Shown here piece by piece: positions 1-64,000 of a stretch of 64,000 nucleotides of DNA. A program made the translations under genes and the position numbers. Origin of the DNA: Candidatus Latescibacterota bacterium (GTDB lineage Bacteria; Latescibacterota; UBA2968; GCA-2709665). The number at the start of each line of letters is the position of its first letter. Positions within the stretch are counted from its first letter, which is position 1. The notes beneath the pieces were generated by a model. The model was given only the letters and a program-made list of their open reading frames with translations. It searched no databases and was not told the origin of the DNA. The stretch lies in assembly GCA_965203805.1 (NCBI GenBank), contig OZ241917.1, forward strand, positions 4,096,001 through 4,160,000, read 5' to 3'.

Positions 1-969
1 TTCAGTGGTTTTGTTCTTCGCGCCCGGCCGCGCGGTGGCCGACTTGACAACGGTTACAAGCAGTATTGCTTCGGACCAAGAGAAGTTAGATCCCAAATCG
101 TATCAAATGCAACATACACAACTCGTGCTTTGACGAATGGTCGATCCCTGTCGGCAGTGCGTATCCCAGTCCCACCAAAGCCTGAGCAACGCGCCATCGC
201 CGCGGCATTGTCGGATGTGGATGGGTTGCTCACGGCGCTGGAAGCGCTGATCGCCAAAAAGCGAGCCATCAAGCAGGCCGCTAGGCAACAACTCCTTACC
301 CGCAAGACTCGGTTGCCCGGGTTCACCGGGGCGTGGGTGACGAAGCGATTAGGTGAGCTAATTCGAATAATACCAAGTGGGATCTACGGCTTACCAAGAC
401 AAAACGGGCAACTAATAGCAATGCCAGTCGCGACCACAGCACACATTGATATTGGTGACAGGTGGAATCACAAGAATATGGACATTCGCTATTTCACGGA
501 AAATCAAAAAGCGAATTTTTCGCCTAGACAGGGCGATTTGATCGTTGTTAAATCAAGCGGCTCGTCCGAAAGTATACAATCTGGAAAGGTTGGATATGTC
601 TCGGATGATCAAGCTGGGTTATTCATCTTTAGCAACTTTTTGATGCTCCTTCGCCCAATTTTCTGCAATTCACAATTCTTGTTCTTTCAACTGGTATCTA
701 GTCGAGTGAAAAAGATGCTGCCACATTTGGTTGAAGCATCAACCTATCCCAATATCCGTATTGACGACTACTTGGACCTACAGATCCCGTTGCCGCCAAG
801 TGAGGAACAGGCAGCGATTGTGGACATCTTATCTGAAATTGATGCCGAGATTACTTCTCTGGAGCTACGGAGAGACAAAGCCCGTGCTATTAAATGTGGT
901 ATGGTGCAGCAGCTTCTCACCGGCCAGGTTAGGCTGGTCGACCCCGACTTTGATCACGCCAGGAGCTGA
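1..969 (+). CDS. hsdS: Type I restriction-modification specificity subunit (5'-truncated by window edge)
   Basis: Frame 1 is open from base 1 (FSGFVLRARP...). Two conserved HsdS helical segments (IPVPPKPEQRAIAAALSDVD...KKRAIKQAARQQLL; IPLPPSEEQAAIVDILSEID...KCGMVQQLLTG) flank a variable TRD. hsdR lies downstream. Confidence 0.95.
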   Translation, partial: FSGFVLRARPRGGRLDNGYKQYCFGPREVRSQIVSNATYTTRALTNGRSLSAVRIPVPPKPEQRAIAAALSDVDGLLTALEALIAKKRAIKQAARQQLLTRKTRLPGFTGAWVTKRLGELIRIIPSGIYGLPRQNGQLIAMPVATTAHIDIGDRWNHKNMDIRYFTENQKANFSPRQGDLIVVKSSGSSESIQSGKVGYVSDDQAGLFIFSNFLMLLRPIFCNSQFLFFQLVSSRVKKMLPHLVEASTYPNIRIDDYLDLQIPLPPSEEQAAIVDILSEIDAEITSLELRRDKARAIKCGMVQQLLTGQVRLVDPDFDHARS

Positions 970-1044
970 AGTTGGCTTAAGGATAGTGATTGAGAATTGT
1001 TAGACACACGTAATTCTTGAGCATAAGTATCCGGAGATATTCTG

Positions 1045-1998
1045 ATGTCCGATGCATTCAACACAAAGAAACAGCCAGTACCTTCTAGCATTGGTGACGA
1101 GTGCTTCCCTGCCCTATACCATTCTGCTGACAAAGCCTCACTTTCCGCGCAACAGCGTTTCATCTGTCTGCAAAGATGGCAAATCACTTGCCTCATTTTG
1201 GGTAGCGTTGGTGCTGTCACTGCGACAAATGTTGAGGTCGAAGTCGTCAAATTGGCTTATATTGTTTCGGCGATCGTACTAGCAATTCTAGTCATCCTCA
1301 CTTGGGTAACGCGTGCCCGTCGGGATGATAAAGTTTGGTTCGACTGTCGCGCCATTGCAGAGTCCACAAAGACAGCTACGTGGCGCTTCATGATGAAAGC
1401 TGCACCCTTCAAGGATGACAGCAAGGCTAGAAAGTTGTTCATTAACGAGCTTCGGCTAATACGAAAAGCGAGACCATTCATTGCGCAAAATTTGGCACAC
1501 AACTTAGACGCAAACGCCCCGTCCATAAGTGACTCAATGGATAATGTGCGCCAGAAGCCCTTGAATGATAGGCGATACGTGTATCTTGTGTCAAGGCTTC
1601 GCGACCAAAAGATTTGGTATTCCAATAAAGCCAAATTCAACTCAAGGATGGAACGGCGCTGGTTCTTTGGGGTGTTGGTACTACAGATTCTTGCCGTTGC
1701 TCTTGCAATCATCTGTGCTGCTACGGGTAGTTTGCCGGTAAACATCGTTCCATTGGTGTTAACCAGCGCCGCTGCTGGTATTGCATGGACCCGGATAAAG
1801 CGCTACGCTGAGCTAGCTCAGTCCTATTCGCTTGCGGCCCAAGAACTAGGAGACCAAGAAACAACCGCGTTGGATATAACGGAAGAAGCTGATTTCCTCG
1901 AACTCGTGGAGCAGGTCGAGCAGACCGTTTCTCGAGAGCACACTATGTGGTGTGCACGCCGAGATATAGTGTTCGATCCATCCGACATAAAGTACTAA
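1045..1998 (+). CDS. SLATT/DUF4231-type membrane effector (two tandem 2-TM SLATT-like domains)
   Basis: FPALYHSADKASLSAQ N-terminus, TM pair, WFDCRAIAESTKTATWRFMM, second TM pair, C-terminal VEQVEQTVSREHTMW; this pattern is typical of DUF4231/SLATT proteins. Confidence 0.8.
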   Translation: MSDAFNTKKQPVPSSIGDECFPALYHSADKASLSAQQRFICLQRWQITCLILGSVGAVTATNVEVEVVKLAYIVSAIVLAILVILTWVTRARRDDKVWFDCRAIAESTKTATWRFMMKAAPFKDDSKARKLFINELRLIRKARPFIAQNLAHNLDANAPSISDSMDNVRQKPLNDRRYVYLVSRLRDQKIWYSNKAKFNSRMERRWFFGVLVLQILAVALAIICAATGSLPVNIVPLVLTSAAAGIAWTRIKRYAELAQSYSLAAQELGDQETTALDITEEADFLELVEQVEQTVSREHTMWCARRDIVFDPSDIKY

Positions 1999-2056
1999 CA
2001 TGGCCAAGGTTAGAATTCTGTCCTGAAGTCGACGCGTACGTGGACCCTTCAGAATA

Positions 2057-3103
2057 ATGCAATCAAGGATGATTGGGATGACCATCCAGCAAGGCAATGG
2101 ACCTAGATATCTTAATGCCGGGTTCTGTACCGCAATAGAACGAAGCCTTCAGTTATATGTCGCTAAGACATCCGTTCAGCTACCTTGCTTTTTCCCGTCC
2201 GTTTCGAGCGTGAAGACAGCCCTATTACCGGTAAATTACCTTGACCTTCTGACCGTTGCCGGCCATTCACCTATCTTGTCGTCAGCCTATGATTTAGCTC
2301 ATTGTCCTGCCGATCAGCGCTCGCAAATGGAAACTGCACTTTCGAGGCGTACAGAAAGCGGTACAATTGTACTTATCGATAGCGGAAACTACGAACGCTA
2401 TTGGAAAAAAGATACCGAATGGCAACCGGCTCATTTTCATGAGATAGTCGGTTCCTTTCATCACGATCTTTGCTTCTGTTATGACAACCTAGAGCCACCT
2501 GACTCGCCGAAATCGATCGCCCAGGACGTCGTTGCCAGTGTAATCAGAGATCAGGATCATGCACAATCAACAGTGCTTCCGATAGTCCATGGCAACGCAG
2601 AATCATTGCCAGATGCGGCGCGTTTAACTGCGGAACAACTCTACCCTCTATTGTTGGCTGTGGCGGAACGAGATCTGGGAGAGGGAATTCTCGAGCGGAT
2701 CCGCACCGTACGGAAAATTCGAGCAGCGCTAAATTCATTAGGTTTCTATTGCCCGCTTCACCTGCTCGGTACGGGCAATCCGCTTTCAATCATTGCCTAT
2801 ACATTGGCGGGAGCCGATAGTTTTGACGGATTGGAATGGTGTCAGGTCGTTGTTGATCACGAAAATGGCAGGATGTTACATATGCAGCAATGGGATTTGG
2901 TCCGTCATCAGACAGATTGGCGTCCATCTGACGAACTACCATACCGCTACGCTGTTTTGATGCACAATCTGGAATTTTATCGCGAGTTTATGGTGGGGCT
3001 TCATGACGCGCTACGTTACGGAACAGTTGAACCGTTCGTTCAACAATACACAACTAAGGAACAATTGGATCGACTCTTGTCTGCTACCAAAGGAGACCAA
3101 TAG
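2057..3103 (+). CDS. tRNA-guanine transglycosylase-like protein (Cap10/DpdA-like TGT fold)
   Basis: PCFFPSVSS, IDSGNYE (DSG motif), PIVHG, LHLLGTGNP, GADSFDG (nucleophile Asp motif). No obvious C-terminal Zn-binding Cys cluster of canonical Tgt. Start could alternatively be 2078. Confidence 0.8.
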   Translation: MQSRMIGMTIQQGNGPRYLNAGFCTAIERSLQLYVAKTSVQLPCFFPSVSSVKTALLPVNYLDLLTVAGHSPILSSAYDLAHCPADQRSQMETALSRRTESGTIVLIDSGNYERYWKKDTEWQPAHFHEIVGSFHHDLCFCYDNLEPPDSPKSIAQDVVASVIRDQDHAQSTVLPIVHGNAESLPDAARLTAEQLYPLLLAVAERDLGEGILERIRTVRKIRAALNSLGFYCPLHLLGTGNPLSIIAYTLAGADSFDGLEWCQVVVDHENGRMLHMQQWDLVRHQTDWRPSDELPYRYAVLMHNLEFYREFMVGLHDALRYGTVEPFVQQYTTKEQLDRLLSATKGDQ

Positions 3104-3104
3104 C

Positions 3105-3818
3105 ATGGCGACGATAAAATTCACGCTTCTGGCTATTGAACAAGCGATCCGCGATGTCTGCAACACATTAGACGAGCGCCCCGCTGTGTCATGGAGAAAG
3201 CACAACGAAGGTGATTTGTGGCGGGAGCTTGTGTCATGTATCCTCGGTAGTCGGGTTCGAATTAACGTTGTAAACTCAGCCATCGAACGCATGACCAGAA
3301 TGTCTTTGTTGTCGCGACCCCAGCCACACACTTGTTTCAATCAACTTGAAGAGGACACTCTAGCAGCACTTAAGGGAGTTTATCCTTTTTTTCGTGTCCG
3401 TGCCAATCAGATTCGGCGGGCAGCAGAGCACATATACAGTTCACGAGGTTCAATACGCAGCCTGTTAAACGACTTAGAAGACGTTTGCATCGCTCGAAGA
3501 TTGCTAGTGCGAGAGGTTCCCGGTCTGGGACCGAAACAGGCAAGTCTTTTCCTTCGCAACATTGGTTTTGCAAAGTACATTGCGATCTTGGATGTACATG
3601 TTCTGACTTATTTGCGTTGGGTAGGAATTAGTGGCTCATCGTTCAAATCGATTTCGAATCTGTGCGAATACGAAGCGTTGGAAGGCGCCTTTATCGAACA
3701 TGCCTGTGCGTTCGGATACTCGCCTGACCAATTCGACCTTGCGGTCTGGATTGTAATAAGGGTGGCAAAGGAGGAATCCAAATTTGCGGATCGTGACTCT
3801 TGTATCGGGTGGATATGA
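3105..3818 (+). CDS. 8-oxoguanine DNA glycosylase/N-glycosylase-like, HhH-GPD superfamily (Cap11-like)
   Basis: LWRELVSCILGS; HhH motif VPGLGPKQASLFLRNIG with Lys; AILDVHV with catalytic Asp; C-terminal FDLAVW. ATG at 3105 with GGAG upstream, just after the TGT stop. Confidence 0.85.
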   Translation: MATIKFTLLAIEQAIRDVCNTLDERPAVSWRKHNEGDLWRELVSCILGSRVRINVVNSAIERMTRMSLLSRPQPHTCFNQLEEDTLAALKGVYPFFRVRANQIRRAAEHIYSSRGSIRSLLNDLEDVCIARRLLVREVPGLGPKQASLFLRNIGFAKYIAILDVHVLTYLRWVGISGSSFKSISNLCEYEALEGAFIEHACAFGYSPDQFDLAVWIVIRVAKEESKFADRDSCIGWI

Positions 3819-4380
3819 TTCAACACTTGTGAGCGTGATAGCGAAGGAGGAGGGAGCGGAGTTGTTTCCGCTCTTTATAGACTACGGCCAGCTTGCCGTA
3901 CGCAAGGAGTGGGAAGCCTGCGTGTGCCTTCACTCACAATTTGGTCTACCTCCTGTGACGTACATGGACTTGTCTGGGTTTGGAAAGACGATCTCAAGTG
4001 GTCTCACAGATTGTAATTTGCGTATTAATGAAGATGCATTTTTGCCGGGTCGCAATCTCCTCTTTGTCTTGGCAGGTGCGGCTCATGCTATCGACGTTCA
4101 GGCAAATAGCATCGCGCTCGGCCTACTCAATCCCGCGGATCATATCTTCCCAGACCAGACGAAACAGTTCTTGGAAGAATGCGAAAGGATGATCGAGGTT
4201 GCGATGGGGAGCCGCATTCTTGTCCTTGCGCCATTATTGGAGTTGTCAAAGCGAGAAGTCTTGCTCTTGGCCAGCAAACGAGGGATCACACAAACCTATT
4301 CGTGTCATGCTGGTGGTAAAGAACCTTGCGGGGTTTGTATTGCATGTATTGAAATCGATAATGCTAAAAAAAGGAGATAA
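3784..4380 (+). CDS. QueC-like (7-cyano-7-deazaguanine synthase family; Cap9-like) PP-loop enzyme
   Basis: PP-loop SGGYDS, IDYGQ, FLPGRNLLF, FPD, Zn motif YSCH...PCGVCIAC. TTG start overlaps the end of the glycosylase gene. Confidence 0.9.
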   Translation: MRIVTLVSGGYDSTLVSVIAKEEGAELFPLFIDYGQLAVRKEWEACVCLHSQFGLPPVTYMDLSGFGKTISSGLTDCNLRINEDAFLPGRNLLFVLAGAAHAIDVQANSIALGLLNPADHIFPDQTKQFLEECERMIEVAMGSRILVLAPLLELSKREVLLLASKRGITQTYSCHAGGKEPCGVCIACIEIDNAKKRR

Positions 4381-4382
4381 AG

Positions 4383-4886
4383 ATGGGCGGCATAGGTAGT
4401 GGTAGAGAATTAGACCCAAACGAACTGGAGTCACTCGAGCAGAGTGTCAGAAGGTCTCTTAAGGATCGTGTCGACGAGCACAAACGCAATGTGTTTATAA
4501 GCTTTTCATCGGATGATCTCAGTGAGGTTAATCTGCTGCGTGCTCAGGCGAGGAACCAAGACAGCAACATAGATTTCAATGATTGGTCACTGAGAAAACC
4601 GTTCGACAGTGAGGTAGCCGACTATATAAGGCGCGGTATTAGGGAACGAATTCGCCAATCTTCTGTAACTGTTGTCTATGTGTCTGAAAACACCGCAAGT
4701 AGCAAATGGGTCGACTGGGAGATAAGGGAGAGCCTCAAAATGGGAAAAGGCGTCGTTGCAATGCACAAAGGAAACACTGCACCACGACGACTTCCTAAGG
4801 CAATAATCGACAACAACATTAGTGTCGTACCCTGGAGACAAGATCACCTTGCGAGTATCATTGAGAGGGAATCCGAGAATCGTTAG
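4383..4886 (+). CDS. TIR-domain protein (ThsB/MTH538-like) with Gly-rich N-terminal extension
   Basis: RNVFISF, DFNDWSL, IRERIRQSSVTVVYV, SKWVDWEI (catalytic Glu), VVPW. AGGAG RBS; starts 2 nt after the queC-like stop. Confidence 0.88.
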   Translation: MGGIGSGRELDPNELESLEQSVRRSLKDRVDEHKRNVFISFSSDDLSEVNLLRAQARNQDSNIDFNDWSLRKPFDSEVADYIRRGIRERIRQSSVTVVYVSENTASSKWVDWEIRESLKMGKGVVAMHKGNTAPRRLPKAIIDNNISVVPWRQDHLASIIERESENR

Positions 4887-5104
4887 AAACGCAGGAATTA
4901 ACATTGACATGAAACGCCTCAGCAGTTTTCCTTGGGATTTGGCCGCAATTAGAATCGAGATTTGACTTTTCTGGACGGCGATTCTCTAATTAGCCGGACA
5001 TAAACGGGGGATAAGATGAATATTAACGAACCAAATGCCCCGTGCCTCTTGGGATTGCTAAATTGACGTCTTACAGTTAGGTGCTCGCTGAGGAGGGTCC
5101 CAAA

Positions 5105-6451
5105 ATGTTGACACGGCTACGTTTAGAGAATTTTAAATCCTGGGAAGATACAGGGAACATAACGTTTAAGCCTATCACAGGGTTTTTTGGTACCAATAGT
5201 TCTGGCAAGACCAGCCTTTTTCAAGCTCTGCTGTTAATGAAACAAACAGTCGACTCTTCGGACCCGGGAATTGTATTTCACTTCGGCGATGAGAAGACAC
5301 CTGTGGACCTAGGTGACTTTGAAAGCGTGGTCCACCAGCATGATACAAAGCGAAGTATTAAACTTTCACTTGGCTGGAACTCAGAGATTGAACTGCCTAT
5401 ATACGAAATTCGTAAGGCAGGGGCGACATCGCCAGGTGGCGAAATTGGCTTTGTTGCCGAGATCAAGGAAGAAAACATCGGTTCAGGGAAGTCTCCGATA
5501 TTGCAAGAAATGGCATATAGAGTCCGAGGGAGGCGGTTTGGATTGGTGCGTATAGCCGGTCGCAAGGCACACGAACTATTTGTTCAAGGTGCTGGTTTCG
5601 ATCACTCCCACCGTGTAAGGGATGACGAAAGAAATGTTAGGTCGCTCAAATTTCACGAGTTTCGATATTGGCCGCCTGAGTTCCTCAAAGACCCCACAGC
5701 AATGTACAGTCTACAAAACGCGATGGAGAGATTCCTGCGCGATCTCTATTATCTTGGACCTCTACGTGGCTACCCGTCTCGCATATATGCACGATCGGGA
5801 GCGCAACCGCGTGACATGGGCGCAGCAGGTGAGTTTGTAGTCGATGCGATACTTTCTTCACGTGAACGCGGCAGGAGAATTGGACAACGTAAACAATCTC
5901 AAAGTTTCGAGAGATATGTCGCTCAATGGCTAATGCGTCTCGGGATGATATTCGACTTTCGCGTAGTGGCATTAACTAAAGGGAGAAACTTGTACGAAGT
6001 AAAGGTTCGTAAGTCGCCCGATTCAGCGGAGGTCCTCCTCACTGACATTGGTTTCGGGGTTTCCCAGATTCTTCCCGTGTTGGTGTTGTGCTTTTATGTC
6101 CCCCGTAAGTCCAAGGTCATTTTGGAGCAGCCAGAGATTCACTTGCATCCTTCTGTACAGGCGGGCCTTGCTGATGTATTTATTGACGCTTGGCAGCAGC
6201 GCAATGTGCAGGTCTTGTTCGAAAGCCATAGCGAACATCTATTGCTTAGACTTCAACGTCGAATCGCAGAAGGAAAGATCAACAAGGATGACGTTAGCCT
6301 TTATTTCTGTTCAATGAACGACCAGGGTGCCTCAAACATTAGCCAGCTCGAGCTTGACAAATTCGGGAATATTTCCAATTGGCCTAAAGGGTTCTTTGGG
6401 GATCAGTTCGGTGAAATTGCCGCCATGAGCGAGGCCTTACAGAATAGGTAG
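5105..6451 (+). CDS. ABC-type AAA ATPase (AAA_15/AAA_21, DUF3696-like C-terminus)
   Basis: LENFKSW, Walker A GTNSSGKT, signature GFGVSQILP, Walker B ILEQPEIHLHP, H-loop ESHSEH, C-terminal WPKGFF. AGGAGG RBS before ATG 5105. Confidence 0.9.
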   Translation: MLTRLRLENFKSWEDTGNITFKPITGFFGTNSSGKTSLFQALLLMKQTVDSSDPGIVFHFGDEKTPVDLGDFESVVHQHDTKRSIKLSLGWNSEIELPIYEIRKAGATSPGGEIGFVAEIKEENIGSGKSPILQEMAYRVRGRRFGLVRIAGRKAHELFVQGAGFDHSHRVRDDERNVRSLKFHEFRYWPPEFLKDPTAMYSLQNAMERFLRDLYYLGPLRGYPSRIYARSGAQPRDMGAAGEFVVDAILSSRERGRRIGQRKQSQSFERYVAQWLMRLGMIFDFRVVALTKGRNLYEVKVRKSPDSAEVLLTDIGFGVSQILPVLVLCFYVPRKSKVILEQPEIHLHPSVQAGLADVFIDAWQQRNVQVLFESHSEHLLLRLQRRIAEGKINKDDVSLYFCSMNDQGASNISQLELDKFGNISNWPKGFFGDQFGEIAAMSEALQNR

Positions 6452-6462
6452 GGGTATCTCGA

Positions 6463-6963
6463 GTGAATTCGAAGAAACCTGAGATAATCATGGATACCAA
6501 TGTCGCCGTAGTTGCAAATCATAATTACCAAGACTTCAACCGGAGTTGCATATTTAAGTGTAGAGAAACATTAAGTATGATCCAGAACGGAGGGTTTCGG
6601 CTTCTTCTTGACGACGAGAATCTGATTATAGACGAATACCGAAGAAACCTCAACCCTTCAGGGGAGCCTGGTCTCGGGGACTATTTCTTCCTGTGGCTTT
6701 GGAAAAACCAAGCTAACGACCAGCATTGCCGGAAAATCACAGTAAAGCCTCACCGAGACCGTGGCTTCGAGGAGTTTCCCAATGACCCAGATCTCGATAC
6801 TTTCGATTGGGATGATCGAAAGTTCGTGGCTGTAGCGTTGGCTAGCCATTCTAGTCCGGAGTTGTTAAACGCATCTGATACAGATTGGTGGCACCACCGC
6901 GCAACACTTCAAAAAAATGGGATTCACGTGGTGTTTGTCTGTCCGGACCTGATGGACGATTGA
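6463..6963 (+). CDS. PIN-domain-like protein (putative ribonuclease)
   Basis: Acidic PIN pattern IIMDTNV, IIDEY, DWDDRKFVAVA, ASDTD. Starts 11 nt after the ATPase stop. Confidence 0.65.
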   Translation: MNSKKPEIIMDTNVAVVANHNYQDFNRSCIFKCRETLSMIQNGGFRLLLDDENLIIDEYRRNLNPSGEPGLGDYFFLWLWKNQANDQHCRKITVKPHRDRGFEEFPNDPDLDTFDWDDRKFVAVALASHSSPELLNASDTDWWHHRATLQKNGIHVVFVCPDLMDD

Positions 6964-7038
6964 GGCCAACTCATCGAGTGCGGCCAATGTCTTTCTCCCA
7001 GTTGTGAACTGGCCCGAGTTACTAAATTGCGAACGTAC

Positions 7039-10000
7039 ATGAACACAATCGGTCAAAACGAATTTCGCACACAGCGACGGGTGATTTCTTTCTTGCGGGA
7101 TTCGCTAGGGTACTCCTATCTCGGCAACTGGCAGGACCGCGTCGATAACAGTAATGTTGAGGAAGGGCTGCTCACCGATTGGCTGAAGCGAAATGGTCAC
7201 GGCGACAGTGTTATCAACAAAGTTCTGCGTGAACTGGACAACGCATCAGCACTCGGCGGCAGCAAGACTCTCTACGAAGCAAACCGTGAGGTTTATAGAC
7301 TGCTCCGTTACGGAGTGAAGGTCCGACCGGACGTCGGCGAACCGAACGTCACCGTCTGGCTGATGGACTGGGAGAATCCCGGTAAAAACGACTTTGCAAT
7401 CGCCGAGGAGGTTACAGTCTCAGCGACGAACAGCAAACGACCGGACATTGTGCTATACGTCAATGGGATCGCTCTCGGGATCCTGGAACTGAAGCGCTCG
7501 ACGGTTTCTGTGACCGAGGGCATTCGTCAAAACCTTGACAACCAGAAAAAGGAGTTCATCCGCCCCTTTTTCACCACCGTGCAACTCGTGATGGCGGGCA
7601 ATGATACCGAGGGGTTGCGTTACGGCGTAATCGAGACACCTGAGAAATACTGGCTGCACTGGATGGAAGCGAACGCCAACCCGGCTGCCGGCGATAATCC
7701 ATTACTGCGCGAGCTGAGTCAACTCTGCAGTAAAGAGCGATTACTTGAGATTATACATGATTTCGTCGTCTTTGACGCTGGGGTAAAGAAGATTTGCCGC
7801 CACAACCAGTACTTCGGGGTTCGTGCCGCACAAAAACGCGTAAAGATCCGAGAAGGCGGTATCATCTGGCACACGCAGGGGAGTGGAAAGAGCCTGACGA
7901 TGGTCTGGCTTGCGAAATGGATTCGCGAGAACGTCACCGACGCAAGGGTCCTTCTCATAACGGATCGCACGGAATTGGACGAGCAAATTGAGACTGTTTT
8001 CAAGGGTGTCAGCGAGGACATCTACCGGACGAAAAGTGGAGCTGATCTCGTGCAGGTGCTTAACAGACCCGACGAATGGCTGATCGGCTCCCTTATCCAC
8101 AAGTTCGGTACAACCGACGATATCAGCGAAAGAGAAATCGAGGCCTACGTCGACGAGATCAAGAAGAATCTACCCGGTGATTTCCGTCCCAAGGGCGAAA
8201 TTTTCGTTTTCGTGGACGAATGTCACCGCACCCAGTCCGGAAAACTCCACGAGGCAATGAGGGCAATTTTACCAGGCGCTTCGCACATTGGCTTTACTGG
8301 AACCCCTTTGCTCAAGGCAGACAAGCGCCGCAGCATCGAGACTTTCGGAACCTACATCCACACCTATAAGTACGACGAAGCGGTGCGCGATGGCGTGGTG
8401 CTGGACTTGCGTTACGAAGCACGTGACATCGATCAGATTATAACTTCGCAGGAGAAAATAGATCAGTGGTTCGAAATCAAGACTCGCGAGTTGACCGACG
8501 TCGCTAAAGCCGAACTAAAGCAGCGATGGGGGACGATGCGAAATGTCCTTAGTTCCGAGGATCGGTTGAGAAAAATCGTTGGCGACATAATGTTCGACAT
8601 GCAGACGCGTGACCGGTTGAAAAGTGGTCGCGGAAATGCATTGCTTGTTTCCGGAAGCATCCACTCTGCCTGCCGCCTCTTTGATATGTTTCAGCAGACC
8701 GATTTGGCGGATAGGTGCGCCATTGTCACGTCTTACAAACCGGCCCCGGGGGACATCAAGGGAGAGGAAACGGGCGAGGGGCTTACCGAGAGACTTCGCC
8801 GTTACGGAATCTACCGAAGGATGCTTTCGGCTCACTTCAACGAGCCTGAAGACAAGGCGATGGGCAAGGTCGCCACGTTTGAGACGGAGGTAAAGAAACG
8901 GTTTATCGAGGAACCGGGACAGATGAAGCTGTTGATCGTCGTAGATAAACTGTTGACAGGTTTCGATGCACCATCGGCGACCTATCTTTACATTGACAAA
9001 CACATGCAGGACCACGGGCTCTTCCAGGCGATCTGCCGGGTAAACCGCCTCGACGGTGAGGACAAAGAATATGGATACATCGTCGACTACAAGGACCTGT
9101 TCCGTTCGTTGGAGCAGTCGATTCAGGATTACACCGGAGGTGCCTTCGGCGGGTACGACCGCACCGATGTGCAGGGGTTGCTGACAGACAGGCTCGCGAA
9201 GGGGCGGGAACGACTCGAGGAGACACGTGAGGCTATCAGGGCTTTGTGTGAGCCCGTCGCCCCGCCCCGCAACCGGTCGGCCTATCTACGTTTCTTCTGT
9301 GGGACAGATAGTGGAAACGGGGGCTGGCTTAATGCGGACAATGAGGCAAGGCGAGTTACGCTTTACAAGCGGGCTGCTGCGTTTTTGAGGGCTTACGCCA
9401 ACCTGGCCAATGAGATGCCCGACGCCGGTTACAGTGAAGCCGAGGCGCAAGAGATAAAAGCAGAAGTAGCCCACTACGAAAATGTCCGCAAGATAGTCAA
9501 GCTCGCGAGCAGCGACTACGTTGACCTGAAGATGTTTGAGCCTGCCATGAGGCACCTCCTCGACACCTACATCCGCGCCGAGGAGAGCGAAAAGCTCTCG
9601 GCGTTTGACGATCTGACACTTGTACAGCTAATCGTCAAGAAAGGTGATAAGGCGTTAGATGCACTTCCAGACGGTATTCGCAGTGATCAGGAGGCGACGG
9701 CCGAGACGATAGAGAATAACGTCCGCCGTCTCATCATCGACGAGACCCCGGTCAACCCTAAATATTACGGCAAGATGTCTGAGTTGTTGGACGCCCTGAT
9801 CCTTCAGCGTAAGCAGGAAAGCCTCGACTACAAGGTGTACCTTGCGAGAATTATTGACTTGGCCAAAAAAGTCAGCAGTCCTGAATCCGAAACGTCCTAT
9901 CCGTCGGAAATCGACACCAACACGCTCAGGTCTCTATTCGATAACTTACAGGGTGCCGCACTTGGACAAGACAAGGCCTATGCCGACACTGGGATGGAGC

Positions 10001-10191
10001 TTTCCGCGGATGAACTTTCCGCAAAGGCGGTCGCTGTGGATAACGCCATCCGTTGCGTCAAGAAAGCGGACTGGCGTGGAAACAAATTTAAGGAACGGGA
10101 GGTCCGCAACGCTATAAGGTCGCAACTCGGCGACAACGAGGGCCTCGTGTACCACATATTCGAGATTGTAAAGGCGCAGAGTGAATACTGA
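7039..10191 (+). CDS. hsdR: Type I restriction endonuclease subunit R
   Basis: Nuclease motif RPDIVLYVNG..LELK, Walker A HTQGSGKS, DECHR, GFTGTP, LLTGFDAP, QAICRVNR. Confidence 0.97.
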   Translation: MNTIGQNEFRTQRRVISFLRDSLGYSYLGNWQDRVDNSNVEEGLLTDWLKRNGHGDSVINKVLRELDNASALGGSKTLYEANREVYRLLRYGVKVRPDVGEPNVTVWLMDWENPGKNDFAIAEEVTVSATNSKRPDIVLYVNGIALGILELKRSTVSVTEGIRQNLDNQKKEFIRPFFTTVQLVMAGNDTEGLRYGVIETPEKYWLHWMEANANPAAGDNPLLRELSQLCSKERLLEIIHDFVVFDAGVKKICRHNQYFGVRAAQKRVKIREGGIIWHTQGSGKSLTMVWLAKWIRENVTDARVLLITDRTELDEQIETVFKGVSEDIYRTKSGADLVQVLNRPDEWLIGSLIHKFGTTDDISEREIEAYVDEIKKNLPGDFRPKGEIFVFVDECHRTQSGKLHEAMRAILPGASHIGFTGTPLLKADKRRSIETFGTYIHTYKYDEAVRDGVVLDLRYEARDIDQIITSQEKIDQWFEIKTRELTDVAKAELKQRWGTMRNVLSSEDRLRKIVGDIMFDMQTRDRLKSGRGNALLVSGSIHSACRLFDMFQQTDLADRCAIVTSYKPAPGDIKGEETGEGLTERLRRYGIYRRMLSAHFNEPEDKAMGKVATFETEVKKRFIEEPGQMKLLIVVDKLLTGFDAPSATYLYIDKHMQDHGLFQAICRVNRLDGEDKEYGYIVDYKDLFRSLEQSIQDYTGGAFGGYDRTDVQGLLTDRLAKGRERLEETREAIRALCEPVAPPRNRSAYLRFFCGTDSGNGGWLNADNEARRVTLYKRAAAFLRAYANLANEMPDAGYSEAEAQEIKAEVAHYENVRKIVKLASSDYVDLKMFEPAMRHLLDTYIRAEESEKLSAFDDLTLVQLIVKKGDKALDALPDGIRSDQEATAETIENNVRRLIIDETPVNPKYYGKMSELLDALILQRKQESLDYKVYLARIIDLAKKVSSPESETSYPSEIDTNTLRSLFDNLQGAALGQDKAYADTGMELSADELSAKAVAVDNAIRCVKKADWRGNKFKEREVRNAIRSQLGDNEGLVYHIFEIVKAQSEY

Positions 10192-10915
10192 GTGGAAAAC
10201 TTACAGCATTGAGGTACGAGGGACTGCGGTCGACGTGGTCCACAAGGACATCAAAAACCTCCATATTGGGGTTTACCCGCCGAACGGCAGGGTGAGAGTG
10301 GCCGCTCCGCTCAGTCTTGATGATGACGCGGTGCGGATGGCTGTTGGGTCTCGGCTGGGATGGATTCGTCGCCATCAGTCGAAATTCGAGAAACAGAGTC
10401 GGCAGTCCCAGCGGGAATTCGTTACAGGAGAAAGCCATTATTTCGAGGGGAGGCGCTACCGACTCGATGTAACGGAACAGGACGGTCGACCTTCGGTCTG
10501 TCTCCTCAATAACACTACTATGGGTATGTGCGTTCGCCCCGGCGCCGACCGGAATACCAGAGAGTCCGTGCTGGATCGATGGTACCGCCAGCATCTCCGT
10601 GATCGTCTACCGGGCCTCATCGCGAAGTGGGAACCTGAATTGGGTGTGGAAGTCAATGAAGCTCGTATCAGGAAGATGAAGACTCGTTGGGGTACCTGCA
10701 ACCCGAATGCCTGTCGAATCTGGCTGAATCTCGAGCTGGCAAAGAAACCGGCATCCTGCCTAGACTTCGTCGTTCTCCATGAAATGGTTCACTTGATCGA
10801 GCGTCGTCACAACGATCGTTTTCGGTCGCTGATGGACAGGTTCATGCCAACTTGGCGCTATCACCGGGACGAACTCAATCGATCGCCACTGGCGCATGCG
10901 GACTGGCAGTATTGA
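10181..10915 (+). CDS. M48/DUF45 (YgjP-like) metal-dependent hydrolase, copy 1
   Basis: MKTRWGTC, HEMVH zinc motif, HNDRF. Overlaps the hsdR stop, a usual position for this family. Confidence 0.92.
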   Translation: MNTEWKTYSIEVRGTAVDVVHKDIKNLHIGVYPPNGRVRVAAPLSLDDDAVRMAVGSRLGWIRRHQSKFEKQSRQSQREFVTGESHYFEGRRYRLDVTEQDGRPSVCLLNNTTMGMCVRPGADRNTRESVLDRWYRQHLRDRLPGLIAKWEPELGVEVNEARIRKMKTRWGTCNPNACRIWLNLELAKKPASCLDFVVLHEMVHLIERRHNDRFRSLMDRFMPTWRYHRDELNRSPLAHADWQY

Positions 10916-11203
10916 ATGAGATCAAGGCTTAGGGCCCCCGGGCACCGCCAGCTCTAGAATTCAGATTCGCGAAGAATTCGCCTTTACCTTGAGCAATATC
11001 AAACCCATCGATACTCTTCTGGTGGGGATGTACCAGAAATTCGGCGATCAGCTTGGCGAGAATGCGGCGATGGTCGCCGAGCTGTGTCAGGGATAGTTCG
11101 TCCGGTGGCGGCGGGGACTAAAAGTCCGCAATGCTATCAAGTCCCAATCTGGTAACAATGAGAACCTCGTGCGCCGATTCAGTCGAGATTGCGACGGTGG
11201 AAA

Positions 11204-11938
11204 GTGAAGAATAGGCTGAAAAATTACACCATTGAGGTACGAGGAGCCGCAGTGGACGTCGTGCACAAGGACGTCAAGAACCTGTACATAAGGGTCTACC
11301 CACCGAACGGTCGTGTAAGGGTGTCCGCGCCGCGTCGTTTCGATAAAGACGACGTGCGAGTGGCCGTCACTTCCCGTCTTGAATGGATTCGTCTGCAGGA
11401 GGCGAGATTTCAGCGGAAATACCACCAGTCCGAGCGGGAATTCATAACGGGCGAGAGACATTTTTTCGAGGGCCGACGCTACCGGCTCGAGGTGACGGAA
11501 CGGGACACCCCGCCTGAGGTCCGCCTCCTTGACAATACGACCATAGCGATGCGCGTTCGGCCGGGCGCAGACAGGGTTAATAGGGAGGCCGTACTGGATC
11601 GATGGTACCGACGCCATCTCCGTGATTTTCTTCCGGGGATCATTGCAAAATGGGAGCCCGAAATGGGGGTGCGGGTCAACGAAGCGCGGATCAGAAAGAT
11701 GAAGACCCGTTGGGGGACTTGCAATCCCCAGGCCCGCCGAATCTGGCTGAGTCTCGAGCTGGCAAAGAAACCGGCATCCTGCCTTGAGTACGTCGTTGTG
11801 CATGAGATGGTCCACCTGATCGAGCGCCGTCACAACGATCGTTTTTGGAAACTGATGGACAGGTTCATGCCAACCTGGCGATATCATCGCGATGAACTCA
11901 ACCGCTCGCTATCGGGAAATGAGCACGGGCGATATTGA
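11204..11938 (+). CDS. M48/DUF45 (YgjP-like) metal-dependent hydrolase, copy 2
   Basis: Paralogue of 10181-10915 with the same motifs. GTG 11204 aligns with the GTG start of copy 1. Confidence 0.9.
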   Translation: MKNRLKNYTIEVRGAAVDVVHKDVKNLYIRVYPPNGRVRVSAPRRFDKDDVRVAVTSRLEWIRLQEARFQRKYHQSEREFITGERHFFEGRRYRLEVTERDTPPEVRLLDNTTIAMRVRPGADRVNREAVLDRWYRRHLRDFLPGIIAKWEPEMGVRVNEARIRKMKTRWGTCNPQARRIWLSLELAKKPASCLEYVVVHEMVHLIERRHNDRFWKLMDRFMPTWRYHRDELNRSLSGNEHGRY

Positions 11939-12212
11939 ATGAGATCAAGGCTTAGGGCCCTCGGGCACCGCCAACTCTAGAAATCAGATTCGCGCAGTAT
12001 TCGCTTATACGCTCGATAATATCAAGTCAATCGACATTCTTCTGGTGGGGATGTATCAGAGATTCAACGATCAGCTTGGCGAAAATGCGGCGATGGTAGC
12101 AGAATTGTGCAGGTGAGAGTTCGACCTGTGGCGGCGCGGCAGTATCGGGCGTTGCCAAGCGAAAAGCATAGCGCGGAATGTCGAACCGAACCGCGAATCG
12201 GAGATAGAGAAG

Positions 12213-12479
12213 ATGGGCAGTATTAGGATACGAGACATCAGCGATGATTTAGAGCAGCGTCTCCGCATGCGGGCGGCCGAGCATGGCCATTCTATTGAGG
12301 ACGAAGCACGGGCGATTCTGCGTGAAGCGCTTACCGAATGCCCGCCACCTACCAATCTCGCAAGCGCGATACATGATCGATTCGCGCCAATGGGTGGCGT
12401 GGAACTGAACATACCTTCGCGCCAGCCAATGCGGGATCCAATCCCAATCGGTTGGTTTGACGGTGAGGGTCCTGATTAA
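12213..12479 (+). CDS. FitA-like ribbon-helix-helix antitoxin / plasmid stabilisation protein
   Basis: SIRIRDISDDLEQRLRMRAAEHGHSIEDEARAILREAL...LASAIHDRFAPMGGVEL. Confidence 0.85.
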   Translation: MGSIRIRDISDDLEQRLRMRAAEHGHSIEDEARAILREALTECPPPTNLASAIHDRFAPMGGVELNIPSRQPMRDPIPIGWFDGEGPD

Positions 12480-12579
12480 TCGCGCCCGGAAATGGCGTCT
12501 GACGTCATTCTTTACCGCATTTCAGTCAGCGGCGTAATGTCCCGAATATGACGTGAAAACACGATAATCGCAGATTTTG

Positions 12580-12608
12580 TTGAACGCCAAGCCCATTGTG
12601 ACTATAAT
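12580..12608 (+). promoter_or_regulatory. Sigma70-type promoter for the MTase operon
   Basis: TTGAAC (12580-12585), 17 bp spacer, TATAAT (12603-12608), about 50 bp upstream of ATG 12658. Confidence 0.6.
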
Positions 12609-12657
12609 ATGGAAAACACCGTCTCAATGGGATTTTTGTTTCTGCGAGGAAACGTAG

Positions 12658-15603
12658 ATGATCGCCCAGTCCTTAAGGCAGGTGCTTGAAGCCACTGGCT
12701 ATCTGGAAAATGGTGAACCGGCACATGGCGTTTACCTGGAGGACGACGCCCGTACCAGGTGCCAGGCCCGGGAGTTTGAACCCGACGCGCTGTGGCGCAG
12801 CGACTCAGCGCTCACTGTCTACTTCAAGCTTGAACAGGAAGACCCGTCTACTAAGCAGGTGGAACGGTGGCGTAAGGAGATCTGGAACCAGGGTTTCGCC
12901 CCGTTGTTATGGGTGGTTTCACCGCATAGAATAGATCTATACAACGGGTTCGGTCGTCCCCGAGAGACAGAGGATGCTGCGGCGTACCTGTTGGATACAT
13001 TCAAACTGATCGCTAGTGAGTTGGCCAAACTCGACAGCTTTGCCGGCCGCCTGGCGATGGAAACGGGACAATTCTGGCAACAAGCGCCCACCGTTGACCG
13101 AAAGACCAGCGTGGACCGGCAGCTTCTCAACGACCTTGCAGCACTTGAGCAAGACCTTGTTGGAGAAAGACTTGGCCGCCCGGACGCCCAAGGGTTGATA
13201 GGCCGGGCGATATTCACCCAATATCTGATTGATCGCAAAATCATTACGAAATCATTCTTGGCGTGCGAGTACGGTCGCCGCACCTTTCCATCCATATTGC
13301 GAGATCCGCAATCTACAGAGCAATTGTTCGATTGGCTTCGAGATAGTTTCAATGGGGACATGTTTCCGCCGCAGGGATCAACTGCGCCAAGACCGGAGCA
13401 TCTGTGTAGGGTTGCAGACTTCCTCGACGGTGTGCATCCCCAGTCGCGACAGACGACGCTTTTTCCGTATCAATTCGATGTAATTCCAGTCGAACTGATT
13501 AGCTCAATCTACGAACAGTTCGCCCACTCCACCCCGGCGACTCTCAACACTGATCTCCGAAGAGATGTGTTCTATACCCGGCTATCACTCGTTTCTCTGG
13601 TACTGGATGAAACCATGGAAGGACTCTCTGGCGAGGAATCCGTGGTTGATCTGACGTGTGGGTCAGGTGTTTTCCTTGTTGAAGCCTTGCGAAGGCTGGT
13701 CAATCTTCGGTCGCACGGCTGCAAACCGAATCGCGAAGTTATCCGTTCCACGCTGCACCAACAGATCTACGGTATGGATATAAGTGATGCTGCAGTGCGT
13801 GTCGCTGCGTTCAGTCTATACTTGGCGGCATTGGAACTTGACCCAGACCCGCATTCCCCTGAGTCATTGAAGTTCAAGCCGCTAATTGGAAAGACGCTTA
13901 TCGTCGGTGACGTTTGGGATATCGAAAGAATGACTAACGGAGAGGTTTTTCAGCCAGGATGGAATGCCCGGAGAACATTCGATATCATTGTTGGCAATCC
14001 ACCATGGAGCTATCGAGGTCGCACGTCGACCGCCGCGCGACAGCGCCGGGGCGGAACGACTCACGTGCTTCCACCACGAGGCGAAAGCTTAGATTTCGTG
14101 TTTCGAGCAATGGGATTTGCCTCGGAGGATACCCGATTCGGTCTAGTTCTGAGCGCTGTTCAATTTTTCGGTCGAAGCAAAAAGGGTGCTGCCGCATCGC
14201 GACGAATCATTGAGAAGCTCTCCCCGGTGACTCTGGTTAATCTGGCGAATCACACTAATTGGCTGTTTCCAAAAAGTAATATGCCCGCAGTTGTACTCTT
14301 CGCGAGGCACCGCGTCTCTCGATCGGACACGATCACCGCTGTTCAAGTGCCTTGGTCGTCCGCGGGAGCAAAGAGCCACACATTCCAAATCGCACGTAGC
14401 GATATCATTACGCTGCCGTTGGGTGACTGGAAGCGAAAGCCGGAATTCTTGAAAGCCGCGTTTGTTGGATGTCGGCGGGATCTATCGTTATTAGACAGGT
14501 TGACGTCCCGACATCTGACACTGGGCGAATGCCTTGGGGGGCTAGGCGCAAGACTAAATGCCGGGCTGAAGCTCGGCAATCGAAGTAAGGATTCGAGCTT
14601 TCTTAAGGGTCTTCCGCTAGTTGCGAATGGAGACCTTGGACCGTTCTCCGCAAGAGCGGACTTGGGGAAGTTTGACGAAGAGAGGGCCGAACGACCGCGG
14701 AAGCGCGAGACCTATCGTGCGCCATTGTTGATCCTTAAGGAGTTCATGATTCGCAATCCGCGCCCCGTAGTAGCCGTTGTGGATCGAGATTCCGTTTACG
14801 CGGACGCCTACTTCGGCGCGTCTCTTGGTTCGGCGCCAGAGGGGGCCGCCCACTTGCTCTCGGCTATCCTCAGTTCGTCGCTTGCTTCCTGGTTCTTCCT
14901 AATGTCCTCATCCACATTCGGATTGTGGATGCAAAGGCTCCTGCGTCGAGACGTCGAACGCTTTCCTGTACCCAATCTGGAAGAAACTCTTAGCTCCGAC
15001 GCGGGCCGATGCGTCGTAGAGCACGCTTTAGAGTTTCAGCGAGATTTACCGAGTGCTTCTGATTGGAGAGCTCTCGACGAAGCTGTCTTCGACCTGTATG
15101 ACCTGGACAAATCTGATCGCATTGTCGCGCGTGACGGTCTGTTCCGCGCCAGTTGGCAATGGCAGGCTGGCAGGAATGCTTCCGTGAAAGCCGCCGAAGT
15201 TCGCGACGTTTCTATCTACGCACGTACGTTTCAAACAGCGGTGGAGGCCTGGCTTTCAGCAGCGAATAAACGCTGTATGCGCGCGGAAGTCTTCGAACTT
15301 CCCGAACGTGCGCCACTTCGAGTCGTTCGCTTCATTCTTAATGAGCGCACCCGCATTACGAAGCCTTCTCGGTTGGAGGTTGTAACACCGGACGGAGACT
15401 TGAGGGATGTACTTAACAGGATCGGCGAACGCCTGGAGGTTCCGCTTGCAAACTCCCTGATTGGTCAACGCGAACTTCGGGTGCATGGCCACAACGAGGT
15501 TGTGATCATTAAGCCTGCCGCCCTTCGACACTGGATGGGCGTGTCGGCATTAGAAGACGCGGACTCGGTCATCGTCGAGAGCTTCTCGGGGACCGCCGAA
15601 TGA
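12658..15603 (+). CDS. Large N6-adenine DNA methyltransferase (Eco57I/Type IIG-like architecture)
   Basis: FNGDMF, ELISSIYEQF, motif I DLTCGSGVFL, YGMDI, motif IV GNPPW, TRD-like C-terminal half. Confidence 0.9.
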   Translation: MIAQSLRQVLEATGYLENGEPAHGVYLEDDARTRCQAREFEPDALWRSDSALTVYFKLEQEDPSTKQVERWRKEIWNQGFAPLLWVVSPHRIDLYNGFGRPRETEDAAAYLLDTFKLIASELAKLDSFAGRLAMETGQFWQQAPTVDRKTSVDRQLLNDLAALEQDLVGERLGRPDAQGLIGRAIFTQYLIDRKIITKSFLACEYGRRTFPSILRDPQSTEQLFDWLRDSFNGDMFPPQGSTAPRPEHLCRVADFLDGVHPQSRQTTLFPYQFDVIPVELISSIYEQFAHSTPATLNTDLRRDVFYTRLSLVSLVLDETMEGLSGEESVVDLTCGSGVFLVEALRRLVNLRSHGCKPNREVIRSTLHQQIYGMDISDAAVRVAAFSLYLAALELDPDPHSPESLKFKPLIGKTLIVGDVWDIERMTNGEVFQPGWNARRTFDIIVGNPPWSYRGRTSTAARQRRGGTTHVLPPRGESLDFVFRAMGFASEDTRFGLVLSAVQFFGRSKKGAAASRRIIEKLSPVTLVNLANHTNWLFPKSNMPAVVLFARHRVSRSDTITAVQVPWSSAGAKSHTFQIARSDIITLPLGDWKRKPEFLKAAFVGCRRDLSLLDRLTSRHLTLGECLGGLGARLNAGLKLGNRSKDSSFLKGLPLVANGDLGPFSARADLGKFDEERAERPRKRETYRAPLLILKEFMIRNPRPVVAVVDRDSVYADAYFGASLGSAPEGAAHLLSAILSSSLASWFFLMSSSTFGLWMQRLLRRDVERFPVPNLEETLSSDAGRCVVEHALEFQRDLPSASDWRALDEAVFDLYDLDKSDRIVARDGLFRASWQWQAGRNASVKAAEVRDVSIYARTFQTAVEAWLSAANKRCMRAEVFELPERAPLRVVRFILNERTRITKPSRLEVVTPDGDLRDVLNRIGERLEVPLANSLIGQRELRVHGHNEVVIIKPAALRHWMGVSALEDADSVIVESFSGTAE

Positions 15604-16265
15604 AGTTGCCTTTTCACGTTAGGGCAACCGCTGGCCGGCGATTTATTAATCTCGGTCCTGATATTGCGAGTGCGATCTTGCGAACGGTTGAGGTCGGCTG
15701 GAAGTTTGCATTAAGGTCATCGGACGTCAATGCAAAGACGGGAGAAGTAGGGATTACGGAACGGCTACGCGATGGAATGCGTTGTGCACTGGACTCTGGA
15801 ATTCTACCCTGGAAGACAATAGTAGTCCTCCCTGGAACCGAATCCCGCTCTCAACCAAATGTAGTCGTACCCGATGGCAGAACCGACATTCCCGTTTTTT
15901 GGATCGAAATATTCCTGCGATTCGGCGGACACGATCCACATGCGATCATCGAATGCAAACGCGTCGCCGGTAACAACGCTCACCTGTGCCGAGAATACGT
16001 CGTAGAAGGCATCGACCGCTTCCGATCCGGTAAGTATTCAGGTAATCACTCCACCGGGTTCATGGTTGGGTACTTGCTCGCTGGCAATGAGCAAATGGCT
16101 GCCACACGAATTAACCAAGTCTTGACAGGCAGATCACGCTGCAGGGAGAACTTGAAACCGTCAGATCTAGTCCACGAGCCGTGGGCGTGGGGAAGCTCCC
16201 ATCCGCGCGAGGAAGTTTCACCGATAGATTTACATCACGCATTTCTGGCGTTCGCGCAAGCGTGA
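15600..16265 (+). CDS. Putative PD-(D/E)xK nuclease-fold protein coupled to the MTase
   Basis: GRTDI...IIECKRV, YVVEGIDRFRSGKYS. ATGA overlap with the MTase stop. Confidence 0.65.
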   Translation: MKLPFHVRATAGRRFINLGPDIASAILRTVEVGWKFALRSSDVNAKTGEVGITERLRDGMRCALDSGILPWKTIVVLPGTESRSQPNVVVPDGRTDIPVFWIEIFLRFGGHDPHAIIECKRVAGNNAHLCREYVVEGIDRFRSGKYSGNHSTGFMVGYLLAGNEQMAATRINQVLTGRSRCRENLKPSDLVHEPWAWGSSHPREEVSPIDLHHAFLAFAQA

Positions 16266-16309
16266 TATATGCAAGTCTCAGGCTGGAAGCCAGGGCATTA
16301 ACAGGCCAG

Positions 16310-16575
16310 TTTATAGTTGACCAACAAGAGATCCGCACATCGTAGCGCATGAACGACATTTCTTGTCATGGGCCGCGCCAATCTGGGAAATTGACAGGGG
16401 CGTGTTGACAATCGAAACGTTGGTAACGCAATGGTGGCCAAGTGGTTAAAACGTCAAGGTCACAACGAAATTGCCGTCATCAAGGCGTTGCGCCGACTGG
16501 AAAACACAGCGGCTCGCGAAGGTGGTAAGACGCTTTACGACGCCTATCGTAAGGTTTGCAACCTGTCCCGCTGTT
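16310..16575 (+). pseudogene. Degraded remnant of an hsdR 5' end
   Basis: VAKWLKRQGHNEIAVIKALRRLENTAAREGGKTLYDAYRKV aligns by eye with HsdR LTDWLKRNGHGDSVINKVLRELDNASALGGSKTLYEANREV. The upstream part contains a stop (aattga) and no continuation. Confidence 0.8.
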
Positions 16576-16703
16576 CGGAACAAGGTGCGCGACTCGGATG
16601 TCAAGTTCGAGTGTTTACACCAAACGCCATTTCGCGTAAAGCGTCAACTGCTTCCGTTCTATAAGACAATACAACGGCAAGTGGAATTTTGGCAGGTAAA
16701 GCA

Positions 16704-17480
16704 ATGTCCATTGAGACCATAGAAAGAGATTTCCACGAGAAGGTTTCGTCGAAGATTCGGCTAACCGCCGAAGGAATGGAACGATTCCGTGTGTTTACCC
16801 CGTTCATATTCGACGACGGTGATCATTTGGACATCGTTCTACGGAAGGACGGCGCGCGTTGGGTGCTTTCCGACGAGGCACACACGTACATGCATCTGAC
16901 GTACGACATCGATGAGAGAGATCTTTATAGTGGTACGCGTCAGAAGATTATCTCTAATACGCTGTCCACGTTTCAGATCGAGGACCGCGATGGTGAGTTA
17001 GTACTCGACGTGCCGGAGGAGCGATACGGGGATGCGTTGTTTTCTTTCGTTCAGGGATTACTCAAGATATCTGATGTATCGTACCTGTCGCGGGAGCGCG
17101 TTCTGTCCACCTTCATGGATGATTTTCGGACGGTGATGAGTGAGGCGATTCCGGAAGAGCGCAGGAGTTTTGACTGGAGCGATCCCGAACATGATCCTCA
17201 AGGGATGTACACCGTGGATTGTCGAGTAAACGGTTTGCGCCGGCCCTTATTCGTTCATGCACTTTCGAGCGACGGCAGGACCCGAGACGCTACAATCGCG
17301 CTTCTCCAGTTCGAACGTTGGGAAATGCCCTTCCGTTCACTCGCGATTTTCGAAGATCAGGAGTCGATCAATCGCAAGGTGTTAGCCCGATTCAGCGATG
17401 TCTGTGAAAAGCAATTCTCGAGTCTTACCTCTAACCGGGAACGAATTGCCCGATTTTTGAAGCAGAGCACCCAAGCGTAA
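16704..17480 (+). CDS. DUF1828/DUF1829-like protein
   Basis: FRVFTPFIFDDGDHLDIVL, WVLSDEAHT, FVQGLLKISD, F..DF pattern typical of DUF1828 proteins. Confidence 0.75.
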   Translation: MSIETIERDFHEKVSSKIRLTAEGMERFRVFTPFIFDDGDHLDIVLRKDGARWVLSDEAHTYMHLTYDIDERDLYSGTRQKIISNTLSTFQIEDRDGELVLDVPEERYGDALFSFVQGLLKISDVSYLSRERVLSTFMDDFRTVMSEAIPEERRSFDWSDPEHDPQGMYTVDCRVNGLRRPLFVHALSSDGRTRDATIALLQFERWEMPFRSLAIFEDQESINRKVLARFSDVCEKQFSSLTSNRERIARFLKQSTQA

Positions 17481-17968
17481 GAGATGCGCTGTATCAGATA
17501 CCCGGATAGGTTGCACCACCGGATCAATATCAACTTTGTCGTCCGTGGTACATACGAATGAATGGATCTGAAGCTATCGGGCTGGTCGATTCAGTGAGAT
17601 TTGATGGTCTGTTTCGCCCTGATTTCCAGTTCACGGGCTTGTTAAACCGTCCGTTTTATTTATAATAATTAGTAGAGGCCTGAGTTCCGCATCCTGTGAC
17701 ATTTGCGCGCCGAATGTCACAGGATATGACGCGGCATTGAGAACTTTTCAGAGCGGAAATCCTGTTGGATTTTTGCGATCCGCCGTTGCAGTCGATCGGC
17801 CTTCGGTTTAGCCGGGAAAACGGCCAGGATTCCTGTCTCAACGGAGGGTCCGCGCCGGCTTGGAGTTTTCAAGGCGGCCGTGTATCCGGAACGTGTCCAC
17901 CGACGCTGGCCGGGTCTTGTTTGACATTCGCAAGATTGAAACGACGCCGCTGGCGGAGGCGGGTTCGG

Positions 17969-18316
17969 ATGGACGTTGATGTCAAATGGGATCGGAAAGA
18001 CGGAATCCTGATCGCGATCCTGGCGGGTCGTATCGACGGCAGTAATGCTCGGGAATATCAGAATGTTATCGAGTCGGGAATCGGCCCTGAAGACAACGCG
18101 TTGCTTCTGGACTTCGAACAGGTTTCCTACATCAGCAGCGCGGGGCTTCGACTCGGTGTCATCATTGCCTGGAAATTCAACGATCCCGGAAAGCAATTCG
18201 GGATCTGCACACTTACGGGCCTGGTACGGAAAGTGATCACCATGAGCGGTTTCGATCAAATCATCGACATTTACGAGTCACGGGCCGAGGCGATAGCAGC
18301 GTGCGGAAGCAGTTGA
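17969..18316 (+). CDS. STAS-domain anti-sigma-factor antagonist (SpoIIAA/RsbV-like)
   Basis: LAGRIDGSNA, LLDFEQVSYISSAGLR (phospho-Ser motif), VITMSGFD. GGAGG upstream of ATG 17969. Confidence 0.92.
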   Translation: MDVDVKWDRKDGILIAILAGRIDGSNAREYQNVIESGIGPEDNALLLDFEQVSYISSAGLRLGVIIAWKFNDPGKQFGICTLTGLVRKVITMSGFDQIIDIYESRAEAIAACGSS

Positions 18317-18382
18317 GTTGCGTCATTAAGAGTTTCCATTCACCTTTGGAGCGGACGACCTGCCAACCATATCGGAGCAGCC

Positions 18383-18667
18383 ATGATGAACACTGACGAT
18401 GAAAAAATCGGATCGATGAGAAGCGCGGTTGATATGGATATCATTGGCGATAACATATCCGATATCGCTGAATTCACGATTGAGAAGTACGAATTCAAAA
18501 ACGACAGCACCCTCTCTTCCGAGGTGCGTAAGGGTGCAGTCGCCAAGATTGAGGAGGTCCTGTGGCAGCGGGTCGCGGAGTTGAACCTGTTGCGCAAGCA
18601 GTACCTGGCCGGGATGTTCAGCCTGGCGGAAGAGGCACTTGGTGAGGTCGTCGATCAACGTCGATAA
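18383..18667 (+). CDS. Hypothetical small acidic helical protein
   Basis: GGAG RBS, protein-like composition, co-directional with neighbours; no family recognised. Confidence 0.6.
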   Translation: MMNTDDEKIGSMRSAVDMDIIGDNISDIAEFTIEKYEFKNDSTLSSEVRKGAVAKIEEVLWQRVAELNLLRKQYLAGMFSLAEEALGEVVDQRR

Positions 18668-19004
18668 GACACGTTTTCGATCTTGCGGAGCGTTCGCAAG
18701 CGACGGACAAAACCTGGTACCATCGCCTCGAAGGACGTGCGGGGACCGATCCGGAACGTAAGTCCGGAGGTTGAAACGGCCGGTTCCGGTACACATAGAA
18801 GCCCTATTGGAATTCCGATTTACGCATTGAACGCGAGCGAGCGGCGTGTACGCCGTCGTCCCGCACGGAATTCCAACAGGGCTTTTTCGTGTTCGGGAAG
18901 GACGCAATCGCCGGTTGATTTGTCCACGACAATTCAATATTCTTGAGGCGTGGACGCGAACACAACCTGGAAGTGTCCTAAGCGTGGACTGGAAAGGCCT
19001 CTGA

Positions 19005-20741
19005 ATGGCAGACCGCTCAAGCGACAGAATCCGATACGAACCGGACGAGCCATGCCGATTCCATGAGGCGATTGGCGTCGGGATACAGGGTATCATCATC
19101 GGCCTTGCGCCTACGGTACTGATCGTGGCCGTCACCGCCGTCGCCGCCGGCCAGGATGATCGTTACCTTTCGTGGGCCGTCTTTGCGGCGCTCATTATCA
19201 GCGGCTTGGCCACCGTGCTGCAGGCGGCGAGGATCGGGCGGCTGGGCGGCGGTCACGTGCTGATCATGGGCGCGTCGCCCAACTTCATCGCGGTATCGGT
19301 CCTGGCCATCGAGGCGGGCGGAGCGGCCATGCTCGCAAGCCTGATCGTCCTTTCGTCACTCTTCTACCTCGCTGTCGCGACCTGGCTTCCGCAACTTCGG
19401 CGCATCATTACACCCGTCGTTTCCGGTACGGTACTGATGCTGATTGCCGCGATGATCCTTCCCATCGCGTTCGACCGGCTGAAAGAGGTACCAGAGGGGG
19501 CATCTGCGGCTGCCGGCCCGACCGTGGCGGCCGTTACCCTGGCTGTATCCACGGTATTGATGTTGCGGGGATCCGCAGCCTGGCGGCCCTGGTCGCTGTT
19601 GATTGGAATCGCGGCTGGCTGCGCCTCCGCGGCTCCGCTCGGGCTTTACGAATTCGACCGGTTGATTGCAGCGCCGTGGGTGGGCGTTCCCCACAGCGGG
19701 TTTCCAGGATTGGCTCTGGCGCCGACCGGGGGATTCTGGGCGCTGCTGGCGATGTTTCTTATCGTCACCCTCGTACAGGCGATCAAGGGAATCGGCGACG
19801 GGATGGTTGTTCAGCAGGTATCGCGCCGCCGGACCCGGGCGACGGATTTCCGGCTGATCCAGGGCTCAACCTATGCCAATGCGGTTGGCATTCTGCTTTC
19901 GGGCATTGCCGGTACACCGCCCACGACCTCCTATTCGTCATCCACCGTGTCGCTGATCAACCTGACCGGAGTTGCCGCGCGGGGCGCCGGATACGCCGTG
20001 GGATGCCTTCTCGTTGTGCTGGCGTTCTTTCCCAGGGTAACGGGTCTCCTGCTGGTGATTCCCAGCCCGGTCATGGGAGGGTTCCTGCTGGTTGCCATTG
20101 GCATGCTCTTCGTGGAGGGGATCCAGACCCTGTCGCGTGCGGGCCTCGACGCCCGGAAGGCCATCGTGGTCGGCCTGGCGTTCTCCATCGGGCTCGGTAT
20201 GCAAGGCAACAACATCCTCGAGGACCTGTTGGGGAGACCCTGGGGCGTGCTGCTCGGCAACGGGATAACGGTCGGCACCGCCGCGGCGATCGCTTTGACC
20301 GTGTTCCTGGAACTGACCGGTCCGCGTCGCCGACGCCTGGAAGTCCGGCTGGATATTTCGGATCTTCCCCGTATCGACGCGTTTCTGAGAGAGGTTGCGG
20401 ACGGGATGGGATGGGACGCCGCCACGACAGGGCGGTTACGCTCCGCGGGCGAGGAGACCCTGGCGAGTCTTCTGGAGCCGGACAACCCGTATCCTGAGGA
20501 GGATGAGGCGCCGCGCCTGATTGTTGTCGCGCGGACGGAGGGAGAGGCCGTAGAAATGGAATTCGTAGCGGTCTTCGACGAAGAGAACCTGGGGGATCGT
20601 CTCGCGTATCTCGACGAACAGACGCAAACCCTGGACGAAAACGAGTTATCGTTCCGGATGTTACGGCATTACGCTTCTTCAGTCCGGCACCAGAAATACC
20701 ACGGCATGGACATCGTGACCGTGCGGGTGGCTCCCACGTGA
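19005..20741 (+). CDS. Xanthine/uracil (NCS2) permease fused to a C-terminal RsbW-like HATPase-fold domain
   Basis: Many TM helices, YEPDE N-terminus, PVVSGTVLMLI, IPSPVMGG. Soluble tail ISDLPRIDAFL...RLRSAGEETL...FRMLRHYASSVRHQ. Confidence 0.85.
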   Translation: MADRSSDRIRYEPDEPCRFHEAIGVGIQGIIIGLAPTVLIVAVTAVAAGQDDRYLSWAVFAALIISGLATVLQAARIGRLGGGHVLIMGASPNFIAVSVLAIEAGGAAMLASLIVLSSLFYLAVATWLPQLRRIITPVVSGTVLMLIAAMILPIAFDRLKEVPEGASAAAGPTVAAVTLAVSTVLMLRGSAAWRPWSLLIGIAAGCASAAPLGLYEFDRLIAAPWVGVPHSGFPGLALAPTGGFWALLAMFLIVTLVQAIKGIGDGMVVQQVSRRRTRATDFRLIQGSTYANAVGILLSGIAGTPPTTSYSSSTVSLINLTGVAARGAGYAVGCLLVVLAFFPRVTGLLLVIPSPVMGGFLLVAIGMLFVEGIQTLSRAGLDARKAIVVGLAFSIGLGMQGNNILEDLLGRPWGVLLGNGITVGTAAAIALTVFLELTGPRRRRLEVRLDISDLPRIDAFLREVADGMGWDAATTGRLRSAGEETLASLLEPDNPYPEEDEAPRLIVVARTEGEAVEMEFVAVFDEENLGDRLAYLDEQTQTLDENELSFRMLRHYASSVRHQKYHGMDIVTVRVAPT

Positions 20742-20764
20742 ATGAATAAATCGGCCGAACCCTG

Positions 20765-21604
20765 TTACGAGTCGAGGTGCGCCCGGTATTCCTCCAGCAG
20801 CGCGGCAGCTCCCGCCCGGATAAACCCCAATTCCGACGTGGCTTCGAAGAAGGTGGCTCCCCGGCGCGCCCAATCGCCGGCGGAGGCGCCGCTCCATGGC
20901 ATGGTGCCGAAGGCCACGCCGTTCTCTTTGCAGAGATTCAGCGCCGCTTCCATCGGGCCGCGCACCTCAGGGTGATCGAAGTCGCCGGGGTGTCCGAACT
21001 CGATGGAGGTGTCTCCGGGTCCCACGAAGCACATGTCGACCCCCGGAAGGCTCAGAATCTCCTCTGCGTTCCGATACCCCCTCACCGTTTCCAGATGCAC
21101 CACCAGCGCGGTCTCCCGGTCCTGTTCGTCCATCCATCCCTGCCAGTCCGTGACCTCCCGGAAGTCGCTGTTGCCCCATCCGGGCGCCACGGCCCGGGTT
21201 CCAGCCGGGGGAAATTTCAGGTAACCCAGCAGGCGCCGGACCTGTTCGGGTGTCTCCGTTCTGGGAAGCTGGATTCCCACCACGCCCGCTTCCAGCAGCT
21301 TGGCCACTTCCTGGCGTTCGAGCTGGGGCGTCTTGGCGATGACGGGCAATCCATTGTCGCGTGCCGCCAGAATGGTGTCGGCCAGGTCCTGCAGGTCGAA
21401 GAGGCTGTGCTCGTACTCGATGTAGACGAAGTCGAAACCGGCGTGCCGAAACAGTTTGACGAGCGAAGGATGGGCGTACGCTTCAATCGTCGCGCCGATC
21501 AGCAGGTCCCCCCGTTTCAGCCGCGCCTTGAGGTGTCGTCCCGGCCCCCCTTCAGGGTACCAGGGATTGTCAACGCCCTTGCCTGTCTTCGGATCTACTG
21601 GCAT
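20765..21604 (-). CDS. HpcH/HpaI aldolase/citrate lyase family protein
   Basis: AGFDFVYIEYEH, LLEAGVVGIQLP, KFPPAGTR, HLET, FVGPGD. Confidence 0.9.
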   Translation of the reverse strand: MPVDPKTGKGVDNPWYPEGGPGRHLKARLKRGDLLIGATIEAYAHPSLVKLFRHAGFDFVYIEYEHSLFDLQDLADTILAARDNGLPVIAKTPQLERQEVAKLLEAGVVGIQLPRTETPEQVRRLLGYLKFPPAGTRAVAPGWGNSDFREVTDWQGWMDEQDRETALVVHLETVRGYRNAEEILSLPGVDMCFVGPGDTSIEFGHPGDFDHPEVRGPMEAALNLCKENGVAFGTMPWSGASAGDWARRGATFFEATSELGFIRAGAAALLEEYRAHLDS

Positions 21605-21704
21605 AAGGCCTCCCGGTTTGCATCCGCGGTCGATCGAATCGGGTTCGGTGAAAGTCGCCGTGACGACCCGGTCGGTTTCGAGGCGGACCTGTGGTCACGC
21701 AACT

Positions 21705-22409
21705 TCAGATGGGGATCCTGGAGATCGAAATGTAGCCATTGAAACAGGCGTCAACGTCGCTTCCGGGTTGTCGGGGACGCTCCTGATAGACGCCGGTATA
21801 GCGATAATCGCTTCCGCTTCGCTTGAACGTGATCGCCCGCGGGCTCCTGTCGACGGGAGTCAGTCGGGTTTCAAGACCCACCCTGTCGTGTTCCGGGTGG
21901 GGCAGATTCACGTTGAAAAAACACCCCGCTTCAAGTGTCTCGCTCAGTACCCTGTCCAGAACGGGCTGGAGCCGGTCTGCTGCAAGCGGCCAGTCTATGG
22001 ACCGGCCTTTCGCTCTATATTGTGACAGGGCGATGGCTTTCCGTCCGAGAATCGCCGCCTCGCGGGCAGCGCCTACGGTCCCTGAATCGTAGACATCCAC
22101 GCCAAGATTGCTGCCGTTATTGATTCCGGAGAGCACCCAGTCGCAATCGGGCGCCAGCCGGCTGAGGGCCAGGCGAGTGCAGTCGGCGGGCGTTCCCCAG
22201 ACCTTGAACCGTTTTTCCGACAGCCTGTCCACACGGATGGGTTCTTCGGTCGTCAATCTGTGTCCGACACCCGATTGCGGCTCCGCAGGCGCGACAACGA
22301 CGACCTCACCCTTCTGCGACGCCAGGCCCACCAGCGTTTTCAGACCCTCCGCTTCGATGCCGTCGTCGTTCGTAACGATCAATTTCACGATCCGCTCCCG
22401 GTCAGGCAC
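21705..22409 (-). CDS. surE: 5'/3'-nucleotidase SurE
   Basis: VTNDDG, APAEPQSG, GTPADC, SGINNGSNLG, SGTVGAA, NVNLP. Confidence 0.95.
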   Translation of the reverse strand: MPDRERIVKLIVTNDDGIEAEGLKTLVGLASQKGEVVVVAPAEPQSGVGHRLTTEEPIRVDRLSEKRFKVWGTPADCTRLALSRLAPDCDWVLSGINNGSNLGVDVYDSGTVGAAREAAILGRKAIALSQYRAKGRSIDWPLAADRLQPVLDRVLSETLEAGCFFNVNLPHPEHDRVGLETRLTPVDRSPRAITFKRSGSDYRYTGVYQERPRQPGSDVDACFNGYISISRIPI

Positions 22410-22997
22410 TTATTGCGGCGTCGCCCGCGGCGCCCGGGGAAGATCGGGACCCGTCCGATGAAGAGGCTTCTTCAACAGGCGACCCCAGTGTGTGTCATAC
22501 GGATGGACGACGCGCACCCGTTCCTTGCCGCGGTACAGCGGCCGTCCTTCGTTGGCCCATCTGAAAATCGACCCTTCCAGGTTGAAAACCTTCGTATAGC
22601 CCTTTTTCATCAGAAATCCGGCAAGTTCAGACGAGCGATAACCGACGGAACAATACAGGACGATGCGACGGTTCGCGGGCGCGTCCTGGAGCGCCTCCAT
22701 TGCCTCGTCATTCGATGGCGCCGGATGGGCGCCGCGCAAGTGGCTGACCGCGAATTCATCCGGTTCCCGCACGTCCAGGAGAGTGAGATGGTCAAGCTTT
22801 GGCGATTCGTCGAGCCACGACTGCAGGGTATCGGCGGAGATATGGGCCACCTCGGGAAAACCGGCGCGGATCTTTTCCAGCGTTTCGGACCAGCGCCCGG
22901 CCGTAGCGCCGGCTTCGTCCTGCGCATCGACACCGCGGGGCGCCAACGCCGTAAAGCCAGTCCAAATCGCGAGGTAAAGTACGAGCGGCAGCGCCAT
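22410..22997 (-). CDS. Exported rhodanese-like domain protein
   Basis: Signal-peptide-like N-terminus, LLDVRE, VSHLRGA, LYCSVGYRS, NLEGSIFRW. Start uncertain (22997 ATG or 23030 GTG). Confidence 0.85.
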   Translation of the reverse strand: MALPLVLYLAIWTGFTALAPRGVDAQDEAGATAGRWSETLEKIRAGFPEVAHISADTLQSWLDESPKLDHLTLLDVREPDEFAVSHLRGAHPAPSNDEAMEALQDAPANRRIVLYCSVGYRSSELAGFLMKKGYTKVFNLEGSIFRWANEGRPLYRGKERVRVVHPYDTHWGRLLKKPLHRTGPDLPRAPRATPQ

Positions 22998-23226
22998 CCG
23001 GAATTGAAGAAGGTCGGGTCGATTGCTCACAACCGGGAGTCCCCACTGATCGCGACAGGCGCCGCGTGCGCCGGCTGCATACGATCGGCAGTTGAGAGAC
23101 GACGGCTTAAAATGCATGCGGGAGGGGCAAAGGGCGCGGTTCGGCAGCGCCCTCATCCTTCGCCGGGAGGCGAAAAGAAAAACCGGACGGACGCGGAGCA
23201 CATCTGACCTCGCATTGGCGCGGAGG

Positions 23227-24156
23227 TCAGATCAGGGAATGGCTTTCGAGAAACTCACGCATCGCCGAAACGCATTCCTCTGGCTGTTCCAGCTGTAGAA
23301 GGTGGGTTGTTTCAGGCAGGAAATCGTAGTCCACCGTGAGAATATGACTGAGATCCAGTGTCGGCAGATATGAGTAGGGCAGGGTAGGATCGGCGCCGAT
23401 GACCTTCAGTGGGCATCGAAACCTATCAAAGTCGACCAAAACCGCAAACGTGCGGGCATAGTCTACGATTCGCGCTTCGAATTCACGCGGGCACCGGAGT
23501 TCATAACCCTGCCCGTCCTCGCATTTGCGCAACGTTGTCCTTGCCACAAGTTCCAGAACCCCCGGCACGGCGCGCTGGTAGACCGGCAGGTATCTGAGGA
23601 GATCCGCAAACTGATGCCTGGAACTGAACCTGGGCGTCCTGTGCCGGGTCATCGCGGCTGTGCGCGTGACCGCGGCGTCGAATTCTTCGTAATCGTCATC
23701 GGGCTTGCAAAGGGGTGGATCGAACAGTACGCAAGCCGAGAACTCGCAGCCGAAAGAGGGTGACAAGAGCGAGATCAGACCGGATACCGAATGAAATACG
23801 CCAATTTTCGGTTTTGAGCCGTAGTGACGGTCGATCGCATCCAGAATCCGGTCGTGGTCCTGAACCAATGTTGGAATACTGTGCTTTTGCAGATCGCCGA
23901 CCCTGTTCCAACCATGGTTTCTGAGGTCGAATACAAACAGGTCGAATTCGTCGATCAGGAGCGTCCAGAACGGGTAGTAGAGATCAATCGCTAGACCGTT
24001 GCCATGGCTGAGCACGAGCCGCGGTCCATCCGGATTTCCGTGACGGCGCAATACGGTGAAGGTATCATCGTCGATCCAAACTTCGCGAATCGAATGCGGC
24101 TCCGGTATTTCCCATACCGGTTCTGGAGTTGTAGACAAGTCCTCGCTCTTTCTCAC
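23227..24156 (-). CDS. Alpha/beta hydrolase associated with the sup PKS cluster
   Basis: LSHGNG, FDLRNHG, nucleophile elbow variant VFHSVSG, C-terminal TTHLLQLEQP. Directly downstream of the ACP and PKS. Confidence 0.85.
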   Translation of the reverse strand: MRKSEDLSTTPEPVWEIPEPHSIREVWIDDDTFTVLRRHGNPDGPRLVLSHGNGLAIDLYYPFWTLLIDEFDLFVFDLRNHGWNRVGDLQKHSIPTLVQDHDRILDAIDRHYGSKPKIGVFHSVSGLISLLSPSFGCEFSACVLFDPPLCKPDDDYEEFDAAVTRTAAMTRHRTPRFSSRHQFADLLRYLPVYQRAVPGVLELVARTTLRKCEDGQGYELRCPREFEARIVDYARTFAVLVDFDRFRCPLKVIGADPTLPYSYLPTLDLSHILTVDYDFLPETTHLLQLEQPEECVSAMREFLESHSLI

Positions 24157-24271
24157 GAGTCATCGTCGAACCGCCGACGCATTCGCCCGTTGAGCAAGCA
24201 GCTAATCTCAGGGAACCAGATGGCAAAGAAAGCGGTGTTTGCAATCAACGATGGCCGACCGCACGGGGTCT

Positions 24272-24517
24272 TCAGCCGGACTGGGAATCGACGTGCTCGA
24301 TAAGGGCCTGGACGGTGTTGACGTTCGCACAGTCTTCGGGAGTAAACGAAACGTTGAACTCGCGCGCGACAACTCTTCCGAAAGAAACGAGATCGAGAGA
24401 GGACACGCCGAGATCCAGGAGGCTGACATTCAGGTTCTCCTGAAGCGCGACCGCCTCCCCGTCTACTTCGAGATTGTCCGCGACAAGCTGTCTGATACGT
24501 TCTTCCGTCGACGCCAT
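24272..24517 (-). CDS. supB: Stand-alone acyl carrier protein (SupB-like)
   Basis: Small acidic protein with SLLDLGVSSLDLV phosphopantetheine-site motif; follows the supA-like PKS. Confidence 0.8.
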   Translation of the reverse strand: MASTEERIRQLVADNLEVDGEAVALQENLNVSLLDLGVSSLDLVSFGRVVAREFNVSFTPEDCANVNTVQALIEHVDSQSG

Positions 24518-24694
24518 GGTTACGATCCTTTCAGTGAGGTGGATGTTTGTGACGGAAAGCAAATATAGAAATGGTCGAGCGTCAAGTCAAATCGTTTTTT
24601 TGGGACGGAATGAAGCCCAAAAAAACAATCTCGTATGACACTAATTTTGTTTCGTCACTTTTCGGTGACGTTAACCCGAGGCGCGGCACGCTCG

Positions 24695-27600
24695 TTAAAT
24701 CCAGTGGCGGCGGCGCTGGAACGGGTAGCCCGGGAGGGAGACGCGGCGTCGCCGTTCACCCGAGAACAGACCGTCGAACGAAACCGCCAGCCCCGCCTCA
24801 TACGCGCCCGCGACCGCCTCGATGAATCGGTCGCAGCACGCCCCCGCATCGTCACCGGATGGCCGCGGCAGGCTGGAAAGCACAACCGGCGCCTCCCCGC
24901 CATTCACGGATTCAGGCCGCGCCCCCGCTGAATCGGAGCCGTTCACAGCGTCCGGCCCGATCTCGATCACGACATTCACCCCGGTTTCGACCAGGGTTTC
25001 GAAACAACGATTCAGTCTCGCCGGTTCGTTCATCTGGCGGCGCCAGTACTCGCCTTCACGGGCGTCGCCGGGGTCGACAAAGCGCCCCGTGGCGCCACTT
25101 ATCATGTCGACCGTCGGAGGTGCAGTCGCGGATTTCTCCAAAGGTGCTTCCCCGTCCCGGGAAGCCGCAATTCGCAATCCCTCCTCCAGACTGATTACCC
25201 CCGCCGCCCTGGCTGCCGCGAGTTCGCCAATGTCCCGGCCAAGGACCACGTTCGGTCGGATACCCACACTGGACCACAATTCCGTAAGCGCGCAATGCAG
25301 CGCGTAGATCGCCGGCTGCGTCCTGTCAGGGTCCTCGAGGGCGTCGTCTGATTCCGCAGGCCGGAACAGGACCTCCAACAGAGGGCCGCCTCGCATGTCG
25401 CGAAAAACCTCGTCGCAGCGATCCAGAATCATCCGCACAACGGGTTCCGTTTCGTAGAGCGAACGGCCCATGCCTGCCTGGTGGCTGTCCCTCCCCGCGT
25501 AGACGAACGCCACCTTCGCGGCTGTCACGGGTACCAACCCACCCTCGCCCAGCGCCACGGTCTCCACTCCTTCACGAAGCGACGCGACGTCGTTGAACGC
25601 CACGCCCGCCCTGTAGTCGAAATGGCTCCTGCCCACCCCCGCGGTCCAGGCCATATCGGCGAGCAGTTCCGTTTGATCTGCGTGGGAATACGTCTTTTCG
25701 TCCAGCCAGGCCGCGTAGCGTGCCGCAAGCTCCCGGAGCGCTTCCTCGGCCTTCCCGGACAGGGGCAGAAACCGGGTTTGCCGCTTCTGCAACCGGCCAT
25801 CCTCCGGCAGCGGCAGGTCCGCGACCGGCTCCGGCAACGAAATGGATACCCGTTGAGCGGACCCGGCGGAAAGGAGTCCCGAATCCGGACTGCCGCCGGC
25901 CGGGTCTCCATATCCCTCCACGACGACGTGGGCGTTAGATCCCGATATCCCGAATGCGCTCACTCCCGCTCTGGACGGCCTGTCGGGGTGATGGGGCCAG
26001 CCCGTTGCCTCGGATGTCACGCGTACAGGCAGCTGGCTCCAGTCCAGGTTCGGGTTAGGATCCCGGAAGTGCAGATGCCTGGGAATCATCCCGTGCTTCA
26101 TCGCCAGCACCGTCTTGATCAGGCCGGCAATCCCGGCAACCGTCTCCAGGTGCCCGACGTTGGTCTTCACAGAACCGACAAGCAGCGGGCGGTCCGCTTC
26201 GCGTTCGCGGCCGTACACCGCCGCCGCCGCCTGCAACTCAATGGAATCGCCCATGGCGGATCCGGCCCCGTGAGCCTCCAGGTAGTCCACGTCGGATGGA
26301 GCGATACCCGCTCTTGCCAGCGCCGCCTCGATCAGGCGTTCCTGCGCGGGGCCGTTCGGAACGGTCGGACCGGCCGCAGCACCGTTCTGATTGACCGCTG
26401 AGCCCCGGACCACCCCCCAGATGCGGTCGCCGTCCGCTTCCGCATCCGCGAGTCGCTTCAGAACGACCATGCCGCAACCGTCTCCGCGAACGAAGCCGTT
26501 CGCGGAGCCATCGAAGGCCTTGCACCGCCCCTCCGGCGACAACATCCCCAGTTCCGCCATCTCTCTGGTCAACCTCGGCGACAGGACAGCGTTCACGCCG
26601 CCAACCAGGACAAGGTCGACTTCGCCCTCCCGCAATCCCGTCACTGCCTGGTGCACGGCCACCAGGGACGAAGCACAGTTCAACTCCACGGGTATCGCCG
26701 GCCCCTCCAGACCCAGCACGAACGCGACCCGTCCGACGGTCATGCTGGCGGAGGTACCCAGGTAACTGATATCGTGGTCGCCGCCTGCCATCAGGTCCCT
26801 GTATTCGCTGGCGGCGATGCCGGAATAAACCCCTGTTCGGCTTCCCCTCAACCGCCCGGGATCGATGCCGGCATCCTCGAGTGCCTGCCAACTCGTCTCC
26901 AGCAGCATTCGCTGCTGAGGATCCATCATGCGTGCCTCGATGGGCGCAATCCGGAAGAAACGCGCGTCGAACCCGTCGATCCCATCCACAAATCCGCCAC
27001 TGCGGTACACGTTGAATCCACCGGTGAGTTCCTCGGCGCAATTGCCCGTGGTTCCGGAATTCCAGCGACCGTCCGTCACCGCGTTCGCGCCGGCATCGAG
27101 TTGCTTCCAGAATTCCATGACGTCTGAAGCGCCCGGGAATCTGCACGCCATACCGACGATCGCGACGCCGTTTTCCTCTCGTGGAGGGGTCGGTACGCGC
27201 TCAGGCTCAGGTTGCGCCTCAGGGGCAGGCGTGGGCGCGCTCTCGATCTCACCCAGTTCTCCGACGAGGTGTCCGGCGAGGCTGGCGATATCCGGGTAGT
27301 CGAATACCAGCGTGTTGGGCGCTACGTAGTGCCCGGCGAAAGCCCGGTTCAGCCGGTTCCGGAGTTCCACCGCCATCAGCGAGTCGATACCCAGATCGAA
27401 GAAGCCCACCGCGGGCGCGGGTGCCGCCGGCAGCCTCAACACCGCTTGAACTTCCTGCTGCAGAAAGGAAACGAACAATTCTTCGCGTCCCGCCGCCGGC
27501 GTGACCTCCAGCATGGAAAGCAGGTCTTCCGACGCGCCTGAAGCGTCCTCCGAGGCATCCTCGGCCGCCGGCAGCAGGTCTTCGAACAGGGACGCGCGGC

Positions 27601-30600
27601 CCTCGACGGCCTCTCCGAACACGGACCAGTCCGCCGCCAGAACGACCGAAGTCGTGGGATCGTCCCGCAGCAGCCGGTCAAACACCCTGAGGCCCTGTTC
27701 CGGGCTGAACCAGCCGGTTCCGGCCGCCTCGCGCCTGCGGGCAATCCGCTCCCGCTGCTCCTCGGCCTCGCCGAGTCCGGACCAGGCGCCCCAGGCGATG
27801 GCCTGGCCGGGAAGCCCAAGCGCGCGCCGGTGGGCGGCGAGTTGATCGAGGAACGTGTTGGCCGCCGCGTGGTTCGCCTGGCCCGGATTGCCCAGGATCC
27901 CGGCCACGCTCGAGAACAGGACGAAGAGGTCCAGATCGCAGTCGGCGGTGGACCGGTGCAGATGCCAGGCGCCAAGGACCTTCGGCCGAAGAACCTGCTC
28001 GAACCGCTCCCGGCTCTGATTCGCAAGCGAAGCATCGGACAGCACACCCACGCTGTGGATCACGCCCCCCAGCGGCGGCAGTTCCCCCTTGATCCGCTCG
28101 AACATTGCGTCCACCGCCCCGGCATCCGTCACATCGGCCAACTCCACCCGCACCGTAACGCCGCGTTCCCGGAGCGCTGCGATGGTTTCCTCCGCCTCCG
28201 GGTCCGGAGCCCGCCGGCCGTTCAATACGATGGCCCCCGCACCCCGCTCCGCCAGCCATCCGGCCAGGGCGCACCCGATTCCTCCCAGGCCGCCGGTCAC
28301 CAGGTAGGTCCGGTCCTGACGCAGCCGGCCGTCAACGAGCGATGGCCGGGTCAATACGATCTTCCCGATGTGCCTCGCGTCGCGCATGTACTCCATCGCG
28401 GCTCCGGCCTCGGCCAGCGGCCACCGGCTGTGGATGAGGGGCTTCAATTCTCCCGCTTCGAGTCGCTCCATTATGTTCCGGAGCGCCGCTCCCGGCCGCG
28501 CCGGATCCTGCTCCTTGAGGACATCCAACTCCAGGATGGCGTATGCGACGTCCGGCCGCACAGCCGCCATCTCTTCCTCGCTCAGGATGTCGCGCCGGGC
28601 CAATTCCACGAATCTGCCGCCTTTCCGGAGGCAGGCCAGACTCGCATCGATGAAACCCTCTCCCGTAAGGCTGTTCAACACCACGTCCACACCCGCGCCG
28701 TCCGTGGCCTCCAGGATCTCCCCGCCGAAGTTCGTCGTTCGGCTGTCGAAAATCTGCGTCACGCCGAGCGATCGGAGATACGCCTGCTTGGATGCGCTCG
28801 CGGTGGCGAAGACCTCCGCGCCGGCGGCCTGCGCCAATTGGACGGCCGCGAGCCCCACGCCGCCCGCGGCGGCGTGGATCAGTACCCGCTCGCCCGCCTT
28901 CAGGTCTGCAATATCGAAAGACAGCGCGGTGGTCACGAACACGGTGGGCATCGTGGCGAGGGATGCGACCGGGATCCCCGCGGGCGCAAGCGCCACCAGT
29001 TCCTCCCTCGTCACCACTTCCGGTCCGAATGTGCCGAATGCCAGGCCGACCACACGGTCGCCCGCGGAGACGGTTGAAGTTCCGGGACCGACCTCTACGA
29101 TCCGGCCGCACATCTCCTCGCCCATCAGGCCTTCACCCACCAGGCCCATGCCCCGGAACACGTCGAGAAAGTTCAGCCCGCGGGCTTCGACCGTGACACG
29201 AACTTCCCCTGGCTCCAGGGAACGCGCCGGCAACGGCTGGACCTGGAGCTCCTGGAGCGAGCCGCCGGCGGCGGGGGCCAACAGCCAGTCGGAACCCTCC
29301 GGCAGGGCCAGCCGCGCCTCGGTACGAACCAGGCGGGCAACCCGGCGGCGGCCGGTCCGATACGCGATCTGAGTCTCCGGATCGGGGAACAGCAGTTCTT
29401 CGGTGAAGTCGGCCGGCAGTTCCGCATCGGGATCGAGATCGATCATCTTCGGATTCAGGTGCGCCGCTTCCCTGGCCACCACTCTGCCGAAACCCCACAA
29501 AGTCGCTCCGCCAAGCTGACCCGCGCGCTCCCGCTCCAGGATCTGCGCGCCCCGTGTGACGAACCACACGCCCTGCGCGGGGGTCATGTCGGCATCGATC
29601 ACGCCCTGCGTCAGCGCCAGCGCGCTGGCCGCCGCTTGTCTCGCATCCTCTCCCATTTCCTCCGTGGTCGCCGCCGCCCCATGACCGTCCAGCGCCGCGA
29701 GATGCACGATACCGCCAAGGGGCACATCGCCGGGCAATCCCTCCAGAAGGGACCGCCACGACTCGCGCCGTTCCATCTCCAGGGTGCTTCTGACAACGCC
29801 GTTCGCTTCGTGGGCGGATTCCTCCGTTTCCGTCGATTCCGCGCCCGCCAGCACAACCGTCTGGTTTCGCGCTGCGAGTTGGGCGGCCAGCGCTGTGGCG
29901 ACGCCGCCCCGGTCCCCCGCGAGAACCCATGCGGCCGGCGGGAGGAGCACCTCCGCCGGTCCCTGCGCCACGATCACGCCCCGGTCGGGCAACCCGGCCG
30001 ACTCGGACTCGTCGACGCCAAGGATCTCGACCTCGCCGAAACCCACGTCACCGAGGGCTCGCCGCCACACGTCCGGTCCCGCAAGGGCGTGGTCCGAACG
30101 GTACTGATCGGCGAATCGCCACCAGCCGTCCAGCTGTCCGAATATCAGGTCCATCCAGCCCCTGCCGCGCTGGTTCTCCAGCGCGACAAGCTGTCCCGAC
30201 GGCGCCAGAAGCTCCCGGCAGTGCGCCAGCGTCTGGTCGAGATACTGCGTCGCGTGCAGCACGTTTGCGGCAATCACCAGGTCATACGCGTGGGCCCCAT
30301 AGCCCTGAGCCGCCGGCTCCTTCTCAATATCCAGCACGCGGTATTCGATGGGCGCATCCGCCTGGTCGAAACGCGCCTCCGCGTCCGCGAAGAAGCCCGC
30401 GGAGATGTCGGTGTAGGTGTAGTCGAAACGCCCGGCAGGAAGCCCCGGCAGGACGCACTCGGTCGCCGATCCGATGCCCGCGCCGACTTCGAGCACCCGT
30501 AGCCGCCGCCCCTCCGGCAGCCCGGCCGCGAGGGTCTGCACCACCTCTCCCAGCATCTGGTTCGCCGCTCGCCACACGGGCGCCCTGCGGTAGAGATCGG

Positions 30601-33600
30601 CAGCCTGCGGTTCCGCGTCGCCGAACAACAGCGACAGCGGGTCCTCGCGGCCGCGCAGCACCTCAGCGAGGGCCCCGGCGCATCGTCTGATGAGCCCGAT
30701 CTCGTTCGTGCCGTGCGGGTAACGTCCGGCCATGCCGGTCGCGTGCTCATCGGGATCATGCGGCATTTCTTCCGGCAACGCATCTTCGGCCCCGACCGCC
30801 ACCACGAATCCCTCGTCCGCCGCCTCCAGCACGCCCGATCTGGCCAGTATTTCGAGGATCCGGCGGAGCAGCCGGGCGTGTTCCGGCAAGACCTTCAGTT
30901 CCTGCCGCAAGGCCTCGGGGTCCACGTCGGCGCCCGTCCTGCGCTGCCAACCCAGTTCTTCCAGGGCCGAAAGCGCGTAAGCCCACGACAACCGCTCCAG
31001 GTCGGCCTGCAGGGCAGCCTCGTCTTCGACGCCGACACCTTCGGCGGCCAGGTACAGTGAGAATGGTTTCGAGCGGGGCGCGACGTCCGACGGGTACGGC
31101 AGGAAATCGGCGGACGGCATTCCGGGAGCAAGGACTCCGTCACGCCAAACCACTTCGTACAGGAGTTCGTCCAGTCCTTCCACGGCCGAAAGCAGCGCCT
31201 CACGGGTCGCCCGTTTCACCGTATATCCATCCAGCTCGCACAGCAGGGTACCGCTCGGGTCGTAGATTCGGAGGTCTCCGGTAAGGACCTCCGGTGGTTC
31301 GGACTCCGCATCGGGCGACGGGGTCCGAGAGTCTGCCGACATGCGCGCGTGGCAGAGAACACGCTCCGGGAGCGGCCCCGCGAGCCAAAGCCGTTCCCAT
31401 CCGAACGGCAGATACGTGACCCCTTCCCAGGTTCCCGCCTGTTCGCGCGCCGCGGCCATGACCTGGAAACAACCGTCGAGCAGGAGCGGATGGATTTCGA
31501 TTCCGCCGGGGTCGATGCCCGCCGGCAGCGCCACCTCGCCAAGCGCCTCTCCCGCCCCGGACCATACCCCTTCCAGTGTGCGGAACGACGGCCCGTGGTC
31601 GATCCCTACGCCGGCCTTGGCCCGGTAGAGGGCGGCCACATCCTGTGGCGACAGGCCGTTCCTGAGGCCATCCAGGTCAGGCGGCGCCTCCGCGCGCGGA
31701 CCTCCGGCGTCGGCCGACAGCCGGCCCTCCGCGTGCAGCGTCCAGTCCTCTCCGGAATCTCCCCTGCTGAGTATTCGAATTCGTTGCGCATCGCCGGATT
31801 CGTCGATCAGGACCTGCATTCTCCTGCCGGACTCACCTGCCCCGTCGCCGTCGTCCTCGTCCGCGAAGATCAACGGGTTGTGCAGCTGAACATCCTCCAG
31901 CGCGTCCGTTCCGGCGCCCTCCGCGAAGGCAGCCGATACCGCCATGGCCCCGTAGAGCGCGCCAGGCGCCACGAGCCGGTCGAACACCCGGTGGTCCTCC
32001 AGCCATGCCGGGTCCGAGGGAAACACCTCCGTATCGAACGCGACCTCCCCGCTCGCGGATTCGTGCCGGCCTCCAAGCAACGGGTGACCGGCGCCCGGCC
32101 GCCGCCTGGTCGCCTTGACCCAATGGCTCTTGCGCTGGAACGGATAACCCGGCAACGCGATCCGGCGCCGCTCCTCGCCGGCGAACAGGCCGGAAAAGGA
32201 AATCGGAAGCCCCGATTCGTAAGCCCTTGCGGCGGCCACGGTAAAGGCACGGTCGGCCTCTGCCTGCGACACCCTGCTCGAGGGTCGCAGCAGGCTCGAA
32301 AGCGCGATAGGCGGCGGGGCGCTCCCCGCCGCTTCCGGCCAGGCCATGGTCGCCATCGAACCAAGCACCGAATGGGGCCCGACTTCAATGATCAGATCGA
32401 CGCCGAGGCGCGCCAGGGTCTCCATGCTTCGACTGAATGCCACAGGTTCGCGGGAGTGGCGGCGCCAGTATGCGCCGTCCATCCGTTCATCCGATTCCAG
32501 CACCCGGCCTGTAACGTTGCTGACGAGCGTGAGCGAGGGAGACGAGATGTCCAGATTCGCGACCACATTCTCCAACCCGTCCAGCATCGGATCCACCATG
32601 GGACTGTGGAAGGCGTTTCCGGTGGCAAGACGGTTGACCCGGACATCCCGGGCAAGGAAGCGCTCCGATATCTCCGTAACGTCGTTTTCAAGGCCGCTTA
32701 CGACCTGATGCGCGCCATTGTACGCCGCGATGCACAGTCCCATCTCGTCGGACCTTGCATTCAGTTCATCGATAGCCGTCTCGACCTGCGGTACGTCGGC
32801 GAAGATCGCGGCCATGGCGCCGCCTTGCGGCAGCGCAGCCGTGAGTTCGCCCCTTGCCGCGGCAAAATGTACGCCTTCCTCCAGGTCGAACACCCCGGCC
32901 GCCTGCGCGGCGGCGTGTTCACCAAAGCTGTGTCCGAGCACAACGTGAGGGCGAACACCCAGGCTGGACCACAGCGCCGTCAGTGCGCACTCCAGCGAGA
33001 ATATGGCCGCCTGCGTCCACGCCTGGTTGGAAAGATCTCCGGAACGGCCGAACATCACGTCCAGCAGCGAGCCGCCCCGTTCCTTCCTCATCACCGCGTC
33101 GCAGCGGTCGAGTACCGCTCGGAACACGGGCTCCGTCTCGTGCAACTTCTCACCCATACCAACCCAGTGGCTTCCCTGACCCGTGTAAAGGAAGGCAACG
33201 CGGGAAGGCGCCTGCGCGTCGTTCGCCGCGCCGGAATCGGCAAGCGCACGGAGCTCTTCGCGCAGAGACGAAACGTCGCCGAAGACGATGCCTTTCCGAT
33301 GCGCGAAATGGCTCCGGCCCACGCCGGCCGTCCACGCCATATCGGCAAGCATGGACTGTGCCGCGCCCGCGTCTCCGGGTTCGGTTGCGCGCTCGTCCAA
33401 CCAGTCCAGGTACCGCCCCGCCAAGCCCTGAAGCGCCTCATTCGACTTCCCGGAAAGCGGCAAAACGCGCGTTTCTCTATCGGCCGCAGCGTCCGAACCC
33501 CGCGCCTGTACCGCTGCCTCGCCGGCAAGCGTTGCGGCGACCCGCATTCGGGAACCCGACGGCCACTGCCGATGCTCGACGCCGGCCCGCCCTTCCGTCT

Positions 33601-34966
33601 CGGTATTGTAGGCTTCCACCACCAGGTGTGCGTTCGTGCCGGACCAGCCGAAACCGCTTATACCGGCCGTCGGGACTCGCTCCGAATGGCTCGGCCAGGC
33701 TGTCTGTTCCGCCGTCACCCGCAGCGGCATCCTGTCCCAGTCCAACGCCGGATTCGGCTCGCGGAAGTTCAGGTGCCTTGGAATCACGCCGTGATTCATT
33801 GCCAGCGCGACCTTGATCAGCGCCGCAACGCCCGCCGCAGGCTCGAGATGGCCGATGTTCGTCTTCACCGAACCGATCAGGAGTGGCCGGTCCGCCGCGC
33901 GACCGTTGCCGTAGGCGGCAGCGGCTGCCTCCAACTCGATGGGGTCGCCCACCGTCGTCCCGGTCCCGTGCGCTTCCAGATAATCCACTTCCGACGGCGA
34001 AAGCCCCGCATCTGACAACGCCTCCCCGATGACGCGCTCCTGTGAGGCGCCGTTCGGTACGGTCAACCCCGGGCTGGCCCCATCCTGGTTGACCGCCGAA
34101 CCGCGGATCACGCCCCAGATCCGGTCGCCGTCCGCCTCCGCCTCGCGGAGTCGCTTCAGGACTACGATTCCACAGCCTTCACCTCGCACATACCCGTTCG
34201 CGGCGGCGTCGAACGTCTTGCATTGCCCGTCGGGCGCCAACATTCCTGCCTTGCCTCGTAATTCCGACAGCCGCCCCGATACGATCAGGTGAACCCCTCC
34301 GGTGAGCGCGAGGTCCGCCTCGCCCCGTTGCAGGCCCGATACCGCCTGATGGATCGCCACCAGCGATGACGAGCAGGCGGTGTCGAGAGCCATCGCCGGT
34401 CCCTCGAGTCCCAGCGCGAAGGCGACCCGTCCGATGGCTGTGTTGAAGGAAGTGCCGCTGACGGCATAGAGGCTTGCCGCCGGCTCGGTAATCTCCGTCC
34501 CACCCAGGATCAGGCTGCGGTAATCGTGATTGCTGATCCCCGCATAGACGCCGGTCCGGCTGCCTTTCAGCCGATCCGGATCCATCCCCGCATCCTCGAT
34601 CGCCTTCCAGCTCGTTTCCAGCATCAACCGCTGCTGCGGGTCGAGCAGTTGCGCCTCGACCGGCGAAATGCGAAAGAACGCAGCGTCAAACAGATCGATC
34701 CTGTCGAGGTAAGCGCCGAACCGGCAGGCCTCGCTCTGAATATCGGCGTTGGGAAAAAGCTCTCCTATGCGCCCGTCGCCGGACCCCGGGACCCCCTCGC
34801 TGACGGCGTTTCCACCGGCTTCGAGCAATTGCCAGAATGAAGCGATGTCCGGCGCACCGGGAAATCGGCAGGCCATGCCCACGATTGCGATCGGCTGTGC
34901 GCAGCCGGAAGTCGCGCGGTCGTCATTCAGGTTGCCCGAAGATTCAATTTGCCCATCTGCGTCCAT
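24695..34966 (-). CDS. supA: SupA-type type I PKS: KS-AT-DH-MT-ER-KR-ACP-KS-AT(degenerate)
   Basis: KS DTACSSS/EAHGTGT/NIGHLE; AT GHSFG/NAFHS; DH LEDHRVFDRLVAP; MT LEVGAGIG; ER HAAAGGVG; KR TGGLGGIG; ACP GIDSL; KS2 ELNCASS; AT2 GRDIG. Matches the known sponge-symbiont-ubiquitous PKS architecture. Confidence 0.92.
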   Translation of the reverse strand: MDADGQIESSGNLNDDRATSGCAQPIAIVGMACRFPGAPDIASFWQLLEAGGNAVSEGVPGSGDGRIGELFPNADIQSEACRFGAYLDRIDLFDAAFFRISPVEAQLLDPQQRLMLETSWKAIEDAGMDPDRLKGSRTGVYAGISNHDYRSLILGGTEITEPAASLYAVSGTSFNTAIGRVAFALGLEGPAMALDTACSSSLVAIHQAVSGLQRGEADLALTGGVHLIVSGRLSELRGKAGMLAPDGQCKTFDAAANGYVRGEGCGIVVLKRLREAEADGDRIWGVIRGSAVNQDGASPGLTVPNGASQERVIGEALSDAGLSPSEVDYLEAHGTGTTVGDPIELEAAAAAYGNGRAADRPLLIGSVKTNIGHLEPAAGVAALIKVALAMNHGVIPRHLNFREPNPALDWDRMPLRVTAEQTAWPSHSERVPTAGISGFGWSGTNAHLVVEAYNTETEGRAGVEHRQWPSGSRMRVAATLAGEAAVQARGSDAAADRETRVLPLSGKSNEALQGLAGRYLDWLDERATEPGDAGAAQSMLADMAWTAGVGRSHFAHRKGIVFGDVSSLREELRALADSGAANDAQAPSRVAFLYTGQGSHWVGMGEKLHETEPVFRAVLDRCDAVMRKERGGSLLDVMFGRSGDLSNQAWTQAAIFSLECALTALWSSLGVRPHVVLGHSFGEHAAAQAAGVFDLEEGVHFAAARGELTAALPQGGAMAAIFADVPQVETAIDELNARSDEMGLCIAAYNGAHQVVSGLENDVTEISERFLARDVRVNRLATGNAFHSPMVDPMLDGLENVVANLDISSPSLTLVSNVTGRVLESDERMDGAYWRRHSREPVAFSRSMETLARLGVDLIIEVGPHSVLGSMATMAWPEAAGSAPPPIALSSLLRPSSRVSQAEADRAFTVAAARAYESGLPISFSGLFAGEERRRIALPGYPFQRKSHWVKATRRRPGAGHPLLGGRHESASGEVAFDTEVFPSDPAWLEDHRVFDRLVAPGALYGAMAVSAAFAEGAGTDALEDVQLHNPLIFADEDDGDGAGESGRRMQVLIDESGDAQRIRILSRGDSGEDWTLHAEGRLSADAGGPRAEAPPDLDGLRNGLSPQDVAALYRAKAGVGIDHGPSFRTLEGVWSGAGEALGEVALPAGIDPGGIEIHPLLLDGCFQVMAAAREQAGTWEGVTYLPFGWERLWLAGPLPERVLCHARMSADSRTPSPDAESEPPEVLTGDLRIYDPSGTLLCELDGYTVKRATREALLSAVEGLDELLYEVVWRDGVLAPGMPSADFLPYPSDVAPRSKPFSLYLAAEGVGVEDEAALQADLERLSWAYALSALEELGWQRRTGADVDPEALRQELKVLPEHARLLRRILEILARSGVLEAADEGFVVAVGAEDALPEEMPHDPDEHATGMAGRYPHGTNEIGLIRRCAGALAEVLRGREDPLSLLFGDAEPQAADLYRRAPVWRAANQMLGEVVQTLAAGLPEGRRLRVLEVGAGIGSATECVLPGLPAGRFDYTYTDISAGFFADAEARFDQADAPIEYRVLDIEKEPAAQGYGAHAYDLVIAANVLHATQYLDQTLAHCRELLAPSGQLVALENQRGRGWMDLIFGQLDGWWRFADQYRSDHALAGPDVWRRALGDVGFGEVEILGVDESESAGLPDRGVIVAQGPAEVLLPPAAWVLAGDRGGVATALAAQLAARNQTVVLAGAESTETEESAHEANGVVRSTLEMERRESWRSLLEGLPGDVPLGGIVHLAALDGHGAAATTEEMGEDARQAAASALALTQGVIDADMTPAQGVWFVTRGAQILERERAGQLGGATLWGFGRVVAREAAHLNPKMIDLDPDAELPADFTEELLFPDPETQIAYRTGRRRVARLVRTEARLALPEGSDWLLAPAAGGSLQELQVQPLPARSLEPGEVRVTVEARGLNFLDVFRGMGLVGEGLMGEEMCGRIVEVGPGTSTVSAGDRVVGLAFGTFGPEVVTREELVALAPAGIPVASLATMPTVFVTTALSFDIADLKAGERVLIHAAAGGVGLAAVQLAQAAGAEVFATASASKQAYLRSLGVTQIFDSRTTNFGGEILEATDGAGVDVVLNSLTGEGFIDASLACLRKGGRFVELARRDILSEEEMAAVRPDVAYAILELDVLKEQDPARPGAALRNIMERLEAGELKPLIHSRWPLAEAGAAMEYMRDARHIGKIVLTRPSLVDGRLRQDRTYLVTGGLGGIGCALAGWLAERGAGAIVLNGRRAPDPEAEETIAALRERGVTVRVELADVTDAGAVDAMFERIKGELPPLGGVIHSVGVLSDASLANQSRERFEQVLRPKVLGAWHLHRSTADCDLDLFVLFSSVAGILGNPGQANHAAANTFLDQLAAHRRALGLPGQAIAWGAWSGLGEAEEQRERIARRREAAGTGWFSPEQGLRVFDRLLRDDPTTSVVLAADWSVFGEAVEGRASLFEDLLPAAEDASEDASGASEDLLSMLEVTPAAGREELFVSFLQQEVQAVLRLPAAPAPAVGFFDLGIDSLMAVELRNRLNRAFAGHYVAPNTLVFDYPDIASLAGHLVGELGEIESAPTPAPEAQPEPERVPTPPREENGVAIVGMACRFPGASDVMEFWKQLDAGANAVTDGRWNSGTTGNCAEELTGGFNVYRSGGFVDGIDGFDARFFRIAPIEARMMDPQQRMLLETSWQALEDAGIDPGRLRGSRTGVYSGIAASEYRDLMAGGDHDISYLGTSASMTVGRVAFVLGLEGPAIPVELNCASSLVAVHQAVTGLREGEVDLVLVGGVNAVLSPRLTREMAELGMLSPEGRCKAFDGSANGFVRGDGCGMVVLKRLADAEADGDRIWGVVRGSAVNQNGAAAGPTVPNGPAQERLIEAALARAGIAPSDVDYLEAHGAGSAMGDSIELQAAAAVYGREREADRPLLVGSVKTNVGHLETVAGIAGLIKTVLAMKHGMIPRHLHFRDPNPNLDWSQLPVRVTSEATGWPHHPDRPSRAGVSAFGISGSNAHVVVEGYGDPAGGSPDSGLLSAGSAQRVSISLPEPVADLPLPEDGRLQKRQTRFLPLSGKAEEALRELAARYAAWLDEKTYSHADQTELLADMAWTAGVGRSHFDYRAGVAFNDVASLREGVETVALGEGGLVPVTAAKVAFVYAGRDSHQAGMGRSLYETEPVVRMILDRCDEVFRDMRGGPLLEVLFRPAESDDALEDPDRTQPAIYALHCALTELWSSVGIRPNVVLGRDIGELAAARAAGVISLEEGLRIAASRDGEAPLEKSATAPPTVDMISGATGRFVDPGDAREGEYWRRQMNEPARLNRCFETLVETGVNVVIEIGPDAVNGSDSAGARPESVNGGEAPVVLSSLPRPSGDDAGACCDRFIEAVAGAYEAGLAVSFDGLFSGERRRRVSLPGYPFQRRRHWI

Positions 34967-35091
34967 AATGTCCCTCCCGATATGCGTGCTTCAACACACC
35001 TGCCTTACGCGATACGCCCGGACCCGGTCAAAGGGCATCGGGAAAATCCGCCAACTTCAGTATGAGTACCCCCAAGGACGTCAAACGAGAT

Positions 35092-35620
35092 TCAGCTGAC
35101 CGGATTCCGCTCCAGCGTTTCAAGCCATCGATACCCGAAGGCCGGGATTTTGCCTGGAGGCGTCACGCCGCCGGGAAACATGCTGAATCGTTCCACGCGC
35201 AGGCGGTAGCTGTAACCGTGCACCGGCTGGAAATCCACGATTTCGCTTCTGAACGCGGCGCCGTTGACGACGTTACAGGAGATCGAACTGTTCTCGCCGC
35301 ATCTGATCCTGCCGGGGCCAACGGTGATTTCTTCCTCCTGAGTGCCGGCCGCCTCGGTTCTTTCGACGATTTCATCCAGCACATGGCGGCCATCGCGAAA
35401 TTTGTTTACATTTAACGTATTGTAATACCCGGCGTCGTATTCGAAATTGGTGATGATATCGTCGTAAGGCGTGCCGTCAACAAGCAGACAGCCGATAGGC
35501 ATATCTGCCGGCATCCTGCGGCGGCTCCTCTCCGCCCCACGGATCGTATTTCCCAATCCGCAGGCGGCAGGTGTAGCCCGGTTCGCGCTCCAATTGCCGG
35601 AAATCGGAAGTTGACAAGGC
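35092..35620 (-). pseudogene. Frameshifted DUF4377-like repeat protein fragment
   Basis: Similar repeats lie in two frames: EPGYTCRLRIGKY..PPQDAGRYAYRL in one; CLLVDG..ITNFEYDAGY and VHGYSYRLRVER..YRWLETL in the other. No clear start. Confidence 0.6.
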
Positions 35621-36178
35621 CGGTGCTTCCAACATAACTTTAATATCACACCTGTCCAAAATCGGTTTCTGTCTTGGACAGCATCTGGTTCACTTCCGCG
35701 AAGCAGCGCTTCGACCAAGGTAGCGTGAGTTTCAAAAAGTGCCTATTTCACGGGCTTAATGGGACGGGAACAGCACAATTATGGCCACTGGATGAGTCAC
35801 TTTGTTCTTGGACAGCATTGCGAAGACGATCGCAACCTGGTTTTCATTATCCGGGTCAAACCCGTCCAAAATCGCCAATTGAAGCCATATTTCGAACCTT
35901 ATCTCTGAGAATCCGACGGTTCTTGGACAGCAGTGCTTTAATATATAATAAAAATCGACATTTGGACAATGGCCGGTGACCGGGTTTCGGACCGATGGGC
36001 GCCGCCGGCATTCCGGACCGGGACTGATTTCACCCTGCGTGCAGCGAATTTTCGAAGAAGGCAACGGTTGGTGACAACCTGAACGGTCATCAATCCATAT
36101 TGATATGAGGCGCAATCAAGAAGCGACTATATTTCCGATCCGCCATTTCAGGGCCAGACCCTGATCGCTCGAGGGGGA

Positions 36179-39142
36179 ATGACGGTGCGCGTGTTTTTTT
36201 TCTGCTGGTTGGTGCTGGGGTGCGGAACTGTTCTGGCCCAGCCCGACGGTTACGTCGAAGGGACGGTTAAAGGGGAGGCGGGCGAGGCCCTGCCCGGTGC
36301 CAATGTCGTTGTCCAGGGTACGGATCTTCCGGAGAGAGCCGTGGCCGCTGCCGGCGACGAGGCGCGGTTCCGAATTGCCGTTCCACCGGGCAATTACCGG
36401 ATCGAGATTACATTCATCGGTTACAGGGCCGAGATTCGTGAACGTGTCGCCGTGCATTCAGGGCGGTCCACCACGCTCAATGTGATTCTCACGGAGCAGG
36501 TCATACTTCTGGAGCAGAGCGTGGTTTCCGCTTCCCGTCGACGGGAAAAGATCCTGGACGCACCCGCTTCCGTCACGGTGGTCGAGTCCGCCGATATCCG
36601 TAAAAACCCTTCAATGAACGTCGCCGACCACGTGAAAGACCTGCCGTCGGTTGATTTCGCGAAAACCGGACTGGCCAACAGCAGCATCGTGGTGCGCGGC
36701 TTCAACAGCGTATTCACCGGCACGCTTCTTATGATGACGGACAACCGGCTTGCCCGGGTGCCGTCCGTGCGGGTGAACGCCCCGAATTTCATTCCCATTA
36801 CCAGCGACGACGTGGAACGCATCGAGGTGGTCCTGGGGCCGGGATCGGCGCTGTACGGGCCCAACAGCGCCGACGGGGTCATGCACATTATTACCCACTC
36901 TCCCTTTACGTCGCAGGGCACGAGCGCGCATTTCGGATACGGAGAGCGCGATCTGCGCCAGGCTTCGATTCGCCACGCAGGCAAGGTCGGAGACCGGGTG
37001 GGCTACAAGATATCCGCACGGTACTATACAGGGACGGAGTGGGATTACGTCGACCCGGAGGAGGTGCGGGCCAGGGAACGCAGGGACCAGGAAATCGCCG
37101 CGGGTCTGAACCTGCCGCCGCTTCCGACCCGCAATCCCGAAACCAACAATCTCGGTCTGGAAGGGCGCCTGGACTGGCGCCCATCGGACAATTTCACCGC
37201 CATCTTTTCTGCTGGACACAACAAGGCCGACCTGGTGGGGCTGACTGGCGTGGGGGCCTCGCAGACAAGAGACTGGCAGTACAACTACGCCCAGTTGCGC
37301 GTGTTGTACGGCGACTGGTTTATCCAGGCCTTTCGCAACTGGACCGATTCGGGCGGCACCTTTCTTCTGCGCACCGGCGACCCCGTGGTCGACCTGTCCT
37401 CCCTCACGGTATTCCAGGCGCAACATCTGTCGAAACTGGGCAAACGCCAGCGATTCACCTACGGCCTGGACGCATTGTTGACGCGGCCGGATACCGAGGA
37501 AACCGTGATGGGCAGGAACGAGTACGACGACGACCTGAACGAGTTCGGAGTCTACCTGCAGAGTGAAACCTCCCTTTCCAGTATGCTGGATCTCGTGCTT
37601 GCCCTGCGCTACGACTACCACAACCGCCTCTCGGACCCGGAGTTTTCGCCCCGTGCCGCGCTGGTGTTCAAGCCGGAGCCGACCCAGACTTGGCGCCTGA
37701 CCTATAACCGGGCGTTCACCACACCCACGTCGAACAATCTCTACCTCGATCTGCTGGCTACCCGGGACCCCTTCGGGTTCAGCGGTCTTTTCGGGCCGAT
37801 GTTTACGTCGCGCGGCCAGGCATTCGATCCAATCGACCTCTGGACCCAGGGAAACTACCAGGACGACGGTTTCGGCTTCACGTTCCGGAGGGAAGGGGGC
37901 CGGCCCCTGTTCCGCTCTCCGTTCGCCCCGTTGGCAGGGCTTCCCGCCGACCAGTATCTGCGCCTGGACGACCCGGTTTTCACCAACGTGATGTGGGGTA
38001 TCGGCAGGGAGGTGGTGTTGGAGCAGTTGTTGCCGACCGTAAAGGAGATGGCCGTCGGCATCCTGATCGAACAGGGCATGGGCGCCGATGAAGCCCGGGC
38101 CTTCGCGAACGGACTGGCTGAGGCCTTTCCCGGCATCGTTCCCGAGCAACTGACCGGTCTCCGCAATGTCATGGGCCGGCTGAATATCGCAACGCCGCCG
38201 CTTGGAGAAGAGCCGGGCGACAATCTGCAGCCGTTCTTCTTCGTTGAGTCGGACGGCGCCACGCCGGTTACGGCCTACGACGTTCCGCGGATTCAGTCCG
38301 CGATTACCAGGACGATCGAATTCGGCTACAAGGGCGTCCTGGCCGACAAGCTCATCGTGGCCGCGGACCTGTATCAGTCGAGGATCGAGAATTACGTGGG
38401 TTCGGTTTCGGTGGAAACCCCCAACGTTTTTCTAGATCCGGAGCGTCTTGCCGAGGCGCTGACTCGAGGATTCGAAGAGACGCTGTCCGATCCGTCCAAC
38501 GCGGTGCTCGCCGCCGGAATCCAGCTGGTTGACAACGTGCAGGTGCCGGGACTCCTGGAGGGCAACCGGAACGGTACGCCGGTGGACGAACTGACCGCCA
38601 TCTTCGTGGCCGGGGCGGCGGCCATACCATACGGTACGGTGTCGCCGGAGCAGGCGACCGATCCCTATGCGATGGTGCTGACCTACCGCAATTATGAAAA
38701 TATCACCCTGCGCGGGCTGGACCTGAGCATGGCCTACTATCCGACGGCGCAATGGCGGCTGACCGGCAATTATTCATATGTGAGCGAGAATTTCTTCAAG
38801 AACCTTAAGTATACGAATGTCCCGGGGGTTGGCGATGTCACGCTGAATTCGCCCCGGCACAAGTTCAAACTGGGGGCGACGTACGATTTCTCCCGGTGGG
38901 GGCTGGCGGTTGGCGGCGCCTTGCGCTTCACCGATTCCTTCCCCATGCAGTCCGGGGTGTACGTGGGCGACGTGGATGCCTATACGGTTCTCGACCTGAA
39001 GCTAAGCTACCGGTTGCCGGTCGAACGGGATATGGTTTTCCACGTCGACGGGAGCAACGTGCTGAATACCCGCTACCAGTCGTTCATCGGGGCCCCGGAG
39101 GTGGGCCGCCTCGTCTTCAGCCAGGTCAGTATGCGGTTTTGA
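36179..39142 (+). CDS. TonB-dependent receptor with N-terminal carboxypeptidase-regulatory-like domain
   Basis: Signal peptide, GEALPGANVVV, VVSASRR, plug motif VERIEVVLGPGSALYG, beta-barrel repeats, C-terminal Phe. Confidence 0.95.
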   Translation: MTVRVFFFCWLVLGCGTVLAQPDGYVEGTVKGEAGEALPGANVVVQGTDLPERAVAAAGDEARFRIAVPPGNYRIEITFIGYRAEIRERVAVHSGRSTTLNVILTEQVILLEQSVVSASRRREKILDAPASVTVVESADIRKNPSMNVADHVKDLPSVDFAKTGLANSSIVVRGFNSVFTGTLLMMTDNRLARVPSVRVNAPNFIPITSDDVERIEVVLGPGSALYGPNSADGVMHIITHSPFTSQGTSAHFGYGERDLRQASIRHAGKVGDRVGYKISARYYTGTEWDYVDPEEVRARERRDQEIAAGLNLPPLPTRNPETNNLGLEGRLDWRPSDNFTAIFSAGHNKADLVGLTGVGASQTRDWQYNYAQLRVLYGDWFIQAFRNWTDSGGTFLLRTGDPVVDLSSLTVFQAQHLSKLGKRQRFTYGLDALLTRPDTEETVMGRNEYDDDLNEFGVYLQSETSLSSMLDLVLALRYDYHNRLSDPEFSPRAALVFKPEPTQTWRLTYNRAFTTPTSNNLYLDLLATRDPFGFSGLFGPMFTSRGQAFDPIDLWTQGNYQDDGFGFTFRREGGRPLFRSPFAPLAGLPADQYLRLDDPVFTNVMWGIGREVVLEQLLPTVKEMAVGILIEQGMGADEARAFANGLAEAFPGIVPEQLTGLRNVMGRLNIATPPLGEEPGDNLQPFFFVESDGATPVTAYDVPRIQSAITRTIEFGYKGVLADKLIVAADLYQSRIENYVGSVSVETPNVFLDPERLAEALTRGFEETLSDPSNAVLAAGIQLVDNVQVPGLLEGNRNGTPVDELTAIFVAGAAAIPYGTVSPEQATDPYAMVLTYRNYENITLRGLDLSMAYYPTAQWRLTGNYSYVSENFFKNLKYTNVPGVGDVTLNSPRHKFKLGATYDFSRWGLAVGGALRFTDSFPMQSGVYVGDVDAYTVLDLKLSYRLPVERDMVFHVDGSNVLNTRYQSFIGAPEVGRLVFSQVSMRF

Positions 39143-39250
39143 CCATGATTCGTATGGTTTCGAGGACGTTAAATCGAATATATGCGAATTGATAAAGGCG
39201 ATTAAACTGCGGATTACCAGGATACACCAGGTCACCGAACGTGAACGGAA
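39143..39250 (+). repeat. About 108-bp dispersed repeat, copy A
   Basis: Reverse-complement match to 44382-44489 (shared gacgttaaatcg..ttgataaaggcgattaaac..ccaggtcac..acgtgaacggaa). Confidence 0.85.
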
Positions 39251-39381
39251 GTATCATCCTTATGGACGACCTTGATACTCCGTTTGGCACCGGTCCGTTC
39301 TGTGTCTCTTGTGTTTTTTGTGACCAATTTGACTGTTGTCTTTTTTGAATCGAGGTTAATCGCGTGCAATGGAAGGTAAGT

Positions 39382-39415
39382 GAGGGGGTGCGGCGACTGC
39401 CGCACCCCCTCTTTT
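39382..39415 (+). terminator. Rho-independent terminator-like hairpin
   Basis: GAGGGGGTGCGG / CCGCACCCCCTC perfect stem followed by TTTT. Confidence 0.7.
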
Positions 39416-39436
39416 GCGAGGCAGAGGTCTGATAAT

Positions 39437-40444
39437 ATGTCTAGCAACAGGACATCAGCGGAGAATTCGAAAGAGACGCATGACGGTGGGGCGTCCATCC
39501 GCGATATGACGGCTACTCTGGACCGTGCGAAAGGGGCGCTGGTCGGTCTCGCTCTGGGCGACGCGCTCGGCACGACGCTGGAGTTTGCCGGTAGGGACAC
39601 CAGGCCGCCGGTTGCCGACCTGGTGGGCGGAGGTCCGTTCGGCCTTGCCGCGGGGGAGTGGACCGACGACACGAGCATGGCCCTTTGTCTCGCGGAATCG
39701 CTGCTTGAGCGAGGTCGGCTGGACGTTCACGATCTGATGAATCGGTTCGTCCGGTGGTATAAGGAGGGACATAATTCGGTCACCGGCACGTGTTTCGACA
39801 TCGGTGTGACCACGGAGCGGGCACTCAGGGCTTTCAGCGAAACCGGGGAGCCGATGAGCGGCAGCACCGATCCGCGCAGCGCCGGCAACGGTTCGCTCAT
39901 GCGGCTGTCGCCGGTGGCGATCCGATGGCGGCGCGACCGGGCGAGGGCGACGGCGGCCGCGCGGTTGCAGAGCCGAACCACGCACGGCGCCGTGCAGGCG
40001 GTGGAGGCTTGCGCGTTCTACGTCGAGCTGCTGATCGAGGCGATCGCCGGGGCGCCGAAGGAAACGGTCCTGCGTGCCAGAGAATGGAGCGGCGATGCTC
40101 AGATCGCCGGGGTGGCCGCGGGGACGTGGCGCACGAAGGCGCGCGACGCCATTTCGTCGTCAGGATACGTATTGCACACTCTGGAAGCGGCCCTGTGGTG
40201 CGTGGGCCGATCGGAATCCACTGAAGAAGCCCTGATTCTGGCGGCCAATCTCGCCGATGACGCCGACACGGTAGCTGCCGTCACCGGCCAGCTCGCCGGC
40301 GCGCTGTGGGGCATGTCGGACGCACCCGCCGGATGGCTCGAGAAACTGGCATGGCGCGGGCGCCTGGAAGCGCTCGCCACCGGCCTGTTCGAGGCCGCCA
40401 ACAGCGAGCGGGACGGACCCGTCGGTGAGACGCTATCCCATTAG
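39437..40444 (+). CDS. ADP-ribosylglycohydrolase (DraG/ARH family)
   Basis: GLALGDALG, WTDDT, FDIG, AGNGSLMR, DDADTVAAVTGQLAGA. Confidence 0.95.
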   Translation: MSSNRTSAENSKETHDGGASIRDMTATLDRAKGALVGLALGDALGTTLEFAGRDTRPPVADLVGGGPFGLAAGEWTDDTSMALCLAESLLERGRLDVHDLMNRFVRWYKEGHNSVTGTCFDIGVTTERALRAFSETGEPMSGSTDPRSAGNGSLMRLSPVAIRWRRDRARATAAARLQSRTTHGAVQAVEACAFYVELLIEAIAGAPKETVLRAREWSGDAQIAGVAAGTWRTKARDAISSSGYVLHTLEAALWCVGRSESTEEALILAANLADDADTVAAVTGQLAGALWGMSDAPAGWLEKLAWRGRLEALATGLFEAANSERDGPVGETLSH

Positions 40445-41263
40445 ACTTCCATACCGCAACCCCACGGCTTTTTTCACCGCCTCCAGGGTCCGCTGGCCCT
40501 CGATCCTCGCCTCCGATCCCCCCAGATGCAGGACATCCCCCACGAGGCTCAGTCTGCCCTCCAGCTGTGTCTCCGCGATCCGAAACGGCTCCTGTTCGGC
40601 ATCCTTCCGCGCCTCCCCATTTGTTTTCGTCCCAACACGCGCGTCGGCATCCGCAATCCCGACCGCATTTGAGTGACGCACGCGCATTCCGGTAATTCCG
40701 CGGGTTCCGTTCGCCTGTACGCTTTGCTTGAACCCGGGCAACGGGAAGACGGTCCCGAACTCGCGATTGAATCGACGCGCTACTTCCCGGCACAGATTCG
40801 AGCGCATCTGCTGGCCGGGTCCCGCCGTCACCATTGAAGGCCGGAACAGCAGCACGTCCGCCGGCTGAAAGATCGGATAACCGGTAAACCCGGCGGTCGA
40901 CGACCGCCTCGCTGCATCCGGCTTCCGCCGCGCCTCCGGGAAGGCCATCGGGGCCGGCAGCGGTATCGAGTGATCAAGAATCATCGCCAATTCCGCGAGT
41001 TGCGGAACCTGAGACTGCAGAAAACAGACGCTCCGTTCCGGATCGAACCCGGATGCCAGCAGATCCGTGACGAGATGACGAATATTCAGCTCGATCTCAC
41101 GCGGATGTATCCGATCCGGGATCAACGCATGGTAGTCGGCGATCATAAAAAAGCAACGGGCTTCCGGCTGTCGGTCAAGTATCTGTTTCAAAACCCCGAT
41201 CAAGTGTCGGAGGATCGTGCTTTCCATTGGCCGGACACTTGCCAGGACAATAGGACGTTTCAT
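40433..41263 (-). CDS. Degenerate tryptophanyl-tRNA synthetase paralogue
   Basis: Retains FFMIADYHAL, GFDPERS..FLQSQVP, GYPIFQPADVL, REVARRFN..FG.VFPLP, VKKAVGL; lacks recognisable HIGH and KMSKS motifs and is shorter than TrpS. Confidence 0.8.
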   Translation of the reverse strand: MKRPIVLASVRPMESTILRHLIGVLKQILDRQPEARCFFMIADYHALIPDRIHPREIELNIRHLVTDLLASGFDPERSVCFLQSQVPQLAELAMILDHSIPLPAPMAFPEARRKPDAARRSSTAGFTGYPIFQPADVLLFRPSMVTAGPGQQMRSNLCREVARRFNREFGTVFPLPGFKQSVQANGTRGITGMRVRHSNAVGIADADARVGTKTNGEARKDAEQEPFRIAETQLEGRLSLVGDVLHLGGSEARIEGQRTLEAVKKAVGLRYGSLMG

Positions 41264-41508
41264 TCCGAGGACTCCTTGTTTTCAAATATGCCAAGTCGAA
41301 AAACGGGCCGACGCCAGGGCGCCGCGTCGGAAAATGCAGTTTGCTGTACAAGAAAAGCCGCGATCCACTTCCAGGTGAACCGCGGCCATCGCCAGTCCTT
41401 CAGGCACAAATCATCCGGAGGCGGACGCACGGCTCCTGTTGCCCCGAGCCACCAGCGGTGAAGGGAAATCGCCGCGTTCCCGGACAAAATGCCCGAACGT
41501 TGTGCCAT
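41260..41508 (-). promoter_or_regulatory. Putative Trp-responsive leader peptide/attenuator region
   Basis: GAGG RBS + ATG 41508, tandem TGG TGG at 41454-41449, alternative hairpins, downstream terminator. Confidence 0.6.
41350..41386 (-). terminator. Rho-independent terminator between trpS and its paralogue
   Basis: Minus-strand RNA GCCGCGGUUCAC-CUGGAA-GUGGAUCGCGGC (12 bp including two G-U pairs) followed by UUUUCUU. Confidence 0.8.
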
Positions 41509-41516
41509 GGTCAGCC

Positions 41517-42608
41517 TCACGATCCGGAGTCCTGCCGTTCGTCCCTGCGCATCCGGTCCCGGGCTTTCCGGGATATCCGGTTCCAGACGCCCGTGAGCCC
41601 CATGGCTTTCTTCATGGCCTTGAGCGTTTCATCGGCGACCACCTGGACGCGCTGCGTTCCTTCGTACAGTACCTTTTCCACGTACCCGGAATCCGCTTCG
41701 TATCGCGCCCTTCGCTCCCGAATCGGATCGAGAAAGTCGTTCAGCGCCCGCGTGAGCTTCTCCTTCACCTCCACGTCGCCGACCGTCCCGGCGCGGTACC
41801 TCGTCTTCAGGTCCGCCACTTCCTCCTTGTCCGGATTAAACGCGTCGTGGTAGACGAAGACGGGATTTCCTTCCACCCTGCCGGGTATGTCGGCTCTGAC
41901 CCGGTTGGGATCGGTAAACATCCCGCGCACCTTCTTCTTCACGGTCTGCGCATCGTCAGAAAGAAAAATCGCATTGTCCAGGCTCTTGCTCATTTTCGCC
42001 TGGCCGTCCGTTCCCACCAGAACCGGGACCTCGCCGATCAGGGCGTCCGGAATCGGGAAGACCTCACCGTAATAGCTGTTGAACCGACGGGCGATTTCCC
42101 GGGTCACCTCCACGTGCGCCAGGTTGTCCTTTCCCACGGGCACCAGGTGCGCCCTGGGGGTCAATATGTCCGCCGCCTGCAGAATCGGATATCCGACAAG
42201 CCCGAACGGGATCGCCTCGTCGTCCAGCCTGGCGGCGCGCGCCATATCCTTGATGCTGGGCAGCCGGGCGACTCTCGGCAGCGTCACCAGCATCTCGAAA
42301 AAGAGGTCCATCTCGTAGACGGCGTGGATGGCCGACTGCAGATAAATGGTCGATCTGGCCGGATCGATGCCCACGGCCAGGTAGTCCAGCAGCATTTCCC
42401 GCACATTCTCCCGAAGGGCATGGATATGCTCCTTCTGCGGCCGGGTCGTGAGCATATGCAGGTCCGCCACGAGAAAATAACATTCGTATTCGTCCTGCAG
42501 CCGGACCCGGTTCTTCAATGAGCCCACGTAATGCCCCAGGTGCATCCGCCCCGTGGGACGGTCTCCCGTCAGAATCCGTTTTCGATCGTCCATCGCGTTT
42601 TCCTCCAA
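41517..42608 (-). CDS. trpS: Tryptophan--tRNA ligase
   Basis: [36 protein letters not shown]. Start may be 42593. Confidence 0.97.
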
Positions 42609-43122
42609 AACAAAAATCCCCGCCGTTGACCGGCAGGGACGTTGGTTTATTCAATTCGAATCTCAAGTTCAGCACGCAGTCAGCCGGCCGGTACGATTGA
42701 AGTCGTGCCGCCACCAGCACCCGCTGTGTATACCGCGCGCCGCCATTGCTTTTTCCTTTCAACCCAAACTGTGAATGACCGGTCAACGATATCGAATTCC
42801 GGATGCGCTGTCAAGCGAATTCTGCTATTTCCGGTTTTTCCACACGTGTTGCGCCCGATCCTGGATAAATTACAGACATGGACAGACATGGATGGACAGG
42901 ATAGAAACAAAAAAGCGTGACAAAAGCACGAGAAAACGAGTAACGGCAGTGAATCGATTCCCCATAGACCGCGCGTCGTCATTCCGGCCATCCTGAACCC
43001 GAAACATTTCGGCGGCCAACCCAATTCCGGACGCTTCAAGGATTTCGTTATGTGCGCTGCTAATGTTATTCAAAATCAACCGATTATACAACAAACAAAC
43101 CCGTTTTCATGAATAATCCGGG

Positions 43123-44115
43123 CTATGTTGCATCCCGCAACAGTTGCGCCATATCCACGGCAAAGTAGGTCAGGATTACATCCGCGCCCGCCCGTTTGAT
43201 GGACGTCAGGGTCTCCACCATCGCCCGCTCCTTTTCCACCCAGCCGCGTTCCGCGGCCGCCAGGACCATGCCGTACTCGCCCGACACGTTGTACGCTGCA
43301 ATGGGCACTTCGAAACTCTCCTTCGCCTTCGCGATGACGTCGAGGTAAGGGAGCGCGGGTTTCACCATCACCACGTCGGCCCCTTCCTCGATATCCAGCG
43401 CGGTCTCCTTCATCGCTTCCCGAATATTGGCGGGATCCATCTGATAGGTCTTCTTGTCCTCCGGCACCCCGCGCGCCTTCACCGGCGCGGACTTGAGCGC
43501 CCCCCGGAACGGCCCGTAGAAGCAGGATGCATACTTGGCGGAATAGGCCATGATCCCCACGTTGGTGAATCCGTGGTCGTCCAGCGTCACCCGGATGGCG
43601 CCCACCCGGCCATCCATCATGTCCGACGGCGTGACCCAGTCCACGCCCGCCTCGGCGTGAGACAGCGCCATTTGGCACAACACCCCGACGCTCTCGTCGT
43701 TGGCGATCTCACCGTCGATCAGCACGCCGTCATGTCCATGCGTGGTATAGGGATCCAGCGCCACGTCGGTCTGCACGCACAGGTCGGGAAGCGCCGCCTT
43801 CAGCGCCCGGACCGCGCGCTGGATCAGGCCGTCCGGATCGTACGCCATTGACGCGCGTTCGTCCTTCTCCTCCGAATAACCGAACAGATTCACGCCGCAG
43901 ATCCCGAGGCCGCACACCGTCTCGCACTCCCGCACGAGTTCGTCGACCGAAAACCGGAACTGACCGGGCATCGAGTCAATGGGTTCGCGCACATTGGCGC
44001 CTTCCGTTACGAACATCGGATAGATCAGGTCCCCGACGTTCAATACGGTTTCCCTGACGAGCGTCCGTATCGGTTCGGTGCGCCGCAGCCGGCGGGGTCG
44101 ATAGGTGAGTTCCAT
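43123..44115 (-). CDS. hemB: Porphobilinogen synthase (delta-aminolevulinate dehydratase)
   Basis: RPRRLR, DVALDPYTTHGHDG, PSDMMDGR, YSAKYAS.FYGPFR, MVKPA, AYNVSGEY. Confidence 0.97.
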   Translation of the reverse strand: MELTYRPRRLRRTEPIRTLVRETVLNVGDLIYPMFVTEGANVREPIDSMPGQFRFSVDELVRECETVCGLGICGVNLFGYSEEKDERASMAYDPDGLIQRAVRALKAALPDLCVQTDVALDPYTTHGHDGVLIDGEIANDESVGVLCQMALSHAEAGVDWVTPSDMMDGRVGAIRVTLDDHGFTNVGIMAYSAKYASCFYGPFRGALKSAPVKARGVPEDKKTYQMDPANIREAMKETALDIEEGADVVMVKPALPYLDVIAKAKESFEVPIAAYNVSGEYGMVLAAAERGWVEKERAMVETLTSIKRAGADVILTYFAVDMAQLLRDAT

Positions 44116-44381
44116 AGAGCCTCTTTAATTCAAACACGGATCAGGATTTACAGGATTATAGGATTAAGCAGGATTAGAAATCAGGATCAAAACCAGGTGC
44201 AGGAAAAAGCAAAGAGCAGGGCAAATGCTCGCTCCTCCGGGAAAAAACGGCAGACCGCGCCACGTCACCATGACCAATCAGACTCCGAATTCCATTAACC
44301 TTAATCTGACAACAACCGCAATGCGGTGCCGCGACGAAACCTTTCGAAATGGGCCGAAAAGGCCATCCAAATGGACATTTT

Positions 44382-44489
44382 TTCCGTTCACGTCCAGTGA
44401 CCTGGAGAATCCTGGAAATCCGACGTTTAATCGCCTTTATCAACTTGCGTATATGCGATTTAACGTCACCGAAAAACGACGAATCAAGG
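44382..44489 (-). repeat. About 108-bp dispersed repeat, copy B (inverted relative to copy A)
   Basis: Reverse complement reads ccttgattcgtcgtttttcggtgacgttaaatcgcatatacgcaagttgataaaggcgattaaac..., matching 39143-39250. Confidence 0.85.
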
Positions 44490-44575
44490 TTAGAATGTAC
44501 CCTCGCTGGTGCCGATGTCAACCCTCGCGTTCAAGCCGGGTTTGTCGACCGGGCGGCACGAGCGGACACGGCGAG

Positions 44576-44604
44576 GTAGGGGCAGGTTTGAAAACTGCCC
44601 CTAC
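44576..44604. repeat. GTAG-family REP-like palindrome
   Basis: GTAGGGGCAG-GTTTGAAAA-CTGCCCCTAC, intergenic. Confidence 0.75.
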
Positions 44605-44954
44605 GGTCGGGATATCGCGGGAACGTAGAGGCGATTATCGACGCTCGCCGGGTCTGTTTCGTGATACGGCAAAAAACCTGCTTTAGTGCGTACGAAATTG
44701 GCCTTTTCGCTGATTTGGGATCGGGGTAAATTGTATACCAGGCGACGGGAGGATACGCAGCTTTTCTTCCGTCTGAATTCGGGAAGAAGGACAATGAGAA
44801 CGGCGGCAGACAGGAATGTCCGCCTGCCTGCGCCTGCCAGTGACGCTTTGGCAGGCAGGCAGGCCCCACCTTCACAAACGCTTTCTCAACCGCTCGACCA
44901 GCCAGTGTGCGGGCGCAGGGAACTCAATTCCAAAAACGAAAAGGGCAGCCATCT

Positions 44955-47282
44955 ATGGACCTGACCCAATTCCACGACGATACGGTAATTTCTGAACAGG
45001 TGCTTGTCGATTCAGAGCTCGATGGGCATGTCCACCTGCGGGTGGACGCGGAGGACCTGCGCGGCGTGAATGAGATTCGCGCCGACGTGTATCTCCCGCC
45101 CGGGGCGAACGGACAGATCCGGTGCGGGCTGACGTCGGGTGATCGCACAGAGGGCATGAGTGAGGACGACGGTTATCTGTTCCTCGCCATCGTCTCACCG
45201 CGCGGCGGGAACGTCTGGGAGGGATGGCGTGAGTTCCGATTTCCTGCCGAGTGTTTCTATACGCAGGGGATACCATCCGGCTGGGGGCAGATGCGCTCGG
45301 TAACGCTGGACGGACCGCAGGACAGCCGGTTTCGCAACATTCGCCTTTTGGAACGGCAGGTCAGACCCGGACCGAGGATGACGGATGAGCAGTTTATCGC
45401 AACGCTGAATCCGGACCATCCCGGTCTGGGGATGATTCGTAGAGGGACCGCGGAGTCTGTCTTCCCGGATGTCGCGCGGTATTTCCGATCCAGCGGCTTT
45501 GACCGGGAACTGGTCCCGAGCGAGCGGGAGCCGAATGCCGATCCCGATCAGGCCGACCGGATCCTGGAAGGCCGGGTCCTGGGACAGGACTGGTCGACGG
45601 AGATCGACTGGGAGGCCAATCCTACCGGATACATCGAATGGACCCTGGCCATCCACTATCTCCTGTTCCTCAGGCCGGCAATCGACGCGTACTGGGAAAC
45701 CGGACAGGCGAAATACGCAACGGGCATCGAACGGTACATCAAGGACTGGATGCGGCGCTGCCCGGTCCCCTATGGCGTTCGCGCCGGGGGGTACCCATGG
45801 GGTCACTCTCTGGTCGTCGCCATTCGACCCTTCAGCACGCTCGTGGACGTCTTCCGCGTCCTCTGCGCGTGTCCGGAAACCGATGACGGCATGATCATCG
45901 ACATGCTCAAGTCGATCTACGAGCACCAGGTCTATCTGCTGAAGTTCCAATCCTTCCCGCCCTCGAACAAGACCATTGCCGAGGCCCGGACCATCGGCGC
46001 GCTGGGATGCGCTTTCCCGGAGTTCAGAGACGCCGCGTACTGGCGGGAAGCGGGATATCGCCGGCTGCTGGACGACATGCGCGTACAGGTGATGGCCGAC
46101 GGGGCCTCCTACGAACTCACGCCGGGTTACCAGATGAGTATTTCCACCTGGTTTCTGGAATCGTTTCAGGTGGCGCGAAAATTCAACCATCCGCTCGAGC
46201 CCGAACTGGAGGCCGGCATTCGATCGATGTTCGACTGGAGCGTGGCCATCACCCGGCCGGACTTCACCCGCCCCTCCGTTTCCGACGCCGGCAGCATGGA
46301 TTCGAAGTACGGTGATTCTCTCGCGCATCCCGGACGCGTCCTGGACAATCCGGCCGCGGTGTGGGTGGGCGCCGAGGGCCGCGAGGGTGCCCCGCCCGAC
46401 TACAACTCGATCGCCCTGCGGGACTCCGGATATTTCGTCATGCGCAGCGGTTGGGATGAGAACGCCCGGTATCTGTTCTTCGATGGAGGGCCCTACGGCC
46501 GCTGGCACCAGCACGAGGACAAACTCAACCTCGAAGTCTATGCCCACGGCACGCCTTACATTGTGGATCCCGGCATCACGTCCTACTACACCAACCCGTG
46601 GACCCGGTTCTACACGACCACACAGGCGCACAATACCGTCCTGGTGGACGGCCGCGCGCAGGCCCGGGGCCGCAATCAGACCATCGAACAATGGACCGAG
46701 TCCGCCCGCGGTTCAACCGTCTGGCGTTCGGATGACCGAAGCGACGTCGCCATGGCAAGCTACGACGCGCCCTACGCGGACCAGGATTCGCCGGTCCGGC
46801 ACCGCCGCGCCGTGCTATTTGTCAAACCGGATTATTTCATCGTTTTCGACGAGTTGACCGGCGAAGGCAGCCACACGTACGAGGCATTCTTCCATTTCAT
46901 GCCCTTCCGCCTGCTCACCGACCCGGACACCGGCGCCGTCCGGACCGGACGCATGGACGCACCCAACCTGGAACTCCTTCCCCTGACCAGGATGATGCCG
47001 CGGCTGATCTGCGGCCGGAACGATCCCGTGCAGGGCTGGCTCGCCATCGGCGGACAGGATGTCCCGGCCCCCGTGGCCGTCTACAAGAGGCGGAGCCGGC
47101 TGCCGTTCCGGACCGGGTACGTGATCTACCCGTTCGGCGCGGACCGCGTCACCGCCGGCGTCACCGCAAAAACCACTCGGCGCGCGGACGTATGGACCGT
47201 CAACATCGACCATGCCGGCGGCGGGCGGGACCGCGTGCGTATGGATTGGGGGGACGAGAAAGGCCCGGAGTTGATGAGGTGA
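44955..47282 (+). CDS. Heparinase II/III family protein
   Basis: DGASYELTPGYQ, SGYFVMRSGW, HQHEDKLN, IVDPG, AHNTVLVDG, HRRAVLFVKPDYFIVFD. Confidence 0.9.
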   Translation: MDLTQFHDDTVISEQVLVDSELDGHVHLRVDAEDLRGVNEIRADVYLPPGANGQIRCGLTSGDRTEGMSEDDGYLFLAIVSPRGGNVWEGWREFRFPAECFYTQGIPSGWGQMRSVTLDGPQDSRFRNIRLLERQVRPGPRMTDEQFIATLNPDHPGLGMIRRGTAESVFPDVARYFRSSGFDRELVPSEREPNADPDQADRILEGRVLGQDWSTEIDWEANPTGYIEWTLAIHYLLFLRPAIDAYWETGQAKYATGIERYIKDWMRRCPVPYGVRAGGYPWGHSLVVAIRPFSTLVDVFRVLCACPETDDGMIIDMLKSIYEHQVYLLKFQSFPPSNKTIAEARTIGALGCAFPEFRDAAYWREAGYRRLLDDMRVQVMADGASYELTPGYQMSISTWFLESFQVARKFNHPLEPELEAGIRSMFDWSVAITRPDFTRPSVSDAGSMDSKYGDSLAHPGRVLDNPAAVWVGAEGREGAPPDYNSIALRDSGYFVMRSGWDENARYLFFDGGPYGRWHQHEDKLNLEVYAHGTPYIVDPGITSYYTNPWTRFYTTTQAHNTVLVDGRAQARGRNQTIEQWTESARGSTVWRSDDRSDVAMASYDAPYADQDSPVRHRRAVLFVKPDYFIVFDELTGEGSHTYEAFFHFMPFRLLTDPDTGAVRTGRMDAPNLELLPLTRMMPRLICGRNDPVQGWLAIGGQDVPAPVAVYKRRSRLPFRTGYVIYPFGADRVTAGVTAKTTRRADVWTVNIDHAGGGRDRVRMDWGDEKGPELMR

Positions 47283-47311
47283 CATGGTCAGCCGACAGCA
47301 ACTGAAACACG

Positions 47312-47348
47312 AAAAAGGACGGCTTCCATCGAGAAACCGTCCTTCTTT
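47312..47348. terminator. Terminator-like hairpin between convergent genes
   Basis: AAGGACGG / CCGTCCTT stem with an A-run before and a T-rich run after. Confidence 0.6.
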
Positions 47349-47416
47349 GTGCATTCAATACTGAACCACACGATCATGTGTGGTCACGCCGCCGGCCTGA
47401 AAGGTTGCGGTGCGGA

Positions 47417-49378
47417 TCAGTCCACGTCATCCGTCTCCGAAAGATGCGCCTGCCGCGCCTCCTCGACCTTCTCGGGCGGGACGGGCCTGGAGAGCCCCAC
47501 GTAAAACGCCAGGTACCACATGACGAAGATCCCGAATACCAGCATCAGCAGTTGCCAGACCCATAGCGACGGCAGGCCGAACGGTCCCCACGTCGCCGGC
47601 ACGCTGGGATCGCCGAACAGCGTATTGCCCACAACGGCAAAGGGTCCGAACCCAACGAGGAACCAGACCACCGTGAGCAGCCAGGCCAATGGCACGTGTC
47701 TGCGCCGCTCCTTCGAAATCCCCGAAACGGCCTGCACGAAGCGGTGGTGGCTTTCCTTTTTCTCCCGGACATTGCCGGTTTCCGGCCACAGGCGGGAAAC
47801 CAGCACGGCGACAAGCATATTGAAGAAAATCCCCCAGCCCGCGCTGTGAATCGTAAACGGGTACGCGCCCCATGGGGCGTCGCTGACTGTGGAGGCGATG
47901 CGGTCCGGAAGGAACAGCTTTACAAATCCCATAATTACGGGAAGTGCCTCACTGACCGTACGGTCGGTAAGCGTAACGGCAACCAACCCTGCGACCAGCC
48001 CCCAGACGATGCCTTTCCGTGTGAAGAAGCGGAAATAGCACAGCCCCATAAGCGCAGGATACATCTGGAATCCGTAGGCCACGGCGAGCCCGCCCAGCAT
48101 CACGATGGCCTGCGTCGACTTTGCCGCCACGATCAGCGCCGCGAGCGTTACGACGATTACAAAAATGCGCCCGTAGAGCTTCTGCTTACTGTCGGATGCG
48201 TCGGGCGATATATATCGCCTGTAAAGGTCCCGGGTCACCATCCCGCTGAACGTGGACATATAGGCCGCCCCGGTGCTCTGCATGGCGCCCAGCGCACATA
48301 CAGCCAGCAATCCCACCAGCCAGGGGTAGGTGTCCGCCAGAAGGTTGATCAACTGGGGCACCAGTTTTGGCCGGGTCACCTCGTCGAAGACCCCGTTGGC
48401 CAGCAGCACGTTGCCGCCCAGTCCCTGGAAAATGGTGAAGGTGAACAGGATAATTCCGATGATCACCGAGGAGGCCACGACCTGCTGCCAGCGGAAGGGT
48501 TCACTGGTCCGGTTTGAGAACGCCCACATCGAAAAGGCGGGCGAAGACTGGATGCCCATCAGCGCGAACATATAGGTCATACACATCATACCCGTCCAGA
48601 CGCCGCCGACGGCCTTTGAGCCCTCGGAGACGATCTGAATCGAGCCGGGTAACGCCACGTAGTGGGAATGGCCGTCGGGTGTCAGCCCCTTTCCCGAAGC
48701 CAGGTCCTGGCGAACGAGGTTTCCCACGCCCTCGGTAAACGCCGTCCATCCGCCGGAAAACTGAATCGCAACGATACCCAGCGCGACGATCCCAAGCGCC
48801 AGAAGTATGCACTGCGCGCAATCCACGTATGCCACCGACCGAAGGCCTCCGGCGGCGACGTAGATCATCACGATGGCGGACAACGCGAACATCCCCACCT
48901 CGATACTCAGCATATTGTCCGAGAGCACGTTGAACAGGAACCCCGAGGCCCGGAGCTGGACGCCCAGGTACGGCACGCTGAACAGAAATGCCACGAGCAC
49001 GGTCAGCAGCCGGATCGTGTCGCCGCCGTAGTAGTGGGAATACATCTCGCCGGGGGTGATATGCTGAAACGCACGCCCGATGAGCCATTGCCGCCGGAGG
49101 AACAGCACGCCCGTAAACGGAATCGTCAGCGCATAGAAGGAAGCGAACGCATAGGGAAGGCCCGCTTCCAGAATCAGACCGGGGTGACCCACAAAGGTCC
49201 AGCCCGAAAAACTTGTGGCCGTGGCGGCGAGTACGAAGACCCAGATGCCGATACTCCGACCGGCCACGAAATAGTCCGCGGACGTTCGCGATCGCAGCGC
49301 ACCCCGAAACCCCCAGAAAAGACAATAGGCCCAGTACAGACCCACGAAGATCAGCAACCAGATCAGTTTGGCTTCCAA
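47417..49378 (-). CDS. Sodium:solute symporter family transporter
   Basis: DYFVAGRS, ATSFSGWTFVG, GGLRSVAYVD, GAMQST, many TM helices. TTG start 49378 with GGAGGG RBS. Confidence 0.92.
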   Translation of the reverse strand: MEAKLIWLLIFVGLYWAYCLFWGFRGALRSRTSADYFVAGRSIGIWVFVLAATATSFSGWTFVGHPGLILEAGLPYAFASFYALTIPFTGVLFLRRQWLIGRAFQHITPGEMYSHYYGGDTIRLLTVLVAFLFSVPYLGVQLRASGFLFNVLSDNMLSIEVGMFALSAIVMIYVAAGGLRSVAYVDCAQCILLALGIVALGIVAIQFSGGWTAFTEGVGNLVRQDLASGKGLTPDGHSHYVALPGSIQIVSEGSKAVGGVWTGMMCMTYMFALMGIQSSPAFSMWAFSNRTSEPFRWQQVVASSVIIGIILFTFTIFQGLGGNVLLANGVFDEVTRPKLVPQLINLLADTYPWLVGLLAVCALGAMQSTGAAYMSTFSGMVTRDLYRRYISPDASDSKQKLYGRIFVIVVTLAALIVAAKSTQAIVMLGGLAVAYGFQMYPALMGLCYFRFFTRKGIVWGLVAGLVAVTLTDRTVSEALPVIMGFVKLFLPDRIASTVSDAPWGAYPFTIHSAGWGIFFNMLVAVLVSRLWPETGNVREKKESHHRFVQAVSGISKERRRHVPLAWLLTVVWFLVGFGPFAVVGNTLFGDPSVPATWGPFGLPSLWVWQLLMLVFGIFVMWYLAFYVGLSRPVPPEKVEEARQAHLSETDDVD

Positions 49379-49824
49379 AACGTCGGTCCCTCCGGTGGGA
49401 TTGATGAAACGTGGACATCCGGCCCGGCAAGGTATGAACAGAGGCCATGAGACGCAACGATTATTACCAGGAGCAGTAAATAGTGGCCAGTGGTCAGAAA
49501 GAGCAGTTGTCAGCTTCCGTTTATTTTCATGAATTGCAAATAGTCGACGTCCAGGCCCACCAAAGAAGAGTGGGAGGATGTAAACAATACGGTGCTCCCC
49601 GTAATAAATGACGGAATGCAACTCGCTGAGGCCGGCTCCGCGGACCTTCCGCGGGACCCGAAATTCCATTTTTAGTTTGACAAGATGCGCATATTTTCGT
49701 ATGGAAAGTTGCAGGACCGCGCACTGTACGCACTCGTCGGGTGTGATCACGAAACGCGGTTAATCCTGCAATTCCGGCGCGGCGCTTTCTGAAGCGCCGG
49801 GTTGAACGATCCAGCCACATCGAT

Positions 49825-51348
49825 ATGTCTATTTCGCGAAAAGGACTGATGCCGGCTATCGTCGGCTTTCTCGTCTCCGCCTGCACCCTGGCGCCGCGTT
49901 CGACGCCTGTCGTTTCCGAATCCGTTGCGGAACTCACCGATAGATCCGCCGGAGGCGACGTTGCCGGTTCAATCGAACGGCGCGAGTGGTGGAAAACGTT
50001 CGCCGACCCGGCCCTCAACCGGGTTGTCGAAGGAGTACTGGCGTCCAACTTCGATCTTGCAGGCGCGGTCGCACGGGTCGATCAGGCCAGGGCGCGGGCA
50101 CGCATCGCCAGGGCGCCGTTGTTTCCAACCCTTCAGCCATCGGCCGGCGTCAACGAATTCGATGCGCCCACCAATGCGGGTATCGGCGCGCAACTGGACG
50201 AATTGGGACTGGGTTCCAGCGCGTCCGGAATTGTCCTCCCCGATCGACTCGGCCTTACGACGTACACTGCCGCCGTGGAATTCGCCTACGAAGTGGACTT
50301 CTGGGGCCGGAACCGGAACGACGGTCTTGCCGCGGGAGCCGAACGCCTGGCCTCGGAGTCGGATTATCTGACGGCCCGTATGGGCGTGCTGGCCGAAACG
50401 GTGCGGACCTATCTCGAGATTGTCAACCTGCGCCACCAGAGGCGATTGACCGGTGAAATCACAGAGGTGCACGGGCAACGGGAGTCGCTGGCCGCGTCCC
50501 GTTACAACCGCGGGTTGATCGATGCCAGCGGCCTCCACCGGGCGCGGCAGGAAGCGCGCAACGCCCAGGCGGAACTGCCGCAGATCGAAGCTCTGCTGGC
50601 CGACGCGGAGGGGCGGCTCCGCGTGCTTATGGGAGACCACCGCGCGGATCTCGCGCGCATGCTGCCCGATTCCCTTGCACAGTCCAGCGCCCTGCAACCG
50701 GTTCCACCGGGCATCCCGACCCGTCTCCTGGCGCAGCGCCCGGACGTGATCGCTGCAAAGCAACGGATGGAAGCGGCCCGGTACCAGGTTGGCGCCCGTC
50801 GCGCGGACTTGGCGCCAAGACTCTCCCTGCACGGTTCCATCGGGCTGCAGAGTACGGAATCGAGCGAGTGGTTCAACCCGGAACAATGGTTCCGGAACCT
50901 GAGCATGAACCTTCTCGGACCCGTATTCCAGGGCGGGCGGCTGCGCGGCAACGTTGCGCTGGCCCAGGCGGGATTGAAAGCAGCGGTCGCGGCCTACGGG
51001 AGATCCGTGGTTACCGCGGCCAACGAGATTGAAGCCGCCCTTGCGGGGCTGGCCGCCAGCCGCCGCCGCCATTCGCTGCTGGCCTCGCTGTCGAAAACGG
51101 CGCTTGCAGAAAAAGAACTGCAGGAGCAACGGTACGTTTCGGGTGTGGTTGACTACGAGGTGCTCCTGACGGCGACGCAGACCCGGTTGGCAGCGGAATC
51201 ATTACTTGCCGCGGCAAAGCGCGACCTGGGCTACGCCCGCCTTGCGCTTCATCGCGCGCTGGGAGGCGCGTGGACCGCCGGCGACCTTCAGGCCCGCCGC
51301 CGGCAGCCGCCGAACCAGCGAATCCTCTCCCGACCTCCAACGGAGTAG
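49825..51348 (+). CDS. RND efflux outer-membrane lipoprotein (NodT/OprM/TolC family)
   Basis: Lipobox VSAC, WWKTFADPAL, YEVDFWGR, LAQRPDV, LHRALGGAW. Confidence 0.93.
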   Translation: MSISRKGLMPAIVGFLVSACTLAPRSTPVVSESVAELTDRSAGGDVAGSIERREWWKTFADPALNRVVEGVLASNFDLAGAVARVDQARARARIARAPLFPTLQPSAGVNEFDAPTNAGIGAQLDELGLGSSASGIVLPDRLGLTTYTAAVEFAYEVDFWGRNRNDGLAAGAERLASESDYLTARMGVLAETVRTYLEIVNLRHQRRLTGEITEVHGQRESLAASRYNRGLIDASGLHRARQEARNAQAELPQIEALLADAEGRLRVLMGDHRADLARMLPDSLAQSSALQPVPPGIPTRLLAQRPDVIAAKQRMEAARYQVGARRADLAPRLSLHGSIGLQSTESSEWFNPEQWFRNLSMNLLGPVFQGGRLRGNVALAQAGLKAAVAAYGRSVVTAANEIEAALAGLAASRRRHSLLASLSKTALAEKELQEQRYVSGVVDYEVLLTATQTRLAAESLLAAAKRDLGYARLALHRALGGAWTAGDLQARRRQPPNQRILSRPPTE

Positions 51349-51354
51349 ATTGCC

Positions 51355-52566
51355 ATGTCCCGCAAGTCCAGTGCTTTAGCTGCCGGCGCGATTGTCGTGG
51401 TCTCCGTGGCTCTGGCCGCGCTGCTGATTTCGCTGGCGCCCGAACCCACCCGGATCGAACAGCCTCCCCAGGTGCCTTTCGTGCAGACGGGACCGGTTTC
51501 AGCCGGGTCCGGATCCATTCCGGTTTTCGGATCCGGTACGGTGAGGCCAGGCGCGGAGGTCGCTGTCGTCCCCCAGGTGGGCGGCAGGGTTGTCTGGGTG
51601 GATCCGGGATTCAAGAGCGGAGGAAGGGTCAGGGCGAGCCAGACGGTTTTTCGTATCGAAGAGGTCCATTACCGGTTTCGGGTGCTGGAAGCGGAGGCCA
51701 CTGTCGCGGCCAGCCGTGCGGCCTTTCTCAGGGAGCAGGAGCAGGCATCCATCGCACGCTCGCAGTTCGAACTCTACGCCGCGCCGCGGGGAGATGAGAC
51801 GCCTCCGGCCGATGCGAATCCGCTCGCGCTCAGGGAACCTCAGTTGAACGCGGCGCGGGCGGCGCTGAGCCGCGACGAGGCGAGGCTTGCCGATGCCAGA
51901 CTCGCCCTTTCGAAGACACGGATTACCGCGCCTTTCAATGGCCTTGTCCGCGATGAGTCCGTTAACGTGGGACAGGTCGTGAGCCCGGGCCAGCCGGTGG
52001 GCCGGCTGATCGCTTCGGACGCGGCGGAAGTGGTCGTTCCACTGTCCGATTCCGACGCCGCCATGATCCCGGGACTCTGGGATCTGAATGCGGGAGACGG
52101 TAAACGTGACGTGTCAGCACGGGTGATCGCACGGTACGGCGAGGCCCGGTATGCCTGGCAGGGGTACGTGGACCGGGCCGAGGCATCCCTCGACGAGCAG
52201 ACGCGCACCATCGATGTGATCGTACGCGTACCGGATCCGCTTACGGCAGGCGCCCCGACGGACGGGAACGCCAGTCCCGGCAGCAGTCCACCGCTTCTGG
52301 TGGGCGAATTTGTCGAGGTGGAAATAGAAGGGCTGGTTTTGGAACGCTATTTCAAGGTGCCGCGGGCGTCGCTGAAACCCGGCAACGAGGTCTGGATGGT
52401 GAAAGCCGGCGTTGTGAAGCTTGTTCCGGTTCGCGTATTGCAGCGCGCCGACGATAAAGTGTTCGTGACGGGTTCGCTCGAACACGGTCTGGCGGTGATC
52501 ACGGGCGGAGTTCAGTTCGCCACGGAGGGAATGCCCGTCCAGACGGAAACTGACGGGTCGCCATGA
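51355..52566 (+). CDS. RND efflux periplasmic adaptor (MFP)
   Basis: N-terminal TM, PQVGGRV, TRITAPFNG, LDEQTRT. Confidence 0.93.
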   Translation: MSRKSSALAAGAIVVVSVALAALLISLAPEPTRIEQPPQVPFVQTGPVSAGSGSIPVFGSGTVRPGAEVAVVPQVGGRVVWVDPGFKSGGRVRASQTVFRIEEVHYRFRVLEAEATVAASRAAFLREQEQASIARSQFELYAAPRGDETPPADANPLALREPQLNAARAALSRDEARLADARLALSKTRITAPFNGLVRDESVNVGQVVSPGQPVGRLIASDAAEVVVPLSDSDAAMIPGLWDLNAGDGKRDVSARVIARYGEARYAWQGYVDRAEASLDEQTRTIDVIVRVPDPLTAGAPTDGNASPGSSPPLLVGEFVEVEIEGLVLERYFKVPRASLKPGNEVWMVKAGVVKLVPVRVLQRADDKVFVTGSLEHGLAVITGGVQFATEGMPVQTETDGSP

Positions 52567-55500
52567 GTCCGAACGGGAACAACCACGGGGAACGGCCGGG
52601 GCCGATCGCCTACATGGCCGAAAACGGCATCGCGGCCAATCTGCTGATGTGGGTTATTATCGCGTTCGGGCTGGTGTCGCTGACCGGCCTGGAGCGGGAG
52701 GCGTGGCCCACGGTTCCGTTTTACCATATTGAAGTCTCGATGGCCTATCCCGGCGCCACGCCGGAGGAGGTGGAGGAGTCGATCGTTGTCAAGATCGAGG
52801 ACCGGGTCAGCGGTCTGGACGACGTAAAGGCGGTCAAGTCCGTGGCGGCGCCGGGCATCGCGTCCGTCAGGATTCAGATGGATTCCGGAACGGACATGGC
52901 CCGGGCCCTGGACGATATCGAGTCCGCGGTCAATCGCATTCAGACGTTCCCGGGCGGCGCCGAACGTCCCCTCTTCTGGGAAATGACCAACCGCCAGAGT
53001 ATGATGCGGCTCATTGTCTACGGCGATGTATCGGAGCGCTCTCTGAAGGAACTGGCCTACCAGATCGAGGACGAACTCAAGACGCTTGCCTCCGTGTCCC
53101 AGGTGGAGGTCAGCGGCGTCAGGAATTACGAAATCTCCATCGAAATTCCGCTTCATCGACTGAGGGCTCTCGGACTTACGCTCAACGACATTGCCGACAC
53201 GATTCGCCGCAGTTCCCTGGACCTGTCGGCCGGAAGCATCAATACCCGGGAATCCCAGGTGCGTGTCCGGACCCTGGGCCAGAACTACAACCAGCAGGAC
53301 TTCGAAGACATCGTCCTGCTCAGCAACAGCGACGGAACGGTCCTGCGCGTTGGCGATATCGCCGACGTCCGCGACGGTTTTCAGGAAGCCGACCTGATCG
53401 TCCGACACCAGAACCAGCCCGCTGTATTCGTGGAGGTGTACCGGGCTGACGGCGAGCACGTAATGGATGTGGCCACGGCCGTGCGGGAGCACCTGGCGAA
53501 CGAGGTAATTCCGTCTCTGCCCGGCGGCGTGGGCGTTACCATCTGGAACGACGAGTCCCAGGACTTCAAGGAACGCACCGAGATTCTCATCAAGAACGGT
53601 ATCCTGGGCCTTCTTCTGGTGCTGGTCTCACTCAGCCTTTTTCTCCAGATCCGGCTGGCGATGTGGGTCGCCGTGGGTCTCGCCGTGTCGGGTATCGGCG
53701 CCATGGCGGCCATGCTTGTCCTGGACGTCGCGATCAACGCTCAGAGCCTGTTCTCATTCGTCCTCGCCATAGGTATTGTCGTCGACGATGCGATCGTCGT
53801 GTCCGAACTCATCGAGAAAGAACGCAAGCGGGGCACCCCCGGAGTCCAGGCTGCAATCCGCGGCGCCCGCAGAATAAAAGTACCGTTGATATTCGCGGTT
53901 CTCACCACGGTTGCCGCCTTCGTCCCGCTCCTGTTCATCCCCGGCGGCGTCGGTGAGTCCTGGCGGGCGCTGCCGATCATCATGATTGCCATCCTCCTGT
54001 TTTCCCTTGTCGAATCGCTGCTAATTCTTCCCAACCACCTCTCCCATATGCACGGTCCCGAATGGACGCCGAAAAACGCCTTCGATCGGTTATTCGCGCG
54101 GGTCCAGGGTCATGTCGACGTGCTGCTGAACCGGTTCGTGCAGGGACCCCTGGACAGGGCATTGCGGTTCGCGGCGGACCAGCCATGGGTGACCATGGCG
54201 GGAGCGGTGGGATTGCTCGTACTGTGTTTCGCTCTGGTGGGCGCGGGTATCATCTCGACGACGTTGGCGGCTGAGGTCGAGGGGGATTTCGCAACCGTGA
54301 CTCTGGAGATGCCCGACGGGACGACCGCCGCGAGGACTTACGAGGTGGCCCGGGAACTGGAGGCGGCCGGGCACCGGGTCATCGAACGACTCTCTCGCGA
54401 GCGACCCGCGGACGCGCCTCCGCTGCTTGCCGGCGTGATCGTGACGGTCGGCCAGCGGCCGCGGGTCCAGGGCGGAGGGCTGAACCCGGCGCCAACCCTG
54501 AATCCGGAAGCCAATGTCGCCACCGTCGAATTCAGACTATTGAGCGCTCAGCAACGGCAGGTCTCCACCGTTGATTTCGTTCAGGCCTGGCGCGAGGAAG
54601 TGGGGGTATTGCCCTACGTGAGGGGTATCACTTACAGCGGGGAGGTCATCGACTTCGGCAACCCCGTGGAGGCCGTCCTGTCCCATCCGAATCCGGAGCG
54701 CCTCGTCCGGGTCGCAGGGACGGTGGTCGACGGACTCCGCGGCATTGGGGGCGTCCACGACGTACGATCGGATCACGCGCCGGGTGTCCCGGAGGTTCAA
54801 CTCGAGTTGCGGCCCGAAGCGCAGACGCTCGGTCTCACGCTTGATGCATTGGCCGGCCAGGCGCGCGCCGCGTTTTTCGGAGCGGAAGCCGTCCGGATTC
54901 AGCGCGGGCGCGAGGAAGTCCGTGCCTACGTGCGGCTGCCCGAAGATGAGCGGAATTCCATTACCGATATCGAAGGGTACCTGATCCGGACGCCTAACGG
55001 TGCGGAGATTCCGGTAACCGGCGTTGCCGCGATGAAATCGGGCATGTCGCCGCCGGCCATTCGACGGAAGGACGGCCAGCGCGTGGTCACGGTTACTGCC
55101 GACGTGGACGCGGCGGTGATTTCCGGGGATGAAGCCAACGACATCCTGGCCAACTCGATTCTCGCGGACCTGACTGCCGCAGACCCGGACCTGACCTACA
55201 CGTTCGGGGGCGAGCAACAACAGCAGCTCGAGTCTCTCGATGCGCTGTTTCGCGGGTTCGCAATTGCGTTGATGATGATCTTCGTGCTGCTCGCCATTCC
55301 CCTGCGCTCCTACACCAAACCGTTCATTATTATGGCCGTCATCCCCTTCGGCCTGATTGGCGTGATCCTGGGTCACTGGGTCCTGGGGTTGGCCCTGAGC
55401 GCGGTATCGTTCATGGGTGTCTTCGGCCTGAGCGGCGTGGTTGTGAACGATTCCCTGGTGATGATCGATTTCATCGATCAGAAACTCAATGAAGGCGCCC

Positions 55501-55739
55501 CGGTGCGAACCGCGATCATCGAAGGCGCAAAGGGGCGTTTTCGTCCGATTATGCTCACTTCCCTTACGACTTTCCTCGGCTTTTTCCCCCTCATTCTGGA
55601 ACGCGCCATTCAGGCCCAGTTCCTCGTCCCCTTCGCAGCGTCGCTCGGTTTCGGCATCGTCATCGCCACGTCAATCCTGCTGATGGTCGTTCCCGCGCTC
55701 TACGCGATCCGTTTGCATCTGGTTCCCGTGCGGGATTGA
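52563..55739 (+). CDS. RND efflux permease (AcrB/AcrD/AcrF family)
   Basis: YPGATPEEVE, GIVVDDAIVV, GVVVNDS, RFRPIMLTSLTT. ATGA overlap with the MFP. Confidence 0.95.
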   Translation: MSPNGNNHGERPGPIAYMAENGIAANLLMWVIIAFGLVSLTGLEREAWPTVPFYHIEVSMAYPGATPEEVEESIVVKIEDRVSGLDDVKAVKSVAAPGIASVRIQMDSGTDMARALDDIESAVNRIQTFPGGAERPLFWEMTNRQSMMRLIVYGDVSERSLKELAYQIEDELKTLASVSQVEVSGVRNYEISIEIPLHRLRALGLTLNDIADTIRRSSLDLSAGSINTRESQVRVRTLGQNYNQQDFEDIVLLSNSDGTVLRVGDIADVRDGFQEADLIVRHQNQPAVFVEVYRADGEHVMDVATAVREHLANEVIPSLPGGVGVTIWNDESQDFKERTEILIKNGILGLLLVLVSLSLFLQIRLAMWVAVGLAVSGIGAMAAMLVLDVAINAQSLFSFVLAIGIVVDDAIVVSELIEKERKRGTPGVQAAIRGARRIKVPLIFAVLTTVAAFVPLLFIPGGVGESWRALPIIMIAILLFSLVESLLILPNHLSHMHGPEWTPKNAFDRLFARVQGHVDVLLNRFVQGPLDRALRFAADQPWVTMAGAVGLLVLCFALVGAGIISTTLAAEVEGDFATVTLEMPDGTTAARTYEVARELEAAGHRVIERLSRERPADAPPLLAGVIVTVGQRPRVQGGGLNPAPTLNPEANVATVEFRLLSAQQRQVSTVDFVQAWREEVGVLPYVRGITYSGEVIDFGNPVEAVLSHPNPERLVRVAGTVVDGLRGIGGVHDVRSDHAPGVPEVQLELRPEAQTLGLTLDALAGQARAAFFGAEAVRIQRGREEVRAYVRLPEDERNSITDIEGYLIRTPNGAEIPVTGVAAMKSGMSPPAIRRKDGQRVVTVTADVDAAVISGDEANDILANSILADLTAADPDLTYTFGGEQQQQLESLDALFRGFAIALMMIFVLLAIPLRSYTKPFIIMAVIPFGLIGVILGHWVLGLALSAVSFMGVFGLSGVVVNDSLVMIDFIDQKLNEGAPVRTAIIEGAKGRFRPIMLTSLTTFLGFFPLILERAIQAQFLVPFAASLGFGIVIATSILLMVVPALYAIRLHLVPVRD

Positions 55740-55914
55740 GCGAAATCCGCGCAAGTGTGGCGTTTTGAAGGGCAACCCTTGTGGTTGTCCGCCTTTGACG
55801 TTGTTTTTATTACGATTTAGACTTGCCCGATCAAGGCTCATCGTTATATTTGTTAGAGGCGTATCAAGGGAAATTGCAGTGCGGTATCGAGACTATACCG
55901 GGGGGCGAAGGCCG

Positions 55915-57942
55915 ATGGCTGTCAAGAGTGGGGAGCAGGCGACCGAAACGCTGTGTTTGCACGATGAACTCATCCTGATGCTCCTCAACGAGGAGAACGG
56001 CTACTTTCATCAGGTACCCGGGTGGGATCTGAACTGCGCCGTCGTCGGCGCGGTACTCGCGGACCTCTCTCTGCGGTCGCGAATCGACACGGACATGGCA
56101 TCGCTGTTTCTTGTGGACCCCACGGAAACTGGCGATCCCGCCCTGGATCCCATTCTGAAGGAAATCGCAGACGAGCCGGCTCAACACAACACCCAGTACT
56201 GGATTGAACGGCTGGCGCCCCATGCCGAGGCAGTCATTGATTACACGCTGGACCACCTGGTCGATCTCAAGATCCTTGAACACCACGACGGCGATTTCTG
56301 GACGGTGTCACATACGGTCTGGCAGTCAGAATTTTACGGCGACTACCAGGAAGGCACCGCAGGCCAGTTCATCAAGACGCGTATCAGCAGGGCCATCTTC
56401 TCGAACGAAATTCCCGATCCGAGAGACGTCATAATCATCTGCCTCGTCAACACGTGCGACGTCTTTCGCTTCATATTCCAGCTCGACGAAAAGGCGGAGG
56501 CTCGCATCGAGGCCATCTGCAGGATGGACCTGATCGGCCGGTCCATCGCCGCTGCGGTTGCCCATAACCTGGCCGGACCGCTGCTGCGCCGTTCCACCCT
56601 GACCAAGCACATTCCGCGTGTAACGCTGCGCGACGTCGTGTTCAGTCGCCATGTCCGAAGCGGCAACATACCCGCGCTTCTGGCAGATCTCACACAGAAG
56701 TACGGCCCGGTTTTCGAGATGCGTCTGCCGTTTGCGAAACCCATGGTCTTCCTTTCCGGGCCAGAGCCGAACCGATGGGTGCATCGGCACGGGCGAATGT
56801 ATCTAAGATCCAGGGACTATTTCGCCGACTTCGAGAAAATCTATGGCGCGTCCGGCGTGTTGCCCTCCCTGGACGGCGCCGATCATTTCCGGCTTCGCAA
56901 AGCTTTGTCGCCTGCTTATTCAAGAGCGAGACTGGTTGCGCAACTGGACAAGCTCTACCATTATGCTCGCAACTACATGGCGGATTGGTCGGTTGGCGAC
57001 GCGTACCCTGCAACGCCTACGTGCCGGCGGATGATCAACGCGCAGATCTCACCTCTGTCCGTGACGGTGGATACGCAGGATATCATCGACGATCTGATCG
57101 AGTACAAAGAGCGCGCGCTCAGCACCCACATCATCGGGGCCCTGCCCAAATTCCTGCTGAACACACCGGGAATGAAACGACGGGCGAAAGGCGTGGACAC
57201 CTTGCTGGAACGGATCCAGGGTGTCCATACGCCCGCCCAGCGGGCCGGTTGCCCGCGAAATCTTGCCGATGACCTGTTGAGTCTGAACGCGAGCGATCCA
57301 CAGGTCGTACCCGAGTCGAATCTGCGTTTCGCTCTGTCAGCGGCGCTGATTGCCAGCGTGTATCTTGGCGATGCGTTCAGCTTTGCGTTGTACGCCATGG
57401 CGTCACAGCCTCCACTTTACGAGAAGATCCGGAGTGAGGCCGACGCCCTGTTTGAGAACGGAGACCCCGATGGCGAAGACTTCACGCCATCCGCGATCGA
57501 CGTCACTCACCGCTTCCTCATGGAGTGCCTGCGGATGTATCCCATTGTCCCCCTGTCCATGCGAAACGTGATGAATACGTGCGTGGTCGAGGGTTACGAG
57601 ATACCTGTGGGGACACGGGTCTACATTGCGCAGACAGCCCCGCATTACATGGATGACGTCTTCCCTGACCCCTTCACGTTCGATATCGACCGGTATCAGG
57701 CGCCTCGAAACGAGCACCGCAGTCCCGGATACGCGCCGTTCGGGCTGGGCACGCATACGTGTCTCGGCTCCAGGTGGCTGGAGTTGCAGCTGGCCGCCAA
57801 CGTGCTGATGGTGGCGCACTACTTTACGATCGAGGTGTCCCCGGCGAACTATATGCTCAAATTCAGCCCGATACCTTCGATGAAACCGAGCAAGAAGCTG
57901 AAGTTTCACGTTGCCGAGAAAAGGCGCGAACTTCCCGTCTGA
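55915..57942 (+). CDS. GPP34/GOLPH3-like domain fused to cytochrome P450
   Basis: N-terminus LHDELILMLL..GAVLADLSLRSRID..TGDPALD. P450 motifs LDGADHFRLRK, ECLR (ExxR), FDIDRY, PFGLGTHTCLG (heme Cys). Confidence 0.85.
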   Translation: MAVKSGEQATETLCLHDELILMLLNEENGYFHQVPGWDLNCAVVGAVLADLSLRSRIDTDMASLFLVDPTETGDPALDPILKEIADEPAQHNTQYWIERLAPHAEAVIDYTLDHLVDLKILEHHDGDFWTVSHTVWQSEFYGDYQEGTAGQFIKTRISRAIFSNEIPDPRDVIIICLVNTCDVFRFIFQLDEKAEARIEAICRMDLIGRSIAAAVAHNLAGPLLRRSTLTKHIPRVTLRDVVFSRHVRSGNIPALLADLTQKYGPVFEMRLPFAKPMVFLSGPEPNRWVHRHGRMYLRSRDYFADFEKIYGASGVLPSLDGADHFRLRKALSPAYSRARLVAQLDKLYHYARNYMADWSVGDAYPATPTCRRMINAQISPLSVTVDTQDIIDDLIEYKERALSTHIIGALPKFLLNTPGMKRRAKGVDTLLERIQGVHTPAQRAGCPRNLADDLLSLNASDPQVVPESNLRFALSAALIASVYLGDAFSFALYAMASQPPLYEKIRSEADALFENGDPDGEDFTPSAIDVTHRFLMECLRMYPIVPLSMRNVMNTCVVEGYEIPVGTRVYIAQTAPHYMDDVFPDPFTFDIDRYQAPRNEHRSPGYAPFGLGTHTCLGSRWLELQLAANVLMVAHYFTIEVSPANYMLKFSPIPSMKPSKKLKFHVAEKRRELPV

Positions 57943-58017
57943 CGTGCCGTGGCGACGGGGGGGTTGAAAAAACGTCTCCCGAACTTTCGGTCCGCCCGGG
58001 AATGTGTTTTCAACAGG

Positions 58018-58051
58018 AGCCTGTCGGAAAACCTCTGACAGGCTTCTTTTT
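58018..58051 (+). terminator. Rho-independent terminator after the P450 fusion
   Basis: AGCCTGTCGGA / TCTGACAGGCT stem followed by TCTTTTT. Confidence 0.7.
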
Positions 58052-58111
58052 AGTTTTATCGGGGAGCAACCTGTAGTCTACATCCTCATCGCGCAAAGAT
58101 AAGGGGTACCT

Positions 58112-59491
58112 GTGGGAAAGAGTGAAGAACTGCGGCGCATCGCCATCGTCGGCGGAGGCATATCGGGTCTGGGGGCCGCGTGGGCGCTGCATTGTCACCC
58201 GGACCGGTTCGATTTCCGGCTTTTCGAGGCTGAGGATAGGATCGGCGGGAATGCGATTACAGCGGATATGCCGCAGGATGACGGCGCCGCCATTCCCTTC
58301 GACATTTCCGTCACCGCCTGTATTCCATCGATATATCGGCACATCCTGCTCCTGATGGCGTCGTTCGGCATTGATCTGGTCGATACCAGATTCAGCTACA
58401 GCGTAAGGTATCGCGGCGGCATCTACGCCCACGATTTCGACTCCGATATCAGAAAGCAGTTGCAATTCGAGATCGCAAAGTTCCAGCGGCTTCTGTCACG
58501 ACTGCATGGGTTCGGCAGGCTGACCCGCTCCCGGTCAAGATTTCTGAACGCCCTCAATCCGTTCAACTACGTCAGCATGGAGACGGTCCTGAACTTTGCC
58601 GGGTTTTCCGGGGACTTCAGGTATAAGGTACTGAAGCCCATGTTTGTCAATTTCCTGATGGCGACCAACGTGTTCGATATGCCCGCAGCGCTCTTCTCGA
58701 GATATCTCGATTTCTTCAATATCGAAACCGCCACGCCCATGCAGACGTGGGATCAGGGAACGCGACGCATCTACGAGAACCTGGCCGCTGGCTTTCGGGA
58801 CAGGATTTGCCTCAACCGTCCTGTCCGGAAGGTGTTCCGCGGGTCGTCCCACGTTGTGGTCGAGGACGAGCATGGCGTTAAGGAGACGTTTGACGACGTG
58901 ATTTTCGCATGCAATGCGAACCAGACGCTGATGATGCTCGACAGACCCTCGATGCTGGAGCGCTATATTCTCTCCTCAATACGATACGAGAGCGAACTCC
59001 ACAACCATACGATCGTCCACTCCGACGCGTCGGTACTTCCGAATAACGAAGTGAAACCCCTCACAACGCGGAGCAATCACATCGAACAATACGGCGCCAG
59101 ACCGGACAACTATGAAATCACGTATATCATGCACAACCAGCAACCGTGGGCGAACCGGTCCGACCGGCCCTGTCTGGTGACCTACAACCCGATCAGCCGG
59201 ATCGATTCACGAAAGATCATCGGCAGGTGGTGGTTTCAGCATATTGTCCACGATGTGCGCCACGTTGCCTGGCTCGTTCCCCTGTTCCGCTTCATTCAGG
59301 GCAGGAAACGGACCTGGCACTGCGGCGCCCATACGCTGGTCAACAGCCAGGAGACCTGCTTTGTGAGCGGGCTCGCGACCGCAACACAGATCGGCGCGGA
59401 CTACCCCTTCGACGATTCAGAGGCAAAGCGGTGGTTCAACTATTACGGGAACATCATGTATGGCTGGAGGTTCAGGAAAGCGAGGGGCTGA
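58112..59491 (+). CDS. FAD-dependent oxidoreductase (COG2907-like NAD/FAD-binding protein)
   Basis: IAIVGGGISGLGAAWAL, FEAEDRIGGNA, FDDVIFAC, IQGRKRTWHCGA. Confidence 0.85.
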   Translation: MGKSEELRRIAIVGGGISGLGAAWALHCHPDRFDFRLFEAEDRIGGNAITADMPQDDGAAIPFDISVTACIPSIYRHILLLMASFGIDLVDTRFSYSVRYRGGIYAHDFDSDIRKQLQFEIAKFQRLLSRLHGFGRLTRSRSRFLNALNPFNYVSMETVLNFAGFSGDFRYKVLKPMFVNFLMATNVFDMPAALFSRYLDFFNIETATPMQTWDQGTRRIYENLAAGFRDRICLNRPVRKVFRGSSHVVVEDEHGVKETFDDVIFACNANQTLMMLDRPSMLERYILSSIRYESELHNHTIVHSDASVLPNNEVKPLTTRSNHIEQYGARPDNYEITYIMHNQQPWANRSDRPCLVTYNPISRIDSRKIIGRWWFQHIVHDVRHVAWLVPLFRFIQGRKRTWHCGAHTLVNSQETCFVSGLATATQIGADYPFDDSEAKRWFNYYGNIMYGWRFRKARG

Positions 59492-59619
59492 AGACGACGG
59501 AAGACCGTTGAGAAAAGACGGAGTTAATGCGAAGATTTGCGGATACGCGATGAAGGTTGACAATAAAGGGCTGCGAAATATTCCGGTGCTTCGCTGAGCA
59601 ACAGAAGAAACAGTTCGTC

Positions 59620-59640
59620 GCACAAACTGACAGTTTGCGC
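59620..59640. repeat. Palindromic repeat GC(A/G)CAAACTGACAGTTTGCGC, copy 1
   Basis: Near-identical to 63652-63672; both intergenic. Confidence 0.75.
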
Positions 59641-59702
59641 TGCGGTGGGTGGGTCGGTGTCATTGACGTTTCTGCTTTTGGCTGACTGCTAACCGCTGAT
59701 GG

Positions 59703-60767
59703 CTAACTGCTACCGGGATAAAACTGCCGGCAATAGCGACGGTAGGTTCCGATAGGACCGTCGGAACGGCACAACCTGGGGGGCGACCGATGCCGTTTCT
59801 TCTCCCAGATCACCACGTCCTGCAGCACGTCCCGTTTCTGCTGTGACAGCAGAATATGATTCATCAGCCTCTGGCGCAGCTTCGAAGGGACGAATCCCAG
59901 GCCCGTAATGAACCGCCGGGGCTTTCGTAATTCTCTCAGCTGGCCGGCCAGAACGAGATCGATGACGTCGCCGTCGACAGGTGTCGGAAGGACCCACAAT
60001 CTCGCGTGCATATCGATGGTTTTCTCGTGGACCTCGACGAAAGAGTAGCCCAGACCATGGACGTGGGTTATCGCGGAGACTTCATACTCGAGGTCCTTTA
60101 CACCCAGGATACTGCGAACGCGTTTGAAGTCGAAACAACTCTTCAGGTAGGCGCCGTCCACAGTTACCGAGCCGACCGGATTCACGTTGTCGTATCCGTG
60201 AACGTAGCGCAGGTGTCCCACGTCAACTGAGTTCTCGCCCGTTTCCTGGGGATGGCTGCGAAACCGGAGGCGCCGGAATCCCAGCTTGCTCCATTCCGGG
60301 CCGGTTGGCGGATCATCCGGAAGGTCCCATTGCGAAGGGCGGCCGCCGCTTCCGTACCAGGCGAAGACCATGCCGAGGATCTCACTGGTCTCGTAGACCT
60401 GTAACCTGGCGGCCTTTGCCGCAGGTGCGTACGGCGTCGCAACGCATTGGCCGGTCGTATCGAATTCAAAGCCGTGAAACGGACAGACGAGGCGCCCCTC
60501 GCATACCTTGCCGCCGACCTCCGGCCCGAGGGACGAGCCCAGGTGCGGGCAGATGGAGTCGGCCACGCAGATACGCCCTTCTTCGTCGCACCAGGCGACG
60601 ATTTCCTCGCCCATCCACGTCTTCTCAATCAGTTTCTCTCGAAGAAGGGACTGCCGCGTCGTTACCAGGTACCACCCTTCGGGGAACGGAGGCAGATGAT
60701 CGGCTCCCGCCCTCCCCGGCCGGTCGATTGTACCTGGCTGCGACTCTCGTGACCCTGTTGTAGACAT
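59703..60767 (-). CDS. Rieske (2Fe-2S) oxygenase/desaturase, KshA/Neverland-like
   Basis: FPEGWY, CPHLG..CPFHG, mononuclear iron motif ENSVDVGHLRYVH, QDVVIWEKK, DGPIG.YRRY. Confidence 0.88.
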   Translation of the reverse strand: MSTTGSRESQPGTIDRPGRAGADHLPPFPEGWYLVTTRQSLLREKLIEKTWMGEEIVAWCDEEGRICVADSICPHLGSSLGPEVGGKVCEGRLVCPFHGFEFDTTGQCVATPYAPAAKAARLQVYETSEILGMVFAWYGSGGRPSQWDLPDDPPTGPEWSKLGFRRLRFRSHPQETGENSVDVGHLRYVHGYDNVNPVGSVTVDGAYLKSCFDFKRVRSILGVKDLEYEVSAITHVHGLGYSFVEVHEKTIDMHARLWVLPTPVDGDVIDLVLAGQLRELRKPRRFITGLGFVPSKLRQRLMNHILLSQQKRDVLQDVVIWEKKRHRSPPRLCRSDGPIGTYRRYCRQFYPGSS

Positions 60768-60783
60768 TGGAATCCCTTGTGTG

Positions 60784-62067
60784 CTACCACGCCGTCAGCG
60801 CGTCTTTAAAGAGCGCCGCCAGGTCCTCTTTGCCGGCGGGCCTCGGCGACAGCTTGGTCACCCGGTGCTGGGGCAGCGTGCCGTCCACCAGCGCCGGCAC
60901 ATCGGCTTCCGTAAAACCGATTGCCGAAAGTCCGTTGGGCATTTCAAGCCGCTTCATCAGGACGACGATGCGGTCCGCCAGCAGCTCGCCTGCCTCGGTT
61001 TCGGGATTCGTGACTGAGGATACCTCTCCTCCGAGCAATTCCGCGGCTTTCAGATGCCGGTCGGGGCAGGCCGGACCCGTAAACCGAAAAGACGCCGGGG
61101 CATTCAGGAAGACCGACATTCCGTGCGGTACGATGGGATGATGGCTCACCATGCCCTCGGGCTTGTAATCCCGTACCATCCCGGACACGGGATAGGACAT
61201 TCCGTGAGGCAGGTGAACGCCCGCGTTGCCGAACCCCATCCCCGCCATACTCGACGCCAGGATCATGTTCGACCGTGCCTCGTCGTCCTCCGGGTCCGCC
61301 ACCGCGCGCACGATGTTTTCCGCGACCAGTTCGATGGCTCTGATCGCCCACATGTCGCTGATGGGATTTGTGCCCTGATAGGCCGGGCGCAGAATCGGCC
61401 GTTCGGGCAGCGGTCGCTGATCGTACGGAATCGCCGTATATGACTCGAGGGCGTGGCACAGCACGTCCAGGCCCGTGGATGCCGCGACAACCGGCGGCAT
61501 CGTCCGTGTATTCTCGGGGTCCACGATGCCCAGCGTCGGCTTCAAACGGCGGTGCGCGATTCCGGTTTTGACGTGTTTTTCGGAGATATCGAAGATGGTA
61601 ACTCCGGTTGTCTCGCTGCCCGTTCCGGCGGTTGTGGGAATCGCAATCAGCGGCTTGAGCGCCCCGGGTACCGGCTTGCCGCTGCCAATGGGTGCGTTCA
61701 CATAGGCGTAGAAATCGTCTGGGTACGTGGAATACAGATTTGCGGCCTTTGCCGTATCGATCGAGGAGCCCCCGCCCACCGCGACAAACGCGTCGAAGTT
61801 TCCGTCCAATGCAAAGTCGATCGCCTGCTGAAATGACACGTCTGTCGGCTCTACGCGGACCCGATCGTAAAGCGCGTAATCGACGCCCTCGCGCTTCAGA
61901 GCGTCGACCGCCGTCCGCACCGGGTGCAGGTCCACCAGGTTGGGGTCGGTGAGCAGCATCACCCGCCCGACGCCAAGTTCGGACAGGTCCATGCCCACTT
62001 CCCGTGTGGCGCCCGGGCCGAACCGCAGATTCGACGTTCCCATCTCGAACGCGAAATCGGTCTGCAT
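60784..62067 (-). CDS. Hydroxyacid-oxoacid transhydrogenase (Fe-ADH family, ADHFE1-like)
   Basis: GGGSSIDTAK, PTTAGTGSE, RPAYQGTNP, GVHLPHGMSYPVSG, VPHG. Confidence 0.92.
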   Translation of the reverse strand: MQTDFAFEMGTSNLRFGPGATREVGMDLSELGVGRVMLLTDPNLVDLHPVRTAVDALKREGVDYALYDRVRVEPTDVSFQQAIDFALDGNFDAFVAVGGGSSIDTAKAANLYSTYPDDFYAYVNAPIGSGKPVPGALKPLIAIPTTAGTGSETTGVTIFDISEKHVKTGIAHRRLKPTLGIVDPENTRTMPPVVAASTGLDVLCHALESYTAIPYDQRPLPERPILRPAYQGTNPISDMWAIRAIELVAENIVRAVADPEDDEARSNMILASSMAGMGFGNAGVHLPHGMSYPVSGMVRDYKPEGMVSHHPIVPHGMSVFLNAPASFRFTGPACPDRHLKAAELLGGEVSSVTNPETEAGELLADRIVVLMKRLEMPNGLSAIGFTEADVPALVDGTLPQHRVTKLSPRPAGKEDLAALFKDALTAW

Positions 62068-62269
62068 CAGATTCTCCTGTTACCGGAATGGGCGACAAAA
62101 AGGTCCGAAACGACGTGAAGCTTTACATCCTGCCCGACACGCCCGGGCTTGTAATTTTAAGAAAATGCACGGATGGAGGCAAGGATAACGGCGGAAACGC
62201 AGGGCGAATGACAAAGCCTGCCAATGTGTTTTACTGGCAGGCCGTTGACAACGTTATTGATGTTATGGA

Positions 62270-62503
62270 CTATTTCTCATTGAGTTTTGCTTCGTTTGCG
62301 GCGATGCGTTCTCCGAAGGAGTCCAGGCGTGCATCTATTCTTTCTAATTTCCTATCGACGGTATCAAATTTCGTTTCCATCTTATCTTCCAATCTGTCTA
62401 TTCTCTGATTGATTCCGGAGGAAAAGTTCCACAGCAGACCCCAGATGGCCAATAGCAAAAGTACCAATCGCATATTGTCTTCGTTGAAGATTTTCTCATT
62501 CAT
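62270..62503 (-). CDS. Small membrane-anchored coiled-coil hypothetical protein
   Basis: TM segment RLVLLLLAIWGLLW then heptad-like RIDRLEDKMETKFDTVDRKLERIDARLD; AT-richer than neighbours. Confidence 0.7.
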   Translation of the reverse strand: MNEKIFNEDNMRLVLLLLAIWGLLWNFSSGINQRIDRLEDKMETKFDTVDRKLERIDARLDSFGERIAANEAKLNEK

Positions 62504-62721
62504 GTCGTACATCCATTCTGGACAAAAAAGTACGTCGAAGAGGTGCATTTTGTCAAGCGGAAAGGTTATAATACAGATGCCACAGAACCAGACATCCGCA
62601 CTTGATCCCGTGTACCGCGTTTTGGGGGAAATCATCGGGATGGGATTGACTTCAGACGTTGATCCGGTATCTTGTCTACGTGGATCCGTCCCTCTCTCCC
62701 CAAGGACCCGGGGTATCCTGA

Positions 62722-63621
62722 ATGGCAGAATTCGATGCGATCTCCAGGCATCTGATTCAAAACTACCCCGACGAGTTTGCCGGCTTCTCCCTCGGGCGAG
62801 AGGACGTTGAAGTTCTTGAAGTCATTGACACCGCGCAACCCACTGTCTCTGCAAGTCAAGCGGACAGTCTCATTCGCGTCCGGATCGACGGCCGCGAGGC
62901 ATTGGTCCACAACGAATTTCAGACGACAGACAGCACGAATCCGCCCATGCCCCGTCGCATGGCCGGCTACGTGGGCCGCGCCATTGAACGTCATGGCGTG
63001 CCGGTTTTTTCCAGCGTAATCTACCTGCGTCCCAACGCGGGAAAACGGGATCCGGGACAGTATTCGCAGTCACATCCCGGCCATCGGGTGCTTGTGGAGT
63101 ACAGGGTGATTCGGCTGAGTGAACTGGATGGTCAAGGCGTCCTTGACGCCGGACACACGGGGCTGATCGCGTTCGCGCCATTGATGAAACCGCCTGAAGG
63201 GATGGCTTCACGACCGTGGTTGCGTCGTTGTATTCAAACGGCTCACGCGAGGCCCATGGCTCCGCCGGCTAAAGCTGATTGCCTGGCCGGCATGTCGTTG
63301 CTCAGCGGATTGGTATACGCGCCGGAAACCATTTCTGCCATCATCTTGAAGGAGGGCATTATGGATCTAATACGCGAATCGTCCTTTGCCCAATACCTTA
63401 CCCGTCAAGGCATCGAACAAGGGATCGAGCAGGGACTCCGGGAGAGCATTCTGGCCGTCCTGGAGATTCGATTCGATCTCTCTGCGTCGCATCCCCTGGC
63501 GGCTCGCATTGCCGTGGTTGACGACGCGCAACGTCTAAAGGCGTTGCACCGCGCGGCGGTCCAGGTATCCAGCGTCAAGGCGTTTGTTCAGTTGTTGGAT
63601 CAGGAACAGGACTCATCTTGA
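62722..63621 (+). CDS. Rpn/YhgA-like PD-(D/E)xK protein (recombination-promoting nuclease/putative transposase family)
   Basis: ADSLI...LVHNEFQT, MPRRMAGY, VIYL, YRVIRL, C-terminal QGIEQGIEQG and LEIRF. Confidence 0.82.
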   Translation: MAEFDAISRHLIQNYPDEFAGFSLGREDVEVLEVIDTAQPTVSASQADSLIRVRIDGREALVHNEFQTTDSTNPPMPRRMAGYVGRAIERHGVPVFSSVIYLRPNAGKRDPGQYSQSHPGHRVLVEYRVIRLSELDGQGVLDAGHTGLIAFAPLMKPPEGMASRPWLRRCIQTAHARPMAPPAKADCLAGMSLLSGLVYAPETISAIILKEGIMDLIRESSFAQYLTRQGIEQGIEQGLRESILAVLEIRFDLSASHPLAARIAVVDDAQRLKALHRAAVQVSSVKAFVQLLDQEQDSS

Positions 63622-63651
63622 ATCGGCAAAGACACCAAACCACCGGCCATT

Positions 63652-63672
63652 GCGCAAACTGACAGTTTGCGC
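63652..63672. repeat. Palindromic repeat GCGCAAACTGACAGTTTGCGC, copy 2
   Basis: Palindrome matching 59620-59640; followed by a second palindrome ACTCCCCCTTGAGGGGGAGT-like at about 63685-63706. Confidence 0.75.
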
Positions 63673-64000
63673 TACTTCGCGGTCACTCCCCCCTTGAGGG
63701 GGAGTCGGCAAGCCAGGGGCGCCAGCCCACGAGCGCGCCGGTGGGGGGCTTCAGCCTGCCCGGTGGTATTCCGCACAGGCGGGCGTGAGGCCTTCCTCGA
63801 ATATGGACAGGTTACTGGCCGGACATCCGCTGCGAAACGGCGTGTGTCGTAACGCCGTGACCCTGAAGATATTTCCTTGTCTTTCGGCTATACGCCGTGT
63901 AACAGGATAGCTGTTTTTTCTCTTCACGTCCAGCTTCGCCGGCGAAAACCATCCGCTCAAATTCCCAAGGAATGATCCACATAAGTTCAACATTTACAGT

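What the first reader, a model, noticed from the sequence alone, without database searches (positions are those of the whole stretch)
1045..4886. Candidate new defence system: TIR + SLATT effector carrying the QueC/TGT/OGG module of type IV CBASS, without a CD-NTase
Seen: five co-directional, tightly packed genes (SLATT 4-TM, TGT-like, HhH glycosylase, QueC-like, TIR) with 1-2 nt gaps or overlaps among the last four, and catalytic motifs intact. Known: QueC (Cap9), TGT (Cap10) and N-glycosylase (Cap11) define type IV CBASS; ThsB-like TIRs make NAD-derived signals in Thoeris; SLATT proteins are predicted membrane effectors of nucleotide-signalling systems. Inference: the TIR replaces the cyclase as signal generator, the deazaguanine module regulates it, and SLATT is the killing effector, making a Thoeris/type-IV-CBASS hybrid. 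I know of no experimental description, but cannot exclude mention in computational surveys.
Basis: partly seen in the sequence, partly recalled or inferred. Interest (0 to 1): 0.93.

Follow-up and report, generated by a model that had tools for sequence, protein, structure and literature searches.

The report
Thoeris TIR system with deazaguanylation helpers
A five-gene anti-phage operon in which a small TIR signalling enzyme, not a CBASS cyclase, carries the glycine tail that QueC-, TGT- and OGG-like helper enzymes are known to tag with a deazaguanine base; the architecture is real and widespread, but a 2025 preprint already noted it and nobody has tested it at the bench.

Summary
Five intact co-directional genes lie at 1045-4886: a SLATT protein with four hydrophobic segments, a Cap10-like TGT, a Cap11-like OGG, a Cap9-like QueC and a ThsB-type TIR. 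All catalytic residues are conserved.

The TIR carries a roughly 35-residue N-terminal extension that starts MGG. This matches the M(G/S)G(G/S)GG handle on which type IV CBASS Cap9 attaches 7-amido-7-deazaguanine to the cyclase.

- Database homologues starting MG[GS]: 118 of 120.
- Genomic-locus homologues starting with the handle: 74 of 77.
- Other TIRs in the same loci with the handle: 0 of 19.
- Assessable loci from many phyla with TGT and QueC directly upstream of the TIR: 72 of 74 (67 also have OGG).
- Neighbours scanned one by one that are a CD-NTase: none.

A structure model supports Cap10-like/TIR binding (0.61; best control 0.00).

The architecture is not new. Yirmiya et al. [quoted passage not shown] No experiment on the Cap9/10/11 form was found.

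Verdict: a new member of a known, computationally described and experimentally untested kind, sitting in the cargo slot of a type I R-M operon. Interest is moderate.

The parts
1045..1998 (+). SLATT effector (317 aa; SLATT_3 plus SLATT_1, two 2-TM hairpins), the likely ThsH-like membrane effector
   Evidence: Pfam SLATT_3 1.8e-33 and SLATT_1 6.9e-33. NCBIfam SLATT_3 2e-42. Four hydrophobic segments. A SLATT-family ORF lies within 3.5 kb of the TIR in 52 of 80 related loci, plus 3 more seen by tblastn only.
2057..3103 (+). Cap10-like TGT-family protein (348 aa)
   Evidence: PADLOC TGT 7.9e-26. It scores below the NCBIfam tRNA-TGT cut-offs. Its only PDB sequence hit is Cap10 9ntn_A at 1.2e-7, or 2.6e-18 with the family profile. 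D108 and D257 align with Cap10 D73 and D248 and are invariant in 40 of 40.
3105..3818 (+). Cap11-like HhH-GPD (Ogg2-type) glycosylase (237 aa)
   Evidence: Pfam Ogg-HhH 5e-23. The family profile hits archaeal Ogg 3fhg at 1.9e-27. HhH Lys K144 and Asp D163 are invariant in 34 of 34. No PADLOC model matches.
3784..4380 (+). Cap9-like QueC-family ATP-dependent ligase (198 aa, TTG start)
   Evidence: Pfam QueC 3.6e-34 and PADLOC QueC 2.2e-27. It scores below the NCBIfam QueC cut-off, 112 against 150 bits. The best PDB hit is Cap9 9nto_B at 3e-12. S8/D12/S13, R90, F122 and D124 align with Cap9 S18/D22/S23, R86, Y115 and D117 and are invariant in 37 of 37.
4383..4886 (+). ThsB-type TIR (167 aa), the predicted signal generator and deazaguanylation substrate
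   Evidence: Pfam ThsB_TIR 3.5e-25 and PADLOC ThsB 2.6e-17. W112-E113 is invariant. Fold matches are the B. cereus TIR 8fz9 and ThsB 8wcf and 6lhy.
4383..4487 (+). N-terminal extension of the TIR: glycine handle MGGIGSG, then a helix and a linker (residues 1-35)
   Evidence: 118 of 120 database homologues start MG[GS]. 74 of 77 locus homologues pass the handle test (M[GS]G or MG[GS]). 0 of 19 other TIRs in the same loci have it. In the AF2 model, residues 1-10 have pLDDT below 50, a helix spans 12-28, and the TIR fold starts at 35. The motif matches the CD-NTase handle M(G/S)G(G/S)GG of type IV CBASS.

Best explanation
This is a Thoeris-type TIR signalling defence operon of type VII architecture (ThsB TIR plus SLATT effector). 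It carries the deazaguanylation helper set known from type IV CBASS.

The steps below are inferred by analogy unless marked otherwise.
1. Met1 of the TIR is removed, exposing Gly2.
2. The Cap9-like QueC enzyme activates host-made 7-carboxy-7-deazaguanine with ATP and ligates it to the Gly2 amine (NDG).
3. The Cap10-like TGT binds the tagged TIR. It holds or primes it, possibly transferring it to an unknown target through its Asp nucleophile.
4. The Cap11-like Ogg2-type glycosylase counteracts that step.
5. On phage infection the TIR converts NAD+ into a signal, most likely canonical cADPR.
6. The SLATT protein, with four predicted membrane-spanning segments, binds the signal, oligomerises in the membrane and kills or arrests the cell.

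Shown here: gene content, motif conservation, the handle, conserved synteny without a cyclase, and a model-level Cap10-like/TIR interface.
For: - Domains and intact catalytic residues.
- Best PDB sequence matches are Cap10 (9ntn) and Cap9 (9nto). The residues needed for Cap9 and Cap10 function are conserved (paper passages).
- The glycine handle is present in 118 of 120 and 74 of 77 homologues, and in 0 of 19 co-resident handle-less TIRs. L032 has no Cap9/10/11 genes within range upstream of its TIR, and its TIR also lacks the handle.
- 72 of 74 assessable loci have TGT and QueC directly upstream of the TIR, and 67 also have OGG. They span Latescibacterota, Nitrospirales, Acidobacteriota, Pseudomonas, Brenneria, Bacteroidia, Dehalococcoidia and others.
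- None of the neighbours scanned one by one is a SMODS/CD-NTase: 10 cluster representatives and 20 mid-size same-strand neighbours.
- Partner effectors are SLATT (52 of 80 loci) and TPR-S proteins (15 of 80), with both in 3 loci. The preprint reports SLATT and CMP-hydrolase-TPR effectors as responding to cADPR, and also finds those two effectors together in some operons.
- Complex model of Cap10-like with TIR: score 0.61, best of 3 controls 0.00. That mark was reached by 58 of 80 solved complexes and 2 of 110 mismatched pairs. The runs agree in at least 66% of contacts, and partner pLDDT is at least 72.
- The host genome has two canonical-scoring QueC genes and a QueD/PTPS gene, so a 7-deazaguanine supply is plausible.
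- Yirmiya et al. independently propose the same mechanism, with AF3 ipTM 0.79 and 0.62 on a Pseudomonadales homologue.
Against: - I found no experiment on any TIR-linked Cap9/10/11 operon in the held library. Every functional step is by analogy.
- The confident contacts in the complex model are TIR residues 36, 46 and 68-92 against Cap10-like residues 34-39, 159-198 and 229-230. The glycine tail is not among them, so insertion of the tail into the Cap10 pocket is not supported.
- A Cap10-CdnD structure is solved, so part of the pass may come from likeness to it.
- The window's handle is MGGIGSG. Residue 4 is Ile, outside the published M(G/S)G(G/S)GG pattern, and its closest relatives share this.
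- Homology of this SLATT protein to the tested ThsH was not checked, because I held no ThsH sequence. cADPR is a guess from effector class alone.
- 16 of 80 loci showed neither SLATT nor TPR-S by ORF clustering. Three of these have a tblastn SLATT hit and several are truncated contigs.
- The family-tally scan of 61 other neighbours listed only 25 of 61 families, so a weak SMODS hit could be hidden there.
- QueE was not searched in the host genome.
Confidence: 0.75

Rival explanations
1. The TIR is itself the effector, an NAD+-depleting NADase released or activated by the deazaguanine module. SLATT is then an accessory or independent membrane protein, and no diffusible signal is involved.
For: Some bacterial TIR domains are NADase effectors (recalled knowledge). 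The TIR fold search also hits SARM1 and DNPH1-like hydrolases. No ligand-sensing domain is recognised in the SLATT protein.
Against: The protein is a small single-domain ThsB-type TIR, and its best matches are ThsB proteins. Its conserved partners are SLATT and TPR-S proteins. The preprint reports SLATT and CMP-hydrolase-TPR effectors as receivers of a TIR-made signal. SLATT lies in the same-strand gene chain in 43 of 80 loci.
Confidence: 0.12
2. The QueC, TGT and OGG genes modify nucleic acid, not the TIR. They would insert or excise 7-deazaguanine in DNA or tRNA, as Dpd-like systems do, serving the surrounding type I R-M operon. The TIR and SLATT genes would be a separate neighbouring system.
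For: TGT-family DpdA inserts deazaguanine into DNA, and Ogg enzymes act on DNA (recalled knowledge). 27 of 80 loci contain type I R-M genes.
Against: The QueC-like and TGT-like proteins match Cap9 and Cap10 best. They fall below the NCBIfam cut-offs for QueC and Tgt. QueC abuts the TIR with a 2-nt gap here and lies directly upstream of it in 72 of 74 loci. The handle is specific to that TIR. 53 of 80 loci show no R-M gene.
Confidence: 0.08
3. This is a decayed type IV CBASS that lost its cyclase, or a chance juxtaposition of unrelated defence genes in an island.
For: The operon sits in a defence island with other systems: HEC-03, type I R-M and a type IIG enzyme. A CD-NTase exists elsewhere in the genome.
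Against: The same order and strand recur across many phyla, with TIR identities from 44% to 93% and all catalytic residues kept. The distant cyclase has its own effector and E2, and no handle.
Confidence: 0.03

Closest known systems
[quoted passage not shown] 6G and S10B; section 9 read in full)
   Same: TIR and effector together with cap9, cap10 and cap11, without a cyclase. The proposed mechanism is the same. AF3 there and the model here both place the TIR on Cap10.
   Different: That report is two sentences plus AF3 models, with no experiment. The main text I searched does not mention the N-terminal glycine handle. It gives no counts, no effector range and no R-M context. Its figures and supplementary tables could not be seen, so I cannot say whether this clade is among its examples.
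Type IV CBASS (Wassarman et al., bioRxiv 10.1101/2025.04.06.647259; passages and section 7 read)
   Same: Cap9-like, Cap10-like and Cap11-like genes with the same catalytic residues. The signal-generating enzyme starts with a glycine handle after Met1.
   Different: The signal generator is a ThsB TIR, not a CD-NTase. Cap11 is present in 67 of 74 loci here, against about one-third of type IV CBASS operons in that paper. Sequence similarity to the solved Cap9 and Cap10 is remote (50 and 34 bits).
Type VII Thoeris (ThsB plus SLATT effector ThsH, canonical cADPR; same preprint)
   Same: A small TIR next to a SLATT membrane protein.
   Different: Type VII is a two-gene system with no helper enzymes. 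Homology of this two-domain SLATT_3+SLATT_1 protein to the tested ThsH, and the identity of the signal, were not tested here.
Type VIII Thoeris (ThsI, CMP-hydrolase plus TPR; same preprint)
   Same: In 15 of 80 related loci the partner is a TPR-S protein. In 14 it is a MAP3K_TRAF_bd+TPR-S protein and in 2 an alpha/beta-hydrolase+TPR-S protein, with L070 carrying both. Three loci have both SLATT and TPR-S.
   Different: This does not apply to the window itself, which has only SLATT. Equivalence of these TPR-S proteins to ThsI is inferred from domain class, not tested.

Membership tests
Thoeris (TIR-based signalling defence) | ThsB-type TIR with the catalytic glutamate | tested here: met
   ThsB_TIR 3.5e-25. 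PADLOC ThsB 2.6e-17. E113 is invariant in 39 of 39. The W[VI][DN]WE motif is present in 120 of 120. ThsB structures are the top hits.
Thoeris (TIR-based signalling defence) | An effector gene in the same operon as the TIR | tested here: met
   SLATT lies at 1045-1998 on the same strand. SLATT or TPR-S partners are present in 64 of 80 related loci by ORF clustering.
Thoeris (TIR-based signalling defence) | Phage-dependent NAD-derived signal that activates the effector, and phage protection | not testable with these tools
   Needs phage challenge and LC-MS.
Type VII Thoeris (ThsB + ThsH) | The SLATT effector is homologous to the tested ThsH, and the signal is canonical cADPR | not tested
   I held no ThsH sequence. 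Only the Pfam class (SLATT) is shared.
Type IV CBASS | A CD-NTase (SMODS) in the operon | tested here: not met
   None of the five proteins has a SMODS domain. The only genomic SMODS hit is about 0.81 Mb away, in a phospholipase-cyclase-E2 CBASS. None of the related-locus neighbours scanned one by one is a cyclase.
Type IV CBASS | Cap9: QueC-family enzyme with the SxGxDS PP-loop and NDG-binding residues | tested here: met
   The best PDB hit is Cap9 9nto_B at 3e-12. S8/D12/S13, R90, F122 and D124 are invariant in 37 of 37.
Type IV CBASS | Cap10: TGT-family protein with the D73 and D248 equivalents | tested here: met
   D108 and D257 align with D73 and D248 of 9ntn_A and are invariant in 40 of 40.
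Type IV CBASS | N-terminal M(G/S)G(G/S)GG handle on the signal-generating enzyme | tested here: met
   The handle is on the TIR instead of a cyclase. It reads MGGIGSG in the window, and is present in 118 of 120 and 74 of 77 homologues. Actual modification is not testable here.
Thoeris with Cap9/Cap10/Cap11 (Yirmiya et al. Fig. 6G) | TIR plus effector plus cap9, cap10 and cap11 in one operon | tested here: met
   The description was read.
Dpd-like 7-deazaguanine DNA modification | A DpdA-type TGT with DpdB and helicase or ATPase partners, and a canonical preQ0 pathway in the cluster | tested here: inconclusive
   None of the operon's proteins, and neither of the two genes that follow it, has a helicase or ParB-like domain. 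The TGT-like protein matches Cap10 best. No DpdA or DpdB model was searched explicitly.

The most novel reading that the evidence does not exclude
The Cap10-like and Cap11-like pair may work on nucleic acid. In this reading the Cap10-like TGT grafts the deazaguanine-tagged TIR into a guanine position of DNA or RNA by transglycosylation, as TGT and DpdA do with free bases, and the Ogg2-like Cap11 cuts it out again. The TIR would then be tethered to, and switched by, a nucleic-acid target. The frequent placement of the cassette in the cargo slot of type I R-M operons (27 of 80 loci) would reflect functional coupling rather than mere island hitch-hiking. A milder corollary is that the four-gene TGT-OGG-QueC-handle-TIR unit is a portable priming module, and may be at least as common in nature as type IV CBASS itself (134 species genomes here, against the 49 operons counted in the Wassarman preprint; the two counts come from different databases and are not comparable).
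Probability: 0.12. Interest if true: 0.85.

Novelty: new member of a known kind. Interest (0 to 1): 0.45.

Why it matters
Deazaguanylation, a nucleobase-to-protein conjugation, has so far been demonstrated only on a CBASS cyclase.

This family shows the same helper set and the same glycine handle on an unrelated enzyme fold, a TIR. It does so in at least 134 species-level genomes from many phyla. That argues the helpers form a general, transferable priming module for immune signal generators, parallel to Cap2/Cap3.

The small, highly conserved TIR (161-172 aa in the 120 listed homologues, 63-93% identical to the window's) offers a second and simpler substrate. It could be used to find the still unknown target of Cap10 and the role of Cap11, which is kept in 67 of 74 loci here.

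For annotation, the PADLOC 2.0 models hit only the parts (TGT, QueC, ThsB). With neither a cyclase nor a ThsA present, the operon is probably left uncalled by that tool. This last point is my inference.

Tried and rejected
**Searches that found nothing useful**
- N-terminal extension against the PDB: a search with the first 38 residues of the TIR at E up to 10 gave only chance hits (a designed TPR and triosephosphate isomerase). It did not find the CdnD tail, so homology of the handle between TIR and cyclase is neither shown nor excluded.
- Rfam at gathering thresholds and ARAGORN over the whole window: no preQ1 riboswitch, no other RNA family, no tRNA.
- Promoter and terminator scan of 800-5300: counts were no higher than in shuffles (6 against 5.3, and 4 against 3.5), so nothing can be said about transcription units.
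- Sequencing runs: no RNA holder was listed for 1000-5000.
- Viral contigs: only 2-3 close relatives of the TIR (L082, L083 and perhaps L084) among 14 loci. They were not followed up.

**Limits of the cyclase check**
- The Pfam tally of 61 further same-strand neighbours showed TIR_2 in 9 and no SMODS among the 25 of 61 families listed. The list is truncated.
- I therefore scanned 20 of the 21 mid-size (250-502 aa) neighbours one by one and found no cyclase. L028:411-1160 was left out.
- ORF-cluster labels such as hsdM, hsdS and TRAFbd-TPR-S rest on one Pfam-scanned representative per cluster.

**Literature**
- Searches were run.
- In the held library, only the Yirmiya preprint links TIR with Cap9/Cap10.
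- PMC13329287 (passages) reports that 67% of Cap9-cluster genes sit beside a CD-NTase. The terms TIR, Thoeris and SLATT do not occur in its main text.
- PMC9503650 and PMC7159879 (passages) mention no QueC or TGT.
- PMC13434031 and PMC13376578 (passages) add nothing on TIR-linked forms.
- Not held, so not checked: Burroughs et al. 2015 NAR, which I recall as the first description of SLATT and of QueC/TGT/Ogg with SMODS, and the Science version of Wassarman et al. Either may mention TIR-linked forms.
- Supplementary tables are closed. They may list these operons (Table S1 and S3 of the Yirmiya preprint, Table S2 of PMC13329287).

**Not done**
- A fair count of TIR-linked against cyclase-linked Cap9/Cap10.
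- A QueE search in the host genome.
- Comparison with ThsH or ThsI sequences.
- A tree.

Full report
**1. The observation**

| Coordinates | Length | Identity | Best family hits |
|---|---|---|---|
| 1045-1998 | 317 aa | SLATT | SLATT_3 1.8e-33, SLATT_1 6.9e-33 |
| 2057-3103 | 348 aa | TGT-like | Pfam TGT 3.3e-11, PADLOC TGT 7.9e-26 |
| 3105-3818 | 237 aa | OGG-like | Ogg-HhH 5e-23, no PADLOC model |
| 3784-4380 | 198 aa | QueC-like | QueC 3.6e-34, PADLOC QueC 2.2e-27 |
| 4383-4886 | 167 aa | TIR | ThsB_TIR 3.5e-25, PADLOC ThsB 2.6e-17 |

- The junctions are tight and each start is preceded by a Shine-Dalgarno-like motif. TGT to OGG has a 1-nt gap, OGG and QueC overlap by 35 nt with a TTG start, and QueC to TIR has a 2-nt gap.
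- The QueC-like, TGT-like and OGG-like proteins all score below the NCBIfam cut-offs for the housekeeping enzymes: 112 against 150 bits, 25 against 48, and 87 against 183. They are diverged paralogues, not the tRNA or repair enzymes.
- The SLATT protein has two hydrophobic hairpins, at 47-65/67-85 and 207-225/229-247.

**2. Context**

The operon lies inside a type I R-M operon.
- Upstream of the window is hsdM (PADLOC MTase_I, E = 0; L097:4137-6674) followed by an unassigned 287-aa ORF.
- hsdS runs into the window at 1-969.
- The five genes are followed by a second embedded two-gene candidate system, HEC-03B at 5081-6451 (2.4e-128) and HEC-03A at 6463-6963 (6.7e-33).
- Then come hsdR at 7027-10191 and a YgjP-like peptidase.
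- G+C is 45-50% across 500-7000, against 52-58% from 7000 onward.

**3. What the helper genes are**

- By sequence, the only PDB match of the TGT-like protein is Cap10 of type IV CBASS (9ntn_A, 1.2e-7). With a 40-sequence family profile the match is 2.6e-18, far ahead of archaeosine TGT at 4.7e-5.
- The alignment places D108 (IDSGNYE) on Cap10 D73 and D257 (SFDGLEW) on Cap10 D248. These are the two residues whose mutation abolishes type IV CBASS defence. Both are invariant in 40 of 40 family members.
- The QueC-like protein matches Cap9 best (9nto_B, 3e-12).
  - Its PP-loop S8/D12/S13 corresponds to Cap9 S18/D22/S23.
  - R90, F122 and D124 correspond to the NDG-contacting R86, Y115 and D117.
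  - All are invariant in 37 of 37 members, as are four zinc-site cysteines.
- The OGG-like protein aligns with archaeal Ogg2-type glycosylase/lyases (3fhg, 1.9e-27). It keeps the HhH lysine K144 and aspartate D163 in 34 of 34 members.

**4. The TIR carries the cyclase's handle**

Wassarman et al. (preprint; passages and section 7 read) showed three things:
- Cap9 ligates 7-amido-7-deazaguanine (NDG) to Gly2 of the CD-NTase.
- Every type IV cyclase has an N-terminal extension starting M(G/S)G(G/S)GG.
- Deleting the handle or mutating G2 abolishes defence.

The window's TIR starts MGGIGSGRELDPNELE and has about 35 residues ahead of the TIR domain (Pfam match from residue 38).
- The TIR has 1108 database relatives at E <= 1e-3. 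The 120 listed are 161-172 aa long and 63-93% identical.
- 118 of these 120 start MG[GS]. The other two read MVGG and VGGG, the latter an alternative-start artefact. On average, 6.3 of residues 2-9 are glycine.
- In the genomic loci, 74 of 77 TIRs with a callable start begin with the handle.
  - L014 reads MAGSGGG.
  - L023 reads MGNKS.
  - L032 reads MTRQ. No Cap9/10/11 genes were found within range upstream of its TIR.
- As a control, 0 of 19 additional TIR genes in the same loci have the handle. These start directly with the TIR strand, for example MAKKKIFVSYDYDND.
- An AF2 model (mean pLDDT 78) gives a floppy tail at 1-10 (pLDDT below 50), a helix at 12-28, a linker, and a confident TIR fold from residue 35.
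- The nearest solved folds are a B. cereus TIR (8fz9) and ThsB proteins (8wcf, 6lhy, 9b7d).

**5. Conserved synteny without a cyclase**

A scan of one genome per species (185,579 species) found 134 genomes encoding a relative of the TIR, and 80 loci were kept. They come from:
- Latescibacterota, the closest (L002 has 93% TIR identity and the same HEC-03 and hsdR neighbours);
- Nitrospirales, Binatia, Poribacteria, Acidobacteriota and Methylomirabilota;
- Planctomycetota, Dehalococcoidia, Bacteroidia and Firmicutes-type MAGs;
- Saccharimonadales and many Proteobacteria, including cultured Pseudomonas, Brenneria, Limnohabitans, Rhodobacter and Hoeflea.

Of the 74 loci with at least 2450 nt upstream of the TIR:
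- 67 have TGT-OGG-QueC directly upstream, in that order and on that strand;
- 5 have TGT and QueC without OGG;
- 2 have none (L032, and L054, which is a TIR fragment).

No cyclase was found among the neighbours scanned one by one: 10 cluster representatives and 20 of 21 mid-size same-strand neighbours. A batch tally of 61 further neighbours showed extra TIR domains as the commonest family (9 members). It showed no SMODS among the 25 families listed, but that list is truncated.

In the window's own genome the single SMODS hit is about 0.81 Mb away. It sits in a phospholipase (3.1e-84), cyclase (6.9e-118) and E2 (3.3e-72) CBASS. That cyclase starts MNSWDR, without a handle.

**6. Partners**

- A SLATT-family ORF lies within 3.5 kb in 52 of 80 loci, and in 3 more by tblastn only.
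- 29 are two-domain forms like the window's. 23 are single-domain forms of 140-189 aa, most of them (20 of 23) directly upstream of TGT.
- 15 loci have a TPR-S protein:
  - MAP3K_TRAF_bd+TPR-S in 14 loci;
  - alpha/beta-hydrolase+TPR-S in 2 loci, with L070 carrying both kinds.
- 3 loci have both SLATT and TPR-S.
- 15 loci add a handle-less ThsB TIR, for example SLATT-TIR2-TGT-OGG-QueC-TIR in L005, L006 and L010. One locus has a TIR-NB-ARC-TPR protein.
- 27 of 80 loci contain type I R-M genes, often as hsdM-hsdS-SLATT-TGT-OGG-QueC-TIR.
- hsdR identity to the window falls in step with TIR identity:

| Locus | hsdR identity | TIR identity |
|---|---|---|
| L002 | 91% | 93% |
| L003 | 84% | 89% |
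| L005 | 75% | 73% |
| L006 | 76% | 71% |
| L014 | 70% | 64% |
| L012 | 67% | 62% |
| L032 | 63% | 61% |

  This suggests the R-M operon and its cargo travel together. That is my inference.

**7. Binding model**

- A two-chain model of the Cap10-like protein and the TIR, each given as a family alignment, scored 0.61. The best of 3 controls scored 0.00.
- That mark was reached by 58 of 80 solved complexes and by 2 of 110 mismatched pairs. The runs agree in at least 66% of contacts, and partner pLDDT is at least 72.
- The confident interface is the TIR helix region 68-92, plus residues 36 and 46, against Cap10-like residues 34-39, 159-198 and 229-230.
- The glycine tail is not among the confident contacts. 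The model therefore supports an association but does not show the tail in the pocket.
- A Cap10-cyclase complex is solved, so some of the score may reflect likeness to it.

**8. Comparison with what is known**

Yirmiya et al. [quoted passage not shown]
- Their AF3 models place the TIR on Cap10 (ipTM 0.79) and on Cap9 (ipTM 0.62).
- They report no experiment on these operons.
- The main text I searched does not mention the N-terminal handle.
- They define TIR+SLATT as type VII Thoeris and TIR+CMP-hydrolase-TPR as type VIII. Both use canonical cADPR, and the two effectors sometimes share an operon.

The window's operon therefore fits "Thoeris of type VII architecture with Cap9/10/11 helpers". 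It fails the defining test of type IV CBASS, which requires a cyclase. Literature searches found no other paper linking TIR with Cap9/Cap10. Burroughs et al. 2015 and the journal version of Wassarman et al. are not held, and supplements are closed.

**9. Mechanism and confidence**

My preferred chain of events:
1. The Cap9-like enzyme tags Gly2 of the TIR.
2. The Cap10-like protein binds and primes or restrains the tagged TIR.
3. The Cap11-like glycosylase reverses that step.
4. Infection triggers the TIR to make an NAD-derived signal.
5. SLATT kills or arrests the cell.

Confidence in this chain is 0.75. The host has two canonical-scoring QueC genes and a QueD gene, so 7-carboxy-7-deazaguanine should be available. 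QueE was not checked. The identity of the signal (cADPR) and the SLATT response rest only on the effector classes, and I would put them near 0.5.

**10. Verdict**

The novelty claim falls, because the architecture is in print as a computational note.

- the handle statistics with a within-locus control;
- residue-level conservation against the solved Cap9 and Cap10 structures;
- the breadth of the family (134 species genomes);
- the high retention of Cap11;
- the effector range;
- the frequent type I R-M cargo position.

Noticed in passing
window 5081-6963: A second embedded two-gene candidate defence system sits directly after the TIR. It is an AAA_15/DUF3696 ATPase (PADLOC HEC-03B, 2.4e-128) followed by a 166-aa protein (HEC-03A, 6.7e-33; weak PIN_3 hit). 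The more likely ATPase start is the ATG at 5105. The same pair follows the cassette in L002 and L003.
   Followed up: partly
L097:4137-6674 and window 1-969, 7027-10915: The type I R-M operon is split by cargo. Its order is hsdM, an unassigned 287-aa ORF, hsdS, seven cargo genes, hsdR, then a YgjP-like metallopeptidase. In L032 the same hsdS...hsdR frame holds different cargo, including a handle-less TIR. The slot between hsdS and hsdR therefore looks like a variable cargo site.
   Followed up: partly
window 12658-15603: A 981-aa type IIG restriction-methyltransferase-like protein (PADLOC REase_MTase_IIG, 3e-49). It is followed by an unassigned 221-aa ORF and a DUF1828 protein at 16689-17480. 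The defence island therefore extends to roughly 17.5 kb.
   Followed up: no
G000:C1 about 4913196-4916398 (L096:3197-6399): A separate CBASS elsewhere in the genome: a patatin-like phospholipase effector, a CD-NTase and an E2-only helper.
   Followed up: partly
G000:C1:1072189-1072818: A third strong QueC-family match (211 bits) lies in a 510-aa open frame, besides the 263-aa frame at 3118648 and the Cap9-like gene. It may be a fused or defence-type QueC. I did not examine it.
   Followed up: no
window 24695-34966 (- strand): A giant 3423-aa type I polyketide synthase. Pfam hits are two KS and two AT stretches, a DH, a methyltransferase, an ER-type zinc dehydrogenase, a KR and an ACP (PP-binding) domain.
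   Followed up: no
window 55765-57942: An unusual 725-aa fusion of a GPP34 (Golgi phosphoprotein 3-like) domain with a cytochrome P450 domain. It sits next to an AcrB-family transporter at 52563-55739.
   Followed up: no
L005:4289-4687, L006:4304-4705, L010:2198-2596 and others: 15 related loci carry a second, handle-less ThsB TIR, often between SLATT and TGT. There the TGT-OGG-QueC-TIR unit looks appended to an ordinary two-gene SLATT-TIR Thoeris. The window lacks this second TIR.
   Followed up: partly
L083 (82.7-kb IMG/VR contig), match at 7001-7441: A relative of the handle-bearing TIR (50% identity, residues 1-151, the Pseudomonas type) lies on a contig classed as viral. The cassette may sometimes ride on prophages.
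   Followed up: no

Follow-up and report, generated by a model that had tools for sequence, protein, structure and literature searches.

In type IV CBASS the CD-NTase opens with the motif M(G/S)G(G/S)GG, and its G2 carries an N-terminal 7-amido-7-deazaguanine (NDG); defence depends on this conjugate, which sits in the active site of Cap10, a G2D exchange abolishes defence, and the tail of CdnD docks together with helix alpha1 on both Cap9 and Cap10 (10.1101/2025.04.06.647259). QatB and QatC form a comparable pair, as a QueC-family enzyme is matched there with a protein whose N-terminal tail is flexible and whose Gly2 is essential, according to the accessible part of the QatC report (PMC13279940). 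The initial annotation of the DNA studied here had named glycine conjugates for both systems, which holds for G2 of the CD-NTase, but in the same portion of the QatC report the adduct on QatB is deduced rather than measured. Type VII Thoeris, as given in the accessible text of a bioRxiv preprint of December 2025 (Yirmiya et al., 10.64898/2025.12.03.692087), is a two-gene system of ThsB and the SLATT effector ThsH that uses cADPR as its signal and has no ancillary genes. The same text also describes Thoeris operons carrying cap9, cap10 and cap11, which were predicted by modelling and not by experiment; for the ThsB of Pseudomonadales bacterium SP163, AlphaFold3 gave an ipTM of 0.79 with Cap10 and of 0.62 with Cap9.

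The operon described here lies in a 64-kb window (4096001-4160000), by which we mean the whole stretch of DNA that was analysed. Five genes on the same strand, presumably an anti-phage operon, encode in this order a SLATT protein, a TGT-like protein, an OGG-like protein, a QueC-like protein and a TIR, neighbouring genes overlapping or lying no more than 58 nt apart (Table 1). The complete operon sits in a defence island, between hsdS and hsdR of a type I restriction system. The 3' end of the OGG-like gene overlaps the start of the QueC-like gene by 35 nt, and the QueC-like ORF has a TTG start with GGAGG at 3770-3774 and ends with a TAA at 4378-4380, 2 nt before the ATG of the TIR at 4383, a spacing that had been read correctly in the initial annotation. 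Besides its Pfam domains the SLATT effector has a weak match to the PADLOC 2TM CBASS effector (E 2.1e-5). None of the five operon proteins has a nucleotidyltransferase-family match in Pfam, and the TIR occupies the position of the CD-NTase. The operon is of Thoeris type, with a ThsB TIR and a SLATT membrane effector, and carries three type IV CBASS ancillary genes; seen from the other side, it is the type IV CBASS ancillary set with a TIR replacing the CD-NTase.

Table 1. Features of the operon, with positions counted from the first nucleotide of the window.
Feature	Position	Strand	Evidence
Predicted membrane effector, 317 aa, SLATT_3 + SLATT_1	1045..1998	+	Pfam SLATT_3 E 1.8e-33, SLATT_1 E 6.9e-33, DUF4231 E 9.9e-14
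Cap10-like, strongly diverged TGT-family protein, 348 aa	2057..3103	+	Pfam TGT E 3.3e-11; PADLOC TGT E 7.9e-26
Cap11-like OGG / HhH-GPD glycosylase homologue, 237 aa	3105..3818	+	Pfam Ogg-HhH E 3.7e-23, HhH-GPD E 1.2e-6
Cap9-like QueC-family enzyme, 198 aa, predicted CDG-protein ligase	3784..4380	+	Pfam QueC E 3.6e-34; PDB Cap9 9nto_B E 3e-12
Shine-Dalgarno-like AAGGAG, inside the end of the QueC-like gene, 6 nt before the TIR ATG	4371..4376	+	sequence reading
ThsB-type TIR, 167 aa, predicted signal producer and deazaguanylation substrate	4383..4886	+	Pfam ThsB_TIR (PF08937) E 3.5e-25; PADLOC ThsB E 2.6e-17
N-terminal extension, TIR residues 1-34: Gly/Ser-rich tip 1-11, helix 12-28, linker 29-34	4383..4484	+	AlphaFold2 secondary structure, pLDDT
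Gly2 codon, predicted acceptor of a 7-deazaguanine base after Met removal	4386..4388	+	conservation
Glu113 codon, W-x-x-W-E motif of the TIR, presumed catalytic Glu	4719..4721	+	invariant W109, W112, E113

The gene set agrees with that of the operons in the accessible text of Yirmiya et al. (a ThsB TIR, an effector and cap9-like, cap10-like and cap11-like genes), and the record of Pseudomonadales bacterium SP163 is one of the related loci that we collected (L073), where the TIR is 47% identical to that of the window and the gene order and SLATT effector are the same. The arrangement was thus already predicted in the 2025 preprint, and the window operon is a further example from a different lineage, its closest records being Candidatus Latescibacterota. 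Unlike the operons in the accessible text of that preprint, it has as its effector a two-domain SLATT_3+SLATT_1 protein encoded upstream, and the same text makes no mention of the Met-Gly-Gly motif or its conservation. With type VII Thoeris it shares the pairing of a ThsB-type TIR with a SLATT-domain membrane effector but not, going by that text, the two-gene composition without ancillary genes. Its likeness to type IV CBASS extends over the three ancillary genes (Cap9, Cap10 and Cap11), an effector of the 2TM/SLATT type, a TIR tail whose build, a disordered stretch with the Gly/Ser-rich motif and then a helix, fits that of the CD-NTase, and most of the catalytic and base-binding residues, which are kept in the QueC-like and TGT-like proteins. 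In contrast to type IV CBASS, however, it has no CD-NTase and its signal enzyme is an NAD+-consuming TIR; since this replaces the nucleotidyltransferase, the signal would not be a cyclic oligonucleotide, and the partner-binding surfaces of the two systems must differ. QatABCD stands further off, as in the accessible part of PMC13279940 QatC is a remodelled QueC of large size that carries additional domains, QatB starts MGTS, and the system comes without TGT-like or OGG-like genes and without a TIR.

The TIR begins MGGIGSGRELDP in the ORF translation and so opens with MGGIGSG. Its ATG at 4383 is the first ATG, GTG or TTG downstream of the preceding in-frame stop, and the next in-frame candidate, a GTG at codon 37 (4491-4493), falls inside the fold, within its first beta-strand; no other start is plausible and the start codon is unambiguous. 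In the AlphaFold2 model residues 1-11 have no secondary structure (pLDDT below 50 for residues 1-14), a helix spans residues 12-28 and the fold opens with a strand at 35-40, while Pfam ThsB_TIR covers residues 38-130. The solved TIR 8fz9_A aligns with its own residue 2 to position 34 of the family profile (E 9.5e-20, family profile). The extension of roughly 35 residues proposed from the sequence is therefore correct, because both the predicted strand and the solved structure place the beginning of the fold there. Within the fold W109, W112 and E113 show no variation across 38 sequences, and Glu113 is presumably the catalytic residue known from TIR NADases.

If the glycine-tipped tail is a substrate of the QueC-like enzyme, it should be kept where the two genes are linked, and this is what the family displays. 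The TIR family is large and very uniform, with 1108 database proteins at E <= 0.001 and related loci in records named from many phyla. MG(G/S) opens 118 of the 120 best database homologues (the other two start MVG and VGG), a count made on independent gene calls and free of start-picking bias. A QueC-like gene lies directly upstream of the TIR in 76 of 80 related genome loci from many phyla, two of the four loci without a QueC-like match being cut by a contig end. The gene order is kept, with a TGT-like match in 72 of the 80 loci and an OGG-like match, in the same position as here, in 71. Met-Gly-Gly follows from the start codon in 73 of the 76 QueC-linked loci, where starts were picked as a start codon followed by Gly, a choice that favours this count; Gly2 and Gly3 are likewise invariant in our TIR alignment (A2), for which starts were chosen as a start codon plus Gly-Gly. 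In 65 of these 73 loci the tail measures 34-36 residues, and in 54 of them 0-4 nt separate the QueC stop from the TIR start. A tblastn match to the SLATT effector is present in 36 of the 80 loci, and where it was missing all five upstream ORFs that were scanned encode short DUF4231/SLATT_1 proteins.

The exceptions are few. Among QueC-linked loci one TIR starts Met-Ala-Gly (L013), one has no in-frame start codon (L026), and in a third (L028) the TGT-like and OGG-like genes are lost, the QueC-like part is fused in frame to the TIR and the tail is gone. One further locus (L046) has no TGT-like, OGG-like or QueC-like match and is likewise missing the tail or the front part of its TIR gene, and another (L058) has an MGS-type tail yet no QueC-like gene within 424 nt upstream. 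ThsB TIRs of the same genome and of its phylum served for comparison: without QueC linkage they begin at the fold, Gly2 occurs in 1 of 29 and a Gly-rich tail in 0 of 29 (two of these controls, L111 and L115, have internal stops and hence unreliable N-termini), and the one Gly2 case (L113) starts MGRRVF and has no tail, whereas all four QueC-linked ThsB TIRs of the same phylum sample have the tail with Gly2. Gly2 is thus conserved in the QueC-linked homologues, as the proposal of deazaguanylation demands.

Turning to the enzyme, the QueC-like protein has an SGGxDS loop, which fits the SxGxDS pyrophosphate loop of Cap9; its S8, D12 and S13 align with Cap9 S18, D22 and S23, and R90, F122 and D124 with R86, Y115 and D117, which hold the conjugated base in Cap9. 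These loop residues, R90, F122 and D124 and a Cys4 zinc site are invariant or nearly so in 38 sequences, N91 is conserved beside R90, and S7, G8, G9, D11, S12, C173, C181, C184 and C187 are invariant (alignment A3, numbered as the window protein minus Met1), so that on this alignment the enzyme retains the residues with which Cap9 binds ATP, zinc and the nucleobase. Its 198 residues and Y-G-Q-L-A-V-R-K-E stretch make it a minimal-size Y/FxQ(x)5E variant without the canonical His, the description that the QueC-family paper gives for the Cap9 cluster. However, placement within that clade does not follow from sequence alone. A single-protein search gives Cap9 at 3e-12 vs canonical QueC at 9.8e-12, while with the family profile canonical QueC (2pg3_A) comes out ahead at E 2.4e-27, the solved Cap9 reaching E 2.4e-20. 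On the NCBIfam QueC model the protein scores 112 bits, under the cut-off of 150.3 that both host QueC proteins (encoded outside the window) pass, and NCBIfam QatC gives no match to it at E <= 0.001. The PADLOC CBASS-QueC profile was considered as a discriminator for Cap9 and set aside; it scores the window protein at 94.4 bits and one host QueC at 97.4 bits. The family also has an invariant D-Q where, according to the QueC-family paper, Cap9 has D-C and canonical QueC P-D-C, and this difference from Cap9 leaves room for another substrate.

For the TGT-like protein the closest solved relative is Cap10. As a single protein its only PDB match is Cap10 (9ntn_A, E 1.2e-7), and with the family profile Cap10 follows at E 1.3e-18, with archaeosine TGT next at 2.7e-7. 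Residues D108, S109, D143, H235 and D257 do not vary among 37 family members, their counterparts in the Cap10 alignment being D73, S74, D122, H226 and D248, and the catalytic pair D248/H226 of Cap10 is thereby kept as D257/H235. K154, one of the four base-reading residues of Cap10, aligns to Leu174 in a gappy stretch. In the genome search the protein reaches 27.6 bits on Pfam TGT vs 505 bits for the housekeeping TGT of the host, which is encoded outside the window.

A model of the complex between the QueC-like protein and the TIR scored 0.42 vs 0.00 for the best control, graded by the tool as weak support. The mark for this score is reached by 58 of 80 solved complexes and by 2 of 110 mismatched pairs, and scores of 0.60 or less hold 7 of the 80 solved complexes and the two mismatched pairs that reached the mark. 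Agreement between runs is 84% of contacts or more, with a partner pLDDT of at least 71. Part of the score may stem from what the predictor has learned, since a like complex, Cap9-CdnD, has been solved.

The 64-kb window contains no folE, queD or queE, and the only matches in the genome, to GCHY-1/FolE2, PTPS/QueD and a QueE-like radical SAM protein, lie elsewhere; this bears out the observation in the initial annotation that these genes are missing from the window and fits its suggestion that the precursor would come from host queuosine metabolism. A type I FolE (PF01227) was not found in the genome, where the type IB enzyme is present, and QueD is identified by a PF01242 match alone, the ORF picked as QueD in L090 having no NCBIfam match. 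Judged by these matches, the host encodes the CDG precursor enzymes and can supply the precursor.

Together these data, which support the reading well though indirectly, suggest that the QueC-like enzyme probably tags the glycine-tipped tail of the TIR with a 7-deazaguanine base, and we assign a probability of about 0.7 to the reading of the locus as a Thoeris-type operon with type IV CBASS ancillary genes in which TIR Gly2 is deazaguanylated by the Cap9-like enzyme according to the following mechanism. Methionine aminopeptidase would remove Met1 of the TIR, and the Cap9-like enzyme would use ATP to activate host-made 7-carboxy-7-deazaguanine and ligate the base to the amine that Gly2 then exposes, so that the TIR would carry an NDG. 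The modified tail would be bound in the base pocket of the Cap10-like TGT protein, which could either keep the TIR primed and inactive or transfer it via the free N9 of the base to some target, a holding or transfer step that the OGG-like protein may reverse. Upon infection the TIR would cleave NAD+ to yield a signal derived from ADP-ribose, which may be cADPR, the signal of type VII Thoeris; it would open the SLATT effector and stop the cell. From the comparison with the described systems we infer the covalent adduct and what it does, the nature of the signal and the protective effect of the operon, and we found no experiment in print showing the adduct on any TIR. The TIR as a third substrate class, as first proposed for this locus, is hence supported as a reading but not as a new idea, given the Thoeris operons with cap9, cap10 and cap11 in the accessible text of 10.64898/2025.12.03.692087, while the further proposal that the TIR is switched by its conjugate goes beyond what is known, even for type IV CBASS.

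It is conceivable that the tail does bind the QueC-like and TGT-like proteins but receives another adduct (a different base or a carboxylate), or none and acts as a docking peptide only, in a family that has drifted from Cap9 chemistry. Such drift would account for the invariant D-Q in place of the D-C of Cap9, for a family profile nearer to canonical QueC and for the Leu that is aligned with Cap10 K154, and the QatC authors themselves allow a distinct modification in the accessible part of their report (PMC13279940). We nevertheless consider it unlikely, as the ATP loop of Cap9 and its nucleobase-holding Arg, aromatic residue and Asp are invariant or nearly so, and the TGT-like family does not vary at the Asp-Ser and Asp that read the base in Cap10 or at the catalytic Asp/His pair. 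Moreover, the near-universal Gly-Gly at positions 2 and 3 suits an N-terminal amine acceptor, whereas a docking peptide needs none.

If the QueC-like, TGT-like and OGG-like genes instead put 7-deazaguanine into DNA or RNA, as Dpd does, the TIR would be an independent neighbour and its Gly-rich start incidental. While all three enzymes are of nucleic-acid or nucleobase enzyme descent and the QueC-like profile is close to canonical QueC, the TGT-like protein falls far below the host TGT on the Pfam model and has the protein-binding Cap10 as its best solved relative, and the QueC-like protein stays below the NCBIfam QueC cut-off. An independent neighbour would also hardly be held in a four-gene order with 0-4 nt between QueC and TIR across many phyla, nor would its tail be found with QueC linkage and be absent without it, making this explanation very unlikely. 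The Gly-rich N-terminus might finally serve as a flexible linker, mark the protein for degradation or receive some other N-terminal modification, and it would then accompany QueC through shared ancestry only; all 80 loci do trace back to a single TIR family, and their counts are therefore no independent observations. Against shared ancestry, G2-G3 and the tail length stay fixed while TIR identity drops to 44%, the same motif has evolved on the unrelated CD-NTase fold beside the same enzymes, and in the degenerate loci L028 and L046 the loss of the TGT-like and OGG-like genes is accompanied by that of the tail or of the front part of the TIR gene. We regard this last explanation as highly implausible.

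Deazaguanylation of Gly2 therefore remains the reading that we favour, and it can be taken one step further. The fixed tail of 34-36 residues and the Cap10-like Asp/His pair suggest that the TIR is transferred rather than merely held. In the resulting model, which we put forward as tentative and somewhat doubtful, deazaguanylation would be a portable priming module for unrelated signal-making enzymes. During infection the TIR would be covalently transferred, via N9 of the base it carries, to a target that is a ribose or a nucleic acid; its assembly and its cleavage of NAD+ would depend on this base exchange, and the OGG-like enzyme would cut the link again.

For the window itself the value of this analysis is the annotation of a complete example of the operon. 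The large and uniform TIR family may be a handy second system for finding the transfer target of the conjugate and for studying how the enzyme is released in type IV CBASS. If the TIR is indeed tagged on Gly2, then nucleobase-protein conjugation would be a general means of priming immune signalling enzymes, beyond one CBASS type, and would serve two unrelated folds that make chemically different signals.

Five consecutive plus-strand open reading frames, with small gaps or overlaps between neighbours, form the operon that ends in the TIR gene. The initial annotation had the TIR beginning MGGIGSG 2 nt past the QueC-like gene, with an extension of about 35 residues ahead of the fold, and the gene spacing, start codon and fold-start data concur, so that this observation is confirmed in all its details. 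The QueC-like stop codon (TAA, 4378–4380) is followed after 2 nt by ATG 4383, the earliest start available in frame, with AAGGAG 6 nt 5′ of it; the in-frame start after it, a GTG at codon 37, lies within the first strand of the TIR fold. The Pfam ThsB_TIR match opens at residue 38, AlphaFold2 (mean pLDDT 76.4) leaves residues 1–11 without secondary structure, places a low-confidence helix at 12–28 and the first strand at 35–40, and position 34 of the family profile aligns with residue 2 of the solved TIR 8fz9_A, all three agreeing on a fold start at about residue 35. The window TIR is probably an active enzyme, as W112-E113 is retained in 38 of 38 sequences.

Features of the TIR operon, its surroundings and the host genome ("outside window": not within positions 4096001–4160000)
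Feature	Position	Strand	Match
Methylase_S, type I restriction specificity subunit	1–969	+	domain match
SLATT_3 + SLATT_1 membrane effector, 317 aa	1045–1998	+	E 1.8e-33 and 6.9e-33
TGT-like, 348 aa	2057–3103	+	weak Pfam TGT, E 3.3e-11; PADLOC TGT 7.9e-26
OGG-like, 237 aa	3105–3818	+	Ogg-HhH, E 3.7e-23
QueC-like, 198 aa	3784–4380	+	QueC, E 3.6e-34
TIR, 167 aa	4383–4886	+	ThsB_TIR, Pfam E 3.5e-25; PADLOC ThsB 2.6e-17
Two-gene HEC-03 candidate defence system, immediately 3′ of TIR	5081–6963	+	PADLOC
HEC-03 first gene, AAA_15/AAA_21/DUF3696 ATPase	within 5081–6963	+	PADLOC HEC-03B E 2.4e-128
HEC-03 second gene, 166 aa, no Pfam family	within 5081–6963	+	PADLOC HEC-03A E 6.7e-33
Type I R subunit (HSDR_N, SWI2_SNF2, T1R_D3-like)	7027–10191	+	domain matches
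YgjP-like/SprT-like metallopeptidase	10181–10915	+	E 2.2e-61
YgjP-like/SprT-like metallopeptidase, adjacent paralogue	11189–11938	+	E 3.9e-64
N6-methylase/MmeI-like, 981 aa, after YgjP-like pair	12658–15603	+	domain match
GTP cyclohydrolase IB (FolE2)	genome, outside window		292.8 bits
PTPS/QueD family	genome, outside window		65.5 bits
Radical SAM protein	genome, outside window		top five NCBIfam matches all QueE models, each under cut-off
Canonical QueC, two copies	genome, outside window		NCBIfam QueC
Housekeeping TGT	genome, outside window		505 bits

The predicted acceptor of the deazaguanine base, Gly2, is conserved in QueC-linked homologues, as had been anticipated. A database search yielded 1108 proteins with E ≤ 0.001 out of 1160 candidates; the best 120 of the 1108 (161–172 aa, 62–93% identity) begin MGG (110), MGS (8), MVG (1) or VGG (1), and these starts are gene calls made by others, carrying no selection bias towards a start codon plus Gly. 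Scanning a single genome for each species produced 170 matching stretches, 114 of them encoding a relative, and the best 80 were retained, representing many phyla according to their record titles. Among these best 80 of 114, tblastn with the window proteins places a QueC-like match immediately 5′ of the TIR in 76, and finds a TGT-like match in 72 and an OGG-like match in 71. Both L025 and L045, which have no QueC-like match, end at a contig edge, and L058 has an MGS-type TIR start and no QueC-like gene within its available upstream sequence of 424 nt. In 73 of the 76 QueC-linked loci the TIR opens with a start codon plus Gly-Gly, a count favoured by our picking of starts as a start codon followed by Gly and not one of independent events, since all these loci come from one TIR family. 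The TIR start lies 0–4 nt past the QueC stop in 54 of the 73, the tail, counted from Gly2 up to the fold, measures 34–36 residues in 65 of them, and G2-G3 and tail length hold although TIR identity drops to about 44%.

The three QueC-linked exceptions are L013, L026 and L028. In L026 a start codon is absent in frame. The TIR of L013 (position 6962) reads Met-Ala-Gly-Ser-Gly-Gly-Gly in place of Met-Gly-Gly, and if this start is real the acceptor would have to be the Ala amine. L028 and L046 are degenerate: the former (6308–7354) has its QueC-like frame fused in frame to the TIR fold, with neither tail nor TGT-like and OGG-like genes, and in the latter (7001–7363), which has no ancillary genes, all that is left of the TIR is a fragment beginning at residue 47.

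For the comparison with unlinked TIRs that the initial annotation had suggested, we used Pfam PF08937 ThsB-type TIRs, 4 others from the window's own genome and the 29 best-scoring from a phylum sample of 151 genomes. The four QueC-linked TIRs among these 33 all carry the Met-Gly-Gly tail, whereas a Gly-rich tail occurs in none of the 29 QueC-unlinked ThsB-type TIRs, two of which have uncertain N-termini because of internal stops. Gly2 itself is found in one unlinked TIR (L113, MGRRVF), directly at the fold.

As a single sequence, the QueC-like enzyme has as its top solved structure Cap9, the QueC-like ancillary protein of type IV CBASS (9nto_B, E 3e-12), narrowly before canonical QueC (9.8e-12), and it scores 112 bits with the NCBIfam QueC model, under the 150.3 cut-off, against 161.9 and 158.7 for the host QueCs. 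The Cap9 ATP-loop residues S18/D22/S23 align with S8/D12/S13, and R86, Y115 and D117, which contact the conjugated base (Wassarman et al., 10.1101/2025.04.06.647259), align with R90, F122 and D124. Across 38 family members there is little or no variation at any of these positions or at the four cysteines of the zinc site. Three results count against the Cap9 label, namely the family profile, with which canonical QueC (E 2.4e-27) beats Cap9 (2.4e-20), the PADLOC CBASS-QueC model, which fails to discriminate between the window protein and a host QueC, and a Cys-to-Gln change that gives the family an invariant D-Q for Cap9's described D-C. This change falls in residues 121–125 (window 4144–4158), which hold a family-invariant Phe-Pro-Asp-Gln; the corresponding motif is Tyr-Pro-Asp-Cys in canonical QueC and is described as Tyr-x-Asp-Cys for the Cap9 cluster (QueC-family survey PMC13082051). 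Sequence alone cannot place the enzyme in the Cap9 clade, although it has the features required for Cap9-like working.

For the TGT-like protein, Cap10 (its counterpart in type IV CBASS) is the only solved relative of the single sequence, and leads the family-profile search of solved structures (E 1.3e-18; archaeosine TGT 2.7e-7). Cap10 D73, S74, D122, H226 and D248, including the catalytic pair H226/D248 (Wassarman et al., 10.1101/2025.04.06.647259), align with invariant D108, S109, D143, H235 and D257, and Cap10 K154 falls opposite Leu174 in a gappy part of the alignment.

Modelling of the QueC-like protein with the TIR, from a 38-row alignment per protein, gave a complex score of 0.42 (runs 0.38, 0.44, 0.42) versus 0.00 for three controls, which the scoring tool grades as weak support. 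Of 80 solved complexes 58 met the mark, as did 2 of 110 mismatched pairs; scores ≤ 0.60 comprised just 7 of those 80 plus both mismatches that passed, and likeness may contribute because the Cap9–CdnD complex is solved. Contact agreement across runs was at least 84% and partner pLDDT at least 71.

A precursor from host queuosine metabolism, as had been proposed, is a reasonable inference, with FolE2, PTPS/QueD, QueE-like and QueC genes elsewhere in the genome; a profile search of the genome gave no match to type I FolE. One host QueC copy (L086, G000:C1:1072189-1072818) sits in a 510-aa open frame, or 418 aa when counted from its first start codon, in which the QueC domain is preceded by about 195 residues without an assigned identity.

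The surroundings of the operon are a defence island, the operon and the HEC-03 candidate being flanked by type I specificity and R subunit genes. The window also holds one ORF of 3423 aa (24695–34966, minus strand). The window SLATT protein has a tblastn match in 36 of the 80 loci, and SLATT-type effectors are commoner in the family than this, because in five of five scanned loci unmatched by the long protein the TGT-like gene is immediately preceded by an ORF for a short (140–166 aa) DUF4231/SLATT_1 protein (L035:1430–1924, L064:4188–4688, L023:295–726, L040:1864–2289, L033:4299–4721). Other partners replace the SLATT gene in L019 (2824–4599), L029 (7254–8501), L052 (252–662 and 3332–4639) and L078 (4072–5837). 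These four encode a 415–443-aa protein, with TPR-S / MAP3K_TRAF_bd in the two scanned (L029, L052); L019, L052 and L078 have a second, tail-less TIR-like ORF of 136–139 aa, and the L019 copy, the sole one scanned, matches ThsB_TIR. Some alphaproteobacterial and Pseudomonas members have a PfkB-like kinase gene 5′ of the TGT-like gene, weakly matched in L059 (3032–4192; Pfam E 3.4e-6), the sole locus scanned, and assigned by position in L074 and L056.

The window operon differs from type IV CBASS in having no CD-NTase, and is therefore not such a system. The idea of a deazaguanylated TIR is already in print: text passages of a preprint describe Thoeris operons carrying cap9, cap10 and cap11 and report AlphaFold3 models of Pseudomonadales bacterium SP163 ThsB (our locus L073) with ipTM 0.79 with Cap10 and 0.62 with Cap9, taken to suggest a similar mechanism (Yirmiya et al., 10.64898/2025.12.03.692087). 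Those passages, figures and supplements aside, make no mention of an N-terminal glycine motif. Our literature search found no experimental test of Cap9 and Cap10 with Thoeris, or of deazaguanine with ThsB; the main text of the survey PMC13082051 contains neither TIR nor Thoeris, and in PMC13376578 TIR is absent and Thoeris occurs in the reference list only. The window holds a complete further example of this kind of operon, and the comparative evidence supports the predicted modification of its TIR.

By analogy with Wassarman et al. (10.1101/2025.04.06.647259), on which every step beyond gene content is modelled, Met1 of the TIR would be removed, the QueC-like enzyme would adenylate 7-carboxy-7-deazaguanine and the Gly2 amine would attack, giving a TIR with an N-terminal 7-amido-7-deazaguanine. 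The modified tip would be bound by the TGT-like protein, which would hold or transfer the TIR, and such a transfer may be undone by the OGG-like protein. According to the preprint's text passages, type VII Thoeris TIRs, paired with SLATT effectors, produced canonical cADPR (Yirmiya et al., 10.64898/2025.12.03.692087). In the window system, infection would set TIR activity free, and an ADP-ribose-derived signal would open the SLATT effector.
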